Part shown: positions 1-52,375 of the stretch, one piece after another
Layout of the letters: the number at the start of each line of letters is the position of its first letter
How positions within the stretch are numbered: the stretch's first letter is position 1
Source of the DNA: an uncultured Candidatus Saccharibacteria bacterium
GTDB taxonomy: Bacteria; Patescibacteriota; Saccharimonadia; Saccharimonadales; JANWIN01
Direction of reading: 5' to 3'
Assembly (NCBI GenBank): GCA_964520375.1
Contig: CAZFNQ010000002.1
Coordinates: 1 to 52,375 of the forward strand
Length of the DNA: 52,375 nt
Notes under the pieces: model-generated
The model's database searches: none
What the model saw: the letters and a program-made list of their open reading frames with translations, nothing else
Told to the model about the DNA's origin: nothing
Program-made: the position numbers and the translations under genes

Positions 1-1
1 A

Positions 2-136
2 TTACCCACTGTCATGAATATACTACCCACAATCACCCACAAGCAAGCGTTTTAATTAAAAATGTCGCCTGTTAATTGGCGACTTATCCACAGCTTTTAC
101 AGATTATACCCTAAAACCACAAGATATGGTGGGTAA
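2..136. promoter_or_regulatory. Cluster of DnaA-box-like 9-mers, one perfect TTATCCACA plus five degenerate copies
   Basis: Read from sequence: TTACCCACT 2-10, CTACCCACA 23-31, TCACCCACA 33-41, TTATCCACA 84-92 (perfect consensus), AAAACCACA 113-121, and ggtgggtaa 128-136 (reverse complement TTACCCACC). The cluster touches the window edge and may continue upstream. Confidence 0.35.
64..83 (-). terminator. Possible weak intrinsic terminator for the 161-565 gene
   Basis: Stem gtcgcc (64-69) pairs with ggcgac (78-83) around an 8-nt loop. On the minus strand it is followed by ATTTTTAATTAAAA. The stem is short and the U-tract is interrupted. Confidence 0.3.
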
Positions 137-160
137 CTCTATTTACGTAACACTACAAGG

Positions 161-565
161 TTATCTCTGGTTGGCTTCGTTTTTTTGGTTTTGAACATAT
201 TCTACATAGGCGTGAGGAACTTTTATCTGCATGCCTTGTTTTAATTCATCTTCACCCTGTTGATGAGCTTCATCAAGAATTGCCTTATCAAAATCTTCTC
301 GATCTTGGCTACCTTGTACGCCAGAGTGGTCTGCAATGTTATCTGGGGTATCTTGAGGTCCTCGTACTTGGAAATCGGTATCTAGTGCTGGCAATTCGTG
401 ACTTCCAGTGAGTGAATGATCTATCACATTACCTACAGCTTTATGACTAACACTACCCAGAGCAATTACACTGGCACCTATGGCAAGAGCTCGACGATTA
501 CGCTTTACTCTATTGGATGGGCGCTTGGTATTGTGTGATCTGAGTACATCTTGATTTGATATCAT
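161..565 (-). CDS. Hypothetical protein with a basic N-terminus and one hydrophobic segment (RRALAIGASVIALGS); acidic C-terminal part
   Basis: 134-aa ORF with no recognisable catalytic motif. It could be membrane-anchored or secreted. Confidence 0.45.
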   Translation of the reverse strand: MISNQDVLRSHNTKRPSNRVKRNRRALAIGASVIALGSVSHKAVGNVIDHSLTGSHELPALDTDFQVRGPQDTPDNIADHSGVQGSQDREDFDKAILDEAHQQGEDELKQGMQIKVPHAYVEYVQNQKNEANQR

Positions 566-648
566 AGCTCATATTATAGCAAAACATATGCATTTTGTCA
601 ATCTCAGGCCATGCCCTATTACTTTGGAAAGTTGTATTTATTATAAGT

Positions 649-1908
649 CTAGCTCTGTTGGTTTTTTATCATCTCGGTGTACCAATGTGCACTAGGCCGT
701 ATTTGCCTTGTCATGCCATTTTTTCGATCCACAGAGACCAGGCCGAACTTTGGCCACCAGCCATATTTCCATTCAAAATTATCGAGCAAACTCCAATGAA
801 AGTAACCGGCTATATCAACACCTTCGCTAATTGCTCGTTCCATGGCAATAACAGTTTCCTCTAGCCACCACTGCCGATATTGGTCCTGTTCATCGGCAAC
901 GCCATTTTCAGTCACGAATATTGGTTTTTTATGATGGGCCCAGGTCCGCATAAGTAGTGGATATAAACCCTCTGGTTCCATATACCAGCCAAGGTCATTT
1001 TGCGGTACTTTAGGGTTCTCACGCTTAAAGTTTTTATAATAATCTGTGAAATAGTAGTTAAACCCCACAAAATCTTGGTGATTTCGAACTCTTCGCAAAA
1101 ACCACCAATTCCAGGCGTACCTCATTACTTTTGTTACCGCTTGATCAACGAAGTTGTGCGGTCGTTTAGCTTGAATGTTAGCTAGCTGGGCAGCCATACC
1201 AATTTGCAGGTGTGGGTTTTGTTTTTTAAGTATCTTATAAGCCTTTTTGTGAGCTTTTACTAAATTCAAATAGACAGTCACTGCTTGCAGTGGGCTTTTT
1301 TGCTCGGGCGGCCATTCCCCTGTAACAAAACTAAAGCTAGTGTAAACATTGGGTTCGTTGAGAGTTATTATGTATTTGAGTTCTTGGCCATATTCTTCGG
1401 CTATTTTGGTGACAAATTTATAAAAGTACTTAAGATTGGAACGTTTGGTAAAGCCACCTTTATCCTCAAACCAAACTGGAACGGTCCAGTGCCAAATATT
1501 TAAGAATGGTTCTATGCCGCGTTTTTTGAGGGCCGATATATATTTTTTGTAATGATCTATGGCTGCACTATCCCATTGACCCTGTTCAGGCTCCAGTCTG
1601 GACCACTCGATGCCAAAACGGAAGGCATTGAGTCGAAGTCTTTTGGCAATATCGAAATCTTCTAGATAGTGGTTGTAATGGTCTACACCTCTACCTGAAA
1701 CGTAGTTATTTGGACTGGTCGCTCGTTTTTTAACTGCATCCCAATCGGGCACAATTGGACGCATTCGGACCTCTGCGGTATTTGCTAATTCCTTGGCATG
1801 AGCTAGCTCCCACACACTCCACTGGTTTACGGTACCACCTTCGACTTGGTGACTAGCTACACTGGCTCCCCAGTAAAAATCTTTCGGAAAAACCCTCTTT
1901 TTGTCCAT
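649..1908 (-). CDS. Glycoside hydrolase family 1 beta-glucosidase
   Basis: N-terminal FPKDFYWGASVASHQVEGG, acid/base motif TLNEPNVY and nucleophile motif VTENG. Length of 419 aa is typical for GH1. ATG start at 1908. Confidence 0.9.
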   Translation of the reverse strand: MDKKRVFPKDFYWGASVASHQVEGGTVNQWSVWELAHAKELANTAEVRMRPIVPDWDAVKKRATSPNNYVSGRGVDHYNHYLEDFDIAKRLRLNAFRFGIEWSRLEPEQGQWDSAAIDHYKKYISALKKRGIEPFLNIWHWTVPVWFEDKGGFTKRSNLKYFYKFVTKIAEEYGQELKYIITLNEPNVYTSFSFVTGEWPPEQKSPLQAVTVYLNLVKAHKKAYKILKKQNPHLQIGMAAQLANIQAKRPHNFVDQAVTKVMRYAWNWWFLRRVRNHQDFVGFNYYFTDYYKNFKRENPKVPQNDLGWYMEPEGLYPLLMRTWAHHKKPIFVTENGVADEQDQYRQWWLEETVIAMERAISEGVDIAGYFHWSLLDNFEWKYGWWPKFGLVSVDRKNGMTRQIRPSAHWYTEMIKNQQS

Positions 1909-1945
1909 TGACCTTTATTATAACTCAATTAACAAAGAGAAACTG

Positions 1946-2677
1946 CTATCGATATTCGGGGTTTTCAAAGTCAAAACGGCTACCAGCGTCCCATTTGCTG
2001 CGCTGGTTACCCCAGGCCGGTATCCCACCGCTATCTTTTATCATCTTGGCTAGGTGCATCAAATTCCAGGCCATAAAAGTAGTGTTTCGGTTTGTAAAAT
2101 CATTCTGTGGGCCGCCACTGCCCTTATCCAGGTAACTTGGTCCGGGGCCGGCTTCACCTACCCAGCCGGCATCGGCTTGCGGAGGTATTACACAACCCAA
2201 ATGTTGCAAACTGTACAGAACATTCATAGCACAATGTTTAACACCATCTTCATTGCCAGTAATAATACAGCCTCCAACTTTGCCATAATAAGCATATTGG
2301 CCCTCATCGTTTAAATCACTGGAATTGCCATATAACCTTTCAATAACACGTTTGGTTACTGAACTGTTATCTCCCAGCCAAATTGGTCCGCAGATAACTA
2401 GTATGTCAGCGTCTTGCACTTTTTTATAAATATCTGGCCAATCATCAGTTTTCCAGCCATGTTTAGTCATATCAGGGTAAACGCCTGTGGCAATATCATG
2501 GTCAACGGCGCGGATTATTTCAATATTGACGCCATGCTTTTGCATAATATTTGTACTCAATTTTAAAAGCCCCTCTGTATTACTTACCTCTGGTGATTTT
2601 TTAAGCGTGCAATTAAAGTAAAGCGCTTTTAGATCGCTAAAGTCCATACTTTTCGTAACTTTATCTCGTGCTGCCAT
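1946..2677 (-). CDS. Flavodoxin-fold NAD(P)H-dependent FMN reductase/oxidoreductase
   Basis: ALYFNCTLKKSP near the N-terminus and ADILVICGPIWLGDNSS resemble the FMN_red / NAD(P)H dehydrogenase (quinone) family. Family-level call only. Confidence 0.65.
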   Translation of the reverse strand: MAARDKVTKSMDFSDLKALYFNCTLKKSPEVSNTEGLLKLSTNIMQKHGVNIEIIRAVDHDIATGVYPDMTKHGWKTDDWPDIYKKVQDADILVICGPIWLGDNSSVTKRVIERLYGNSSDLNDEGQYAYYGKVGGCIITGNEDGVKHCAMNVLYSLQHLGCVIPPQADAGWVGEAGPGPSYLDKGSGGPQNDFTNRNTTFMAWNLMHLAKMIKDSGGIPAWGNQRSKWDAGSRFDFENPEYR

Positions 2678-2699
2678 TTAATTCTCCAATCTTAGTTAA

Positions 2700-3506
2700 C
2701 TAATGCCAGCCTACCACATGCTCGCCTTGTGACAAACCGTCAATTTTGGCAATATCTTCAACCGTTAGAGTAATTTCTTGCGAGTCCAGATTTTGTCTCA
2801 TACGCTCTGCGTCAGTAGTTTTTGGTATCGGTATTGTTTCATGCGTAATAGCCCATGCTAGCATAATTTGTGCACTTGTGGCTTTATGTCTCTCAGCAAT
2901 ATTGCCAATAACTTTGTCATTGGCATGGCGACCGCGGGCCAGTGGACTGTAGGCCTCGACAATTATATTATTTTTACGGCAAAACTCTAGCACAGGCTTT
3001 TGATCTTTGTAAATATAGGGATGGAATTCAATTTGATTAACGGCTGGCTTAACTTTTGCAGTTGATAACAGTTCTTCTAAATGGGTAGCCATATAATTAG
3101 ACACGCCTATGTTCTTGGCTAGACCACTTTTATTAATTTCTTCCATGGCCTTCCAAGAGTCGGCACGTCGCGGGGCATCATGCCCGGGCCAATGTATAAG
3201 ATATAGATCCACATATTCTAGGCCCAAGCGCTCAAGAGAATCATTAAAGGCCTTGTGTGCACTCGCATAACCCTGGTCGCTGTTCCAAAGCTTGGTAGTT
3301 ACAAATATATCCTTGCGCGGGACTTTAGAATCTCGCACGGCCGACCCGACTCCGGCTTCATTTCCGTAAATTTTGGCTGTATCAATTAAGCGATAGCCTG
3401 TTTCAATGGCTTTCAACACTTTTTTGTGAACGCCAAAAATTATTTGCCAAGTACCATAACCAATACCCGGCATTTGCTTCCCAGTGTTGAGTTTAACGTA
3501 CTTCAT
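2700..3506 (-). CDS. Aldo/keto reductase (2,5-diketo-D-gluconate reductase-like)
   Basis: MPGIGYGTWQ, IDTAKIYGNE, DLYLIHWP and GVSNY are AKR signatures including the catalytic Asp/Tyr/Lys/His context. 268 aa. Confidence 0.9.
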   Translation of the reverse strand: MKYVKLNTGKQMPGIGYGTWQIIFGVHKKVLKAIETGYRLIDTAKIYGNEAGVGSAVRDSKVPRKDIFVTTKLWNSDQGYASAHKAFNDSLERLGLEYVDLYLIHWPGHDAPRRADSWKAMEEINKSGLAKNIGVSNYMATHLEELLSTAKVKPAVNQIEFHPYIYKDQKPVLEFCRKNNIIVEAYSPLARGRHANDKVIGNIAERHKATSAQIMLAWAITHETIPIPKTTDAERMRQNLDSQEITLTVEDIAKIDGLSQGEHVVGWH

Positions 3507-3520
3507 TACCCAATTTACCT

Positions 3521-4147
3521 TTATTGGTCGGCTTTATCGGTTCTCGGTCTGCTTCTATATGCCAGCTCATTGCGTAATTTATCTAGGCGGACAATATAGC
3601 TGTCAAATTCTTTAAGTAACTGAGAATACTGCCAGTTGGGTGTCATGATATTTTGCAGTTTGCCCTGTTCCTTTAGATATTCGGCCAGACTATGGAAATC
3701 ACCATCGCCAGATACAATTATGGCTTTATGGTAATTTTTAAATTCTTTCATTGTCCATAGCACCAAGTCCGCATCTATATTGCCTTTAATTGGAGACTTC
3801 CTGGCTGTGGGATCTTGCTCAGGTTTTTCAGTATTTGTCGGGGGATCTTGCTGACTAACAGATAGGCCTTCAATCTGCGCCTGATGAGGCTTTGAAAGGT
3901 CAGAAGTGGGTTTTAGTACTACCAGGTAGCCGCTGTCATGTAGCTGTTGGTACAAATCTTCAAATTCCGGCATATAGCCAATAAACATGTAAGCGTTGGT
4001 AACCTTATATTTACTACGCAGATAATGCCGGAATTTGCGCCAGTCCATTTTCCAACCCATCTTTTGAGTACCCAGGTTTAGGTTTTGGCTATCAATAAAA
4101 GCGTAATTGTTGTCGCTTGAGTTTCTAGATTGTCTTGGTTTGAGCAT
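3521..4147 (-). CDS. NYN (LabA-like) domain protein, putative RNase, with a Pro/Gln-rich insert
   Basis: NYAFIDSQNLNLG near the N-terminus, then IKGNIDADLV and IIVSGDGDF, match the NYN/PIN-like acidic motifs. A low-complexity insert (QQDPPTNTEKPEQDP) sits between them. Confidence 0.65.
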   Translation of the reverse strand: MLKPRQSRNSSDNNYAFIDSQNLNLGTQKMGWKMDWRKFRHYLRSKYKVTNAYMFIGYMPEFEDLYQQLHDSGYLVVLKPTSDLSKPHQAQIEGLSVSQQDPPTNTEKPEQDPTARKSPIKGNIDADLVLWTMKEFKNYHKAIIVSGDGDFHSLAEYLKEQGKLQNIMTPNWQYSQLLKEFDSYIVRLDKLRNELAYRSRPRTDKADQ

Positions 4148-4177
4148 TATTTTAGAGTTTTTGGGATAATGCTTATG

Positions 4178-4561
4178 CTACATCCCAGTCGTAACGTTTA
4201 AAATATTACCATCCGGATCTTTAAACCAAGCCGCTTTTAAATCTTCTAGAATATGGATATCGCCCTCGCGTTTGACACCCGGTATATTGTCGTATTGTTC
4301 GAAAGTAATACCCTTGCCTTTTAGCTCATTAACCACTGCTTCAATGTCTTTAATCTCCCAAGCTGCAGAGGTAGCTTTGTTTGTACCTGCAAAGGAAGAA
4401 GTATAAACAAGAACTTGAGAATTGCCACTTTTATAAATGACGCCCTGTCCGCTGCGCTCATCTTTTACGGCTTTCAGGCCAAGCTTTCCCTCGTAAAATT
4501 CTTTTGCTACCTTAAGATCCTTAACCGCAATTGTGGGAATAATGTTTGCATCTCCCAACAT
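4178..4561 (-). CDS. VOC (glyoxalase/bleomycin-resistance/dioxygenase) family protein
   Basis: 127 aa. IAVKDLKVAKEFYEGKLGL and FKDPDGNIL are typical of the VOC fold. An AGGAGG Shine-Dalgarno sequence lies about 7 nt upstream of the ATG. Confidence 0.75.
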   Translation of the reverse strand: MLGDANIIPTIAVKDLKVAKEFYEGKLGLKAVKDERSGQGVIYKSGNSQVLVYTSSFAGTNKATSAAWEIKDIEAVVNELKGKGITFEQYDNIPGVKREGDIHILEDLKAAWFKDPDGNILNVTTGM

Positions 4562-4636
4562 AATAAAACCTCCTTTTTATAAAAATTGATAAATTTTACT
4601 AATTTTGGTTTATAACTTTAGTATACGCCACCTACT

Positions 4637-5206
4637 TCAGATTTCACTAGGCCAATGTAAGAATTTATACCATTTGCCTTTTGCCACATAGGCACACATT
4701 GGGTGAGTCTCTAAATATTGATTCGTGTATCGGCCATCCAAACCCCAGGCAATCAACCTATGGAGTCCATCTACGTGATATAAAGCAGTTTTAATCTTAA
4801 CATGTCCTTTGTAATGGCCCATGGCCTTAAAACGGGTCGACAAAAATATTGGGCTAAATTCGCTATGTTTAAAATGTTCAATTGTTTTAACGCATTTGGG
4901 ATTTTTAGATTTATATTCTAGCTTTTTAGCTCTTTTATAAACACTTTTAAGTAGTGCGCCCTTCTTTGGTATTAAAATGTATTTTGAGTGAGCATGACCT
5001 GGCATAAGTATTGACAATACATCATCGCGCGATAGCCTGACTTTATACCAGTTACCAACGTGTTTCTCGGTCCAATTTAGACACCATAAACTAACTTCTT
5101 TTTGCCAATTATTATAAGGGTATTGTTTTAAAAACTCCTGTTTTACTTCGCTAAAACTAACCCGCTGAGCTTCTGTCATATGATTGTACAGTCTTATCAG
5201 ATTCAA
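4637..5206 (-). CDS. Uncharacterised protein with a C-terminal ParB/sulfiredoxin-fold-like domain
   Basis: SPIFLS...LYHVDGLHRLIAWGLDG...MCAYV matches the ParB/Srx pattern PI.V...y.vDG.HR..A...G. DGLHR was verified at 4757-4771. The track start at 5206 is TTG; the first ATG is at 5179. Either start overlaps the upstream ORF. Confidence 0.5.
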   Translation of the reverse strand: MNLIRLYNHMTEAQRVSFSEVKQEFLKQYPYNNWQKEVSLWCLNWTEKHVGNWYKVRLSRDDVLSILMPGHAHSKYILIPKKGALLKSVYKRAKKLEYKSKNPKCVKTIEHFKHSEFSPIFLSTRFKAMGHYKGHVKIKTALYHVDGLHRLIAWGLDGRYTNQYLETHPMCAYVAKGKWYKFLHWPSEI

Positions 5207-6149
5207 GTTTAAAAAATTCTGCTATATGTTTCAGATACAGAACTATGTGGTCTTTTTCTTCGTCGGATAGAATTTTCACATTATGTCTTCCAGATATAAC
5301 TGGCGTGAGTTCGTCTACTAGTTGTGTAAACCATTCACTCCATTGATAACGCCTTGAACTGCGAACAATCCTTCCTAGAGAATTAGTAACTGTTTGAAGA
5401 CCCCAATAGACTGTCTCTATATTACAAGCGGCTTTAAGATCATCTGAACACTCAGACTTTTTGGGTTCATCTTGCGACCTATAGTCTTCGATTGCCCGTA
5501 AGTCAGCTTTCTGACCAAGGTAAGTGCCGACAAGTGTCTGCAAAGCTATACCATGAATTATGGGCAGACGAGCACTAGCCTCTAAGCTCTTATGTGCTTC
5601 CTCTAAGACAACATTCGCGGCAGTGTAAGCAATGTTTTCAATTTTATCGCTATAACGAGCTTCTAAAGCTAATGTTTCTTTTCTAGACAACATGGCTCCA
5701 GCAATACTTTTAACAATTTGCTCTGAAGTCGGAGTAGTTAAATCGTAAGTCTCGATTGTGCCAGATTTAAATCGGCTTGCCTCATAGCCATATCCATTTA
5801 GTATATTATGTTCATCATGTTCAAAAACCTTCGTAAAAAACCAGGCCTCACTCACAATGCTTTTCATATCCTCCATGTCCTCCGGTTGAGGAAGAATATC
5901 TGGACGAGGGCGAGCATCGAGTCTTATATGCGTATTAACTTTCCCTGGTTCAAAGTCTCTACATACATAGACCTCAAACCAAGTTTCATTGGGTTCAGTC
6001 TCTCGCACACTTAACAAGAAGCCCCCGTACCGTTCTATTGGATTAGTTATTCGTTCAGCTGTTAGATCGGGAACTGATTCTAGATTTGGTCCGTGTGTAT
6101 CTCCTATCATAGAAAGTATATTATAAAACAAATCATTGAAAATAGTCAA
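5157..6149 (-). CDS. Hypothetical 330-aa protein, no recognisable domain
   Basis: Long ORF with a TTG start at 6149 (alternative ATG at 6110). It overlaps the downstream ParB/Srx-like ORF by 23-50 nt. No motif recognised. Confidence 0.5.
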   Translation of the reverse strand: MTIFNDLFYNILSMIGDTHGPNLESVPDLTAERITNPIERYGGFLLSVRETEPNETWFEVYVCRDFEPGKVNTHIRLDARPRPDILPQPEDMEDMKSIVSEAWFFTKVFEHDEHNILNGYGYEASRFKSGTIETYDLTTPTSEQIVKSIAGAMLSRKETLALEARYSDKIENIAYTAANVVLEEAHKSLEASARLPIIHGIALQTLVGTYLGQKADLRAIEDYRSQDEPKKSECSDDLKAACNIETVYWGLQTVTNSLGRIVRSSRRYQWSEWFTQLVDELTPVISGRHNVKILSDEEKDHIVLYLKHIAEFFKLESDKTVQSYDRSSAG

Positions 6150-6170
6150 TCATAACATTTGGACCATTAA

Positions 6171-6575
6171 CTAGTTAGAAATTGAATTCGGGGACTGTGG
6201 TGGCTGATTAGCTGATGGCGGCGAGAGCGAAGCCAATTGGGCTCTAGGAGTTATATTAATATCAGTCGAGCCAGATGGTTTGCTAACATGGTCGCCGATA
6301 TTTAAAATCTGGTACTTGCCCTCTGATATTTGCCAGTTAATCATTTTCCCTAAGTCAGTTTGTACTTTTATATTATATTGATGGGAGACATGGTTGATTC
6401 TTTTGCCAAATCTTATAGTAGCTGGCTTTTTAAGACTCAAGTTATCGTTAGCTATTTCTTGTACGTCTTTATCTGTAACTACTCCTTCAAAAGTTATGTT
6501 CCGTCGTCGAACATAGAGTGTTACCACCGCAGCAGCAATTGCTGCGAAAAGTCCTATAATCAGTGCGCTCTTCAT
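6171..6575 (-). CDS. Hypothetical single-pass membrane protein with a Pro/Ser/Gln-rich tail
   Basis: N-terminal TM segment (ALIIGLFAAIAAAVVTLYV followed by RRR), a small extracytoplasmic domain, and a C-terminal SPPSANQPPQSPNS tail. Confidence 0.5.
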   Translation of the reverse strand: MKSALIIGLFAAIAAAVVTLYVRRRNITFEGVVTDKDVQEIANDNLSLKKPATIRFGKRINHVSHQYNIKVQTDLGKMINWQISEGKYQILNIGDHVSKPSGSTDINITPRAQLASLSPPSANQPPQSPNSISN

Positions 6576-6624
6576 AGTTAAAAATTATACTCTTATTTAA
6601 TTTGATACGATCACTAAGCTTTGA

Positions 6625-6966
6625 TTATGTATCAATAGTTTCAATTGCACTCGGCACTGAGTGATTAGTAGCCGGTTGGGGACCTTTTTTCTTGGGGGTT
6701 GGAACAATTTTACCACTATCAAACAATTCTCCTCCCCAGACGCCTCCGTATTGACGAGTCTCTTTTGCATACTGAAGGCATTCGACATTCACAATACAGC
6801 CTCGGCATAAGGCTTTAGCCCGTTCAACATCTTCTCGATCGGTTGAATAGAATAGTTCTAGCATAGTACCCTCATTATCATTGCATACACCTGCTTTGTA
6901 CCAATTTAGATCTTTATTCGGTGATTCTGGCACGCCCTCACCCATCTCTGCAGAAGGTATTGCCAT
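6625..6966 (-). CDS. WhiB-like (Wbl) [4Fe-4S] transcription factor
   Basis: Four Cys arranged C28-X25-C54-X2-C57-X5-C63 (ALCRGCIVNVEC), followed by the GVWGG turn motif and a basic tail (TPKKKGP). The ATG at 6966 lies 3 nt after the glyQS stop. Confidence 0.85.
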   Translation of the reverse strand: MAIPSAEMGEGVPESPNKDLNWYKAGVCNDNEGTMLELFYSTDREDVERAKALCRGCIVNVECLQYAKETRQYGGVWGGELFDSGKIVPTPKKKGPQPATNHSVPSAIETIDT

Positions 6967-6969
6967 TTT

Positions 6970-8268
6970 TTAGGCCAGCTTTTCTACAAGTTCTTTCATC
7001 TTTACACGTTCTTGATTAATATTATCACGACTCCGCACGGTAACTGTGTCGTCCTTTAGCGTGTCGAAGTCTATTGTCACGCAGTAAGGCGTGCCAATTT
7101 CGTCCTGACGGCGGTAACGTTTACCAATGTTGCCATTGTCATCAAACATGACAGCGCTATACTCCTTTTTCAATATCTCATGAACTTCCTTAGCCTTTTT
7201 GACCAGCTCTGGTTTGTTTTTAAGCAGAGGAAAGACAGCAACCCTGACCGGTGCAATATTTGCTGGCAACTTTAGAAATATACGCTTTTCACCATTTTGC
7301 TTATCTTCAGAATAGGCGTTACAAAGTATTGCTAAGATTAGCCGATCAACGCCAAAACTTGGTTCAATCACGTGTGGTACAAACACCTTACCGCCATCTT
7401 TGGGACGATATTCCATAGTCTTGCCTGATGCCTTCTGATGGTTCTGTAGGTCAAAATCAGCCCTGTAAGCTAACCCTAAAAGCTCACTTTTACCAAAGGG
7501 ATACCCAAACTCAAAGTCTATAGTGCGCTTACTGTAATGGGCTCGATCAGCCGCGGGCACTTCTAGCTCGTGTACGGTCGATTTGCCAACACCAATTGCT
7601 GCCAGAAATTTATAAATATCTTTGATCCATTTCTCAAATTCTTCTTCCCATTTGCTGGGTTCTACAAAATACTCTAATTCCATTTGCACAAACTCACGAG
7701 TTCGGAATAGAAAATCTCGTGGTGATATTTCATTACGAAAGGCTTTACCAATTTGGGCAATGCCAAAAGGCAAGTCTGGCGATACTGTATCGATTATGTT
7801 TTTAAAATTAGTAAAAATTCCCTGCGCTGTTTCTGGTCGCAAGTAGCTTAGCGAATTATTATCATCAATCGGACCAATATTGGTCTTGAACATCATATTG
7901 AACAGGCGAGGTTTGCCAAAAGTGTCAGTTTTACCGCAAACCGGACATTTTTTGTCAGTTACATGATCTGCTCGTAAGCGACTGTGACAATTACTGCACT
8001 CCAGCATTGGATCGTTAAATCCTGCAGCGTGACCGCTTGCTTCCCACACCTTTTTGTTCATAAGAATGGCGGCATCTAGGCCATAAATATCATCGCGCTG
8101 CTCGACAAACATCCGCCACCATAAGTTTTGAATGTTGCGTTTTAGTGCTACGCCTAGCGGTCCATAGTCCCACGTACCAGCTAAACCACCATAAATTTCG
8201 GAGCCTTGATAAATAAACCCTCGCCGCTTGGCTAGGCTAACAATATCATCAAGAGACGCGTCGCTCAT
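6970..8268 (-). CDS. glyQS: Glycine--tRNA ligase, dimeric alpha2 type
   Basis: 432 aa. RRGFIYQGSEIYGGLAGTWDYGPLG, FRNEISPR (motif 2) and GVDRL (motif 3) are class II GlyRS signatures. Confidence 0.95.
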   Translation of the reverse strand: MSDASLDDIVSLAKRRGFIYQGSEIYGGLAGTWDYGPLGVALKRNIQNLWWRMFVEQRDDIYGLDAAILMNKKVWEASGHAAGFNDPMLECSNCHSRLRADHVTDKKCPVCGKTDTFGKPRLFNMMFKTNIGPIDDNNSLSYLRPETAQGIFTNFKNIIDTVSPDLPFGIAQIGKAFRNEISPRDFLFRTREFVQMELEYFVEPSKWEEEFEKWIKDIYKFLAAIGVGKSTVHELEVPAADRAHYSKRTIDFEFGYPFGKSELLGLAYRADFDLQNHQKASGKTMEYRPKDGGKVFVPHVIEPSFGVDRLILAILCNAYSEDKQNGEKRIFLKLPANIAPVRVAVFPLLKNKPELVKKAKEVHEILKKEYSAVMFDDNGNIGKRYRRQDEIGTPYCVTIDFDTLKDDTVTVRSRDNINQERVKMKELVEKLA

Positions 8269-8291
8269 AATTTAGCTTGATTATACGTTAT

Positions 8292-9305
8292 TTAGCTGGC
8301 TTCATCTAGCACTTCACGGGCTACTCGCTCTAATTTACTTATCGCTTTTTTTAAAACCCTACTTACATATTGATGATTAGTTCCTATAATTTTTGCTACT
8401 TGCCTTTGGGTAGGTTGTTTGCCACTTTCATCTGGCCGTAAGCAATCCATAACTTGCCTTTCACGCGCAGTTAATTCTGCTAGATCGTAAAGACGTTTTT
8501 TAATTAGGGCATCGTCCTTGTTTACTTCTATTTGCTGTAAGGCTTGTTCTTCGGTACTTGGTATCGTTCTATCCGATAAGAAATCACTCAAAGTATTTGA
8601 ACCGCTTAACCTTCCAACTTCTTGATCAATGGAGATAATTTCTTGAACTTGTAATAGCCGCCTTACATCTTCAAGCGGTTCAAGTGCTATGTCTGCAATC
8701 TCCTCCTCCGTCGGCCATCTATGAAGATCTTGATATAAACGGTTATTTATAGCTCTGACTTTATCTAGTCTATTTTGATCCTCATGAGTTAAACGAATGC
8801 TACGTGCTTGTTTTTCAAAGCCACGTTTTATTGAGACATCTATCCAATGTTGCGCATACGTACTCAACCTAGTGCCCCGCCGCGGGTCGAACTTATCTAC
8901 TCCTCTCATCAAGCCAATATTGCCGTTTTGAATAATGTCTACCAATGGCAAACCCCTTCCTTGAAATCTCTTCGCCCTAGATACAACAAATAGAAGATTG
9001 GCTCGAAGTATTTCATCCCTTGCTTCTTTACCGGCCCGTATCTTTGGATCGACTATTGCCTCAATTAAGGGTTCATAATTAAAAAATGTATGTATGCCGT
9101 TTAAAGCCAAATAGGCCGCTTTTACTTCTCTGGCTCTCATACCTTCCTGGAAGTTCCTAGCTAGTAGATGCTCCCTGTCTTTGCTAAGCCGCGGAGGATT
9201 ACCAATGTCTAGCATATATTGCTTATAGGAATCTACGTACAAGCCATCGATTGCTTCGCGTTGGTTTGATTGGCCGCTTGTTGATTCTTGGTTGTCAATT
9301 TGCAC
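8292..9305 (-). CDS. RNA polymerase sigma-70 family factor, group 1/2-like and divergent
   Basis: Region 2 reads ANLLFVVSRAKRFQGRGLPLVDIIQNGNIGLMRGVDKFDPRRGTRLSTYAQHWI, compared with RpoD ANLRLVVSIAKKY..GL.F.DLIQEGNIGLMKAVDKF. A region 4 HTH (QRQVAKIIGTNHQYVSRVLKKAISKL) is present. GTG start at 9305, so the start is uncertain. Confidence 0.85.
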   Translation of the reverse strand: MQIDNQESTSGQSNQREAIDGLYVDSYKQYMLDIGNPPRLSKDREHLLARNFQEGMRAREVKAAYLALNGIHTFFNYEPLIEAIVDPKIRAGKEARDEILRANLLFVVSRAKRFQGRGLPLVDIIQNGNIGLMRGVDKFDPRRGTRLSTYAQHWIDVSIKRGFEKQARSIRLTHEDQNRLDKVRAINNRLYQDLHRWPTEEEIADIALEPLEDVRRLLQVQEIISIDQEVGRLSGSNTLSDFLSDRTIPSTEEQALQQIEVNKDDALIKKRLYDLAELTARERQVMDCLRPDESGKQPTQRQVAKIIGTNHQYVSRVLKKAISKLERVAREVLDEAS

Positions 9306-9392
9306 TGAAACACCTTACTAAAGCGCCTGTTTGGCGATTATTTCAATAATCTCTACTATTATAACCCCCTTGTCAAATCTTATATGTTTGGT

Positions 9393-9788
9393 TTATTGTG
9401 GAGTGATTTCAATTTTATCTGCGGGCATTTCCTGAACAATTACATGTTTACTATCACTAATACGTTCTTTGAACCATCTAATAGCTGACATTACAAATAT
9501 TACACTTTCGCGTTGACCGCTAAATGTTTTAACACGTTCACACAAATCCTGCATGGAATACTTTTTGGATATAGCCTCACCGTGTGTAGCCAGATGTTCA
9601 TATAAAACACTCAGTTCATATGGACTGAGAGGAGTTTTAATATTGCCTTGATCATCTTCAAGTCTTAGGACTGATGCCTGACCCTCATTAGCCAAATCGC
9701 TAACAACCAAATTTACGGCTGACCAATCTAAGGTTGAGCCATGTTCTGGATCTACAAATGCAATTTCTCTTTCTCCTGATAATGGCAT
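9393..9788 (-). CDS. Hypothetical protein
   Basis: 131-aa ORF between recO and the sigma factor with an ATG start. No motif recognised. Confidence 0.45.
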   Translation of the reverse strand: MPLSGEREIAFVDPEHGSTLDWSAVNLVVSDLANEGQASVLRLEDDQGNIKTPLSPYELSVLYEHLATHGEAISKKYSMQDLCERVKTFSGQRESVIFVMSAIRWFKERISDSKHVIVQEMPADKIEITPQ

Positions 9789-9814
9789 GGTTATATGATA
9801 ATTATAGTAACTTT

Positions 9815-10507
9815 TTAGCGATGAATAAACTGCTGGCGCATGGATTTAACTATTCCTAGACTGTTAGTCAAAACCTTATCAAGATCTCCGACTTGACCCA
9901 GTTTAAGCGGTGATTGCAACCCAAATGCCAAGCGTATGAGTTTAATATGATTGGCACCAATAGTACCTGCTGGCCGGGCCATAAATGCCATTTTATCAAT
10001 ATCAAAACCGTACTTTGTATTTTGATTAAGTTTACTGCCGCTGGTATCGGTTTTTAAATTAGGCGAATGGCCTGCCAGCTTTAATATCTGAGCATACAGC
10101 CATAGTTCAATGGCCGGTTGTGGTAAGCTAGTTTCATCTAACGCTTCCAATGCGTAGCTAAGCAGCTCAAAATACTCCTCACCGGCGTTATCTTCTACCG
10201 TTTTATTAATTAATTTTATAATTTCGTAGCCAAACATAGTACGGTTTATATCGCTAGCAATGCGACTAAAATGTTTTTGCAAACGGCTAGAAATCAGAGT
10301 GTAAATTTCACTTCGGCCATGTATGAAGCTAATCTGACTTATGCTGAACAATTCTATACCGCCAGCTAATTTGCTTTTAACTTTACGGACACCCTTAGCA
10401 ATAACCCGTATTCGTCCGTGATCGGGTGTTAAAATAGTCAAAATACGATCGGCTTCACCAAAATCTGTGCGACCTAGCACTATGCCAGTAGTTACGACCC
10501 GGTTCAT
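9815..10507 (-). CDS. recO: DNA repair protein RecO
   Basis: An N-terminal OB-fold pattern (GIVLGRTDFGEADRILTILTPDHGRIRVIAKGVRK) and a length of 230 aa are typical of RecO. Its start overlaps the upstream stop as ATGA. Confidence 0.85.
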   Translation of the reverse strand: MNRVVTTGIVLGRTDFGEADRILTILTPDHGRIRVIAKGVRKVKSKLAGGIELFSISQISFIHGRSEIYTLISSRLQKHFSRIASDINRTMFGYEIIKLINKTVEDNAGEEYFELLSYALEALDETSLPQPAIELWLYAQILKLAGHSPNLKTDTSGSKLNQNTKYGFDIDKMAFMARPAGTIGANHIKLIRLAFGLQSPLKLGQVGDLDKVLTNSLGIVKSMRQQFIHR

Positions 10508-10887
10508 TGCGCCGTAGTCAGGATATTGTCAACTGAGTTATTGAGAGTAGCTAGTTTGGTTACAGGTTTATAGTGATACGCCACAATATGCAAATTATCC
10601 CAGAGCATAGAGCTTATAGCCTTAAGTGTCGGCGGTACCAGACTATGAACTATAACTGGTACGGTTTGCCAGTCCTGATAGGAGCGCAGTTCATATAAAA
10701 ACTCAATGCCATTATGAACTGGTAATTGTAATTCCAATATTACGATATCCGGCTTAAAGCTATCAACTCCGTGAATGGCCGCTTGGGCGGTGGCGCATAC
10801 TTTAATCTTATGGCCCCGGTTTTTTAGAGAATGTATCAATGTTTGGGCCAAGTTGATATCCGGTTCAACAAGTAAAATCTTTGCCAT
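10504..10887 (-). CDS. Atypical single-domain response-regulator receiver with Glu at the phospho-acceptor position
   Basis: CheY-like layout: ILLVEPD, PDIVILELQLP (Glu where the acceptor Asp sits), VIVHS (Ser at the T87-equivalent) and YHYKP (conserved Lys-Pro). There is no output domain. Confidence 0.75.
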   Translation of the reverse strand: MAKILLVEPDINLAQTLIHSLKNRGHKIKVCATAQAAIHGVDSFKPDIVILELQLPVHNGIEFLYELRSYQDWQTVPVIVHSLVPPTLKAISSMLWDNLHIVAYHYKPVTKLATLNNSVDNILTTAQ

Positions 10888-10899
10888 AGCTATACCGAC

Positions 10900-11688
10900 T
10901 TAAACCAATGATGTTTGCCGACTGGGTGGAAAGGTAGCCGCTAAACCAGTTAATTTTTGATGGCGGGCCACATGCATATGGGCGGACATACTGGACAATA
11001 ACGAATCAGCTACAAATACACCGGTCCCAGTAGATGAGGTTAGCTGTATTAAAGGTTGTCGGGCATGACCGTAAAGTTCATGAGCCTTCTTATACATACT
11101 TGAGCCTAGACCTTCTAAATTAGCAAACATGCCGGCTACAATGCCGCCATGACTACGATGAGCAGCTAGTTTAATAAGAGATCTCTGCCCGGTATTTTGT
11201 CCGCTTTGAGCTTCTATAAAAACGTAGCCCAAACTGATTAAAGCTGCTTCCAGTCCAGCTTTGTGCGCCATAACCGGTTCGTACTTACCAGACAGGTGAA
11301 GTTCTAATTCACAGTTATACCGTTTAGCCAACCATGCCAGTTCATGAGCGCTATCACTTAAAACAGCTGAGAGAGAGACTGGCTCCAGCTGCAAATATGG
11401 CTGAGCCCGAGCTAGCTTGGTGCTAAGTAAGTAAAAATCCAAGAGTTTCAGGGCATTATCAGCAGTTAGTTCAATTGTTTCTAGTGCTAGGGCAGTATCA
11501 TTATTACCTCGAGCAAGTTCTGCTCGACGGGCAATTTGTAGCAGCGGTAGTTTCATTTGCTCAGCTAAGGCATTGAGTAGCCTCTCGCCTGTTTCCCCAG
11601 CGTTTTGCCTGCCGTTAGTACGCACATTACTCACAATAAATTTTCTCTTTTCTAATTCTAGTATACACTCCATCCACCCCCTAACCAT
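10900..11688 (-). CDS. Soluble histidine-kinase-like protein lacking the phospho-acceptor His and the N-box Asn (pseudokinase)
   Basis: Collinear with HisKA plus HATPase_c: LNALAEQMKLPLLQI compared with SHELRTPL (His replaced by Glu), then LEPVSLSAVL..., VMAHKAGLEAALISLGYVFIEA (N-box without Asn) and GTGVFVADSLLSSMSAHMHV (G2-like). No TM segments. Confidence 0.55.
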   Translation of the reverse strand: MVRGWMECILELEKRKFIVSNVRTNGRQNAGETGERLLNALAEQMKLPLLQIARRAELARGNNDTALALETIELTADNALKLLDFYLLSTKLARAQPYLQLEPVSLSAVLSDSAHELAWLAKRYNCELELHLSGKYEPVMAHKAGLEAALISLGYVFIEAQSGQNTGQRSLIKLAAHRSHGGIVAGMFANLEGLGSSMYKKAHELYGHARQPLIQLTSSTGTGVFVADSLLSSMSAHMHVARHQKLTGLAATFPPSRQTSLV

Positions 11689-11721
11689 TAGCGTTTAACG
11701 CTCAGTCAACAAATAAAAAGT

Positions 11722-12384
11722 TCAGGGTGAGAAAGACAAATTAGGCAGGATAAATTTATTGAAATCGCCAATATATTGGGATGATTCTGTCCAAATTTTA
11801 AGCGTTTTATCGCGTAGAGGGAACAACACCATGGTGCCCTGCTTTTCACTATCTATCGCACCAACAACCTTAGAGCCTAGCGTGCCCTGTACTTTGGCCG
11901 CCCTAAAAGGTGTAACTTTGGCGGTGCCGCTAGTTACTTGTTCGCTAAACTGAGCCAGCACATCACTGTAAGCATCGGCCACAACCTGAACCCTAAGCGC
12001 AAATGAAGTTTTAGATTGTACATCAGGAACAAAATTAGGATGAAAATAGCCATCCAAAGGGTTATTACTGTCAGAAGATTGGGAAATATAGGCACTCCAG
12101 GATTTGGGATATCTTATAAGTACGCTGCCATAGGTTTCGGGACCTCTGTATGTTTTTAGTGGTGATTTTTCTTTTTGAGCAAATTCGTTATCTTTAGCAG
12201 TAGCGGTTTTATCCTGAGCAATTTTTACCTGGGCGGCAATGATTTGATCAGCATTATTTTTATAATTCTGACGACTAGCAAAAGCCCAAAACCCAAAACT
12301 TAGAGCGCCAATAGCTAGTAGTGCTGCAAACAATAGTGCCGCCACCAAGGCAGTGTTGCTGCCCTTCTGATTTAACCTATTCAT
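11722..12384 (-). CDS. Hypothetical membrane-anchored extracytoplasmic protein
   Basis: The track ORF starts with TTG at 12420. I prefer the ATG at 12384 (MNRLNQKGSNTALVAALLFAALLAIGALSFGFWAF, a signal anchor). No known motif. Confidence 0.5.
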   Translation of the reverse strand: MNRLNQKGSNTALVAALLFAALLAIGALSFGFWAFASRQNYKNNADQIIAAQVKIAQDKTATAKDNEFAQKEKSPLKTYRGPETYGSVLIRYPKSWSAYISQSSDSNNPLDGYFHPNFVPDVQSKTSFALRVQVVADAYSDVLAQFSEQVTSGTAKVTPFRAAKVQGTLGSKVVGAIDSEKQGTMVLFPLRDKTLKIWTESSQYIGDFNKFILPNLSFSP

Positions 12385-12471
12385 AAGCGTAATATTACCT
12401 AAGATGTAGTTTGGTTGCAACTATGCGATCTATGAATAACTATTATACCCAGATAAACTGCTTATTCTTAG

Positions 12472-12675
12472 TTACTTATCCCAGCTCTTTTTTACTTTGA
12501 TAACCTTATTCTCGGCTACTTTTAGATGAGCTTGCAGTTTTTCAATTAATTTTATACCTTGTTCGTAGAGACTTATGGACTCATCAATATCTAGATCAGA
12601 TGATTGTAGCTTGTCCAAAATATTATCTAACTCATCATTTAACTTCTTGTAATCAATGGTGCGCGGTTTTGCCAT
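12472..12675 (-). CDS. xseB: Exodeoxyribonuclease VII small subunit
   Basis: The track ORF (to 12756) overlaps xseA. The ATG at 12675 (MAKPRTIDYKKLNDELDNILDKLQSSDLDIDESISLYEQG...) gives a typical 67-aa XseB and lies 4 nt after the xseA stop. Confidence 0.85.
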   Translation of the reverse strand: MAKPRTIDYKKLNDELDNILDKLQSSDLDIDESISLYEQGIKLIEKLQAHLKVAENKVIKVKKSWDK

Positions 12676-12679
12676 AATT

Positions 12680-13804
12680 TTATTGTAATATAACCTCATC
12701 TGCCCTAGCTTTAATACTTGCGTCGGCAATCTGAGCGCTAAATGTTTTACCGACACTTATTTGCTTGCCAGATCGTATGACTTTACCATCTAACCTTAAA
12801 ATTGCGTAACCGCGACCTAGTATGTTGGCTGGATTCAAGGCAACAAGTAAGTTATGCTTGCTAATTAGGTTTTGTTTTGCCTGTATGAATTGATGTGTCA
12901 ATAAAGTGCTGAATTGATTAAGCTGCTGTTTCAAGTCAGTTTGTAGATCAACCACTATCGAACGAATTCTCTGATCAAGAGCCTGTTTTGAAGTAATTAA
13001 GCGTTCCATCTCCTGACGTTTATCCGGAACAATTAATTCAGCAGCATTGCTGGGTGTGCTGGCACGCAAATCGGCAGCTAATTCGGCCAGGCTAATGTCT
13101 ACCTCATGCCCAACGGCTACCACTGTTGGTATGCGACTGGCAGCTATAGACCGCGTCACTAGCTCTGTACTAAATGCCGCCAAATCCTCAGCGCTGCCTC
13201 CGCCCCTAGTAACTACCAACACTTCTGGCGGTTGGGCTTGTTGATTGAAATAATCAACGGCTGCCACTATTTGACGCGGTGATACTTCTCCCTGCACTTG
13301 CACATCCGCTAGGCGTATTTCAATGCCGCCCCACCGGCCGTTTATGACTTTGATAAAGTCATGGAAAGCGGCTGATTCGCTAGAGGCAATAAGACCGACT
13401 GACTGGGGTGGATATGGCAATAGTCGCTTCCGGGCTGGCTCAAATAGACCTTCAGCCCGTAGTTTAGCTTCCAATAATTGGGAAGCCCTCTTTATTGAGC
13501 CTTCACCTACTGGTTGAATAGTATTTACATTTATACTAAAACCAAACTGTGGGTGCAGCTTAGGCGTACCACGGACTTGTAACAACAAACCGTCCTCCAG
13601 CGGTCCAGGTAACATATAAACGGAGCCAAAAAACCTTATGCTAGCTTGTTCATCTTTTAGATCAAAATACACCCAGCGGTTTTTACTGATCTTAAAATTA
13701 GCCAACTCCCCTACTATTACTACGCTGGGATAAGCATATTCTAAAGTTTGGTTAAAAATACTTACAAAATCACTGACGCCAAAAACCAGCTCTTCACTTT
13801 TCAT
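12680..13804 (-). CDS. xseA: Exodeoxyribonuclease VII large subunit
   Basis: 374 aa with an N-terminal OB fold (VVIVGELANFKISKNRWVYFDLKD), then VLVVTRGGGSAEDL and VGHEVD motifs. Confidence 0.9.
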   Translation of the reverse strand: MKSEELVFGVSDFVSIFNQTLEYAYPSVVIVGELANFKISKNRWVYFDLKDEQASIRFFGSVYMLPGPLEDGLLLQVRGTPKLHPQFGFSINVNTIQPVGEGSIKRASQLLEAKLRAEGLFEPARKRLLPYPPQSVGLIASSESAAFHDFIKVINGRWGGIEIRLADVQVQGEVSPRQIVAAVDYFNQQAQPPEVLVVTRGGGSAEDLAAFSTELVTRSIAASRIPTVVAVGHEVDISLAELAADLRASTPSNAAELIVPDKRQEMERLITSKQALDQRIRSIVVDLQTDLKQQLNQFSTLLTHQFIQAKQNLISKHNLLVALNPANILGRGYAILRLDGKVIRSGKQISVGKTFSAQIADASIKARADEVILQ

Positions 13805-14850
13805 GTTAATACTTGACGGCTTTCGCCGTGTAGCGCCTTGTAGTAAAAATAATAGCCGGCTGGCAACTGTATGAGCATATTCAGCACCCGGTACATTATT
13901 GTTACGGGTATGCTAAGCCCGGGCGGAATGCCTGCCGCTGCCAAAACAGCCGTCATAATAGCCTCAAATATTCCGACTCCCCCAGGCAGTACCGATATGA
14001 TACCCGCAAAATTAGCCACGGCGTAGGCCAAAATCACAGCCCCTGGGTTTACAAAATGGCCAAAGGCAATATATACAGTGTAAATTGTCATAACTTCGGC
14101 AATGTTGCAAGACAACGCAAAGAAAACTGGCTTTATTAACGCTCGCGGCTTAGATTTAAGTTTTAAATAATTTTCATGCAGCTCATTAAATGTATCGCGG
14201 GCGCGGAGTATATTGATTGTTTCCGGTGAGGCGCGTCTAAAAATATGAATAACTCGGTTAATTATTCTTGTAAGATAAGTAAAAAAGCTGTTTATTCGTC
14301 GCTGACTGCCAATAATAAACATTAACGCCAGAGTGCCAATTAGCAGCAGCGTAAAAAGTGAGGCAGCAATTAAAATTGTAAAGCTATTTACATTGCCGCC
14401 AATTGCTAATAACACTAATCCAACTGCCATCAGTATCTGGAATGATATAAATATGAATATGAACTTGGTAATTTGTAGAAAAGTTGATTTACTTCCTGCA
14501 ACTTGAGCATCGCGCATCCGAAGCGCAAAGTAGGAAATGCCCGACACGCCACCACTTGGAAATACGTTATTCACAAAATTAAGTTCCAGCTGAACTCGCA
14601 GCAGCGAACGGTAACGGATTCTTTCTCCCAAGATACGGTAAAGATGTTGGTAGAGTTTGGCATAAGAGTGATAATCTAGCCCCTGCCAAATAATCATAGC
14701 CGGTAGCGCCCAAGTATTAACCTCACCCAAGTTTGAAACTGTATCAACTATCTGCTTACGCACGGCATAAACTAAAACTACCAGGGCTCCGACAGTTACA
14801 ATATTTAAAATAAGTTTCCAGCGTCGGCGCCAAAAATGTGATTCGCTCAT
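13801..14850 (-). CDS. Polytopic membrane protein, LPG-synthase-TM/UPF0104 (flippase-like) family
   Basis: Multi-TM protein with NNVFPSGGVSGISYFALRM-type loops. I trimmed the start to the ATG at 14850 (MSESHFWRRRWK) so it does not overlap the divergent gene at 14931. Confidence 0.55.
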   Translation of the reverse strand: MSESHFWRRRWKLILNIVTVGALVVLVYAVRKQIVDTVSNLGEVNTWALPAMIIWQGLDYHSYAKLYQHLYRILGERIRYRSLLRVQLELNFVNNVFPSGGVSGISYFALRMRDAQVAGSKSTFLQITKFIFIFISFQILMAVGLVLLAIGGNVNSFTILIAASLFTLLLIGTLALMFIIGSQRRINSFFTYLTRIINRVIHIFRRASPETINILRARDTFNELHENYLKLKSKPRALIKPVFFALSCNIAEVMTIYTVYIAFGHFVNPGAVILAYAVANFAGIISVLPGGVGIFEAIMTAVLAAAGIPPGLSIPVTIMYRVLNMLIQLPAGYYFYYKALHGESRQVLT

Positions 14851-14930
14851 ATTATATACGCCATTATACCCCAAGCCGAAAGTTAGTGGTTGGAGTTCAG
14901 TGAACTGCCAGAAAACGGTATACTTGAGCC

Positions 14931-16133
14931 ATGTTCCCTTCAATCTGTATTTTGGGTCGCCAATCAGCCCTAGGGCTAGCTGAGCTAGAAAGTCTGTATG
15001 GTGCTGCCTCCGTGCAGCCAATTGGTAGCGTCGCAGCTTGGCTAAACAAGCCGCCGCAGGAAGTGTCCTTTGCCTACCTTGGCGGCACTATGAAATTTTG
15101 CAAATTGTTAACCGTGTTGGATTCAACCAAATGGGCAGATGTCCAAAAATTTTTAATTGGTGCTGTGCCCCAGCACGCCAAGAAGCTACCAGACGGCAAA
15201 ATGCGTATTGGATTGAGCGTTTACGGTCTTAAAGTTGAACCCAGACAAATTACTGGCACCGGTCTGGAACTTAAAAAAATGCTTAAAAAATCATCCAGAA
15301 GCACCCGGATAGTGCCGAATAATGAGCCAGCTTTAAACACCGCACAGGTATTGTACAATCAATTAACAGGTCCGTTGGGTTGGGAGTTGGTGTTTGTGCG
15401 AGACGGTGCCAAAACAATTGTGGCTCAAAGTATTGCCGTTCAAGATATTACCGCCTACAGCAAACGGGATCGTCAGCGACCAAGGCGAGATGCCCGAGTA
15501 GGCATGCTACCACCCAAACTGGCTCAAATTATCATCAACTTAGCTACTAGCGAAGCCATAGCACCAAACTGTGATCTAAAAGACTTGTTAGATAAGACTA
15601 TCTTGGATCCTTTTTGCGGTACAGGAACTCTGCTAATGGAGGCTGCTTTAATGGGCTACGCCGCATATGGTACGGATATTGAGCCACGTTTGATTGACTA
15701 TTCCAAAGAAAATTTGGAATGGTTAGAAAGAGAAACTAGTATTAAACCCTACTCAAACTTGGAGGTTGCAGATGCCACCGAACATAGATGGAGTAATAAA
15801 TTCAACTTTATTGCTAGCGAAGCATATTTGGGCCGGCCATTTACCTCCCCACCATCTAATGAAATCCTGCAACAAACAATCTCAGAAGTTAACACGATTA
15901 TTAAAAAGTTTTTACGCAATCTAGCCAGTCAAACTCGCCCAGGCCTGCGTTTATGTCTTGCCTTACCTGCCTGGAAAACAACTAGAGGCTTTGAGCACCT
16001 GCCAATACTTGATAATCTTAAGGGGTTAGGCTATAATCGGGTCAGTTTTGTTAATGCTGCGGGAGATGAATTAATTTATCACCGCGCGGGTCAAATTGTT
16101 GGCCGCGAACTAGTTGTATTAATACGATCGTAG
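14931..16133 (+). CDS. Class I SAM-dependent methyltransferase (UPF0020/Trm11/RlmL-like) with a non-canonical motif IV
   Basis: Motif I is ILDPFCGTGTLLMEAA, motif II YGTDIEP and motif III LEVADATE. Motif IV reads FIASEAYLGRP where NPPY/DPPY is expected. About 180 aa at the N-terminus are of unknown fold. Confidence 0.7.
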   Translation: MFPSICILGRQSALGLAELESLYGAASVQPIGSVAAWLNKPPQEVSFAYLGGTMKFCKLLTVLDSTKWADVQKFLIGAVPQHAKKLPDGKMRIGLSVYGLKVEPRQITGTGLELKKMLKKSSRSTRIVPNNEPALNTAQVLYNQLTGPLGWELVFVRDGAKTIVAQSIAVQDITAYSKRDRQRPRRDARVGMLPPKLAQIIINLATSEAIAPNCDLKDLLDKTILDPFCGTGTLLMEAALMGYAAYGTDIEPRLIDYSKENLEWLERETSIKPYSNLEVADATEHRWSNKFNFIASEAYLGRPFTSPPSNEILQQTISEVNTIIKKFLRNLASQTRPGLRLCLALPAWKTTRGFEHLPILDNLKGLGYNRVSFVNAAGDELIYHRAGQIVGRELVVLIRS

Positions 16134-16170
16134 AGTAGATAGCTCAGATCACATAAAAAGGATTTAGGAT

Positions 16171-16443
16171 ATGAGTCATGTTAAAGCAGGTGGCGCTGCA
16201 AAAAATGTCCATGATAGCCCCGGACAACGATTCGGAGTTAAGTTATTTGGCGGTGAAAAGGTCAAAACCGGTCAAATTATTCTGCGTCAAGCCGGCATGA
16301 CTAAGCGTGCTGGAAAAGGCACGTTTTTAAGTAAAGATTTTACGATTCACGCTGCAAAAGATGGAACCGTTAAATTTAACAGTCGCAAAGTCCGCTTATT
16401 TACTGGCAAATCTGTTCGTCGTACCGAAGCCAGCGTAGAATAA
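16171..16443 (+). CDS. rpmA: 50S ribosomal protein L27
   Basis: MSHVKAGGAAKNVHDSPGQRFGVKLFGGEKVKTGQIILRQ...GTKF-like pattern. 90 aa. SD AAAGGA upstream. Confidence 0.9.
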   Translation: MSHVKAGGAAKNVHDSPGQRFGVKLFGGEKVKTGQIILRQAGMTKRAGKGTFLSKDFTIHAAKDGTVKFNSRKVRLFTGKSVRRTEASVE

Positions 16444-16461
16444 ATGCTTTCAAAAATAAAA

Positions 16462-16487
16462 ACACCGCTGTACGAGCGGTGTTTTTT
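16462..16487. terminator. Bidirectional rho-independent terminator shared by rpmA (+) and the 16505-16723 ORF (-)
   Basis: Perfect 8-bp stem: acaccgct (16462-16469) pairs with agcggtgt (16475-16482). It is followed by TTTTTT on the plus strand and preceded by an A-run, which gives a U-tract on the minus strand. Confidence 0.7.
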
Positions 16488-16504
16488 GTTGCCTTGCTAT
16501 TGTT

Positions 16505-16723
16505 TTAGCCGGCTGGTGTAACTGCTGGTGGGACAGAACCGTCGCCACCGCCTGTTGCATCGCCATCACCAGGCATTGGGTCACCTGATGGTGCCGGTGT
16601 AGCTGGCTCTACTGGTGTAGTAGGCTCCATAGGAGGATTTGCTGGCGGCATTTGTGTACCACCGTCGCCATCACTGCCTGGTGTCGGTGCTGGTGTTTGA
16701 GGGGCTGGTGCGTTTGGATCCAT
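16505..16723 (-). CDS. Small acidic Pro/Gly/Thr/Ala-rich low-complexity protein
   Basis: 72-aa ORF with an AAGGAG Shine-Dalgarno sequence about 7 nt upstream of the ATG. A terminator lies downstream and an AT-rich promoter region upstream. No signal peptide and no homology recognised. Confidence 0.45.
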   Translation of the reverse strand: MDPNAPAPQTPAPTPGSDGDGGTQMPPANPPMEPTTPVEPATPAPSGDPMPGDGDATGGGDGSVPPAVTPAG

Positions 16724-16865
16724 TACGCAACTCCTTATTTATTTTGATATAACCCGCTTACTGTACCATAAGCGTTTGTCTTTGTCATCTTTATTTAATT
16801 GTCAAATTGACATCTATATTTGTATTAATTATTTTGTTTTATAAAAAGTGTCCCAGGGTAGAAAT

Positions 16866-17438
16866 TTATTGACCGCGGTGCAAAGGATTTATTTTTCTCC
16901 TAGTTAGGAAAAATCTTTTTGCACGGCGCATCCGGCCAGGATTTGTTTCTTTTACAGGCTTATCTGCCTCTACTGTTAGTTCTGGCTTTTGCAGTGGTAA
17001 AAAATGGGCCTTAGCCGTGTATCCCAGCTCGTTATCTGGAAAACCGGTCGTAGGATGAGTTTCCTCAACTGTCAGCCTACCCTTTGGCAACCCTGTTGTT
17101 TTATCAATCACTGGTGCGTTCCATCGCACTATCTCAATATTTTGGTCTATATCGTACTTAGTAGGATCTTCCTGCTTGCCATCTATATTGTCAGCACCAA
17201 ATTCACGTCTAAGCCTCTCGAGCACCTCTACAGCACCAGATCGTGTTGCTGGAATATCAATAATTTTTTGAGTATCAATATCTACGTAGGCTGGTATTGT
17301 TAAACCTAAATTTATACTTTCATTTGGGGATTTGCCACCACTTATAACGTCGTCAACAAAACTATATATATCTTCTACTTTATGCTCAAAGACGTCACCA
17401 ACCGGATCAATTTCAATGTGTCTTGCAGTTTCAGCCAT
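16866..17438 (-). CDS. Hypothetical protein with a basic C-terminal tail
   Basis: 190-aa ORF starting 13 nt downstream of the response-regulator gene. No motif recognised. Confidence 0.45.
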   Translation of the reverse strand: MAETARHIEIDPVGDVFEHKVEDIYSFVDDVISGGKSPNESINLGLTIPAYVDIDTQKIIDIPATRSGAVEVLERLRREFGADNIDGKQEDPTKYDIDQNIEIVRWNAPVIDKTTGLPKGRLTVEETHPTTGFPDNELGYTAKAHFLPLQKPELTVEADKPVKETNPGRMRRAKRFFLTRRKINPLHRGQ

Positions 17439-17453
17439 ATAAATGTGTCATTA

Positions 17454-17867
17454 TTATATATTTAGATGTCGTTTAATGCGGTCCACCACATCAGCAATAA
17501 CGACCTGAGATTTGACTAAATAATCATCCACGCCCAGACTTTTTGCCCGCTCGACATCACTTGCTTGGCTAAGAGCAGTCAGCATAATAATTTTTACATT
17601 GCCTACCTCTGGGGTATTTCGCAAAATATCTAAGACGTCAAAGCCACTAACTTTTGGCATCATAACATCTAGCAGTATTAAATCAGGGCGATATTGGAGG
17701 GTTGCAGTTAAAGCATCCTCACCATTGGGTACTCGCTTAACGTCAAAACCTTCAGCCTGTAACCTAGTTAAATAGACTTCGGCTAGAGCGTCATCATCTT
17801 CTACCAGTAGAACTTTTTTGGGTTTTTGGTCGGGCTGGTCTCGGGTTGGACTTGGTTGATTTACCAT
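17454..17867 (-). CDS. Canonical single-domain CheY-like response regulator
   Basis: VLLVEDDD, DLILLDVMMPKVSG (acceptor Asp present), IIMLTAL and DDYLVK (Lys) are all canonical. No output domain, and no kinase gene is adjacent. Confidence 0.85.
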   Translation of the reverse strand: MVNQPSPTRDQPDQKPKKVLLVEDDDALAEVYLTRLQAEGFDVKRVPNGEDALTATLQYRPDLILLDVMMPKVSGFDVLDILRNTPEVGNVKIIMLTALSQASDVERAKSLGVDDYLVKSQVVIADVVDRIKRHLNI

Positions 17868-17919
17868 ATTGCTATCCTATCATTTTAGACTAGCTGGTGC
17901 CAATAGAGCTTTAGGGTCA

Positions 17920-19524
17920 TTAATGGGAAATTAAGCTGGCTATAAAGCCGCGGAACATAGGGTGGGGGCGATTGGGCCGACTCAAAAATTCTGGGTGAAA
18001 TTGACTGGATACAAAAAACGGATGGTCAATAGCTTCGACAATCTCGACCAAATTGCCATCTGGTGAAGTACCCACAGCCCGAATTCCCCATTGTTCATAT
18101 TTATCTCGGTAAGTGTTATTACATTCGTAACGATGACGGTGTCGTTCAGTTATTTTAGTAGATCCATATAATTTTGCAGACAGGCTGTCTTTAATAATCT
18201 GACAGGGATAATTACCTAAACGCATAGTTCCGCCAGTGTTTTCCTTACCCCGTTGGCCATCCATAGTATCAATAACTAGATTATTGCTCTTTGGGTTTAG
18301 TTCACCACTAGAAGCATCTTTAACTCCGCTTAATCGAGCGGCGGCAATAACACCCATCTGTAACCCTAAGCACAAGCCAAGGTAAGGTAATTTGTTTTGC
18401 AGCGAATACTGGGCTGCCCGGATTTTACCTTCTAGTCCCCTTATGCCAAAGCCACCCGGCACTACAATGCCATCTAAGCCGGCCAAGTCCTTGGCAACAT
18501 TTTTGCTTTTTTCTAGCTGTTCAGCATTAACCCATTTTATTTTTAAATCTACTTCATTCCACCAAGCAGCCGACCGCAAAGCCTCGAACACAGACATATA
18601 GGTATCCTGATTGTCCATATACTTAGCCACTACCCCAACTGTTACCGGTCGGCGGAATCGGGTTTCAGCTCGTTTAACTACACCTCGCCAGCTCTTCATG
18701 TGTGGTCGGCTCATCTTGAGTCCCAGGTGTGTGCTAATTACTTTAGCAATTCCTGTATCTTCCAGAGTTAATGGCACTTCATAAATAGACGGCGCGTTTG
18801 GCAAAAATGCTATAGCTTCTTCAGCTACCCCACTAAATAAGCTTAATTTACGCTTGGCATTTGGATTGGCTCGTTTTTCGCTACGCGCCACTAATACATC
18901 GGGTGTTATGCCCAATCCGCGTAGTTCACGGACCGAATTTTGGGCTGGCTTAGTTTTGACCTCTTGGCTAGCCGCTAAAAAAGGTAAATACACCACATGT
19001 ACGTACATACACTTGTCCCGACCTACAGCGATACCCAGTTCGCGGATAGCCTCTATAAAACTTAGACTCTCATAGTCGCCAACTGTGCCGCCAATTTCGA
19101 CAATATGCACATCAAAACCGTCGCCTGCTTCCATAATATATCGCTGAATAGCAGCTGTTAAATGAGGAATGATCTGTACATCATCACCCTCGTATTTGCC
19201 GGCTCGTTCATCTTGGATTACTTTCAGCAGTACTCGTCCAGCCATCAGTGAACTATTTTTATCAACCTCTTGATCTAAGAACCTTTCATAGTGGCCCAAG
19301 TCTAAATCTGTTTCAGCGCCATCGTGGGTTACAAAGCATTCGCCGTGCTCACGTGGATTTAAAGTACCAGCATCAACATTAAGATATGGATCACATTTTT
19401 GAATATTTACTTTTAGACCTCGTGCCTTGAGGATATTGCCGATTGAAGCGGCCGTTATACCCTTTCCTAAACCGGAAAGCACACCGCCTGTTACAAATAT
19501 AAACTTAGTCGGTCTTTTTGCCAC
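17920..19524 (-). CDS. pyrG: CTP synthase
   Basis: KFIFVTGGVLSGLGKG, DPYLNVDAGT and the glutaminase GLCLGLQ Cys motif. 534 aa. GTG start with a GGAGG SD 8 nt upstream. Confidence 0.95.
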   Translation of the reverse strand: MAKRPTKFIFVTGGVLSGLGKGITAASIGNILKARGLKVNIQKCDPYLNVDAGTLNPREHGECFVTHDGAETDLDLGHYERFLDQEVDKNSSLMAGRVLLKVIQDERAGKYEGDDVQIIPHLTAAIQRYIMEAGDGFDVHIVEIGGTVGDYESLSFIEAIRELGIAVGRDKCMYVHVVYLPFLAASQEVKTKPAQNSVRELRGLGITPDVLVARSEKRANPNAKRKLSLFSGVAEEAIAFLPNAPSIYEVPLTLEDTGIAKVISTHLGLKMSRPHMKSWRGVVKRAETRFRRPVTVGVVAKYMDNQDTYMSVFEALRSAAWWNEVDLKIKWVNAEQLEKSKNVAKDLAGLDGIVVPGGFGIRGLEGKIRAAQYSLQNKLPYLGLCLGLQMGVIAAARLSGVKDASSGELNPKSNNLVIDTMDGQRGKENTGGTMRLGNYPCQIIKDSLSAKLYGSTKITERHRHRYECNNTYRDKYEQWGIRAVGTSPDGNLVEIVEAIDHPFFVSSQFHPEFLSRPNRPHPMFRGFIASLISH

Positions 19525-19634
19525 CGCTGTTCCTCCCTAAAGGCACCCAAGGCACTTTATTGCCCTAATGCTACCATAACTCCTAGAAAATAGAAAAGCG
19601 AAATACTAAGATTAGGCCTAAAGCTTCTTTAATG

Positions 19635-20885
19635 CTACTTGAGTGCGTTTAAAGCGGCCTCGAGTTGAGGGTCGCGGTTGGCTTTTATATCCGCATCGCT
19701 GCGCTTTATAACCCTGTCAGGAGATATACCCTGTTTATCTATGTTTTTGCCGTCTGGAGTATACCAACGCGCAATAGTGACCTTTAGCATAGCACCATCA
19801 GCTAGATTAATTATGTCTTGAACACTTCCCTTGCCAAAACTTTTAACACCGATAAGTATGGCCGCGTGGTTATCATGTAGAGCACCAGCTGTAATTTCGC
19901 TGGCACTGGCGCTACCGTCGTCAATTAATACTACCGTGGGAGTTCCCGTTAATGTTGATTTTTCATGGGCGCGGTAAGTGTCGATAATTATGCCGTCACG
20001 ACGCGTGGTTAAAATGGTTTGACCTGGTTTTAGCCACAGGCTGGAAACTTTTACCGCCGCACTTAGTTCTCCGCCCGGATCACCGCGCAGATCTAAAATT
20101 ATAGCTTTAGCACCGGCATTTTTTAGATTACCAGCTGCCTTGGCTACTAAATCACCAGTGTCGTTTGAGAACTCGCTAATTTTAATATAACCAATGTTAC
20201 TTTTTAAAGTCTTAGAGCTAACACTTGGTATCTTAATTTCAGTTCGAGTTATGGATAAGCTGATAGTTTGGCTTTTGCCTCTAAGAATCTTTAATTTAAC
20301 TTTTGTACCGGCCGGGCCACGTATATGGCTGACGGCTTCGTCTACCGACATGTTAGTCGTCGACTGGCCGTTAATTTCAATTATTATATCTTTGGATTTT
20401 AGTCCGGTCTTTTGGGCTGGAAAACCAGCAATCGGCGATACCACAATGAGGTTTCCGTCCTTGTCTTTGCTAAGTTCCGCACCAATACCCTGAAAGGTAC
20501 CATTTAACTGGTTATTAAAGTCTTTCGCCTCATCAGGCGTGAAGTAATCTGTATAAGGATCGCCCGTAGCCTGAACTAAGCCGTGTTTTAATCCGTCTAG
20601 CAATTTGTTAGCATCAAGCTGGCCGTCATAATTTTGCCGTAGTGAATTATAGATCTTCTCAACAGAAGAGTAATTTAGATTTGCCGGAAGTGTCTTTTGT
20701 TCTGTTTTTAATCCGCCGATTTGGATATGACCACTGCCTACTGCCATGCCTAGCCAAAATACACCTACTATAACTAGAATTTTAGCCGCTGAATTAGTAA
20801 TTCTTGCTACCACTGATTGTTTAGTGGATTGTGAGTCGCTGCGGTTGAACAAAGTCCCCTCCAATATCAAAAATACAGCCTTCAT
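19635..20885 (-). CDS. S41 family carboxy-terminal processing peptidase with a PDZ domain
   Basis: GIGAEL...PIAGFPAQKTGLKSKDII (PDZ), DLRGDPGG, GSASASEI (catalytic Ser) and SFGKGSVQ (Lys). The track start at 20897 is TTG; I used the ATG at 20885. Confidence 0.9.
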   Translation of the reverse strand: MKAVFLILEGTLFNRSDSQSTKQSVVARITNSAAKILVIVGVFWLGMAVGSGHIQIGGLKTEQKTLPANLNYSSVEKIYNSLRQNYDGQLDANKLLDGLKHGLVQATGDPYTDYFTPDEAKDFNNQLNGTFQGIGAELSKDKDGNLIVVSPIAGFPAQKTGLKSKDIIIEINGQSTTNMSVDEAVSHIRGPAGTKVKLKILRGKSQTISLSITRTEIKIPSVSSKTLKSNIGYIKISEFSNDTGDLVAKAAGNLKNAGAKAIILDLRGDPGGELSAAVKVSSLWLKPGQTILTTRRDGIIIDTYRAHEKSTLTGTPTVVLIDDGSASASEITAGALHDNHAAILIGVKSFGKGSVQDIINLADGAMLKVTIARWYTPDGKNIDKQGISPDRVIKRSDADIKANRDPQLEAALNALK

Positions 20886-20943
20886 TATGGCACACAATAG
20901 CCGTTAGCTGTTAGCTGTTAATTAATCGCTACGAAGGCTTAAT

Positions 20944-22089
20944 TTAAAAGTGTATGAAGACCAGGCCAGAGGCAGTAAAATGGTAAATTTCAGAATAAGT
21001 ACCGTGATAATCCCAGTTATATTGGCTAATATTTATAGTGCCATCACCATTGACTGAATCGACATGCATAGCGTGACCAAATGAGCCCCAATAAGCGATA
21101 GCTATATCACCAGCCCGTGGAGAGCCGCTAACGGGTATGCCGGCTGCTCTGGCGTTGTCAGGCCATTGATTAGCATTGCCTGAACCACCCCAATATGGCA
21201 TGTACCGTCCGCTACTGGCTACTTTCCAGGCTGTGTAGCTAACACACTCACGATTGAACATACCCCAAGCATCTATCATGCTATCCTGAGGAGCGTTGCG
21301 CCATGTATCAGGGTAAGTATCGCGGCCGTTATGGCCGGCTACAATTGTATAACCTAAAAAGTGTTGAGCATTTATGGCTGCCTGCTGAGCACGTAAATCA
21401 GCTATTTTTGATTGGTTGGATTGGATTTGCTTATTATAGGTATTTTGTTGACTTTGATTATAAGACAATAGTTGGTCTTGTTTATTCCTGGCCTCAGATA
21501 GTTGAGACTGTTGAGTCTGCAAGTCTAATAACAGCTTCTCTACTTCTGCTTTTTGATCTTGCAGTTTTAGCTTAAGCGCCGTTACTTCGTCCAGCGCATT
21601 TTTGACTTTATCTTGAACGGTACTTTGATAAACTTGTTTATCGACAAAGTCACTTAGGTTATTGCTGGACGCTAGCATTTCAAGTGTGGTAACCTGGCCG
21701 CCAACATATATAGCTCGGACACTAGCTCCTAATATCTGTTTTTGCTTATCAAGCTCGACTTGGGCTTCTGCTATCTGCTTCTTTAGCTGTGCTTGTTTAG
21801 CGTGATTAGTGTCTATTGATTGTTGTAGTGAGCTAATTTGAGCCTGAAGTTTGTTTATTGCATCCTGATAACTACTAGCTTGGTCCTCTAATTGGGCTAC
21901 AGCATCTTGCTTTCGGGCGTTTTGCTTTTCTAAAGTATTAATTTTTTGGTCAAACTGGTCAGCACTAACTCTAATAGATACAGCTGTGCCCAATCCCAAT
22001 ATAACCGCCATTACAACTAGCACTATCTTTCGCGCAGTCGAAGACAATAAAGGTATATTAGCTTTTAATTTTTGTTTTGGCATTAGCAT
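20944..22089 (-). CDS. PcsB-like peptidoglycan hydrolase: signal anchor, long coiled coil and C-terminal CHAP domain
   Basis: About 230 aa of Gln/Leu/Lys-rich heptad-like sequence. The CHAP catalytic Cys is in NRECVSYTAW and the His in GHAMHV. The track start is TTG at 22122; ATGs lie at 22089 and 22083. Confidence 0.8.
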   Translation of the reverse strand: MLMPKQKLKANIPLLSSTARKIVLVVMAVILGLGTAVSIRVSADQFDQKINTLEKQNARKQDAVAQLEDQASSYQDAINKLQAQISSLQQSIDTNHAKQAQLKKQIAEAQVELDKQKQILGASVRAIYVGGQVTTLEMLASSNNLSDFVDKQVYQSTVQDKVKNALDEVTALKLKLQDQKAEVEKLLLDLQTQQSQLSEARNKQDQLLSYNQSQQNTYNKQIQSNQSKIADLRAQQAAINAQHFLGYTIVAGHNGRDTYPDTWRNAPQDSMIDAWGMFNRECVSYTAWKVASSGRYMPYWGGSGNANQWPDNARAAGIPVSGSPRAGDIAIAYWGSFGHAMHVDSVNGDGTINISQYNWDYHGTYSEIYHFTASGLVFIHF

Positions 22090-22187
22090 ATTCACTATAA
22101 CACACCCCCTGTTACATTTCAACCCCTCGCGAGTACCTTTGACAAGGTCGATCCCTTTGGAACGATCTTTATTTTATCGATGTAGCT

Positions 22188-23150
22188 TTATTTCGTTGTC
22201 TTGAATTTTAGATATCGCCGCGTAGCAAATGTAGACGAAGCGGCTCCAATCAATATACCAACGCCCAGCTGTAAAGTCAAAAATATCCAAAAATGGCTGG
22301 CAAAATATTCATTGGCATAATTAATATCCAATACGCCAAAATTTGTCGCCTGTAGTGTAGATGAGGAGACAGCAAATAATCCATTTAACAAAGCCACGGA
22401 TATAACCGCTGAAAAGACACCATAGAGCATACTCTCGACCACGAATGGCCCGCGGATATAAGAAGTGCTAGCACCGAGTAGACGCATTATTGTCAGCTCA
22501 TCACGACGATTGAATATAGCCATTTGAATGGTATTAAAGATAATCATTATAGATATCAAGGCAAAGACTATTACCCCAGCCGCCGTGGCTCGGCGTAAAA
22601 AGATCGATGCTCGGGCTATATTATCAACAGCCTCCTTAAGCGTGCCGGAATACGAGCTTGGCTCAGCTTGTAGATCCTGAATCTCCGGTTTATCCAAGAA
22701 TTTTTTTATACCGCTAAGTTTATTGGTATCGATGGGTTTTATCTGAATAGTTGCAGGCAATGGATTGCCAGCCTCTGCGGCCGCAAGCAATAGATCTCGA
22801 TTTCCAGCATACTGCTTATTATAATTGGCCAGGGCCTGCTCTTTAGATACATAAGTAACTGACTCGACGTTATCAAGGTGTTTAATTTGAGCAGTTAAAT
22901 CATCAGTTTGCTGAGGGGTCACTGAGTCTTTTAAATACACAGATACGTTAATTTTGTCTGTAATTTGCTGCACGGTATTGTTGAAAGTAGCATTGGCTAT
23001 AAGAGAAAACAGCACTATTGTAAGCGTAATTGTCATTACCGCCATGGCTGCGATGCTCAACCAAGAATTGCGCACAAAATTTATGCAACCGCTTCGTATT
23101 ATTCGACGAAGTGTAGTTAGCCAGCGCTTAAATCTTTCCCAACTAGTCAT
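22188..23150 (-). CDS. ftsX: Cell-division ABC transporter permease-like protein FtsX
   Basis: One N-terminal TM, a large extracytoplasmic domain and three C-terminal TMs. It overlaps ftsE by 4 nt, and the gene order is ftsE-ftsX. Confidence 0.9.
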   Translation of the reverse strand: MTSWERFKRWLTTLRRIIRSGCINFVRNSWLSIAAMAVMTITLTIVLFSLIANATFNNTVQQITDKINVSVYLKDSVTPQQTDDLTAQIKHLDNVESVTYVSKEQALANYNKQYAGNRDLLLAAAEAGNPLPATIQIKPIDTNKLSGIKKFLDKPEIQDLQAEPSSYSGTLKEAVDNIARASIFLRRATAAGVIVFALISIMIIFNTIQMAIFNRRDELTIMRLLGASTSYIRGPFVVESMLYGVFSAVISVALLNGLFAVSSSTLQATNFGVLDINYANEYFASHFWIFLTLQLGVGILIGAASSTFATRRYLKFKTTK

Positions 23151-23830
23151 GACTTATAGGCTCCACCTGCCCTGTCGCTAGCAATTTTTCCGTCATGAAT
23201 TGTAATAACCCTTCGCTTCAGCCGGTTGACTATATCCTGGTTATGAGTGGTCAATAAAACCGTGGTGCCATAGCGATTAATTTTTTCCAAAACTTTAATC
23301 ACGTCCCAAGCATGTTTCGGGTCCAAATTACCGGTCGGCTCATCAGCAATCAATATTTTAGGCTGGCGAACAATGGCACGGGCAATAGCCACCCGCTGGC
23401 GCTCACCACCTGACAATTCAAGTGGCATACGCTTTTCCTTGCCTTTAAGGCCGACAATATCCAGTACCCTAGGTACGGTATGGTGGATCTCGCTATTGCC
23501 CATACCCACCATTTCCAGGGCAAAAGCCACATTTTCAAATACGTTTTTACCGTTTAATAGCTTATAGTCCTGGAAAACTACGCCAATTTTACGCCTTAGC
23601 AATGGAATTTCTTTGTCCTTGAGCTTATCATAATCTATGCCGCCGACAATTATTTTGCCACCGGTCGGTTTCTCCTCGCGTGTTAGCAGTTTCAACAAAG
23701 TGGATTTGCCAGCACCACTGGGACCGACAATAATAACAAACTCCTTGGGTTCAACATGCAGGCTGACACGATCTAGTGCCGGAGCAATTTCACGGTTATA
23801 ACTTTTACTTACCCTATCAAGCAGAATCAT
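23147..23830 (-). CDS. ftsE: Cell-division ATP-binding protein FtsE
   Basis: Walker A GPSGAGKST, ABC signature LSGGERQR and Walker B ILIADEPT. 227 aa. Confidence 0.95.
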   Translation of the reverse strand: MILLDRVSKSYNREIAPALDRVSLHVEPKEFVIIVGPSGAGKSTLLKLLTREEKPTGGKIIVGGIDYDKLKDKEIPLLRRKIGVVFQDYKLLNGKNVFENVAFALEMVGMGNSEIHHTVPRVLDIVGLKGKEKRMPLELSGGERQRVAIARAIVRQPKILIADEPTGNLDPKHAWDVIKVLEKINRYGTTVLLTTHNQDIVNRLKRRVITIHDGKIASDRAGGAYKS

Positions 23831-23857
23831 ATAGTACTGCCTATTATAGCAAATCGC

Positions 23858-24943
23858 TTATGTGCTAAGACTATGCTCAAGGTAAGCGTTGATAATCGGC
23901 TCTAGCTGGCCGTTTAAGACCTTGTCAGGATCACTGGTTTCATAGCTGGTTCTGAGGTCTTTAACTTGTTTGTATGGGTGTAGCACATAGCTACGGATTT
24001 GGTTGCCCCACTCAGCCCGTTGGTTTGGCCCCTTGAGTTCTGTCAAATGATCTTTATGCTGCTCCAGCTGGAGTTGAGCCAGGCGCGAGCGTAAGACAGT
24101 TAGTGCCGTTTCTCGGTTTTGAAGCTGTGAGCGCTCGTTCTGGATAGCTGCGCTAATGCCTGTTGGTAGATGAGTGATGCGAACCGCAGAATCCGTGGTA
24201 TTGACACTTTGTCCGCCGTGGCCGCCGCTGCGGTAGACATCAACTTTGAGATCTTTATCATCAAGTTGAACCTCTTCTGGTCGCTCTATCTTGGGCATTA
24301 CTTCTACTTTTGCAAAGCTAGTTTGGCGCAAATGGTCAGCATTAAAAGGGCTAAGGCGGACTAAACGGTGGACGCCATGCTCACCCCTAAGCTGGCCATA
24401 GACAAAGTCTCCATCTATCTCAAACGTAGTACTTTTGAGGCCTGCTTCCTCACCCGATGACTCGTCCAATATTCTAACTTTATAGCTATGGCCTTCGGCC
24501 CATCGTAAATACATGCGCATTAGCATCTGTGCCCAATCTTGAGCATCCGTGCCACCTGCACCAGCATGAATGCTAACAATAGCGTCATTACTATCATAGG
24601 GGCCGTTAAACTTGAGCTGTTCTTTAAGTTCACCAAAGTGCTCGCTGGCATTGACTAATTGCTTTGTTAAATCTGCCAGTAAACTGTTATCGCCGGTTTT
24701 CGACAGCTCGATTATATCAGCTAGCTCATTGGCTAAAGTCTGCCAAGGACCGATATGAGCTATTAATTTAGCTTGCTGCTTTAAATTGGCTTGGGCTGTG
24801 TTATTATCTGACCAAAAATTTGGCGCCTGAGCTTGGATTTTTAACTCTTCTAGCTCTTTTTCGTCTTTAGTCAGCTTTAATCGATCAATAGCGGAATCAA
24901 CTTCTTGCTTCAAAACTTCAGCCTGTTTATTTATCTCTTGCAT
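23858..24943 (-). CDS. prfB: Peptide chain release factor 2, encoded as one uninterrupted ORF
   Basis: SPF tripeptide (RLSPFNA), GGQ (GGHGGQSVN) and the RF2-type N-terminus. 361 aa in a single frame. Confidence 0.95.
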   Translation of the reverse strand: MQEINKQAEVLKQEVDSAIDRLKLTKDEKELEELKIQAQAPNFWSDNNTAQANLKQQAKLIAHIGPWQTLANELADIIELSKTGDNSLLADLTKQLVNASEHFGELKEQLKFNGPYDSNDAIVSIHAGAGGTDAQDWAQMLMRMYLRWAEGHSYKVRILDESSGEEAGLKSTTFEIDGDFVYGQLRGEHGVHRLVRLSPFNADHLRQTSFAKVEVMPKIERPEEVQLDDKDLKVDVYRSGGHGGQSVNTTDSAVRITHLPTGISAAIQNERSQLQNRETALTVLRSRLAQLQLEQHKDHLTELKGPNQRAEWGNQIRSYVLHPYKQVKDLRTSYETSDPDKVLNGQLEPIINAYLEHSLST

Positions 24944-24989
24944 GCCCTGATTATAGCAGTGTTTGTATGAGGTCGACCGCTGTCAATAA

Positions 24990-26273
24990 TTACCAAAGAA
25001 TCTTAAGCTGTTTAGACATTTTGGTAGCAAATTCTTCCCCGACGTTTCCTAGCACGCCTAAACCCCAAGTTTTTTCGGCGAACAGTTCCTCCATAACATT
25101 TACAATCCGGTTGCGTGATACAGCTTTTATGCGTTCCGGTACCTTATAATAATCGTCAATCTCATCATCAAAAAAATAGCGATAGCTATAGCCAGCCGCG
25201 GTGCCGCCAACTGTTTGGCCGCTGCGTTGGTAGCGCCCCAAAGAATATTGCTTGGCAGCAGCGACATCTTCTTCTTTTAATTTACTTTTAAAAACACTCC
25301 TCAGTTCTTTAATAACAATATCCAGTAGTGGCTGAGCGTTTTTAGGCAAAACTTGGGCACCAATCCACCAGCCACTGCTAGCTTTTGTCTGACCAAAACC
25401 CGAGCTCATACCATACACTAGCCCTCGTTCACGGGCGGTACCTAAAATTAGTGAATACAAAGTTTCAGTTAGCATTGTATTGACCAGCCCTAGGGCATCA
25501 ACTTCCGGGTCACGTAAACGACGGCCCATGAAGGTATCTAAATAAAAATACAAGTTATCTACGGTGTTGTTGTGAATATATAGCGGCTTAGCTAAGCCGC
25601 GGGGTGTTTCTTCTGGTAACTCAAGCCTGCCCTTTCCTTTTGGTAGCTCTATGGAGCTAAGAATTTCTTTTATTTGTTTGCGGCGCTCAGGCAACAACTT
25701 ACCGGCAATTACAAAACGCATGTTAGAGCTAGTATGCGTTCTTTTGTAATGTCCGCGAATGTCATTTAAATTAACATTATCCATGAGCTTAAGACGCGCT
25801 TGGTCAGTAAGCATTTTAAAGCCATACTTATTACGCAAAGCTAAACTTAAATGACGGAAGTGGTTGTTAGACCGACCGGTTAGTTCCTCGCGCACATTGC
25901 CGAACTCGGCATCAAATTCTTCTTGCAGGAATAAAGGTTTAGTAACAGCTACTAGCAGCAAATCCAATATTCTATCCCACTCTAGTTCCGCGCATTCCGA
26001 TTCATAAGTAATCTCATAACTACTTGTGCTGGCGTTGGAATAAGCACCGTTTTTCTCGAACTCAGCCTGAAAGGTGCGAGCCTTGGGAATAAGCTTGTTA
26101 GCTCCCAGTAATACATGTTCCATCAAGTGAGCAGTTTCCCATTTATCTGGCGGCGCATAGCAATCACCGGCCCTAAAGTTAACGTCAAAAGTCATAACCG
26201 TAGCATCTGGGACATGCACCAGCAACCCACGTGCGCCGTTAGGCAGAACAAGCTCACTGACATTATGTTTCAC
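24990..26273 (-). CDS. M16 (pitrilysin/insulinase) family zinc peptidase
   Basis: Inverted zinc motif HLMEH (HxxEH) near the N-terminus in a two-domain 427-aa protein. The GTG start overlaps the secA TGA stop as GTGA. Confidence 0.85.
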   Translation of the reverse strand: MKHNVSELVLPNGARGLLVHVPDATVMTFDVNFRAGDCYAPPDKWETAHLMEHVLLGANKLIPKARTFQAEFEKNGAYSNASTSSYEITYESECAELEWDRILDLLLVAVTKPLFLQEEFDAEFGNVREELTGRSNNHFRHLSLALRNKYGFKMLTDQARLKLMDNVNLNDIRGHYKRTHTSSNMRFVIAGKLLPERRKQIKEILSSIELPKGKGRLELPEETPRGLAKPLYIHNNTVDNLYFYLDTFMGRRLRDPEVDALGLVNTMLTETLYSLILGTARERGLVYGMSSGFGQTKASSGWWIGAQVLPKNAQPLLDIVIKELRSVFKSKLKEEDVAAAKQYSLGRYQRSGQTVGGTAAGYSYRYFFDDEIDDYYKVPERIKAVSRNRIVNVMEELFAEKTWGLGVLGNVGEEFATKMSKQLKILW

Positions 26274-28882
26274 TTACGCTTTTTCCCCTTGTGGCGGCGT
26301 TGGCGTTCAGCCTTACGGGCTTTTTTACGGTTTTTGGCAGATTGGTGCTTTTTAGTAGCAACCGCCTCAGGCCCAGTCTTAAAGTCGCTTTCAGTAAATT
26401 CTTCAGCGTCTATTATTCTATCGGCGTTATCTACAGATTGGCGTGCAGCCCTGGTAAGTTCGGTTTCGGCTGGGCGGTCTAGCTCATCTTCAGCAACCGT
26501 TTCAGCGTGAGACAGAGCCCTAACCACATCGTGGCGTAAGCTGGCTTGCATAGCATCAAAAATAATCTGGCCTTGACGTCTATATTCCACTAGCGGATCA
26601 CGTTGGCCAACGCTAATCCAGTGAATGCCTTCGCGCAAATGATCCATATTCTCAAGATGCTGCATCCACAAATTATCAAGCACTTGAAGATAAATGTCGC
26701 GCTCAATCTTATGCATAATTTCTTGGTCATAGGTTGTATTTTTAGACTCATAAAACTCCAAGGCTTCACTTTCCAGAGCTTTACCAAATTTATCTGCATC
26801 CGAATCAAACAGCCTGTCTAGTGTTGGCTCATCAAACGGAAAAACTTCCTTGACGACATCTTCGTAATCATCACTGGTTAGCATGGGAGAAGTGGCTAGA
26901 TCCTGAGCTTCCTCGCTAATCATTAACTTTACACGCTTGCTGATGTCCGATTGGTTTAATATTTCGCGCCGCATCGCGTAAATGGCCCGGCGGTGGCGGT
27001 TCATAACATCATCGTATTGGACCACGTTTTTACGTTGGTCAAAGTTGTGGCCTTCGACCTTCTTTTGAGCAGCTTCCAGACTACGCGAAATAATACGATT
27101 TTCAATAGGCGTATCAGCATCTACTTTTAGGCGATCCATAATCGAAGCGATACGCTCGCCACCAAAAATTCGCATTAAATCATCTTCCGTGCTAACAAAG
27201 AACTGGGTCACACCTGGATCACCCTGACGTCCGCTACGGCCGCGTAACTGGTTATCAATACGTCGTGATTCGTGTCTCTCACTCCCCAACACAAATAGGC
27301 CGCCGAGTTCCTTTACACCGTCACCCAATATAATGTCAGTACCACGCCCGGCTATATTGGTAGCCAACGTAACCGAGCCTTTTTGCCCCGCGCCAGCAAT
27401 AATCGAGGCTTCGCGCTCATTATTCTTGGCATTAAGGACTTTATATGGCACAGCGGATTTTTTAAGCAAACTAGCCAAGACCTCATTTTTCTCTATTGAG
27501 ACTGTGCCAATTAGTACTGGCTGGCCGCGTTGGTGCAAAGTTTTAATTTCACTAACTATGGCACCGAACTTAGCGTCTTCAGTCTTATAGATCCTATCCG
27601 GCCTATCAGTACGAATCAATTTACGATTAGACGGTATCTCGACAGTGTCCAGTTTGTAGATTTCATGAAACTCTTCGCTCTCAGTCATGGCCGTACCGGT
27701 CATACCCGATAGCTTTTCGTATAAGCGGAAATAGTTTTGGAAAGAAATTGTGGCCAAGGTCATAGATTCTTCCTGTACCTCCACGCCTTCTTTGGCTTCT
27801 ATGGCCTGGTGCAGTCCTTCATTATAGCGTCGGCCTTTTAGTAGCCGTCCAGTAAACTCATCTACTATTACAATTTCACCATCAGCTGTGACTACATAAT
27901 CCTTATCTCGCTTAAATAATGCCTGGGCACGTAAGGCCTGTTCCAAGTGGTAAATCGTGCGGATATTATCAGTTCCATATAGTCCTTGGATACCTAAAAT
28001 CTTTTCTACATGTTCTACGCCGTCATCTGTTAAAATTACAGATTTACGCTTCTCATCGACTTCGTAATCAGTGTCTACTTTTAGCTGTCTAGCCACTTTA
28101 GTAAATTGAGCATAGGCACTGCCGCTAGTCACAGCCGGGGCACTAATAATTAAAGGCGTACGGGCCTCATCAATTAATATTGAGTCAACTTCATCTACAA
28201 TCGCAAAGTGCAGATCGCGCTGACGAAGCTGATCTAATTCACGGACCATGTTGTCACGCAAATAATCAAAACCAAATTCGTTGTTAGTGCCATAAGTAAC
28301 GTCAGCCGCGTAAGCTTCCTGGCGAGTGCCGCCTTTTAAGTGTCTAAAACGTTCATCATCATGATCGCGGTTTGTGTAGTTGGGGTCATATAAATATGAC
28401 TCGTCGGCAATAATTACGCCCGTAGACAGTCCCAAAAAGTTATAAATTTGACCCATCCAGCCGGCATCACGTTGGGCCAGATAATCGTTAACTGTTACAA
28501 CGTGAACGCCTTTTTCGGTTAAGGCGTTCAAGTAAACTGCCAGGGTGGCAACTAAGGTTTTGCCCTCACCCGTCTTCATTTCCCCCACATTACCCTCATG
28601 CAAAACCATGCCGCCGATTAATTGCACATCAAAGTGACGTTGACCCAAAGATCGCTGAGCAGCTTCACGGACCACAGCAAAAGCATCGGGCAAAATTTTA
28701 TCCAGGCTTTCTTTTTTAAGACGATCCTTTAATATCTTAGTTTGCTCGCGCAATTTTGCATCACTTAGTTTTTTATATTTCGGCTCAAGCCTGTTGATTT
28801 CATTCACCCGCTTTTTAAGCCGTTTAATTGTTTTGTGCTGAGGATCGCCCAACACACGTTTTAATATCTTCTTCACTGCCAT
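26270..28882 (-). CDS. secA: Preprotein translocase ATPase SecA
   Basis: MKTGEGKTLVA (Walker A), DEVDSILIDEARTPLIIS and TNIAGRGTDI. 870 aa. The C-terminus is a poly-basic tail with no CxCx8C(H/C) zinc motif. Confidence 0.97.
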   Translation of the reverse strand: MAVKKILKRVLGDPQHKTIKRLKKRVNEINRLEPKYKKLSDAKLREQTKILKDRLKKESLDKILPDAFAVVREAAQRSLGQRHFDVQLIGGMVLHEGNVGEMKTGEGKTLVATLAVYLNALTEKGVHVVTVNDYLAQRDAGWMGQIYNFLGLSTGVIIADESYLYDPNYTNRDHDDERFRHLKGGTRQEAYAADVTYGTNNEFGFDYLRDNMVRELDQLRQRDLHFAIVDEVDSILIDEARTPLIISAPAVTSGSAYAQFTKVARQLKVDTDYEVDEKRKSVILTDDGVEHVEKILGIQGLYGTDNIRTIYHLEQALRAQALFKRDKDYVVTADGEIVIVDEFTGRLLKGRRYNEGLHQAIEAKEGVEVQEESMTLATISFQNYFRLYEKLSGMTGTAMTESEEFHEIYKLDTVEIPSNRKLIRTDRPDRIYKTEDAKFGAIVSEIKTLHQRGQPVLIGTVSIEKNEVLASLLKKSAVPYKVLNAKNNEREASIIAGAGQKGSVTLATNIAGRGTDIILGDGVKELGGLFVLGSERHESRRIDNQLRGRSGRQGDPGVTQFFVSTEDDLMRIFGGERIASIMDRLKVDADTPIENRIISRSLEAAQKKVEGHNFDQRKNVVQYDDVMNRHRRAIYAMRREILNQSDISKRVKLMISEEAQDLATSPMLTSDDYEDVVKEVFPFDEPTLDRLFDSDADKFGKALESEALEFYESKNTTYDQEIMHKIERDIYLQVLDNLWMQHLENMDHLREGIHWISVGQRDPLVEYRRQGQIIFDAMQASLRHDVVRALSHAETVAEDELDRPAETELTRAARQSVDNADRIIDAEEFTESDFKTGPEAVATKKHQSAKNRKKARKAERQRRHKGKKRK

Positions 28883-29075
28883 AAAAACTTATATCTCCCT
28901 CGGTTTGTATGTAGGACACACATTTCAGAATATCAGGATATATTGTAGCTTATTTTGCCTCGACCGTCTGCCAAGATTTATCTATTTATGCCTCACCACG
29001 GGCAATTTGCAGTGCAAGGCCAATATATGTTTCTAGCTTAAGCCTCCAAACTAGCAAGCATAAGCGGTACTGTAT

Positions 29076-29441
29076 CTAAACGCTGCGGCGGCGTAATACT
29101 CGGGCTAATACGCGGCGGTGGATACGTGATTTAGAGTGGGTTTCTTTATACTTTCTTAGCTGGTTTTTAAGTTTTTGTTCCACGATATCCACTGCGGCAT
29201 ACATATTTACCGTTGTCTCCTGAGTAGTAAGTGTAGCTTGTGGCAGGAATAGAATAACTTCACAAGTAGCTTGTTTTCTGGCTTTAATGCTAGTTTCTTT
29301 AAGTTTGACCTCTGCATGAGCAGACTGGCGCACATGGCGGTTCATATACTGATCTAATCTGCCGATCTTTTTAACCACATATTTGCGCAAATCATCGTCT
29401 ATTTTGGCATGTACGCCGCTGATTTCTAATTTTTGAATCAT
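29076..29441 (-). CDS. hpf: Ribosome hibernation promoting factor / RaiA family protein (short form)
   Basis: 121 aa. The pattern LEISGVHAKIDDDLRKYVVKKIGRLDQY...AVDIVEQKLKNQLRKYKE is typical of the sigma-54 modulation protein/S30EA family. Confidence 0.8.
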   Translation of the reverse strand: MIQKLEISGVHAKIDDDLRKYVVKKIGRLDQYMNRHVRQSAHAEVKLKETSIKARKQATCEVILFLPQATLTTQETTVNMYAAVDIVEQKLKNQLRKYKETHSKSRIHRRVLARVLRRRSV

Positions 29442-29459
29442 GTTTGTTCCCTATATTTA

Positions 29460-30713
29460 CTATACAATGTAATCTTTGCCATTTATGTATGGTTTTAGAG
29501 CATCTGGCAAAAGCACTTTGCCGTCGGCCTGCTGGTTGTTCTCAATCAACGCTATATAGATGCGACTAAAAGCGGCGGCCGTAGCGTTAAGCGTATGCAC
29601 GAAATTTATTTTACCGTCCATGTCTCGATAACGGATATTTAAACGTCGAGCTTGATAATCTGTAACGTTTGAACAACTCATTAGTTCACGGTAAGTTTTA
29701 TCGATTGGGCTATAATACTCGATATCAAATTTTTTGTATGCCGGCGCACCTAAATCGCCAGATGCAATGCGAACCAGCCTATAAGGTATGCTCAGGATTT
29801 GGCAAATTTCTTCCTCTATAGCAATAAGTTTCTGGTGCCATTGCTCACTATCTTGGGGCTGACAAAATACATATAGCTCTAACTTATTAAACTGATGCAC
29901 ACGGAATAGACCTTTACTGTGCTTGCCGTAAGCACCGGCTTCACGGCGATAGGATGGGCTGATACCAGCGTACAATTTAGGCGCTTGGTTTATATCTATA
30001 ATTTCATCTGCATGATATCCAGTCAGTGGTATTTCTGCAGTCGCTATTAAATGTAAATCTTCATCTGCTACTTTATAAATTTGTTGCTCCTCACCTTTTG
30101 CCAAAAAACCGGTACCGTCTATCGTTTTTGTATTTACCAAATGCGGTACGCTCATTAATGTAAACCCGTGTTTTAGTGCAGTTTGCAGACCAAGCTGAAA
30201 AACAGCCTGTTCGAGTTCTACCAAAGCTCCCAAAGTGAAATAAAACTTGTTACCAGCTACTTTGGCACCGCGTTCGAAATCCAGCAAGCCACGTTCCTGG
30301 GCCCAAGTTAAATGGTCTTTTACATCAAAACCTTTAGATTCAGAGCTACCCCATTTTTTTACTTCTTGATTGGCAGATTCGTCTCCAATTGGCGTATCAT
30401 CTGGGAAGGTGTTAGGCACAGACTTGAGTAACACCTGAAAGTCTGTTTCTACTTGTTCGAGTTGTTTATCTAGCTCATTTAACTGTTGCTTGGATTCTTT
30501 AAGTCTAGTACGTTGCTCTTCGCTCGGTGGTTGGGCTTTAAATTCCTCGGATGCTTTATTTAGGTTAGCCCTTAGTTCATCTGTTCTTTGAATAAATTCC
30601 CGCCGTCTGTTATCCAGATCTAAAAGATGATTTATATCTATATCGTAACCTTTTTGTTTGGATTTTTCGGCCACTCGTTGGCTATTGTCCCGGATAAACT
30701 GAATATCTAACAT
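29460..30713 (-). CDS. serS: Serine--tRNA ligase
   Basis: MLDIQFIRDN start, an N-terminal coiled-coil arm, and class II motifs (FRVHQFNKLE, TLNATAAA). 417 aa. Confidence 0.95.
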   Translation of the reverse strand: MLDIQFIRDNSQRVAEKSKQKGYDIDINHLLDLDNRRREFIQRTDELRANLNKASEEFKAQPPSEEQRTRLKESKQQLNELDKQLEQVETDFQVLLKSVPNTFPDDTPIGDESANQEVKKWGSSESKGFDVKDHLTWAQERGLLDFERGAKVAGNKFYFTLGALVELEQAVFQLGLQTALKHGFTLMSVPHLVNTKTIDGTGFLAKGEEQQIYKVADEDLHLIATAEIPLTGYHADEIIDINQAPKLYAGISPSYRREAGAYGKHSKGLFRVHQFNKLELYVFCQPQDSEQWHQKLIAIEEEICQILSIPYRLVRIASGDLGAPAYKKFDIEYYSPIDKTYRELMSCSNVTDYQARRLNIRYRDMDGKINFVHTLNATAAAFSRIYIALIENNQQADGKVLLPDALKPYINGKDYIV

Positions 30714-30720
30714 GGCTACA

Positions 30721-31527
30721 TTATACCTTTTTCTTTTTTCCCTTTTGCTTAGTTTGTAAATCTCTAAGCGTTAGCTCGGTGCGGGCTTTAGCATACGCAC
30801 AATAATCACATTCACCACCCATTGCGGCTGTACCTACAGCCGGCATATCGCCTTCCATACAAGCTTTCATTTTAATAATTGTGGGCTCCACCCAGCTGTC
30901 GTCTCCCTTATAAGGAATAACTTTGGTACGAAACTCTACCTTGTCAAAAAATCCATCCAAATCTAGCCTACCATTGGTATACACGAAATAGGCCATGTCG
31001 CTTACGTCCAAGCCATTTCGGCGCAGTAACCATTGGTAAATCTCCATTTGGCGCTTGTAACTTATTTGCCAGTCGGCGTCCAGAGTAATCTCCGCCGCCT
31101 TGGCGGTCGCTTTATAATCCACAACACTGACTTGCCCATTGGCATCGACCCAAATATCATCAATCGCCCCAAAGATATGCAGGTTAGTCGCTTCATGCAA
31201 GGCAGCCACGCCTGTAAAGTTATGTCGCCATTTATCCAGATCATCATGCTGAAACGGCACGGCATTGATTTGGTTGTCGGTCATTAGAGGATGCGGTTCA
31301 CCTTTGGCGCGGTAAACATCAAACTCTTTTTTTAAAAGTTCGTCTATTGCTTTGTTTATTTGAAACGGTGGGCTGCTGGGGCGTTTAATTTTAAGTCGTA
31401 CGTCGAGCCAAAAGCAACGGGGGCACTGTGTAAACAGTTCAATTTTACTGCGGGAAAGCTTAAACGGCGCCGTTTGCCCAGGTTGGTACGGTTTATTACG
31501 CTCTGTCCAATAATTATTTGCCCCCAT
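30721..31527 (-). CDS. PD-(D/E)XK nuclease, Cas4/AddB-like, with four flanking Cys (probable Fe-S cluster)
   Basis: N-terminal CPRC, GAIDDIW (motif II Asp), VVDYK (motif III D/E-x-K), QMEIYQ (QxxxY) and C-terminal CDYC. Confidence 0.75.
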   Translation of the reverse strand: MGANNYWTERNKPYQPGQTAPFKLSRSKIELFTQCPRCFWLDVRLKIKRPSSPPFQINKAIDELLKKEFDVYRAKGEPHPLMTDNQINAVPFQHDDLDKWRHNFTGVAALHEATNLHIFGAIDDIWVDANGQVSVVDYKATAKAAEITLDADWQISYKRQMEIYQWLLRRNGLDVSDMAYFVYTNGRLDLDGFFDKVEFRTKVIPYKGDDSWVEPTIIKMKACMEGDMPAVGTAAMGGECDYCAYAKARTELTLRDLQTKQKGKKKKV

Positions 31528-31535
31528 ATTAAGGA

Positions 31536-32150
31536 CTATTGTAACAGTTCTAGTAGTTGCGAAGGTTTGGAAACTAAGTAGTCTGGTTTGTGAGCCTTTA
31601 AGATCTTATCGGCGTTGTAACCCCAGTTTACAGCGATAGACACTATTTTGGCTTTTTTAGCCGCATCAATGTCCCTAGTTTCATCACCAATAGCATAGGT
31701 CTCTTTGGCTGACAGTTTGTATCTTCTAATTATGTGTTTAAGCGCCGTGGTTTTACCAAACAAGCCAGTGTTGCCGTGAATACCATCAAAATACTGATTT
31801 ATACCCTGACTTTTTAAAAACTTGCGGATATTTTGAGGACTATTGCTGCTCATCACAAACAGTTTATGACCCCGACTGTGTAGCTGGTCTAAAACCTGCG
31901 GTATACCATCAAATACCGACACTTCGGTTAGACGCTTGCCAAATTGAGTCCTAGCTTGCACGAGCAAGCTAGGTACGCGCCAAAGTGGTATACCAACGGT
32001 GCGTATAACATCTTTGAGCGTCATATTACGCAAACGTTGTACTTTATCTGGTGGGAATGGCTCGATTTTTGCCCAGCCATAAAATAAGTCCATGGCCAGT
32101 GGTAGCGAATCGGCAATAGTACCATCAAAATCAAAAATTATATTAGCCAT
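31536..32150 (-). CDS. HAD-superfamily hydrolase (phosphoglycolate phosphatase/PpaX-like)
   Basis: Motif I IIFDFDGTIADS, motif II VMSSNS and motif IV GDETRDID. It starts 3 nt after the heliorhodopsin stop. Confidence 0.85.
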   Translation of the reverse strand: MANIIFDFDGTIADSLPLAMDLFYGWAKIEPFPPDKVQRLRNMTLKDVIRTVGIPLWRVPSLLVQARTQFGKRLTEVSVFDGIPQVLDQLHSRGHKLFVMSSNSPQNIRKFLKSQGINQYFDGIHGNTGLFGKTTALKHIIRRYKLSAKETYAIGDETRDIDAAKKAKIVSIAVNWGYNADKILKAHKPDYLVSKPSQLLELLQ

Positions 32151-32153
32151 CTA

Positions 32154-32954
32154 TTAACGAAGTATGCCAAAAAAGATTTGCCAGGCCAACGCAGTTTTGA
32201 CCACAAAACTGATTATCATATAAATTTGCTCACCGTAAAGGTAATTGGCCCACTTGCCCTTTGCCCTAAACACTAGCCAAATATTAGCTGCCATGAACAG
32301 AGTAAGCACAAAAATAGATACATCAAGCCAATATACATAGTGAGGCAAGCCATTGCCATATAACAGAGCTCCTTTTATATAGGCGGCTACAACCAGCCAC
32401 ACTGCGCCGCCAGCGGTAATAAGACCTAAAAAGCTATGCCGCTGGACACGTCTAGTTGCTGTATTGATCTCCCCTAAGAAAGCCAGCAAGTTTAGCAATA
32501 CGACCAGAACAAAAATAGTTAAGATTGTTGAAACGTCATATATGCCATTAAGCATTGCTATAGCAATAAGCATGATGCCGCTACTAAGAGCGTAATTAAT
32601 CCACCGCAATTGGTTAAAACCCTGTTTTAAGTCTTTTTCATAGCGTTTACGCAGGTTTGTGGTTAAAAGAAAATGAACCAGCGCTGAAATCAGTAAGAAT
32701 GCTGCAACCAAATATGCCAGCCTGATATCAAATGCATGCCTAACAGCCAGCGCCATAACATTGTGACCAGCAGCCTGTGAGGCAAGTGTATCCGGAGCTA
32801 AATAATGTGTCACAACCGGCAGACTTACAGACTTACTAAAAATAAGTATGGCTACAGCTTGCAGGCCAAATAGCACCGCTAGCCCAATATTCCATTTGTA
32901 AAGGCTTTCAAAGTTGATACTTTTACTCCGTGATTTTGTCTTTTTTGCAGCCAT
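32154..32954 (-). CDS. Heliorhodopsin family 7-TM retinal protein (counterion-position variant)
   Basis: Collinear by eye with the reference heliorhodopsin 48C12. LRWINYALSSGIMLIAIA aligns with FRWVEYSLSSSVMIVLIA, and KGKWANYLYGEQIYMIISFVVKTALAWQIF with KGKWSNYLRGERAYIVLSLVAKSALAWQIF. SALVHF carries the H80 equivalent. The Schiff-base Lys is kept (K253, aaa at 32196-32198). The N-terminus is basic. Confidence 0.85.
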   Translation of the reverse strand: MAAKKTKSRSKSINFESLYKWNIGLAVLFGLQAVAILIFSKSVSLPVVTHYLAPDTLASQAAGHNVMALAVRHAFDIRLAYLVAAFLLISALVHFLLTTNLRKRYEKDLKQGFNQLRWINYALSSGIMLIAIAMLNGIYDVSTILTIFVLVVLLNLLAFLGEINTATRRVQRHSFLGLITAGGAVWLVVAAYIKGALLYGNGLPHYVYWLDVSIFVLTLFMAANIWLVFRAKGKWANYLYGEQIYMIISFVVKTALAWQIFFGILR

Positions 32955-32979
32955 GCGATAACTATATCATAGCCTGGGT

Positions 32980-33228
32980 TTATTGGCCTTTTTTATCAAG
33001 TTTAATTTTTTGAATAGCTAATATTGCCCATGTTGTGGCAATAGCCAAAGCAGTTAATGCCGAAAACCAGAGTCTTAAAGTTAGTAAACAGAAAGCAATG
33101 ACGCCAACTAAAATAATGTTCATGACACTTGTTGATGAAGCCGGTTTATCGTTACTTTTTATGCTGGGAACCATGGCGATAATAAAACATAACTGAGCGA
33201 CCGAGATAACTATGTCTTGCCAACGCAT
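32980..33228 (-). CDS. Small 3-TM membrane protein, weakly PQ-loop/SemiSWEET-like
   Basis: 82 aa with three hydrophobic helices. AMVPSIKSNDKPASSTS loosely resembles the PQ-loop motif (lPQi.k...k...S), but Gln is replaced. The function call is speculative. Confidence 0.4.
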   Translation of the reverse strand: MRWQDIVISVAQLCFIIAMVPSIKSNDKPASSTSVMNIILVGVIAFCLLTLRLWFSALTALAIATTWAILAIQKIKLDKKGQ

Positions 33229-33247
33229 TTAAGTCAGTATAGCAAAT

Positions 33248-33736
33248 TTATTTTACTGGGGCGTACGGTATGTGGCACATGCCTCTACCGGTTTTTTCTG
33301 TATATTTTTGGTGGTATTCCTCAGCTTTATAAAACTCAGCTGCTGGTACAATTTGGGTGACGATTAGCTTATCAAAACTGGGTTGTAATTCTTTTTTGAC
33401 CTTATCTGCCAATATTTTTTGCTGGTTATCATAATAGAAAATTGCCGAGCGGTAACTATCACCGACATCAGGGCCTTGGCGATTTAATTGAGTTGGGTCA
33501 TGCATTCTAAAAAATTGTTTTAGCAGGGTCTCATAGCTAACTTTAGTTGGGTCAAACTCAATTAATACTACCTCGGCGTGCCCAGTTGTATGCGTGCAAA
33601 CTTCCTCATAACTCGGATTTTTAGTGTGGCCACCACTATAACCAACAGTGGTTTTAATAACTCCTGGTACTTGGTCAAAATAATACTGCACTCCCCAAAA
33701 ACATCCAGCCGCAAATAGTGCTTTTTCACTTTTCAT
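33248..33736 (-). CDS. msrA: Peptide-methionine (S)-S-oxide reductase MsrA
   Basis: Catalytic GCFWG motif (FAAGCFWGVQYYF) and YHQ near the C-terminus. 162 aa. Confidence 0.95.
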   Translation of the reverse strand: MKSEKALFAAGCFWGVQYYFDQVPGVIKTTVGYSGGHTKNPSYEEVCTHTTGHAEVVLIEFDPTKVSYETLLKQFFRMHDPTQLNRQGPDVGDSYRSAIFYYDNQQKILADKVKKELQPSFDKLIVTQIVPAAEFYKAEEYHQKYTEKTGRGMCHIPYAPVK

Positions 33737-33738
33737 AA

Positions 33739-35271
33739 TTAATACTCCAAGCGTAAACGTTTAATAAGCCAATCTCTGGGAAGTGTGCTCAAGAACCAAC
33801 CAGCGCGCGGTCCAGAATCTTTGCCAATTAATGCACGGTAGAGCGTTTGGAATAGATCTTTGGGTTCCATGCCGGTACTATCCTTAAAGTCATAAATTGC
33901 CTTGTGAAACCATGCCCCGTCGGCATTCTCAGGAGCCCGTTCTATTTTATCTGCTAATTGGTATAGAAATTGCTTTTGTGCGTCTGTAAACTTGCCGGCA
34001 TCTACTGTTTTGGCCAGTTCAAATTTAACATCCTCAGGTGCCCAGTTTTTAAGCCATTGATCGATGTACTTCAGTTCGTCTATTAGGACCTGCGTGTCTT
34101 GTTCTATCCCATAGCCCTTGTCTGCCGCCCTTTTGATAATATCGATTGTCTTTTCGGGATCTTTGAGCGCCGCCTGATAGCTAGCTACAAGATGCGAAAA
34201 AGGCACCCGGCTGATAGTGAGATTAAGCTCTGCGCAGCAAATTTCTATTAACTGCTCCTCCTCTTTGGATTTTTCCTTCTTACTAAGCAGTTCGGCAAAT
34301 TCATCAATTAACTGCGATACACCGTTAACCGGGTCAAAGTACAATCTTTTAGAGGGCGCACTACGTAACATGAAATAACGCACTATTTCCGGCGGTAAAA
34401 CCTTCACAACACCCTCAGCATCAAGGCCAGTACCTTTGCTAGCACTCATCTTTTTGGTATCACCTGTCATATTTACAAAGTCGTATGGAACTGGTAGGGG
34501 TGGCTTAGCTGCAAAAACATCCCTAACCATGGCTGCGCCCGTATCAAAACTGCCACCCTTAGTAGCATGATCGCGTCCAAAAGGTTCAACATTCACATTC
34601 AACAGCCACCACCGGGCCGGCCAGTCAATTCGCCAATCCAGTTTTACTTCGCCTCGAGTGTAGCCAATAGTTCTCTGTTGCCCGTCTTTATCTTTGTAAG
34701 CAATAGTTTTGGCAACTGTGTCGATACTTACAAAACGACGTTTTTTGAGATAGCCGTCTTCATTTATTTGTACTGGTGACCATTCATCGCCGAGCTTATG
34801 TCCTGAAATATTTTCCAATATGCCACGTACGGTGCTTGCGTTTTTGAGAGCCTTCTCAATTGCCTGTATAAAAAACCCTGATCTATATTTATCGTGCGCT
34901 AATATAAATTCGACATCTATACCCAACGTTTTGCTTGGTAGAATAAGTCCCTGCAGGAAATAATCAGCATACGATTTAGTGGGGTCATTTGGTGATGGAA
35001 TGTCACAAAGTGACCTACCTAAATATTTTTCATATTCTGAAGGTACGTTTATCGGAATTTTTCGCAGTGCATCCAGGTCATCTATGAAGGCAACGTGGCG
35101 GGCTTGCCGTCCTCGGTGTTTAAGCTCTAAGCGGATGGCATCAGAGGTTATAAGTTCACGCAAATGCCCTAAATGGTAGGTGCCTGAGGGTGAACTGCCC
35201 GATTCTATTAGTATTTCACCACTGGGAAAGTGAGCTATAATCTCATCAACAATACTATTGAGCCACTGCAT
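33739..35271 (-). CDS. lysK: Lysine--tRNA ligase, class I
   Basis: Class I Rossmann signatures HLGH (SPSGTYHLGHLRE) and KMSASKG (KMSKS), with a class I LysRS layout. 510 aa. Confidence 0.9.
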   Translation of the reverse strand: MQWLNSIVDEIIAHFPSGEILIESGSSPSGTYHLGHLRELITSDAIRLELKHRGRQARHVAFIDDLDALRKIPINVPSEYEKYLGRSLCDIPSPNDPTKSYADYFLQGLILPSKTLGIDVEFILAHDKYRSGFFIQAIEKALKNASTVRGILENISGHKLGDEWSPVQINEDGYLKKRRFVSIDTVAKTIAYKDKDGQQRTIGYTRGEVKLDWRIDWPARWWLLNVNVEPFGRDHATKGGSFDTGAAMVRDVFAAKPPLPVPYDFVNMTGDTKKMSASKGTGLDAEGVVKVLPPEIVRYFMLRSAPSKRLYFDPVNGVSQLIDEFAELLSKKEKSKEEEQLIEICCAELNLTISRVPFSHLVASYQAALKDPEKTIDIIKRAADKGYGIEQDTQVLIDELKYIDQWLKNWAPEDVKFELAKTVDAGKFTDAQKQFLYQLADKIERAPENADGAWFHKAIYDFKDSTGMEPKDLFQTLYRALIGKDSGPRAGWFLSTLPRDWLIKRLRLEY

Positions 35272-35338
35272 AATAAGATAGTATACAGATATTAGTGATC
35301 AGCTTGTAGATGTTGGTAGTTTGCAATTTACTTGGAAT

Positions 35339-35797
35339 CTAGTAGATATCGACAATCTTGTAGATTGCAACTTCTGAATTGGCTTTTATTTCTACCATTT
35401 CACCCTCTTGTTTTCCCAGAAGAGCTTGACCAATTGGCGATTCATCAGAAATTTTACCGTTTAGAGGATCGGCCTCAACAGTACCGACAACTTGGAAATC
35501 TTTTGTCCTGCCATGGCCTTTAAGTTTTACGCTAGAGCCTAGTTGAACTTTGCTATCGCCGCGGGGTTTAGTTATAATCTCGACATTTTGTAAAATATGC
35601 TCAATTTCAGCAATGCGACCTTCCACGATTTCCTGCTCCTGGCGAGCGGAAGTATACTCAGCATTTTCAGCCAAATCACCAAATTCACGGGCGGTTTTAA
35701 TGCGCTCGGCTATTGGTCCGCGTTGTTCCAGCAATGCCTTGTGCTCAGTTTGGAGTTCTGCGACACCTTCTTTGGTCAGGTGAAATTGCTTTTTCAT
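35339..35797 (-). CDS. greA: Transcription elongation factor GreA
   Basis: Coiled-coil finger containing DLAENAEYTSARQEQ (the acidic tip DxxEN.EY). 152 aa. Confidence 0.9.
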   Translation of the reverse strand: MKKQFHLTKEGVAELQTEHKALLEQRGPIAERIKTAREFGDLAENAEYTSARQEQEIVEGRIAEIEHILQNVEIITKPRGDSKVQLGSSVKLKGHGRTKDFQVVGTVEADPLNGKISDESPIGQALLGKQEGEMVEIKANSEVAIYKIVDIY

Positions 35798-35868
35798 ATT
35801 TGCTCAGTGCTCCTTAGTTTTACCGCTATCAAAAGTATCTTTGAGGCTAGTTATAACTGTCCGATTCT

Positions 35869-37116
35869 TTAGCTCAATATCTTCAATATGTCGTTACCCT
35901 TGAGTAATTGAGTGCTTTGCTGCGTGCGGGACTTGAGTTCGTATTTATGCTCGGCTATTGTGTTGTCACTTACGACTATTCTGTAGGGTATTCCCATAAG
36001 ATCCCCGTCGGCGAACTTTTCGCCAGCGCGCAAATCTCGGTCATCATATAGTACAGCAACCCCTGAGTTAGTCAAGTCCTTATACAGTTTTTCACCGGCT
36101 TTATCCACTGCCTCAGTTACTCCAAGTCTTACAATAACAGCCTTAGCCGGTGCGATTTCAACTGGCCAAACCAAACCTTTATGATCGCTTAAAACTTCGG
36201 CAATTACCCCCATAGTACGTGATATACCTATGCCATAACAGCCCATAATAACTGGTTCGCGGTTGCCTGACTCATTGCTAAATTCAAGTCCGAGCTGTTT
36301 GGAATATTTTGTGCCTAAACTAAATATATTGCCAACCTCTACTGCCTTTTTTTCATCTAAGCCATCTTTTTTGAGGCCCAATTCTTGTAGAACTTCTGCA
36401 GAATAGACTTCGTTATTAACTGCAATTTTTTTATGCTTATCCAAATATATAGTGTCCTCTCCCGCCTCTGTTAGAGTTTGAAATTCGTCACTAAATTTGG
36501 CAAAAGTCCCGCCGCTGGCGAAGGTCAAATAAGTCAGATCTCCAAGGCCTAGGCGTTTGTATATTTTAAAATACGCTTGTTTGACCTGGTTATAGATTTG
36601 GTCATGTTCTTTTTGCGATTTGGCAAAGCTGTACATATCTTTCATTAAAAACTCACGGCCACGAAAAATACCGCTTTTGGCCCGCAGTTCATTACGGAAT
36701 TTGGTTTGAATTTGATAAATCAGTAGTGGTAAATCTTTGTATGAATTAACATAGTCAGTCAAAAGATTAGTTAGTGGCTCCTCGTGAGTTAGACCTAAAC
36801 CCACATCGGTGCCATTGGCCAGTTTAGTTTTAAACCAATCATCAATTACCTTATCATCCCAGCGTCCTGTCCGCTCCCACAGCTCCTTGGCCTGTAAGCT
36901 AGTTAGTCGCACTTCCTGACCACCGACAGCGTCCATTTCTTCTCGAATCACTCTAGAAATATTATCCAGAACTCTTACGCCGAGAGGCAAATAATCATAG
37001 GCACCGGCCATTTCTTTATGAATAAATCCAGCTTGTATCAGCAGCCTTGCATTGCGTGCCGTTTCATCAGATGGGACTTGCTTACGGGTTTTAGCAAAAA
37101 GCTCAGACAGTCTCAT
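35869..37116 (-). CDS. proS: Proline--tRNA ligase, bacterial-type catalytic core without the INS editing domain
   Basis: The N-terminus MRLSELFAKTRKQVPSDETARNARLLIQAGFI... parallels E. coli ProRS. FRNELRAKSGIFRGREF is motif 2. At 415 aa there is no room for the roughly 180-aa INS insertion. Confidence 0.9.
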   Translation of the reverse strand: MRLSELFAKTRKQVPSDETARNARLLIQAGFIHKEMAGAYDYLPLGVRVLDNISRVIREEMDAVGGQEVRLTSLQAKELWERTGRWDDKVIDDWFKTKLANGTDVGLGLTHEEPLTNLLTDYVNSYKDLPLLIYQIQTKFRNELRAKSGIFRGREFLMKDMYSFAKSQKEHDQIYNQVKQAYFKIYKRLGLGDLTYLTFASGGTFAKFSDEFQTLTEAGEDTIYLDKHKKIAVNNEVYSAEVLQELGLKKDGLDEKKAVEVGNIFSLGTKYSKQLGLEFSNESGNREPVIMGCYGIGISRTMGVIAEVLSDHKGLVWPVEIAPAKAVIVRLGVTEAVDKAGEKLYKDLTNSGVAVLYDDRDLRAGEKFADGDLMGIPYRIVVSDNTIAEHKYELKSRTQQSTQLLKGNDILKILS

Positions 37117-37184
37117 AAATTCTCTTTCTGATTGTTATCAAAAATATTGTACCCTATTTTGGGCAAAATAAGGGAAAAGAGGCG

Positions 37185-38051
37185 CTAGACTAAGTGAAAA
37201 ACGAACAGACTTAAAAAAGCTATGGTATTTTTTAGCATATGTAGACCTATGCAAGCCCATAAGCTGCCAGTTTTTTGTCTCAAGTAAATAAGTACAAAAG
37301 ATAACACAAAGGTGTCGAGTGCGGCTGTCCAAAGCAGTGGTTCCCCGGTGCCAGCTTGTAAGTGGGCTATCGCAAATAAACTACTGGTAATTATGGCTGC
37401 CCAGATTATGGGTAAGCCTTTCTTCAACCCAGAAAATAAGAAACCCCTAACCATCAATTCCTCTACCACAGGTGGTAGGATTGCTAGGCTAACAAACACA
37501 AACGGCAATTGTATGCCATTGGCACCCTTAAATCCTATAATTTGTTGCTGATTCGTATCAATTCGCGGCAAAACTTCCTTTAAAACATATAGTAGGATTA
37601 AATAAACGATAAAGTAAAATCCAAAACCAATTAATACCCAACCGATGTCTTTGAGTTTTGGCTTATTTTTAAGACCAATGGTTTTTAGACTGGCACCTCG
37701 CCTTTTTAGAAATATATATAGAAGCCAAAATGTTACTGCTTCAACTGCCGCCACCAGTAAAAACTGACCATAAACGTTGTTATCCAGCCAGTTGCTAATT
37801 ACTAGTTGGCCCTTGCCGATTAGCAATGGTGGTGCATAAATTAGCAAGGCACCAATAAATTGCCCGCCAAAATAAATTGCCAATGTAACAGCTACTGATT
37901 CCAGCGGTGTCCAGCTAATTTTCCCGGGTTTTACTATAGATGGCCGAGCAAAATATCGCACTAAGCCGTAAATAGCCAGAAGCAGCAGTGGTGTTGCCCA
38001 ATTAATACCAGTAATTGCAAGCATAAAACTACAACCTGCGAATATCAACAA
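37185..38051 (-). CDS. CPBP family intramembrane glutamic endopeptidase (CAAX protease-like)
   Basis: Polytopic protein with the EELMVRGF (EExxxR) and FAIAH motifs. The start is uncertain: an alternative ATG at 38024 removes the overlap with rseP. Confidence 0.8.
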   Translation of the reverse strand: MLIFAGCSFMLAITGINWATPLLLLAIYGLVRYFARPSIVKPGKISWTPLESVAVTLAIYFGGQFIGALLIYAPPLLIGKGQLVISNWLDNNVYGQFLLVAAVEAVTFWLLYIFLKRRGASLKTIGLKNKPKLKDIGWVLIGFGFYFIVYLILLYVLKEVLPRIDTNQQQIIGFKGANGIQLPFVFVSLAILPPVVEELMVRGFLFSGLKKGLPIIWAAIITSSLFAIAHLQAGTGEPLLWTAALDTFVLSFVLIYLRQKTGSLWACIGLHMLKNTIAFLSLFVFHLV

Positions 38052-39153
38052 TGGTGATCAGTACAAATAAGACCATCAGCAGTGCGAAGCCGGTACCGTG
38101 AATCCATTCTTCGGTTTTTTGCTTCAATGGTTTACGAATAAGTCTAAACAGCAAGGTTACAAACAGCCTGCCACCATCTAGCGCCGGTATAGGTAATATA
38201 TTCATAATAGCTAAGGTCAGTGAGATTATTGCTACTATCATAAGAATAAACTGATAACCTAACAAACTGCCGTTTTTAAGCAGCGTGAAGATACCCACTG
38301 GCCCGGCTACTTGCTGGCTTGCTTGCGAGCCATGGCCAGTAAATAAAGCGCCAAGAGCTCGTCCTAAACCTTGAAAAGTTAAAAATGTAAATTGTTTAAT
38401 AAGCCCTACGGCTACAATCGGCGCCGACCAAGTTGATTTTTGCAGTGTGTATTCCGTAGGTGATATACCAAGATAACCTTTGGGCTTACTTGTATTTTTA
38501 CTAGCTTCTACTTCTTGACTAGTACGCAACTGAGCGCTCAATTGCTGTTGTTTACCATTGCGTATGATGTTAATCTGCACGATTTGACCAGCATCTTGTT
38601 TTGTAAGTTCTGGTAGCTGATCCTGCGACGTAACAGATTGAGCTACTTGATTAATAGCAGCGAGCGATATTATTTCATCTCTGGTTTGCAAACCAGCTTT
38701 TTGAGCTGGTGAATTGGGCTCAATGTAGCCAACTAAGACTTGGTTTTTTAAAATCTTGGTATCGCTTTTTACTGTAAACTGATTATCAATCAGTTTCGGT
38801 AAGCCAACTAGAGCCAGTATGATCAATAAAATGTAGGCCGTTAGTAGGTTCATCATCACTCCGGCTAACATAATTTTAGTTTTAACCCATAAATTAGCGG
38901 CTCCATAAGTGCCGGGTTTAGTATCGGCGTCATGTTCACCTTTTAGTCTTACAAATCCACCTAGTGGCAACCAGTTTAGACTGAAAATAAAACCAGCCTT
39001 GGTTTTTTTGCTCCAGGCTCGTGGTGGAAAACCAATTGCAAACTCCTCTACCTTCACCCTACTGCGCCGGGCCACAATAAAATGACCAAACTCATGGACT
39101 ACAACTAAACCGACAAATAGTAATAAGCCTAGTATTAAAAGTATTACTGACAT
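38029..39153 (-). CDS. rseP: RIP (site-2) zinc metalloprotease RseP/RasP, M50 family, with a PDZ domain
   Basis: HEFGHF (HExxH) in TM1, a PDZ segment (PNSPAQKAGLQTRDEII) and NILPIPALDGG (the NxxPxxxLDG motif). Confidence 0.9.
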   Translation of the reverse strand: MSVILLILGLLLFVGLVVVHEFGHFIVARRSRVKVEEFAIGFPPRAWSKKTKAGFIFSLNWLPLGGFVRLKGEHDADTKPGTYGAANLWVKTKIMLAGVMMNLLTAYILLIILALVGLPKLIDNQFTVKSDTKILKNQVLVGYIEPNSPAQKAGLQTRDEIISLAAINQVAQSVTSQDQLPELTKQDAGQIVQINIIRNGKQQQLSAQLRTSQEVEASKNTSKPKGYLGISPTEYTLQKSTWSAPIVAVGLIKQFTFLTFQGLGRALGALFTGHGSQASQQVAGPVGIFTLLKNGSLLGYQFILMIVAIISLTLAIMNILPIPALDGGRLFVTLLFRLIRKPLKQKTEEWIHGTGFALLMVLFVLITIVDIRRL

Positions 39154-39268
39154 GCTTATACAGTATAGCTTAGTTTGTTTGTGCTTGGTATTAAGTTATG
39201 ACTGGCTAAAATATAAATTAACAGATGTAGAGGATGATTTATATTGAGTACTATATTTATTCAATTTT

Positions 39269-39832
39269 CTATACCTTCATGATTTCTTGCTCTTTGGCAT
39301 TGGCCAGTGAATCAATGTTAGCCTTGTGTTTAGCAACTAATTCGTCAAGCTGTCTTTTAATAGAAGTGAGGTCATCTTCTGTAATAGCCTTGTTCTTTTT
39401 GGCCTGTTCGGCATCTTTGAGTGCCTCGTGGCGGGCATTGCGCATAGTAATCATGCAGTCTTCTACTTTGGTACCTAAAACCTTTACAAAGTCTCGTCGG
39501 CGCTCTTCTGTGAGAGGTGGTATTTGAATTCGTACTACGTGGCCGTCGTCCATTGGGTTTAATCCCAAAGCTTGGTTATCCCGTATGGCGCCAGCAATAG
39601 CTTGAATGTTAGCTGGGTCAAACGGGGTGATTTGTAAAAGTTGTGGTTCAGGCACGGTAATACTACCTACCTGCATCAGCGGCATCTGTGAACCATATGC
39701 TTCTACCATGATACCGTCTAACATACTGGGGTGCGCCCGCCCAGTGCGCAGCTTATTCATTTCTTCTTTAAAATGAGCAACAGAGGTGTCAAATTTGGTT
39801 TTAGCCTGGTCAATTACTTGGCTTGGGCCCAT
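39269..39832 (-). CDS. frr: Ribosome recycling factor
   Basis: 187 aa. LRTGRAHPSMLDGIMVEAYG, IPPLTEERRRD and TDEAIKKVD-like patterns. Confidence 0.95.
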   Translation of the reverse strand: MGPSQVIDQAKTKFDTSVAHFKEEMNKLRTGRAHPSMLDGIMVEAYGSQMPLMQVGSITVPEPQLLQITPFDPANIQAIAGAIRDNQALGLNPMDDGHVVRIQIPPLTEERRRDFVKVLGTKVEDCMITMRNARHEALKDAEQAKKNKAITEDDLTSIKRQLDELVAKHKANIDSLANAKEQEIMKV

Positions 39833-39847
39833 AAACTTATTCTACGC

Positions 39848-40444
39848 TTAAACTTCACCTAGAACCATACGGGAAAAACGGCGGACGATAATATTTTCGC
39901 CCAGTTTGGCAATATGCTCCTTCACGAACTCTCCGACAGTGATATCTAAATCTTTAACAAATGGCTGATCCATCAGACATTTTTCGCTGAAATGTTTTTT
40001 TACCATACCATCTACGATATTAGATATCATGTTTGCTGGTTTACCTTGGCTTTTGGCTTGGTCTCTAAACTCATCCACGATTTTTTTCCGAGCCTCTGAA
40101 GGTACTTCTTCAAGGCTTACGTATAGCGGAGCACTGGCAGCAATATGCATAGCCAAATCTTTAACAAGGTTGGTAAACAATTCGTTTCGAGCTACAAAAT
40201 CTGTTTCACAGTTAACTTCCACTAAAACACCGATACGTCCATCATGGTTGTAAGTGCCAATCACACCGGCTCGAGCCTCGCGCTCGCCACGTTTTTCAGC
40301 CTTGGTGAGGCCTTTTTTTCGCATAGCGGCCAGAGCTTTGTCGAAATCTCCATTGACCTCTTCCAGTGCAGCTTTGGCGTCGGTTAATCCTACGCCTGTT
40401 AGATTTTTTAGTCTTTTTACATCTTCTAAATTAATATTTGCCAT
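39848..40444 (-). CDS. tsf: Elongation factor Ts (short form)
   Basis: N-terminal UBA-like VKRLKNLTGVGLTDAKAALEEVNGDFDKA, and VLVEVNCETDFVARN. 198 aa. Confidence 0.9.
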   Translation of the reverse strand: MANINLEDVKRLKNLTGVGLTDAKAALEEVNGDFDKALAAMRKKGLTKAEKRGEREARAGVIGTYNHDGRIGVLVEVNCETDFVARNELFTNLVKDLAMHIAASAPLYVSLEEVPSEARKKIVDEFRDQAKSQGKPANMISNIVDGMVKKHFSEKCLMDQPFVKDLDITVGEFVKEHIAKLGENIIVRRFSRMVLGEV

Positions 40445-40445
40445 C

Positions 40446-41273
40446 TTATTCTTCCTCGTCTTTTTTGGTACTTTCGTCCTTGTCTGGTTTGGGCATCTTT
40501 TGCTTAGCTTTACCCTGCTCTATGGCTTGGCCCACATAATCGGCCATTAGCTGAATGGTTTTTATAGCATCATCATTAGATGGTATCGGGTAATCAACTA
40601 AGCTTGGGTCGGCATTAGTATCTACCAACGCGACTGTTTTAAGTCCCAGCTTACGGGACTCTTTAAGGGCATTGTGCTCATGAGTAATATCTACTATAAA
40701 CACGGCGCCGGGTTTGACAGCTAGGTTTTTAATACCACCGTATAGGTGGTTCATTTGGTCAATTTCCTCCTGGAAACGCTGCAACTCCAGTTTGCTATAT
40801 TTAGAAGCTAATTGACCTGATGCCATTTTGTCTTCAAGATCTTTGAGGTGCTTTATGCGACCGCCAATGGTTTTTTGGTTGGTTAGCATGCCGCCAATCC
40901 AACGTTCCGTAACAAAGGGCATATTGGTATCTTGAGCAAGTTTGTAGATTATATCCTTAGCCTGGCGTTTTGTGCCAACTAATAAGACTTGTTTACCGGC
41001 CGCGGCTGTTTCGTTCAAGAATTTTAGAGCTGTTTCTAGTGCCGGAACAGTTTTGGTTAGATCAATAATGTGGCTACCTTCACGCTTACTGTGAATGTAT
41101 TGGGCCATTTTAGGATGCCAGCGACTGGTTTTATGCCCAAAATGTGCCCCAGCCTCTAGTAAGTTCTTAATATCTACACTAGCAGTAATTTGTTTTATTT
41201 TACTAGAATCAATAGCTTCCTTAGTAAGCTTATTTTTTACTGAACCTACTTTTTTTGTAGTTGTTATTGCCAT
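40446..41273 (-). CDS. rpsB: 30S ribosomal protein S2
   Basis: LLEAGAHFGH, GG..TN and VDTNADP motifs. I chose the ATG at 41273 (MAITTTKK), which has an AAGGA SD; the track ORF extends to 41291. The C-terminal tail is acidic and Lys-rich. Confidence 0.95.
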   Translation of the reverse strand: MAITTTKKVGSVKNKLTKEAIDSSKIKQITASVDIKNLLEAGAHFGHKTSRWHPKMAQYIHSKREGSHIIDLTKTVPALETALKFLNETAAAGKQVLLVGTKRQAKDIIYKLAQDTNMPFVTERWIGGMLTNQKTIGGRIKHLKDLEDKMASGQLASKYSKLELQRFQEEIDQMNHLYGGIKNLAVKPGAVFIVDITHEHNALKESRKLGLKTVALVDTNADPSLVDYPIPSNDDAIKTIQLMADYVGQAIEQGKAKQKMPKPDKDESTKKDEEE

Positions 41274-41366
41274 GTAATCCTTTCTCTTCACTTGGGATAG
41301 CTTACCGCCCCTACATGGAAACGGTAAACAGGATTCTCTCCCAGCTGATTATTAATTGACTATCTT

Positions 41367-41395
41367 AATATAACAGATAGGTTACTCTGTTACAA
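41367..41395 (-). promoter_or_regulatory. Candidate sigma-70-type promoter for rpsB-tsf
   Basis: On the minus strand: TTGTAA (41395-41390), a 17-nt spacer, then TATATT (41372-41367). This would give a leader of about 85-90 nt before the rpsB ATG. Confidence 0.35.
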
Positions 41396-41419
41396 GTCTG
41401 GTTTAAGAAGTTAATATTC

Positions 41420-41448
41420 TTGACTCCTTAATAACAGATATGTATACT
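41420..41448 (+). promoter_or_regulatory. Candidate sigma-70-type promoter for rpmE
   Basis: TTGACT (41420-41425), a 17-nt spacer, then TATACT (41443-41448). The ATG at 41461 lies only about 6 nt from the predicted start site and there is no SD, so the transcript would be near-leaderless. Confidence 0.4.
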
Positions 41449-41460
41449 TGACCGCTGACT

Positions 41461-41814
41461 ATGAAGAAAGGTATTCACGCAGATAACTACCGAGTTGTGG
41501 TCTTTGAGGACCTCAATAACGGCATTAAGTTCTTGACTCGTTCCACCGTGGCAACTGAGGAAACTATTAAGTGGGAAGATGGCAAAGAATATCCTTTGGT
41601 GAAAGTGCATATTTCTAGCGCTTCACATCCTTTTTTTACCGGTGAGGAACGAGTTGTAGACATTGAGGGTCGAGTAGATAAGTTTAAGGCCCGAGCAGCG
41701 GCAGGTAAAGCCGCTCGTGATAAGCTGGCCCACGCTGCTAAAAAGCAAACTGCCCGCAAGGCGGCCAAGCAAGAAAAACAGGCTGCCAAAGCAGAAGTTA
41801 AAACCGGTCAATAA
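41461..41814 (+). CDS. rpmE: 50S ribosomal protein L31, type B (no zinc-binding Cys), with a Lys/Ala-rich C-terminal extension
   Basis: [29 protein letters not shown]...HPFFTG has no CxxC motifs. About 35 extra residues ([34 protein letters not shown]) follow. Confidence 0.9.
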
Positions 41815-41828
41815 CTATACAATCGAAA

Positions 41829-41866
41829 AACCGCTTACAAGATAGTACTTGTTGGCGGTTTTCTTT
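41829..41866 (+). terminator. Rho-independent terminator after rpmE
   Basis: A 13-bp stem: aaccgcttacaag (41829-41841) pairs with cttgttggcggtt (41848-41860), with one G-U pair and one mismatch and a 6-nt loop. It is followed by ttttctttat. Confidence 0.6.
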
Positions 41867-41883
41867 ATACTTAAGGTAAGGAT

Positions 41884-42942
41884 ATGGAAGCTAAAGAGCT
41901 AAAATTAAGACAAGAATTCGCGGATTTGCAAAAAAAGCTGCAAGATCCAGCAGTTTTTAGTTCCCGCGAATATCCAAGATTGGCTAAGCGCCAGCAGGAA
42001 TTGGACCGCCTAATTAAACTTTTTGACAAGCGAACTGAACTTGAACGGCAAAAATCTGAAGCTGAGATCATGTCCAAGGGTACAGATGACATGGCAGAGC
42101 TGGCTAAAAACGAACTTGTAGAACTCAGCCAAAAGCTCTCAGCGCTAGGCTATCAGCTTTCAGCTCTTCTAACTCCGAAAGACCCCAATGACGAGCGGGA
42201 TGCTATTGTTGAGATTAGGGCAGCTGCTGGTGGAGATGAATCTAGTATCTTTGCCGGAGAGCTCTACCGCATGTACAGTCGTTGGTGTGAAAGAAAGAAC
42301 TATCTAGTCGAGCTTATAAGCGAAAGCCCGAGCGAAGCTGGCGGTTATAAAGAGATTATTTTTGCTGTCCGCGGCCTAGACGCCTATCGCCAATTGAAGT
42401 TTGAGGCCGGAGTTCACCGTGTGCAGCGGGTACCAGCCACCGAGAGTCAGGGGCGCATCCATACCAGCACCGTCACCGTAGCTGTAATGCCAGAGGCTGA
42501 AGAAACTGATGTAGACATAAAAGATGCGGATCTGCGTATAGATGTCTTCCGTTCGGGTGGGCACGGTGGACAAAGTGTCAATACCACCGATAGCGCAGTA
42601 CGAATCACACACTTGCCGACTGGCATTGTTGTAGCCAATCAGGACGAGAAATCCCAGATTAAAAATAAGGCCAAGGCAATGAGCGTATTGCGCTCTAGAC
42701 TACTTCAAAAGAAGATAGACGATGAACAGCAGGATTTATCTGATGCCCGCAAAAAATTGATTGGTACAGGTGACCGTAGCGAGAAAATTCGAACTTATAA
42801 TTACCCTCAAGATAGAGTTACCGACCATCGCATTAGTTACAGCCGAAGTAATTTGCCGGGAATGATGGATGGCAATTTTGACGACATGACCGACAAGCTC
42901 CTGGCCTACGAACACGAGTTACTTAGTAATGAAACTCGGTGA
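41884..42942 (+). CDS. prfA: Peptide chain release factor 1
   Basis: PxT tripeptide (RVPATES), GGQ (GGHGGQSVN) and RTYNYPQDRVTDHR. 352 aa. Confidence 0.95.
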   Translation: MEAKELKLRQEFADLQKKLQDPAVFSSREYPRLAKRQQELDRLIKLFDKRTELERQKSEAEIMSKGTDDMAELAKNELVELSQKLSALGYQLSALLTPKDPNDERDAIVEIRAAAGGDESSIFAGELYRMYSRWCERKNYLVELISESPSEAGGYKEIIFAVRGLDAYRQLKFEAGVHRVQRVPATESQGRIHTSTVTVAVMPEAEETDVDIKDADLRIDVFRSGGHGGQSVNTTDSAVRITHLPTGIVVANQDEKSQIKNKAKAMSVLRSRLLQKKIDDEQQDLSDARKKLIGTGDRSEKIRTYNYPQDRVTDHRISYSRSNLPGMMDGNFDDMTDKLLAYEHELLSNETR

Positions 42943-43774
42943 TTGGCTAAAGCAAGCGACTACTGGGCTTGAGCAAGCAAATATTGGCACGGCCAGGCTT
43001 GATGCCTTAGTTTTGCTGGAAGATTTCACTGGCAAGAACCGAGCCTGGCTACTTGCCCATCTAAATAATATTATGGAGGATCCAGTCTTTAACAAATTGA
43101 ATCAACAGCTGAAGCGTAGGATGAATCATGAGCCTCTGGCATATATCAGAGGTAAAACTGAGTTTTATGGTCGTGAATTCTTAATTAATAACGATGTTCT
43201 TGAGCCAAGGCCTGAATCCGAGGCAATAATTGAACTCCTGAAAGAGTTAGTTGACAGCAGACACCAACCGGCAGATAGAAAATATATCATCCTCGACATT
43301 GGAACTGGATCTGGGGCCCTAGCCGTATCAGCTAAATTGGAAATACCAGAAGCGGAGGTCATTGCTACAGATATTGATCCTAAATGCCTATGGGTGGCCG
43401 GCCAAAATTCTAAAAAGCACCGAGTTAACATTAAGCTCTTCTCTGGTAACCTACTGGAACCTTTAACCCCTCTGCACCATAACCCTGTCGTTATACTTGC
43501 CAACCTACCATATGTGCCTGATGGATTTACCATCAACCAGGCAGCTATGAATGAGCCTAAAATAGCCATTTTTGGAGGCAAAGACGGTCTGGATATTTAT
43601 AGAAGTCTCTTCCGGCAAATTGCAGGAATCTTGCAAGGGTTAAAAAAACCGAAGTACATTCTGACCGAGAGCTTGCCCTCTCAACACGATAAACTAAAAA
43701 AAATCGCCCAAGAAACAGGCTACCAATTAAAAACTACTAACGATTTCATCCAACTGTTTGAAGTTGTAAACTAG
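42929..43774 (+). CDS. prmC: Release-factor glutamine N5-methyltransferase PrmC/HemK
   Basis: LAYIRGKTEFYGREF, ILDIGTGSGALA (motif I) and ANLPYVP (the NPPY position reads NLPY). It overlaps the prfA 3' end by 14 nt. Confidence 0.85.
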   Translation: MKLGDWLKQATTGLEQANIGTARLDALVLLEDFTGKNRAWLLAHLNNIMEDPVFNKLNQQLKRRMNHEPLAYIRGKTEFYGREFLINNDVLEPRPESEAIIELLKELVDSRHQPADRKYIILDIGTGSGALAVSAKLEIPEAEVIATDIDPKCLWVAGQNSKKHRVNIKLFSGNLLEPLTPLHHNPVVILANLPYVPDGFTINQAAMNEPKIAIFGGKDGLDIYRSLFRQIAGILQGLKKPKYILTESLPSQHDKLKKIAQETGYQLKTTNDFIQLFEVVN

Positions 43775-44928
43775 TTTTGCGGAGCAGCAGCCAAAGTGGC
43801 TTTTATGGTTATAGTTTTGTCGCTGCGTAGAACTGTAAGTGTAACCGTGTCACCTACGCTATAACGACCTAAAACAGATGTTAAACTGTTACTTTCATCA
43901 ATTCTAACATTGTCTACTTTGGTGATTATGTCTTTTTCTTTAAGACCAGCTTTATCGGCTGGACTGCCAGCAATAATCGAGGCTTGTCCACCCTGACTGG
44001 GCACTATATAAGCTCCACGTTTAACACTTAGCTTAAGCTGTGAAGCGACATCGTCTGTCAGTGGCAGATACTGAACACCAAGGTAGGGCCGCAATAGTTT
44101 GCCTTTACTCAGAACGCTCTTAATTAAGCCCTGGACATCATTAATAGGTATGGCAAAACCAATATTTTGGGCGTTACCGGCAATCGCTGTGTTGATACCT
44201 ATTACCTCGCCATTAATGTTTACTAACGGACCACCGGAATTACCAGCGTTTATAGCTGCATCGGTCTGAAACAGGTCCTGCAGAGGCTCTGTAGCCGTGC
44301 CACTGCCATCACCAGCCGTAAGGCTGCGGCCATGGCCAGAAATAATCCCCGATGTCACCGTATTTTGAAACTGTCCCAACGCGTTACCAATAGCCACCAC
44401 TTTATCTCCAACTTGCATTTTGCCAGAATCGCCTAGTTTAACCGGCGTTAGGCTCTTGCCCTTTTTGTCCTTGATTTTTAGGAAAGCAATATCCAGCGGA
44501 TCGCTGTCGGCCGTGCGACCAATTACATCGACATTATTTAACCGTGTACCATCTGATAGTGTCACACTTACGCTAGTGACTCCGCTAGGCACTACATGTC
44601 GATTGGTAATAATTACTCCTTCGGCGCTAATTATAAAGCCCGTACCAGCACCTTGCTGCTGGAACGACTGGCTAAAGCCAAACAAATCAGTTTGGCGACT
44701 CTGAGTGGTAACATCTATCGATACTACGCTGGGGCCAACTTTTTTGGCAATGTCACTAATAACCGAGCTTTCATTTAACACTACCTGCTGTTTAGCGCTA
44801 GTACTTTGTAAATTACTGCTTTGATTGCGCCCACCAAGCCAGCCACCAAAAAAACCACTAGATAAACTAAGTATTATAAGCAATACAATAGCGGCTGGAT
44901 TTTTAGATGATCCATTAGAATCGGTCAT
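43771..44928 (-). CDS. htrA: HtrA/DegP family serine protease with one PDZ domain
   Basis: An N-terminal TM, the catalytic triad context (ITNRHV, DIAFLK, GNSGGPL) and a C-terminal PDZ (GSPADKAGLKEKDII). Confidence 0.9.
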   Translation of the reverse strand: MTDSNGSSKNPAAIVLLIILSLSSGFFGGWLGGRNQSSNLQSTSAKQQVVLNESSVISDIAKKVGPSVVSIDVTTQSRQTDLFGFSQSFQQQGAGTGFIISAEGVIITNRHVVPSGVTSVSVTLSDGTRLNNVDVIGRTADSDPLDIAFLKIKDKKGKSLTPVKLGDSGKMQVGDKVVAIGNALGQFQNTVTSGIISGHGRSLTAGDGSGTATEPLQDLFQTDAAINAGNSGGPLVNINGEVIGINTAIAGNAQNIGFAIPINDVQGLIKSVLSKGKLLRPYLGVQYLPLTDDVASQLKLSVKRGAYIVPSQGGQASIIAGSPADKAGLKEKDIITKVDNVRIDESNSLTSVLGRYSVGDTVTLTVLRSDKTITIKATLAAAPQN

Positions 44929-44940
44929 AATACCCTCCCC

Positions 44941-45690
44941 CTAAATGGCCTTATTACTCCAATCAGAAAATGCTAGAACTATTATAATAACGGCAATGGT
45001 AACAAAAACCAGCTGGCGGCGCAGTAATATAGACAAACGATCAGTTTGATCCAAATAATAAACTGTGGCCAAGCTAAAACCAATTACACCAAGAAGTAAA
45101 GTCGGTTGAGATACAGCACCGTAAAATAACAACCAGTGACTAAGAATCCACACCATCGCCGCACCAAAATAGGCCCACGAATTAGATAAATAACGAGTCA
45201 GGGGCTCATCATAGCTTGTTAAGAAGTGTCTTGCTGAGCTGTAACATACCAACCAAGCTGTGATAACCAGTAAATACACCGAGGCGTCACCCCAGTTTAA
45301 AAATAAGGCCGATAAACCAAAGAATTGTGCTATTAGCGCTTGAGCAGATACCCCCAAGGTAGTCGACATAGGTTTTATAGCTATTAGCCAGACACCGTAG
45401 GTAACAGCCCATATAAGTTCCATTAGTTGGCTACCACTGTGGGTCATAAAGATTAAAAACGACAAACCAACAATTATATCAACCGCATTAGCGCGTATAT
45501 TTGCCGGCCAATGTCTTGGTTTAACCGCTAACATGCGCCATTTGCTGAGTAAAATAACGGCAGCCGCCAACTCAACAAAGTTCAAGCGTACAAAAATAAA
45601 GACCAGCGCTGGTAACAGTGCTGTCAATAATATATGAATAATATAAGCGAAGCCGGCGGCTGGTTTAAGTTTAGTTACTATTTGTCGCAT
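44941..45690 (-). CDS. Hypothetical polytopic membrane protein (about 7-8 TM)
   Basis: Hydrophobic throughout. The track start at 45699 is TTG; I used the ATG at 45690. It overlaps the LCP gene 3' end by about 20 nt, suggesting translational coupling. Confidence 0.5.
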   Translation of the reverse strand: MRQIVTKLKPAAGFAYIIHILLTALLPALVFIFVRLNFVELAAAVILLSKWRMLAVKPRHWPANIRANAVDIIVGLSFLIFMTHSGSQLMELIWAVTYGVWLIAIKPMSTTLGVSAQALIAQFFGLSALFLNWGDASVYLLVITAWLVCYSSARHFLTSYDEPLTRYLSNSWAYFGAAMVWILSHWLLFYGAVSQPTLLLGVIGFSLATVYYLDQTDRLSILLRRQLVFVTIAVIIIVLAFSDWSNKAI

Positions 45691-47329
45691 CTGCACCAAT
45701 TATTATAACAAAATCTGCAGTACCTGGGTTTATGGAGCTATCTGGTAATTTTTTAATTACTTTTACTCCGAACCGCTTTTCCAGATAGTTTTGAGTGTAT
45801 TTATTAATACCGTTCTTTAAATCGACCAGGACAGTTTTTTGGTATGTGTGGCTGGGAGCATCACCAGTTGTGCCAACTCGGTAACCATAAGATTTTAATA
45901 TAGTCGCTTGCTTATTTGCCGCACCAGCAATATTAGTGCCGTTTAGAACCATTATATTGGCGTTTTCTTTAGCTAGCTCACTATCACGCAAAGTAGTTCT
46001 TACGTAGGTTTGAATTGCTCCATAATCGAACAAGCCGGCTCTCGGGAAAACAGTCGACTGACCGCCAATCGGACCAGTTGTCAGTAATGCGTGAGGTGGG
46101 GTGACCAAGTCCAAGGACTTAATATTGGAAGATGGTATTTCAGATACCTGCTTATAGAGACACTTAACGCTTGTTAGATCAAAATCGGTGTAAACGTTGT
46201 TACCAAAGCTGTTCAACAAGTTTGAAACTTTAATAGGGTTGCTATAGGTCCCAAGCGACAGGACTTTTTCTTTTAGAGCTACTAGTAACAAACGCTGGCG
46301 CTCGCCGCGGGCAAAATCACTACTGGTTTCACGCGATTTTGCGTACAACAGTGCTTTGTTGCCATTGAAGGTTTGGGTACCTTTAACGGCAATTGTTGGG
46401 TTGTAGTTGTTTTCCCACGCTATTGTCGGGTCATAAAGCGTCTCCGGCACCTTAACAGTCACACCGCCAACAGCATTAACCGATTCTTTAAAAGCTTTAA
46501 AATCAACTATCACATTATAGTGAATCGATACGCCCATAACTTGCGAGACAGTTTTATCTAACGCAATTAAACCATCTTTTACTTTACCTTTTTGAGCCTT
46601 GGCCACCGACGCTTGTTTGGCGTTGGGATAAATTGCATTAATCTTTGAGGCTCCTCCGCTGGGTGTTTGAACCCATAAATCGCGTGGAATACTTAGAAGG
46701 TCCACTTTATCATTAATAGTGTCAATGCTAGCAATAATAATTGTGTCAGTAAGATCAGGTCCGTCGTGGCCTGGTCCGCCAATACCAATCAGCAATACAT
46801 TCACTCGGCTATCACCCTCTTTATTGAGTTGATCTATTGGTATATTGCCATCACAAACCGCTGCTGCATGGCCACCACCGGCAAAGATATGCTTCTGTGT
46901 GGTATATAATTTAAACGCTAGATAGCCACCAGTAATAAGTAGTAGAGCGCCCAAGCCTAGAGCGGTTTTTTTGAAAAACTTGGGCCACGACTTAGGTCGC
47001 CTTAACCATTTGCGGCGATGTTTTTTGCCAGATTGTTTCGGTATATCTGCGCTTGAAAGCAAATCACTTTTAGAGCGACGTATGCGTGGCCCGTTAGGTA
47101 GCAGTGGAGTTTGCTCTTCAGTTCCAGCTACAGTTGTAACAGTTGGATGATATCCGTCTGGTCGGTTAAAATTATCTAGTTTGTCAGCTTGCTCAGCATT
47201 ATTTTTGGATTTATCACTAAAACCCAAACTGCCAGTTCGTCGTTTAAAACTATCGGGCGAAATAAAACCGTCTAGACTAGCACGACCGATGTGTTTTTTG
47301 TGACGCTTAAAATTATCAGTTGGGTTCAT
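45671..47329 (-). CDS. LytR-CpsA-Psr (LCP) family cell-envelope glycopolymer transferase with a C-terminal LytR_C-like domain
   Basis: A basic cytoplasmic N-terminus, one TM, then NVLLIGIGG...DTIIIASID...LLSIPRDLWV and RQRLLL motifs. Confidence 0.85.
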   Translation of the reverse strand: MNPTDNFKRHKKHIGRASLDGFISPDSFKRRTGSLGFSDKSKNNAEQADKLDNFNRPDGYHPTVTTVAGTEEQTPLLPNGPRIRRSKSDLLSSADIPKQSGKKHRRKWLRRPKSWPKFFKKTALGLGALLLITGGYLAFKLYTTQKHIFAGGGHAAAVCDGNIPIDQLNKEGDSRVNVLLIGIGGPGHDGPDLTDTIIIASIDTINDKVDLLSIPRDLWVQTPSGGASKINAIYPNAKQASVAKAQKGKVKDGLIALDKTVSQVMGVSIHYNVIVDFKAFKESVNAVGGVTVKVPETLYDPTIAWENNYNPTIAVKGTQTFNGNKALLYAKSRETSSDFARGERQRLLLVALKEKVLSLGTYSNPIKVSNLLNSFGNNVYTDFDLTSVKCLYKQVSEIPSSNIKSLDLVTPPHALLTTGPIGGQSTVFPRAGLFDYGAIQTYVRTTLRDSELAKENANIMVLNGTNIAGAANKQATILKSYGYRVGTTGDAPSHTYQKTVLVDLKNGINKYTQNYLEKRFGVKVIKKLPDSSINPGTADFVIIIGADATNSN

Positions 47330-47567
47330 TTAGGTTCTTCCATCATGGCTAACGTTTTTTGATGAACAATATATCACTATCTTATTAGGCCCAATACCAA
47401 TTGATTGACTGATATTCTTAGGCTGGCTTGAGTTGGCAATATATTGTCGGCAACTAACAGGTTTATTTGATATTAAATTCATAGCCACGTGGCGTTAAGT
47501 ATAGCGTTTTTTGCCCCAAGTAGTAAACATGTGCACGATGTTAAAAAATAGGCTATAGTGAACGGTT

Positions 47568-48290
47568 ATGGACATACATCCCGAGCCACAGCCCACAATT
47601 GAACCACAACCAACCGGGCCAACAATAGAAGTTAACCCTTCCAATCCCCCACCGGCTCAGACGCCCAGTCTTATACCTAATGAGCCTTACGAAACACCAC
47701 CCAAACGCCACGACCGCGAAGGCTTAAAAAGCATTTTATCCACTCTAGCTATAATAATTCTGGCACCCTTGATCGCTTTTAGTTTGACGGCTTTTATATT
47801 CCAATCTTACGAGGTAGACGGTGATAGTATGCAGACTACTCTTCAAAACCAGGATCGTTTGATTGTGCTCAAAGTACCTAGGACTTTGGCAAAATTAACT
47901 GGTCATCCCTATGTCCCTCACCGTGGAGATGTGATTATATTTAATAAAGAAGACTTGCAAAACTTTGGCACTACAGGCAAAAAACAATTGGTCAAACGAG
48001 TGATTGGCTTGCCAGGCGACCGAGTAGTGGTAAAAAATGGCCAAGTAAAGATCTTTGACGGTGCTCATCCAAATGGTTTTGAGCCTGACAAAACCCTACC
48101 TTACGGAAGCGTAATAAAATCTACCCCTGGTAGTGTAGACTTGACAGTACCACCCGATCAAATATTTGTCTGTGGAGATAACCGATCTAATTCTTTGGAT
48201 TCACGATATTTTGGTACTATCGAGGCCAGTGATGTGGTTGGAAAACTAACAGCCAGAATTTTTCCATTCAATAAGTTTGAGGTATTCTAG
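47568..48290 (+). CDS. lepB: Signal peptidase I with a Pro-rich N-terminal extension
   Basis: GDSMQTTL (catalytic Ser), KRVIGLPGD (Lys) and GDNRSNSLDSRYFG boxes. About 50 aa of Pro/Thr/Gln-rich leader precede the TM segment. Confidence 0.9.
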   Translation: MDIHPEPQPTIEPQPTGPTIEVNPSNPPPAQTPSLIPNEPYETPPKRHDREGLKSILSTLAIIILAPLIAFSLTAFIFQSYEVDGDSMQTTLQNQDRLIVLKVPRTLAKLTGHPYVPHRGDVIIFNKEDLQNFGTTGKKQLVKRVIGLPGDRVVVKNGQVKIFDGAHPNGFEPDKTLPYGSVIKSTPGSVDLTVPPDQIFVCGDNRSNSLDSRYFGTIEASDVVGKLTARIFPFNKFEVF

Positions 48291-48304
48291 AGTTTTCAAC
48301 GATT

Positions 48305-49177
48305 CTAATTGGTGCTAATTTTAGTGATTATGCGCTTAAGATCTGTTTCATTTCTAAAGGCAATTTCTAAACGTCCACCCTTGGCCATGCGTCTAAGTGT
48401 AACCGATGTTTTTAGAATTTTGCCCAATTTTTCAGTTTGCGGCGTAGTAGCACTAACCCGCTGGCTTGCCTTTTGACTAGTTTTAGCACCCTGTTTATGG
48501 GCTGTAACATATTGTTCAGCCTGGCGTACTGACCAGCCTCGTTCTATGATTATTTTTAGCAGCTCGTTTTGTTGTTCGGTGTCTTTAAGCGCCAGTATAG
48601 CCCGGGCGTGACCTTCGGTAATCTTATGATTGTTTAAAGCATCCAGGGCTGCTGGCGGCAAACCAAGTAAGCGAACTATATTAATGACAGTTGTATAGGC
48701 TTTGCCTAATCGCTGAGCAATTTTTTCGTATTCCATATTAAACTGATCGTGCAAACTATGTATAGATTTGGCCTGTTCTAGAGGGGATAAATCAACCCTT
48801 TGGACATTTTCTACTAAGGCAATCTCTAGTTGTTCTAACTCTTTAGCTGTGCGGACAATGGCTGGCACATGGCTTAGTCCGGCCTGTTTGGCTGCTCGCC
48901 AACGGCGTTCCCCGGCTACAATATAATATTTACCACTCTCATCTGAAAGAGTTACTACCAAGGGCTGCAAAATGCCATGACGCTTTATTGAGTCCGCAAG
49001 TTCAGCCAAGGCTTGTTGGTCAAAAGTAGTCCGAGGTTGGTGTTTATTAGGTGAAATATCAGCCGAGGACAGCTTTTGAATACGTTCATCTTCATTGACT
49101 AAGATCGAGGTGTCAAAATTTCCAGGCAGTAAGGAATCAAAACCCCTGCCCAGCCCTTTAGATTTAACGTTTGCCAA
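48305..49177 (-). CDS. parB: Chromosome partitioning protein ParB/Spo0J
   Basis: GILQPLVV, YYIVAGERRWRAAKQAG (the GERRxRA CTP-binding motif) and an HTH segment. It overlaps parA by 14 nt. Confidence 0.9.
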   Translation of the reverse strand: MANVKSKGLGRGFDSLLPGNFDTSILVNEDERIQKLSSADISPNKHQPRTTFDQQALAELADSIKRHGILQPLVVTLSDESGKYYIVAGERRWRAAKQAGLSHVPAIVRTAKELEQLEIALVENVQRVDLSPLEQAKSIHSLHDQFNMEYEKIAQRLGKAYTTVINIVRLLGLPPAALDALNNHKITEGHARAILALKDTEQQNELLKIIIERGWSVRQAEQYVTAHKQGAKTSQKASQRVSATTPQTEKLGKILKTSVTLRRMAKGGRLEIAFRNETDLKRIITKISTN

Positions 49178-49925
49178 TTTTGTCTACCTCCTTGGCCAAT
49201 TGTTTGTACGCCCTGGCGCCCTTTGACCATTTGTCGTGTTCGGCAATTGGCCGGCCATAGCTGGGAGCCTCGGCCAAACGGATATTGCGGGGAATAACCG
49301 TACTGAATACTTTATCACCAAAGTGTTTTTTCAGCTCCCCTGCCACTTGCTCTGACAAAGTAGTGCGGCTATCAAACATAGTTATTAGGACGCCCATGAT
49401 TTCAAGACTAGGGTTAAGACCACTGCGCACACGTTGAATTATATCAAGTAATTGGCCTAGGCCCTCCAGTGCGTAGTATTCGGCCTGTACAGGTATTAAC
49501 ACTGAATTAGCAGCCACAAGTGCGTTAATAGTCAATAAACCCAGTGCAGGTGGGCAATCAATAAGTACATAATCATAAGTCAAATTTTGCAAGGCTTCTT
49601 TTAGTTTATATTCGCGATTCGGTTCAGCTGCCAAGTCAACTTCGGCGGCTGCCAAGTTAGCATTGGCCGGCAAAATACTTAGCCCCTTAATATTTGCTTC
49701 ATGTACAGCCTGAGATACTATAGCTCCACCAAACAGCACGTCGTACATTGTTGCGCTGAGTGTTTGTTTATCCAACCCCAGTCCGCTAGTGGTGTTGCCT
49801 TGAGGATCCATGTCTACCAAAAGCACATTGCGACCCATTTTAGATAAATAAGCTCCCAGATTTATAGCTGTGGTAGTTTTGCCGACTCCGCCTTTTTGGT
49901 TTAGGATCGCTATGATCTGCCCCAT
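49164..49925 (-). CDS. parA: Chromosome partitioning ATPase ParA/Soj
   Basis: Deviant Walker A NQKGGVGKTT, LLVDMDPQGN and YVLIDCPP. 253 aa. Confidence 0.92.
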   Translation of the reverse strand: MGQIIAILNQKGGVGKTTTAINLGAYLSKMGRNVLLVDMDPQGNTTSGLGLDKQTLSATMYDVLFGGAIVSQAVHEANIKGLSILPANANLAAAEVDLAAEPNREYKLKEALQNLTYDYVLIDCPPALGLLTINALVAANSVLIPVQAEYYALEGLGQLLDIIQRVRSGLNPSLEIMGVLITMFDSRTTLSEQVAGELKKHFGDKVFSTVIPRNIRLAEAPSYGRPIAEHDKWSKGARAYKQLAKEVDKIGKR

Positions 49926-50299
49926 TTTTGTCTTCCCTTCTCTATTGATAGATTAACATCAAACCCACCTCAAGTAAATAAGATAGAGACGTTGAACCAA
50001 GTATCTAACTAGCCTTATAATACTAGTATTTATATATTTAAATTGTAGCTTGATGTATGTTTTCTTAAAATCATTTGGATCTGCATTTGTCTTTAAGTCA
50101 AATGCTGAGAGCCGTAGAGTGTAGTAATACTAAGAGAAAATTGAAGCATCGGGTATTGTAATTAGAGTATGTAAGAAATCCTCAAATTTAAAGTAGTAAT
50201 ATCAAATAAAAAATAAAGTAACGTTTATAAGGATGCCTGGGTTAGATATTTTCTATTTGTGGGGGTTTTCTTATAGAATCTGGTGTCAGATTTTAGGGT

Positions 50300-51616
50300 T
50301 TATTTCAGATCAGTTGTGGGGTGTAGGGGCAAGATGAGAGGTGGTCGGGGGGTTTGGAAGAAGTTGAAATCCGTGGTGAGGTTACCGGAGGCTGAAAGAC
50401 TTTCGCGGACATCTGGACGAGGGTCGGGTCGGCCGTCGGTGGCAGGATTGATGCGCTGACCGCCGAGAAAGACGTCCTCGATGAATCGGTTGATGGCGTC
50501 AAATGATGCTGACTGATGATCGACGATACCGGCTTTGGCGTATGGGCTGATGATAATGCCGGGCACGCGCAGACCGAAGCCGTTTACATCCACTTTCGGC
50601 GGGTTGACGTGGTCGTAGAGGCCGCCCCAGTCATCCCAGTTCAAGAAGATGGCCGTGGAGTTCCATTCTGGCCCGCTTGAGACAGCATTGATCAATCCCG
50701 TCACATAGGTCTGGCCAGCGCTGATCAATTTATTGGGGTGCTCACTGACCTCGACGGATGGCTCGATCCAGCTCACTGCGGGAAGTGTACCGTTCCTGGC
50801 CCGGGTGAAGAAGTTCTCCACTGATTGTACATTACCGAGCTGGCCGTCGTTCTTTACGGTCTCAAAACTGGGGAGCGGGTTCCAAACGCTCGAAGTGGAG
50901 GAGTCCTGAGAGCCGGGCACACAATTGATCGACCCAGAGTCGACGCAATCCGGCTCTTTGCCGGTCATTATAAAGTATTTCCAATTTACATGGTTCTTGT
51001 ACAGGAGATAAGTGAGATCAGTCCACGGGTAAGATACGGTGTTTCGTGTCGGCGATAAACTACTTTTGCACGTGCTTGGGTCCGTCGTGGAGGTGCAAAC
51101 TGCCGACCAGCCCGAGACCAAGTAGAGGTGCGCTGGCAGGCTCCATGAGGCGGAAGGCTCATACAGGTGATCCTGCAAGACGAAGTTCTTGGCGTATGCC
51201 CAGTAGTTCGGGATCTCCCGTTGGTCCTTGTAGCTCATGACGTCACGCGGCTTAATGCTACCCGCCTGTTCGGCTTGAGCAATGAACCCGTCCATTTTGC
51301 CGCCGTTAATGTCTGCGGTGGCGTTAGCAGCCCCGTGTGGAGCGTCGGAAGTCACGTCAGTGTTGCTGTGGAACGGCTTAACACAGGTGCCCAATGCCGG
51401 ATCGGGTACGCAGGTACCGATGGGAATCCCGTTTGCGCCCGGGAAGGTGCCAAAGTAATGATCGAATGAACGGTTCTCCTGCGTGATCACAATCACATGT
51501 TTGATCACGTTGATACCGGGCACACTTGCCGTGGCTCGACGGTTGGAGGTGATCGCTGCGCCGACAAGCACTAGTGCCAACAATGAGATAATCGTCACGA
51601 TGTAAGTAAACTTCAT
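50300..51616 (-). CDS. Secreted phosphoesterase family protein (phospholipase C / AcpA-type acid phosphatase)
   Basis: An N-terminal signal anchor, then HVIVITQENRSFDHYFGTFPGANG, the signature of the phosphoesterase (PLC/AcpA) family. Further on: WDDWGGLYDHV and GFGLRVPGIIISPYAK. GC is much higher than in the neighbouring genes. Confidence 0.85.
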   Translation of the reverse strand: MKFTYIVTIISLLALVLVGAAITSNRRATASVPGINVIKHVIVITQENRSFDHYFGTFPGANGIPIGTCVPDPALGTCVKPFHSNTDVTSDAPHGAANATADINGGKMDGFIAQAEQAGSIKPRDVMSYKDQREIPNYWAYAKNFVLQDHLYEPSASWSLPAHLYLVSGWSAVCTSTTDPSTCKSSLSPTRNTVSYPWTDLTYLLYKNHVNWKYFIMTGKEPDCVDSGSINCVPGSQDSSTSSVWNPLPSFETVKNDGQLGNVQSVENFFTRARNGTLPAVSWIEPSVEVSEHPNKLISAGQTYVTGLINAVSSGPEWNSTAIFLNWDDWGGLYDHVNPPKVDVNGFGLRVPGIIISPYAKAGIVDHQSASFDAINRFIEDVFLGGQRINPATDGRPDPRPDVRESLSASGNLTTDFNFFQTPRPPLILPLHPTTDLK

Positions 51617-51815
51617 AGTTTGAAAATATCCAACCTCTGTTATTTTTTTATAGCCTATGTTTGTCTATGTATAATTATAAAATGTATAGGCGCATAGCAC
51701 AAGATTATTAGTAAATTTCACAACTGTGACCAGAACAGACCGTTAGAAGACGACTGGTCACTAACTATCTCACCGGAACGCACAGACGGCGAGGTGCAAT
51801 AGGATTTGTCCCTTT

Positions 51816-52375
51816 TTACTGGATAATGTGGTAGCTGAAGCTGTAGATCTTACTATCCGTTAAGGCCGTATAAACCTTAAGTTCAAAGGTGGTGGTGTTC
51901 GAGTCGTAATAGTACTCTGGATAGGTCGAGGCAGCCGGTATGTCCTTTGGTGTTAATACAACTGTCGGCCCGCTGCCATAAGCATTGGCAAATGTCACAG
52001 TTGCTAGGGTTCCAGAATCAGCCCCTGTGCCAGTATGGATTGTAATAATGCCGGCAGTGTCGCTACCAGATATTGTTGCCGTGCAACCTGCCCCGCAACT
52101 AGCAGCCTTAGTAATAGTTGGGTTAGCACCGCCACTAATGATATGGCCGTTAACAGACAACGTACCGTTGAAGGTGCTGCTGCCGTTGACCGTAAGCTTA
52201 GCTAAAGTGGCACTTCCAGTAACTGTCAGGTTGGCCAGTGTGGTTGCGCCAGAGACATTCAGATCAGCAACATTGGCACTGCCGCTGACATCCAGATTAG
52301 CCAAGCTGGCATCACCGCCATTTTGAATCATACTGCCGGTGGTTGGGCCTGGGTAGTACTGATTACCGACAAACA
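51816..52375 (-). CDS. C-terminal part of a larger repeat-containing surface or fibre-like protein (5' end outside the window)
   Basis: The frame stays open upstream of the track ATG at 52331, through ...FVGNQYYPGPTTGS to the window edge. It has five 11-residue repeats followed by a Gly/Thr/Ala-rich beta-rich C-terminal domain. Confidence 0.6.
   Translation of the reverse strand, partial: FVGNQYYPGPTTGSMIQNGGDASLANLDVSGSANVADLNVSGATTLANLTVTGSATLAKLTVNGSSTFNGTLSVNGHIISGGANPTITKAASCGAGCTATISGSDTAGIITIHTGTGADSGTLATVTFANAYGSGPTVVLTPKDIPAASTYPEYYYDSNTTTFELKVYTALTDSKIYSFSYHIIQ
52146..52310 (-). repeat. Five tandem 33-nt (11-codon) coding repeats, consensus A-x-L-A-x-L-x-V-x-G-x
   Basis: ASLANLDVSGS / ANVADLNVSGA / TTLANLTVTGS / ATLAKLTVNGS / STFNGTLSVNG. 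The repeats are conserved at the protein level and diverged at the DNA level. Confidence 0.6.

Follow-up and report, generated by a model that had tools for sequence, protein, structure and literature searches.

A heliorhodopsin (HeR) gene of a Saccharibacteria genome carries asparagine in place of the Schiff-base counterion and keeps the retinal-binding lysine. It lies in the 52,375-nucleotide stretch of DNA analysed here (the window), which represents a part of that genome. The encoded protein is a full-length heliorhodopsin with the seven-helix fold, the combination of Asn120 and Lys253 is a rare natural variant, and the Asn variant is real and under purifying selection. Such a protein may need a bound anion for visible-light sensing, or may be losing light sensing.

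Family assignment and Schiff-base residues

The 266-aa product matches the Pfam heliorhodopsin profile PF18761 from end to end (positions 1–242 of 242; E-value 3.6e-61, bit score 207, cut-off 26.7) and the NCBIfam HeR model NF038020 (193.9 bits, cut-off 100). Its phmmer matches in the PDB include TaHeR (6is6, 1.8e-39) and 48C12 (6su3, 5.6e-30), with RWINY of the window protein lying under RWFEY/RWVEY and VVKTALAW under VAKSALAW in the pairwise alignments. The AF2 model (pLDDT 93.8) has strands at 44–54 and 67–78 that make up the long AB beta-hairpin; Foldseek superposes it on 6is6 with TMq 0.87, TMt 0.93 and an rmsd of 1.6 Å, and on 6su3 with 0.88, whereas the best type-1 rhodopsins reach only TMq 0.5–0.64. 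Profile, phmmer and Foldseek matches therefore agree with the assignment made in an earlier sequence-only reading of this DNA, which had also placed the open reading frame and the codons of Asn120 and Lys253 exactly. The distribution of positive charges fits the predicted inverted topology with a cytoplasmic N-terminus: with helix boundaries taken from the AF2 model, the N-terminus plus loops BC, DE and FG carry 16 Lys/Arg residues, versus four on the opposite face (AB, CD and EF loops and C-terminus). The argument from a Lys/Arg-rich N-terminus thus holds, as does the proposed origin from a reduced genome, here of Saccharibacteria.

Residue columns were assigned by a MAFFT alignment of 268 sequences, by hmmalign against a profile HMM built from 90 canonical HeRs and by pairwise alignment. 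MAFFT and hmmalign put E107, K241, S237, H80 and H23 of 48C12 in the same columns as N120, K253, S249, H94 and F29, respectively (see the table). By pairwise, multiple and profile alignment alike, the single TM3 carboxylate of the family, a Glu and rarely an Asp, is absent from the window HeR. The sequence-only reading had claimed an Asn at the counterion position, a conserved lysine with a serine four residues ahead of it, an H80 equivalent and the loss of the H23 equivalent, and all of these are recovered, with neither Asp nor Glu in the counterion column. The SxxxK motif of TM7 aligns as S249-F-V-V-K253 with S237-L-V-A-K241. Of the Schiff-base surroundings, S76, H80, Y92, N101, R104, Y108, S111, E230, S237 and K241 (48C12 numbering) are kept, as are seven of the eight residues of the polar cavity set (H23, H80, N16, Y92, N101, R104, Y108 and E230), the exception being H23, replaced by Phe. 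The roles of S237 as a hydrogen-bond partner of the Schiff base (PMC7049168) and of R104/E230 as an ion pair at the cavity (PMC9385722) have been described; R104 is Arg in 263 of the 268 aligned sequences.

Positions of the heliorhodopsin gene, its key residues and its neighbours in the window
Feature	Position	Strand	Details and basis
Heliorhodopsin gene, Asn-counterion variant	32154..32954	-	intact ORF, ATG start, 266 aa
Asn120, column of the Schiff-base counterion (48C12 E107, TaHeR E108)	32595..32597	-	codon aat; phmmer, MAFFT, hmmalign
Lys253, retinal Schiff-base lysine position (48C12 K241)	32196..32198	-	codon aaa; phmmer, MAFFT, hmmalign
Ser249 (48C12 S237), second hydrogen-bond partner of the Schiff base, kept	32208..32210	-	MAFFT, hmmalign
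Phe29 in the 48C12 His23 column, Schiff-base cavity histidine gone	32868..32870	-	MAFFT, hmmalign
His94 (48C12 H80), kept	32673..32675	-	MAFFT, hmmalign
Arg117 (48C12 R104), half of the kept Arg/Glu ion pair capping the Schiff-base cavity	32604..32606	-	alignment
Glu242-Gln243 (48C12 E230-R231), Glu kept, Arg to Gln	32226..32231	-	codons gag caa
HAD-family hydrolase, phosphoglycolate-phosphatase-like	31536..32150	-	Pfam HAD_2 1.1e-33; NCBIfam matches all under cut-off
82-aa predicted small membrane protein, directly upstream of HeR	32980..33228	-	ORF; 25-nt gap
MsrA, peptide methionine sulfoxide reductase, conserved upstream neighbour of the HeR locus	33248..33736	-	Pfam PMSR 1.4e-65; synteny

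The window HeR resembles canonical HeRs (48C12, TaHeR) in its full-length profile match, predicted 7TM fold, AB beta-hairpin and charge distribution, and shares with them SxxxK, H80, Y92, N101, R104/E230, W105, Y108, S76, S111, W246 and Q247. It differs from them by E107 to Asn, H23 to Phe, N138 to Val, P172 to Val, F206 to Thr, Met/Gln 213 to Ile, Q216 to Val and R231 to Gln, and by an Asn at the position of I142. The normally conserved Arg of the R231 column is Gln243 both in the window HeR and in P0002, the second Asn-type protein described below. Only five fixed changes are specific to the Asn lineage; R243Q and D120N are among them, and they remove opposite charges in or near the cavity. 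Sequence comparison found no new acidic residue near the Schiff base in the Asn lineage or its subclade, where the only subclade-specific acids are E16, D108 and D211. D133 of P0002 is absent from the window HeR.

These residues bear on the possibility that another group serves as counterion and that the protein functions as an ordinary HeR, with near-canonical spectra and photocycle and no dependence on anions. Candidate substitutes would be Glu242 (E230), acting through a water cluster and aided by the loss of Arg243, or Ser249 with a water molecule. Glu242 is invariant, R243Q removes a nearby positive charge in the Asn lineage, and for the 48C12 mutant E107Q it has been suggested that S237 and the water network stabilise its protonated Schiff base (PMC10238734). 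The HeR counterion also affects colour unusually little: E107A with chloride absorbs at the wild-type maximum (PMC9385722), and a preprint gives no spectral shift for E107D (bioRxiv 10.1101/2020.06.24.168591). However, in solved structures the partner of E230 is not the Schiff base but R104, at the cavity's far end (PMC9385722), and the corresponding R117 is kept here; the subclade offers no new acid near the Schiff base; the Asp-type protein P0004 likewise carries Gln at position 243; and E107Q and E107A required anions to remain protonated at pH 7 (PMC9385722). We consider a substitute counterion improbable.

Rarity, locus and history of the variant

The single Glu counterion has been treated as an invariant of the HeR family (PMC7049168), and the H/E/K combination is indeed found in 170 of 170 canonical HeRs. 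In a survey of how often Asn occurs in this column, as the sequence-only reading had suggested, Asn together with Lys was found in two proteins only, the window HeR and P0002. The latter is a 71%-identical orthologue from a syntenic MAG contig, which also has RWINY and the Lys and carries Pro in the S76 column. Gene-wide comparison of the two gave dN 0.17, dS ~2.1 and dN/dS ~0.08. An error of sequencing or assembly, or decay of the gene into a pseudogene, was considered as the source of the Asn codon because just two sequences combine Asn with Lys; nothing was found in its favour, and it was ruled out, its probability being close to nil: the identical protein is present on four contigs from two independent runs, the orthologue keeps Asn through a synonymous codon difference (AAT in the window HeR, AAC in P0002), and the full-length ORF combines this low dN/dS with a high-confidence predicted fold. 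A scan of JGI metagenomes with an alignment of the two Asn-type proteins (P0001, the window HeR, and P0002) found nothing closer than 46% identity, and among GTDB species representatives the genome of P0002 was the only one with a further member of the Asn lineage. The source samples (SRP200132, SRR9179559/60/63) are not mentioned in the literature searched.

The subclade of the window HeR evolves fast, has F, Y or L in place of His23 and mostly carries Asp at the counterion position. Retinal-pocket replacements in this subclade include F206 to T, P172 to V, M141 to L, F209 to L/M, M213 to I/T and Q216 to V, all at positions at least 94% conserved among canonical HeRs. In a neighbour-joining tree of Kimura distances (200 bootstraps), the P0001+P0002 clade has 99% support and deeper nodes have less than 40%. 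The immediate ancestors most likely had Asp rather than Glu, as judged from the states of all near neighbours and not from a resolved tree. Most likely, His23 was by then absent from these ancestors and some ten pocket positions that are otherwise invariant had been remodelled; Asp was then replaced by Asn, most likely through a single G-to-A change. The earlier description of a counterion variant accordingly stands for the Asn itself and for the retained Lys, whereas the starting point was probably an Asp-type protein in which His23 and the pocket were already altered.

Divergence within the Asn pair was compared at 19 literature-defined retinal-pocket positions, for just the two Asn-type sequences; over these the pocket identity is 79% at 71% overall identity, whereas 297 canonical pairs of similar divergence have a mean pocket identity of 94.5% and a minimum of 84%. 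Helix C is the least conserved element between the two Asn-type proteins (43% identity, with 80–100% in the loops). Pocket and helix C thus change at or above the background rate. In contrast, the sister D/K group has a pocket that is remodelled yet strongly conserved, 91–96% identical at ~55% overall identity, and the remodelled pocket is therefore functional in close relatives.

The HeR locus is conserved in Saccharibacteria, with the order GreA-LysRS-MsrA-HeR-HAD-PDDEXK-SerRS-HPF. The HAD gene, which begins 3 nt past the HeR stop codon, directly follows HeR in ~28 of ~62 Saccharibacteria loci and is likely co-transcribed with it, as suggested by the same-strand gaps of 3–25 nt. Copies of the 82-aa ORF upstream, 78–83% identical, were found in L001 and L004 only, that is, beside the closest HeR relatives; a Pfam search up to an E-value of 10 gave no family for it, with a single sub-threshold ArnF-like match. 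Promoter and terminator scans around the HeR locus gave counts not above the shuffled expectation, and tRNA and Rfam scans of the window gave no match. ORFs of 100 aa or longer in the ~52-kb window include no member of a retinal or carotenoid biosynthesis family, in accordance with the sequence-only reading.

At this same chromosomal locus the Lys has been lost repeatedly. Syntenic Lys-less orthologues, with their counterion/Lys columns, are P0010 (D/Y, locus L083), P0009 (D/R, L084), L068 (E/Y), P0135 (G/A, L168) and P0059 (G/L, L169, from a Rifle RIFCSPHIGHO2 genome). Overall, about 100 of the 268 family members in the neighbourhood lack the Lys, yet R104, E230, N16, N101, W105 and W246 are kept. 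Loss of the carboxylate accompanies loss of the Lys, as only 10 of the 84 proteins with neither Glu nor Asp in the 268-sequence sample keep it. The Lys-less relatives also lose S237, S111, Y108 and H80, and have either neutral residues in the Lys column or a kept D/R pair. No published description of Lys-less heliorhodopsins was found in the literature searched. A survey of the same phylum and family (Chiriac et al. 2022, PMC9166423) counted 80 instances of HeRs in Saccharimonadia and gave SLVAK and SFVAK among their SxxxK motifs; it checked topology and SxxxK only and does not discuss the counterion column or the Asn, Asp and Lys-less variants.

Possible anion-dependent light sensing or a possible retinal-free role

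Engineered HeRs provide the closest comparison. The mutants E107A and E107Q of 48C12 and E108A of TaHeR bind anions, by which their Schiff base stays protonated (PMC9385722); chloride, bromide, iodide or nitrate serves as the surrogate counterion (PMC9385722; PMC7049168), and the authors of the former study predict the same for most HeRs with a neutral counterion residue. Entry of the anion into the cavity reorients His23 in both TaHeR and 48C12 (PMC9385722), and retinal fluorescence persists in 48C12 E107N and E107Q (PMC10238734). Such mutants (E107Q/A/N, E108A) share with the window HeR a neutral residue at the counterion position and a kept Lys. They are, however, single substitutions with His23 and the canonical pocket present, whereas the window HeR, known from sequence, is a natural protein whose Asn has been kept over dS >2, which has lost His23 and Arg231 and whose pocket is remodelled. 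The proposed anion dependence, first put forward by analogy with type-1 rhodopsins alone, is better founded now because it draws on HeR mutants themselves.

Chloride in place of a carboxylate counterion occurs naturally in the type-1 halorhodopsins. Coral ASO-II opsins likewise use chloride instead of a carboxylate (PMC12401545). The concept is the same, an absent acidic counterion and a bound halide that stabilises the protonated Schiff base; these proteins differ in family and in fold or topology, and their anion sites are experimentally established, whereas that of the window HeR is predicted.

From these mutants, the otherwise intact Schiff-base surroundings, the maintained Asn and the few fixed changes of its lineage, the reading that we put forward, with its chances of being right and wrong roughly in balance, is a retinal-binding HeR whose Schiff base would be either stabilised by an anion or deprotonated. 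The gene is the orthologue of the conserved-locus Saccharibacteria HeR; its counterion was neutralised, and the Lys persisted with its flanking serines, as did His80, Tyr108 and, in the cytoplasmic Schiff-base cavity, the Arg104/Glu230 pair. All-trans retinal, presumably scavenged, may still be bound at Lys253; exogenous retinal is usable by Saccharibacteria rhodopsins (PMC9296517). In one state chloride, acetate, bicarbonate or nitrate would hold the proton together with cavity water, so that visible absorption would depend on the anion; with no such anion the Schiff base would be largely deprotonated and absorb in the near-UV or violet. The outcome would be a slow, non-pumping regulatory photoreceptor with colour, pKa and photocycle unlike those of canonical HeRs, which might report the cytoplasmic anion level or pH.

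Several observations point away from this anion-dependent photoreceptor: the low pocket and helix C identities of the Asn pair, the pocket replacements of the subclade, Phe in place of His23, Pro at S76 in P0002, and the coupling of carboxylate loss to Lys loss, with Lys-less orthologues at the same locus. It is not safe to assume retinal binding, because of the pocket drift, the remodelling and these Lys losses. A clean counterion variant is thus just one of two live readings. The other is a path to a retinal-free role, in which the scaffold persists in this Saccharibacteria subclade to serve a function independent of light, such as a structural role in the membrane or the regulation of a partner via the cytoplasmic cavity and the conserved loops, while selection on the chromophore site is relaxed; Asn120 would be a symptom of this and Lys253 would simply await replacement. 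We regard it as possible, if on balance doubtful. The syntenic Lys-less orthologues, the residues that still persist in about 100 Lys-less members, the pocket identity of the Asn pair, no higher than background while the loops are conserved, and the many replaced canonical-invariant pocket residues all speak for this path, and a preprint offers a precedent in the FArhodopsins, which keep the Lys and do not bind retinal (bioRxiv 10.1101/2025.04.29.651185). Against it, the window HeR keeps S76, H80, Y108, S111 and S237, which the Lys-less proteins lose, the remodelled pocket of the sister D/K group is strongly conserved, and 48C12 E107N still holds its chromophore (PMC10238734). Moreover, a charged Lys buried in TM7 with neither retinal nor a carboxylate should be selected against, and K253 is present in both the window HeR and P0002; a Schiff base would be an easier explanation for such a lysine than a free amine.

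Retinal-free rhodopsin homologues are known, namely Rh-noK and the haloarchaeal opsin-like proteins (PMC10308929). Together with the FArhodopsins, which according to that preprint often retain the Lys, they represent selection of the rhodopsin fold after loss of the chromophore function. All of them are type-1 relatives, whereas the window HeR keeps its Lys and all polar residues beside the Schiff base, so that it may still bind retinal.

Implications for heliorhodopsin function

The window HeR may bear on the function of HeRs. A tentative proposal, which we consider unlikely as it stands, is that the Saccharibacteria HeR is a core syntenic gene with a light-independent job, and that light sensing is an add-on shed stepwise. 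The conserved loops and the cytoplasmic cavity would carry out that job, which might consist in regulating the HAD phosphatase, likely co-transcribed, or in a connection with the neighbouring MsrA. His23 would be shed first, followed by the changes from Glu to Asp and from Asp to Asn, and finally by loss of the Lys. The window HeR would then be a living intermediate: a natural HeR that is anion-gated or UV-shifted, or else the final stage at which the Lys is still present before retinal is lost. If this stepwise view is true, setting the window HeR against its orthologues of the Asp type and those without the Lys would tell apart which HeR functions depend on light and which do not.

The graded natural series at one orthologous locus (E/K, D/K, N/K, D/R, D/Y and G/Q) constitutes a ready experimental panel. 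Should the window HeR bind retinal, nature would for the first time provide a test of the predictions from engineered E107Q/A/N, namely dependence on a surrogate anion, a lower Schiff-base pKa and a changed photocycle. Should it not, its existence alongside the Lys-less orthologues would indicate that selection maintains the HeR scaffold for a purpose other than light capture.

Identity of the heliorhodopsin and its counterion column

The intact ORF encodes a 266-aa protein that matches the whole Pfam Heliorhodopsin model (PF18761, E 3.6e-61, profile positions 1-242 of 242) and exceeds the cut-off of the NCBIfam heliorhodopsin (HeR) equivalog (193.9 bits against 100). Its PDB matches in phmmer are the reference HeRs TaHeR (6is6, E 1.8e-39) and 48C12 (6su3, E 5.6e-30), with RWINY under RWFEY/RWVEY and SFVVKTALAW under SLVAKSALAW. 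The AlphaFold2 model (111 homologues, pLDDT 93.8) has seven helices and a long AB beta-hairpin; it superposes best on TaHeR (TMt 0.93, rmsd 1.6 A) and next on 48C12 (TMt 0.88), type-1 rhodopsins scoring far below. Of the 20 Lys/Arg residues in termini and loops, 16 are on the side predicted to be cytoplasmic, as expected for the inverted topology. Sequence, fold, topology and Lys all place the protein in the HeR family.

A MAFFT alignment of 268 family members and an hmmalign alignment to an HMM of 90 canonical HeRs agree that E107, K241, S237, S76, H80, H23, R104 and E230 of 48C12 correspond to N120, K253, S249, S90, H94, F29, R117 and E242. The sequence-only reading, namely a HeR homologue of inverted topology with Asn for the counterion Glu, the retinal Lys, the Ser four residues before it and the H80 equivalent kept, and the H23 equivalent not His, is confirmed in every detail; pairwise alignments place Asn in the E107 column as well, and the profile reads neither Asp nor Glu there. 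The protein lacks the carboxylate counterion, a defining chemical feature, as well as one cavity histidine.

Coordinates of features in the window and of Lys-less HeR orthologues in related loci; residue pairs give the counterion column / Schiff-base Lys column
Feature	Location	Strand	Column, residues or content
HeR ORF	32154..32954	(-)	
Asn120 codon aat	32595-32597	(-)	counterion column, 48C12 E107
Lys253 codon aaa	32196-32198	(-)	Schiff-base Lys column, 48C12 K241
Asp211 codon	32322-32324	(-)	48C12 I199 column
Tight same-strand run	29076-35797	(-)	GreA, class-I LysRS, MsrA, 82-aa membrane ORF, HeR, HAD hydrolase, PD-(D/E)XK nuclease, SerRS, HPF
82-aa ORF	32980-33228	(-)	
Receiver-domain protein	10504-10887	(-)	
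Receiver-domain protein	17454-17867	(-)	
Genes upstream of housekeeping genes	649-6966	(-)	GH1 glycosidase, FMN reductase, aldo/keto reductase, NYN-domain protein, glyoxalase-fold protein, DUF6309, WhiB-like regulator
P0010	L083:8001-8861		D / Y
P0009	L084:8001-8861		D / R
HeR of L068	L068:8001-8765		E / Y
P0135	L168:7001-8137		G / A
P0059 (Rifle RIFCSPHIGHO2 Saccharibacteria genome, groundwater series)	L169:7001-7828		G / L

Among the HeRs of 80 GTDB species-representative genomes, the counterion is Glu in 78, Asp in one and Asn in one, the last belonging to the closest orthologue, P0002 (71% identity, also RWINY...K, contig CAZZAE010000015.1). All 80 JGI metagenome HeRs have H23/E107/K241. 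In the 268-sequence set, for which 1.84 billion proteins were searched exhaustively and the 120 closest clusters at 90% identity were pooled with the 150 closest representatives at 50%, every protein that keeps His23 and Lys has Glu (90/90), and eight further Lys-bearing proteins carry G, A, T, V, Q or L with other Schiff-base positions degenerate. The Asn and Lys combination was found, in the sets examined, only in the window protein and P0002, which seem to derive from a single SRA series; when these two served as seeds for a metagenome scan, no match closer than 46% identity was obtained. The Lys-bearing cluster representative P0196 (302 aa) reads RWIQEA, with Gln in the counterion column and Glu in the Y108 column, which may represent a counterion moved by one residue. 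Glu107 was listed among the highly conserved residues in all 479 HeRs then known (Kovalev et al., PMC7049168), and a CPR survey with 80 Saccharimonadia HeRs confined its checks to topology and SxxxK (PMC9166423). No description of a natural Lys-bearing HeR with a non-carboxylate counterion was found in the literature searched.

Four contigs, which come from at least two sequencing runs, carry the identical protein. The Asn codon is AAT in the window and AAC in P0002; GAC, the codon of the nearest Asp-type orthologue (L004), differs by a single transition. A comparison of the two Asn proteins gives a dN of 0.17 and a nearly saturated dS of about 2.1, hence a dN/dS of about 0.08, comparable to that of adjoining genes. 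An artefact is excluded by the contigs, the differing codons and the dN/dS; the Asn variant is real and under selection.

Genomic setting, retinal supply and Lys-less orthologues

The most closely related genomes are MAGs of uncultivated Candidatus Saccharibacteria / Saccharimonadales, with CAZZAE010000015.1 the closest. Comparison of the neighbours with 80 related loci by tblastn demonstrates a gene order conserved across Saccharimonadia, which identifies the gene as the orthologue of the usual Saccharibacteria HeR rather than a stray paralogue. The consensus order (L001-L073) is GreA-LysRS-(MsrA)-HeR-(HAD)-PD-(D/E)XK-SerRS-HPF-SecA. A phosphoglycolate-phosphatase-like HAD hydrolase directly follows HeR in about 28 of about 62 loci (after a 3-nt gap in the window), and MsrA often precedes it; PMC11109279 lists ten classes of HeR neighbours and has neither of them. 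Synteny by itself is no proof that these neighbours are functionally coupled, the genomes being so compact. The 82-aa ORF between MsrA and HeR has about three hydrophobic segments, 78-83% identical copies in the two closest relatives (L001 and L004; absent from other loci) and a dN/dS of about 0.05 against L001; it matches no Pfam family and has only a sub-threshold ArnF-like NCBIfam match.

Pfam scans of window ORFs of at least 100 aa recovered housekeeping genes and no blh, crt, carotenoid oxygenase or type-1 rhodopsin, in agreement with the earlier remark that retinal biosynthesis genes are not visible there. Saccharibacteria are described as lacking retinal synthesis and loading exogenous retinal (PMC9296517). 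The window also encodes two stand-alone response-regulator receiver-domain proteins and, by the same scans, no histidine kinase; two-component genes near some HeRs were reported by Bulzu et al. Both receiver genes lie 14-22 kb from the HeR gene. WhiB, which one regulator in the window resembles, is best known from Actinobacteria, the usual Saccharibacteria hosts.

All five Lys-less orthologues checked occupy the same conserved locus as canonical HeRs. Lys is absent in about 100 of the 268 sampled family members, being replaced by Q, A, L, V, T, S, Y or R; in most of them the counterion carboxylate is missing too. The Lys-less proteins retain R104, E230, N16, N101, W105 and W246. Such proteins form a large radiation, for which no describing paper was found in the literature searched.

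Evolution and possible use of the chromophore site

The clade of the two Asn proteins (99% bootstrap, with weak support at deeper nodes) is nested in a fast-evolving group with F, Y or L in place of His23. The counterion in this group is mostly Asp (P0003-5, 8, 13, 15, 20, 121), with two Glu-bearing members, P0006 and P0007, nested inside. The group shares P172V, F206T, M141L, F209L/M, Met213 to I/T, Q216V and S113G at positions at least 94% conserved elsewhere. The pocket of its Asp/Lys core is 91-96% identical against about 55% overall; therefore, the remodelled pocket is still constrained in close relatives. In this subclade helix F carries a nearly invariant Asp211, two turns above the F206 column, in its extracellular half, which is normally hydrophobic; charges are rare in that half among HeRs and have been singled out as possible determinants of function (PMC7049168). 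The 48C12 I142 column, near the beta-ionone ring, holds Asn in canonical Saccharibacteria HeRs and in the window protein (Asn155), and a conserved His in Asp-counterion sisters (P0003, P0004, P0005, P0008, P0013, P0121), a possible colour-tuning or protonatable site.

The main rival explanation, to which we give roughly one chance in three, sees in the protein a transitional stage on the path of the Lys-less orthologues, no longer dependent on retinal. It is favoured by a pocket (19 positions from the 48C12 structure paper, compared in the two Asn proteins only) that is 79% identical against 71% overall, whereas 297 canonical pairs at 66-76% overall identity have a pocket mean of 94.5% and a minimum of 84%; by the contrast between helix C, the least conserved element at 43%, and an identity of 80-100% in the N-terminus and in the AB, BC, EF and FG loops; and by Pro in the S76 column of P0002. 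However, the window protein keeps every Schiff-base polar residue that Lys-less proteins lose, and at positions that 13 sister sequences conserve, only five changes are fixed in the Asn lineage (N78R, D120N, G122A, L179I and R243Q). Position 243 corresponds to 48C12 R231, adjoining E230; since D120N and R243Q are both fixed, one negative and one positive charge in or near the cavity were lost together. Gln243 also occurs in the Asp-type P0004 and is not confined to Asn proteins.

Proposed Schiff-base chemistry and its meaning

In solved HeRs, two ion pairs, RSBH+/Glu107 and Arg104/Glu230, cap the cytoplasmic Schiff-base cavity. Protonation or mutation of Glu107 lets chloride (TaHeR) or acetate (48C12) into the cavity; 48C12 E107A and E107Q require bound anions for a protonated Schiff base at pH 7 (PMC9385722; PMC7049168). 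The same anion behaviour was predicted for most neutral-counterion HeRs (PMC9385722). Retinal fluorescence in cells persists in 48C12 E107N and E107Q, E107N bleaching faster (PMC10238734). By analogy, a Lys253-retinal lacking a protein counterion should either have its Schiff-base proton held by a cavity anion and water, making the visible form anion-dependent, or exist mostly in a deprotonated form with near-UV or violet absorption. That the protein binds retinal in one of these two states has, in our estimate, about an even chance; ordinary behaviour, with Glu242 or Ser249 and water substituting for the counterion, is improbable. The engineered 48C12 E107N/Q mutants would be the closest functional counterparts of the window protein. 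Halorhodopsin, a natural chloride-counterion pigment, resembles it in concept. The likeness to coral ASO-II opsins, also natural chloride-counterion pigments (PMC12401545), is likewise conceptual. With its orthologues at this one locus, which range from canonical E/K to Lys-less forms, the window protein makes up a natural allelic series that could part light-dependent from light-independent roles of heliorhodopsins.
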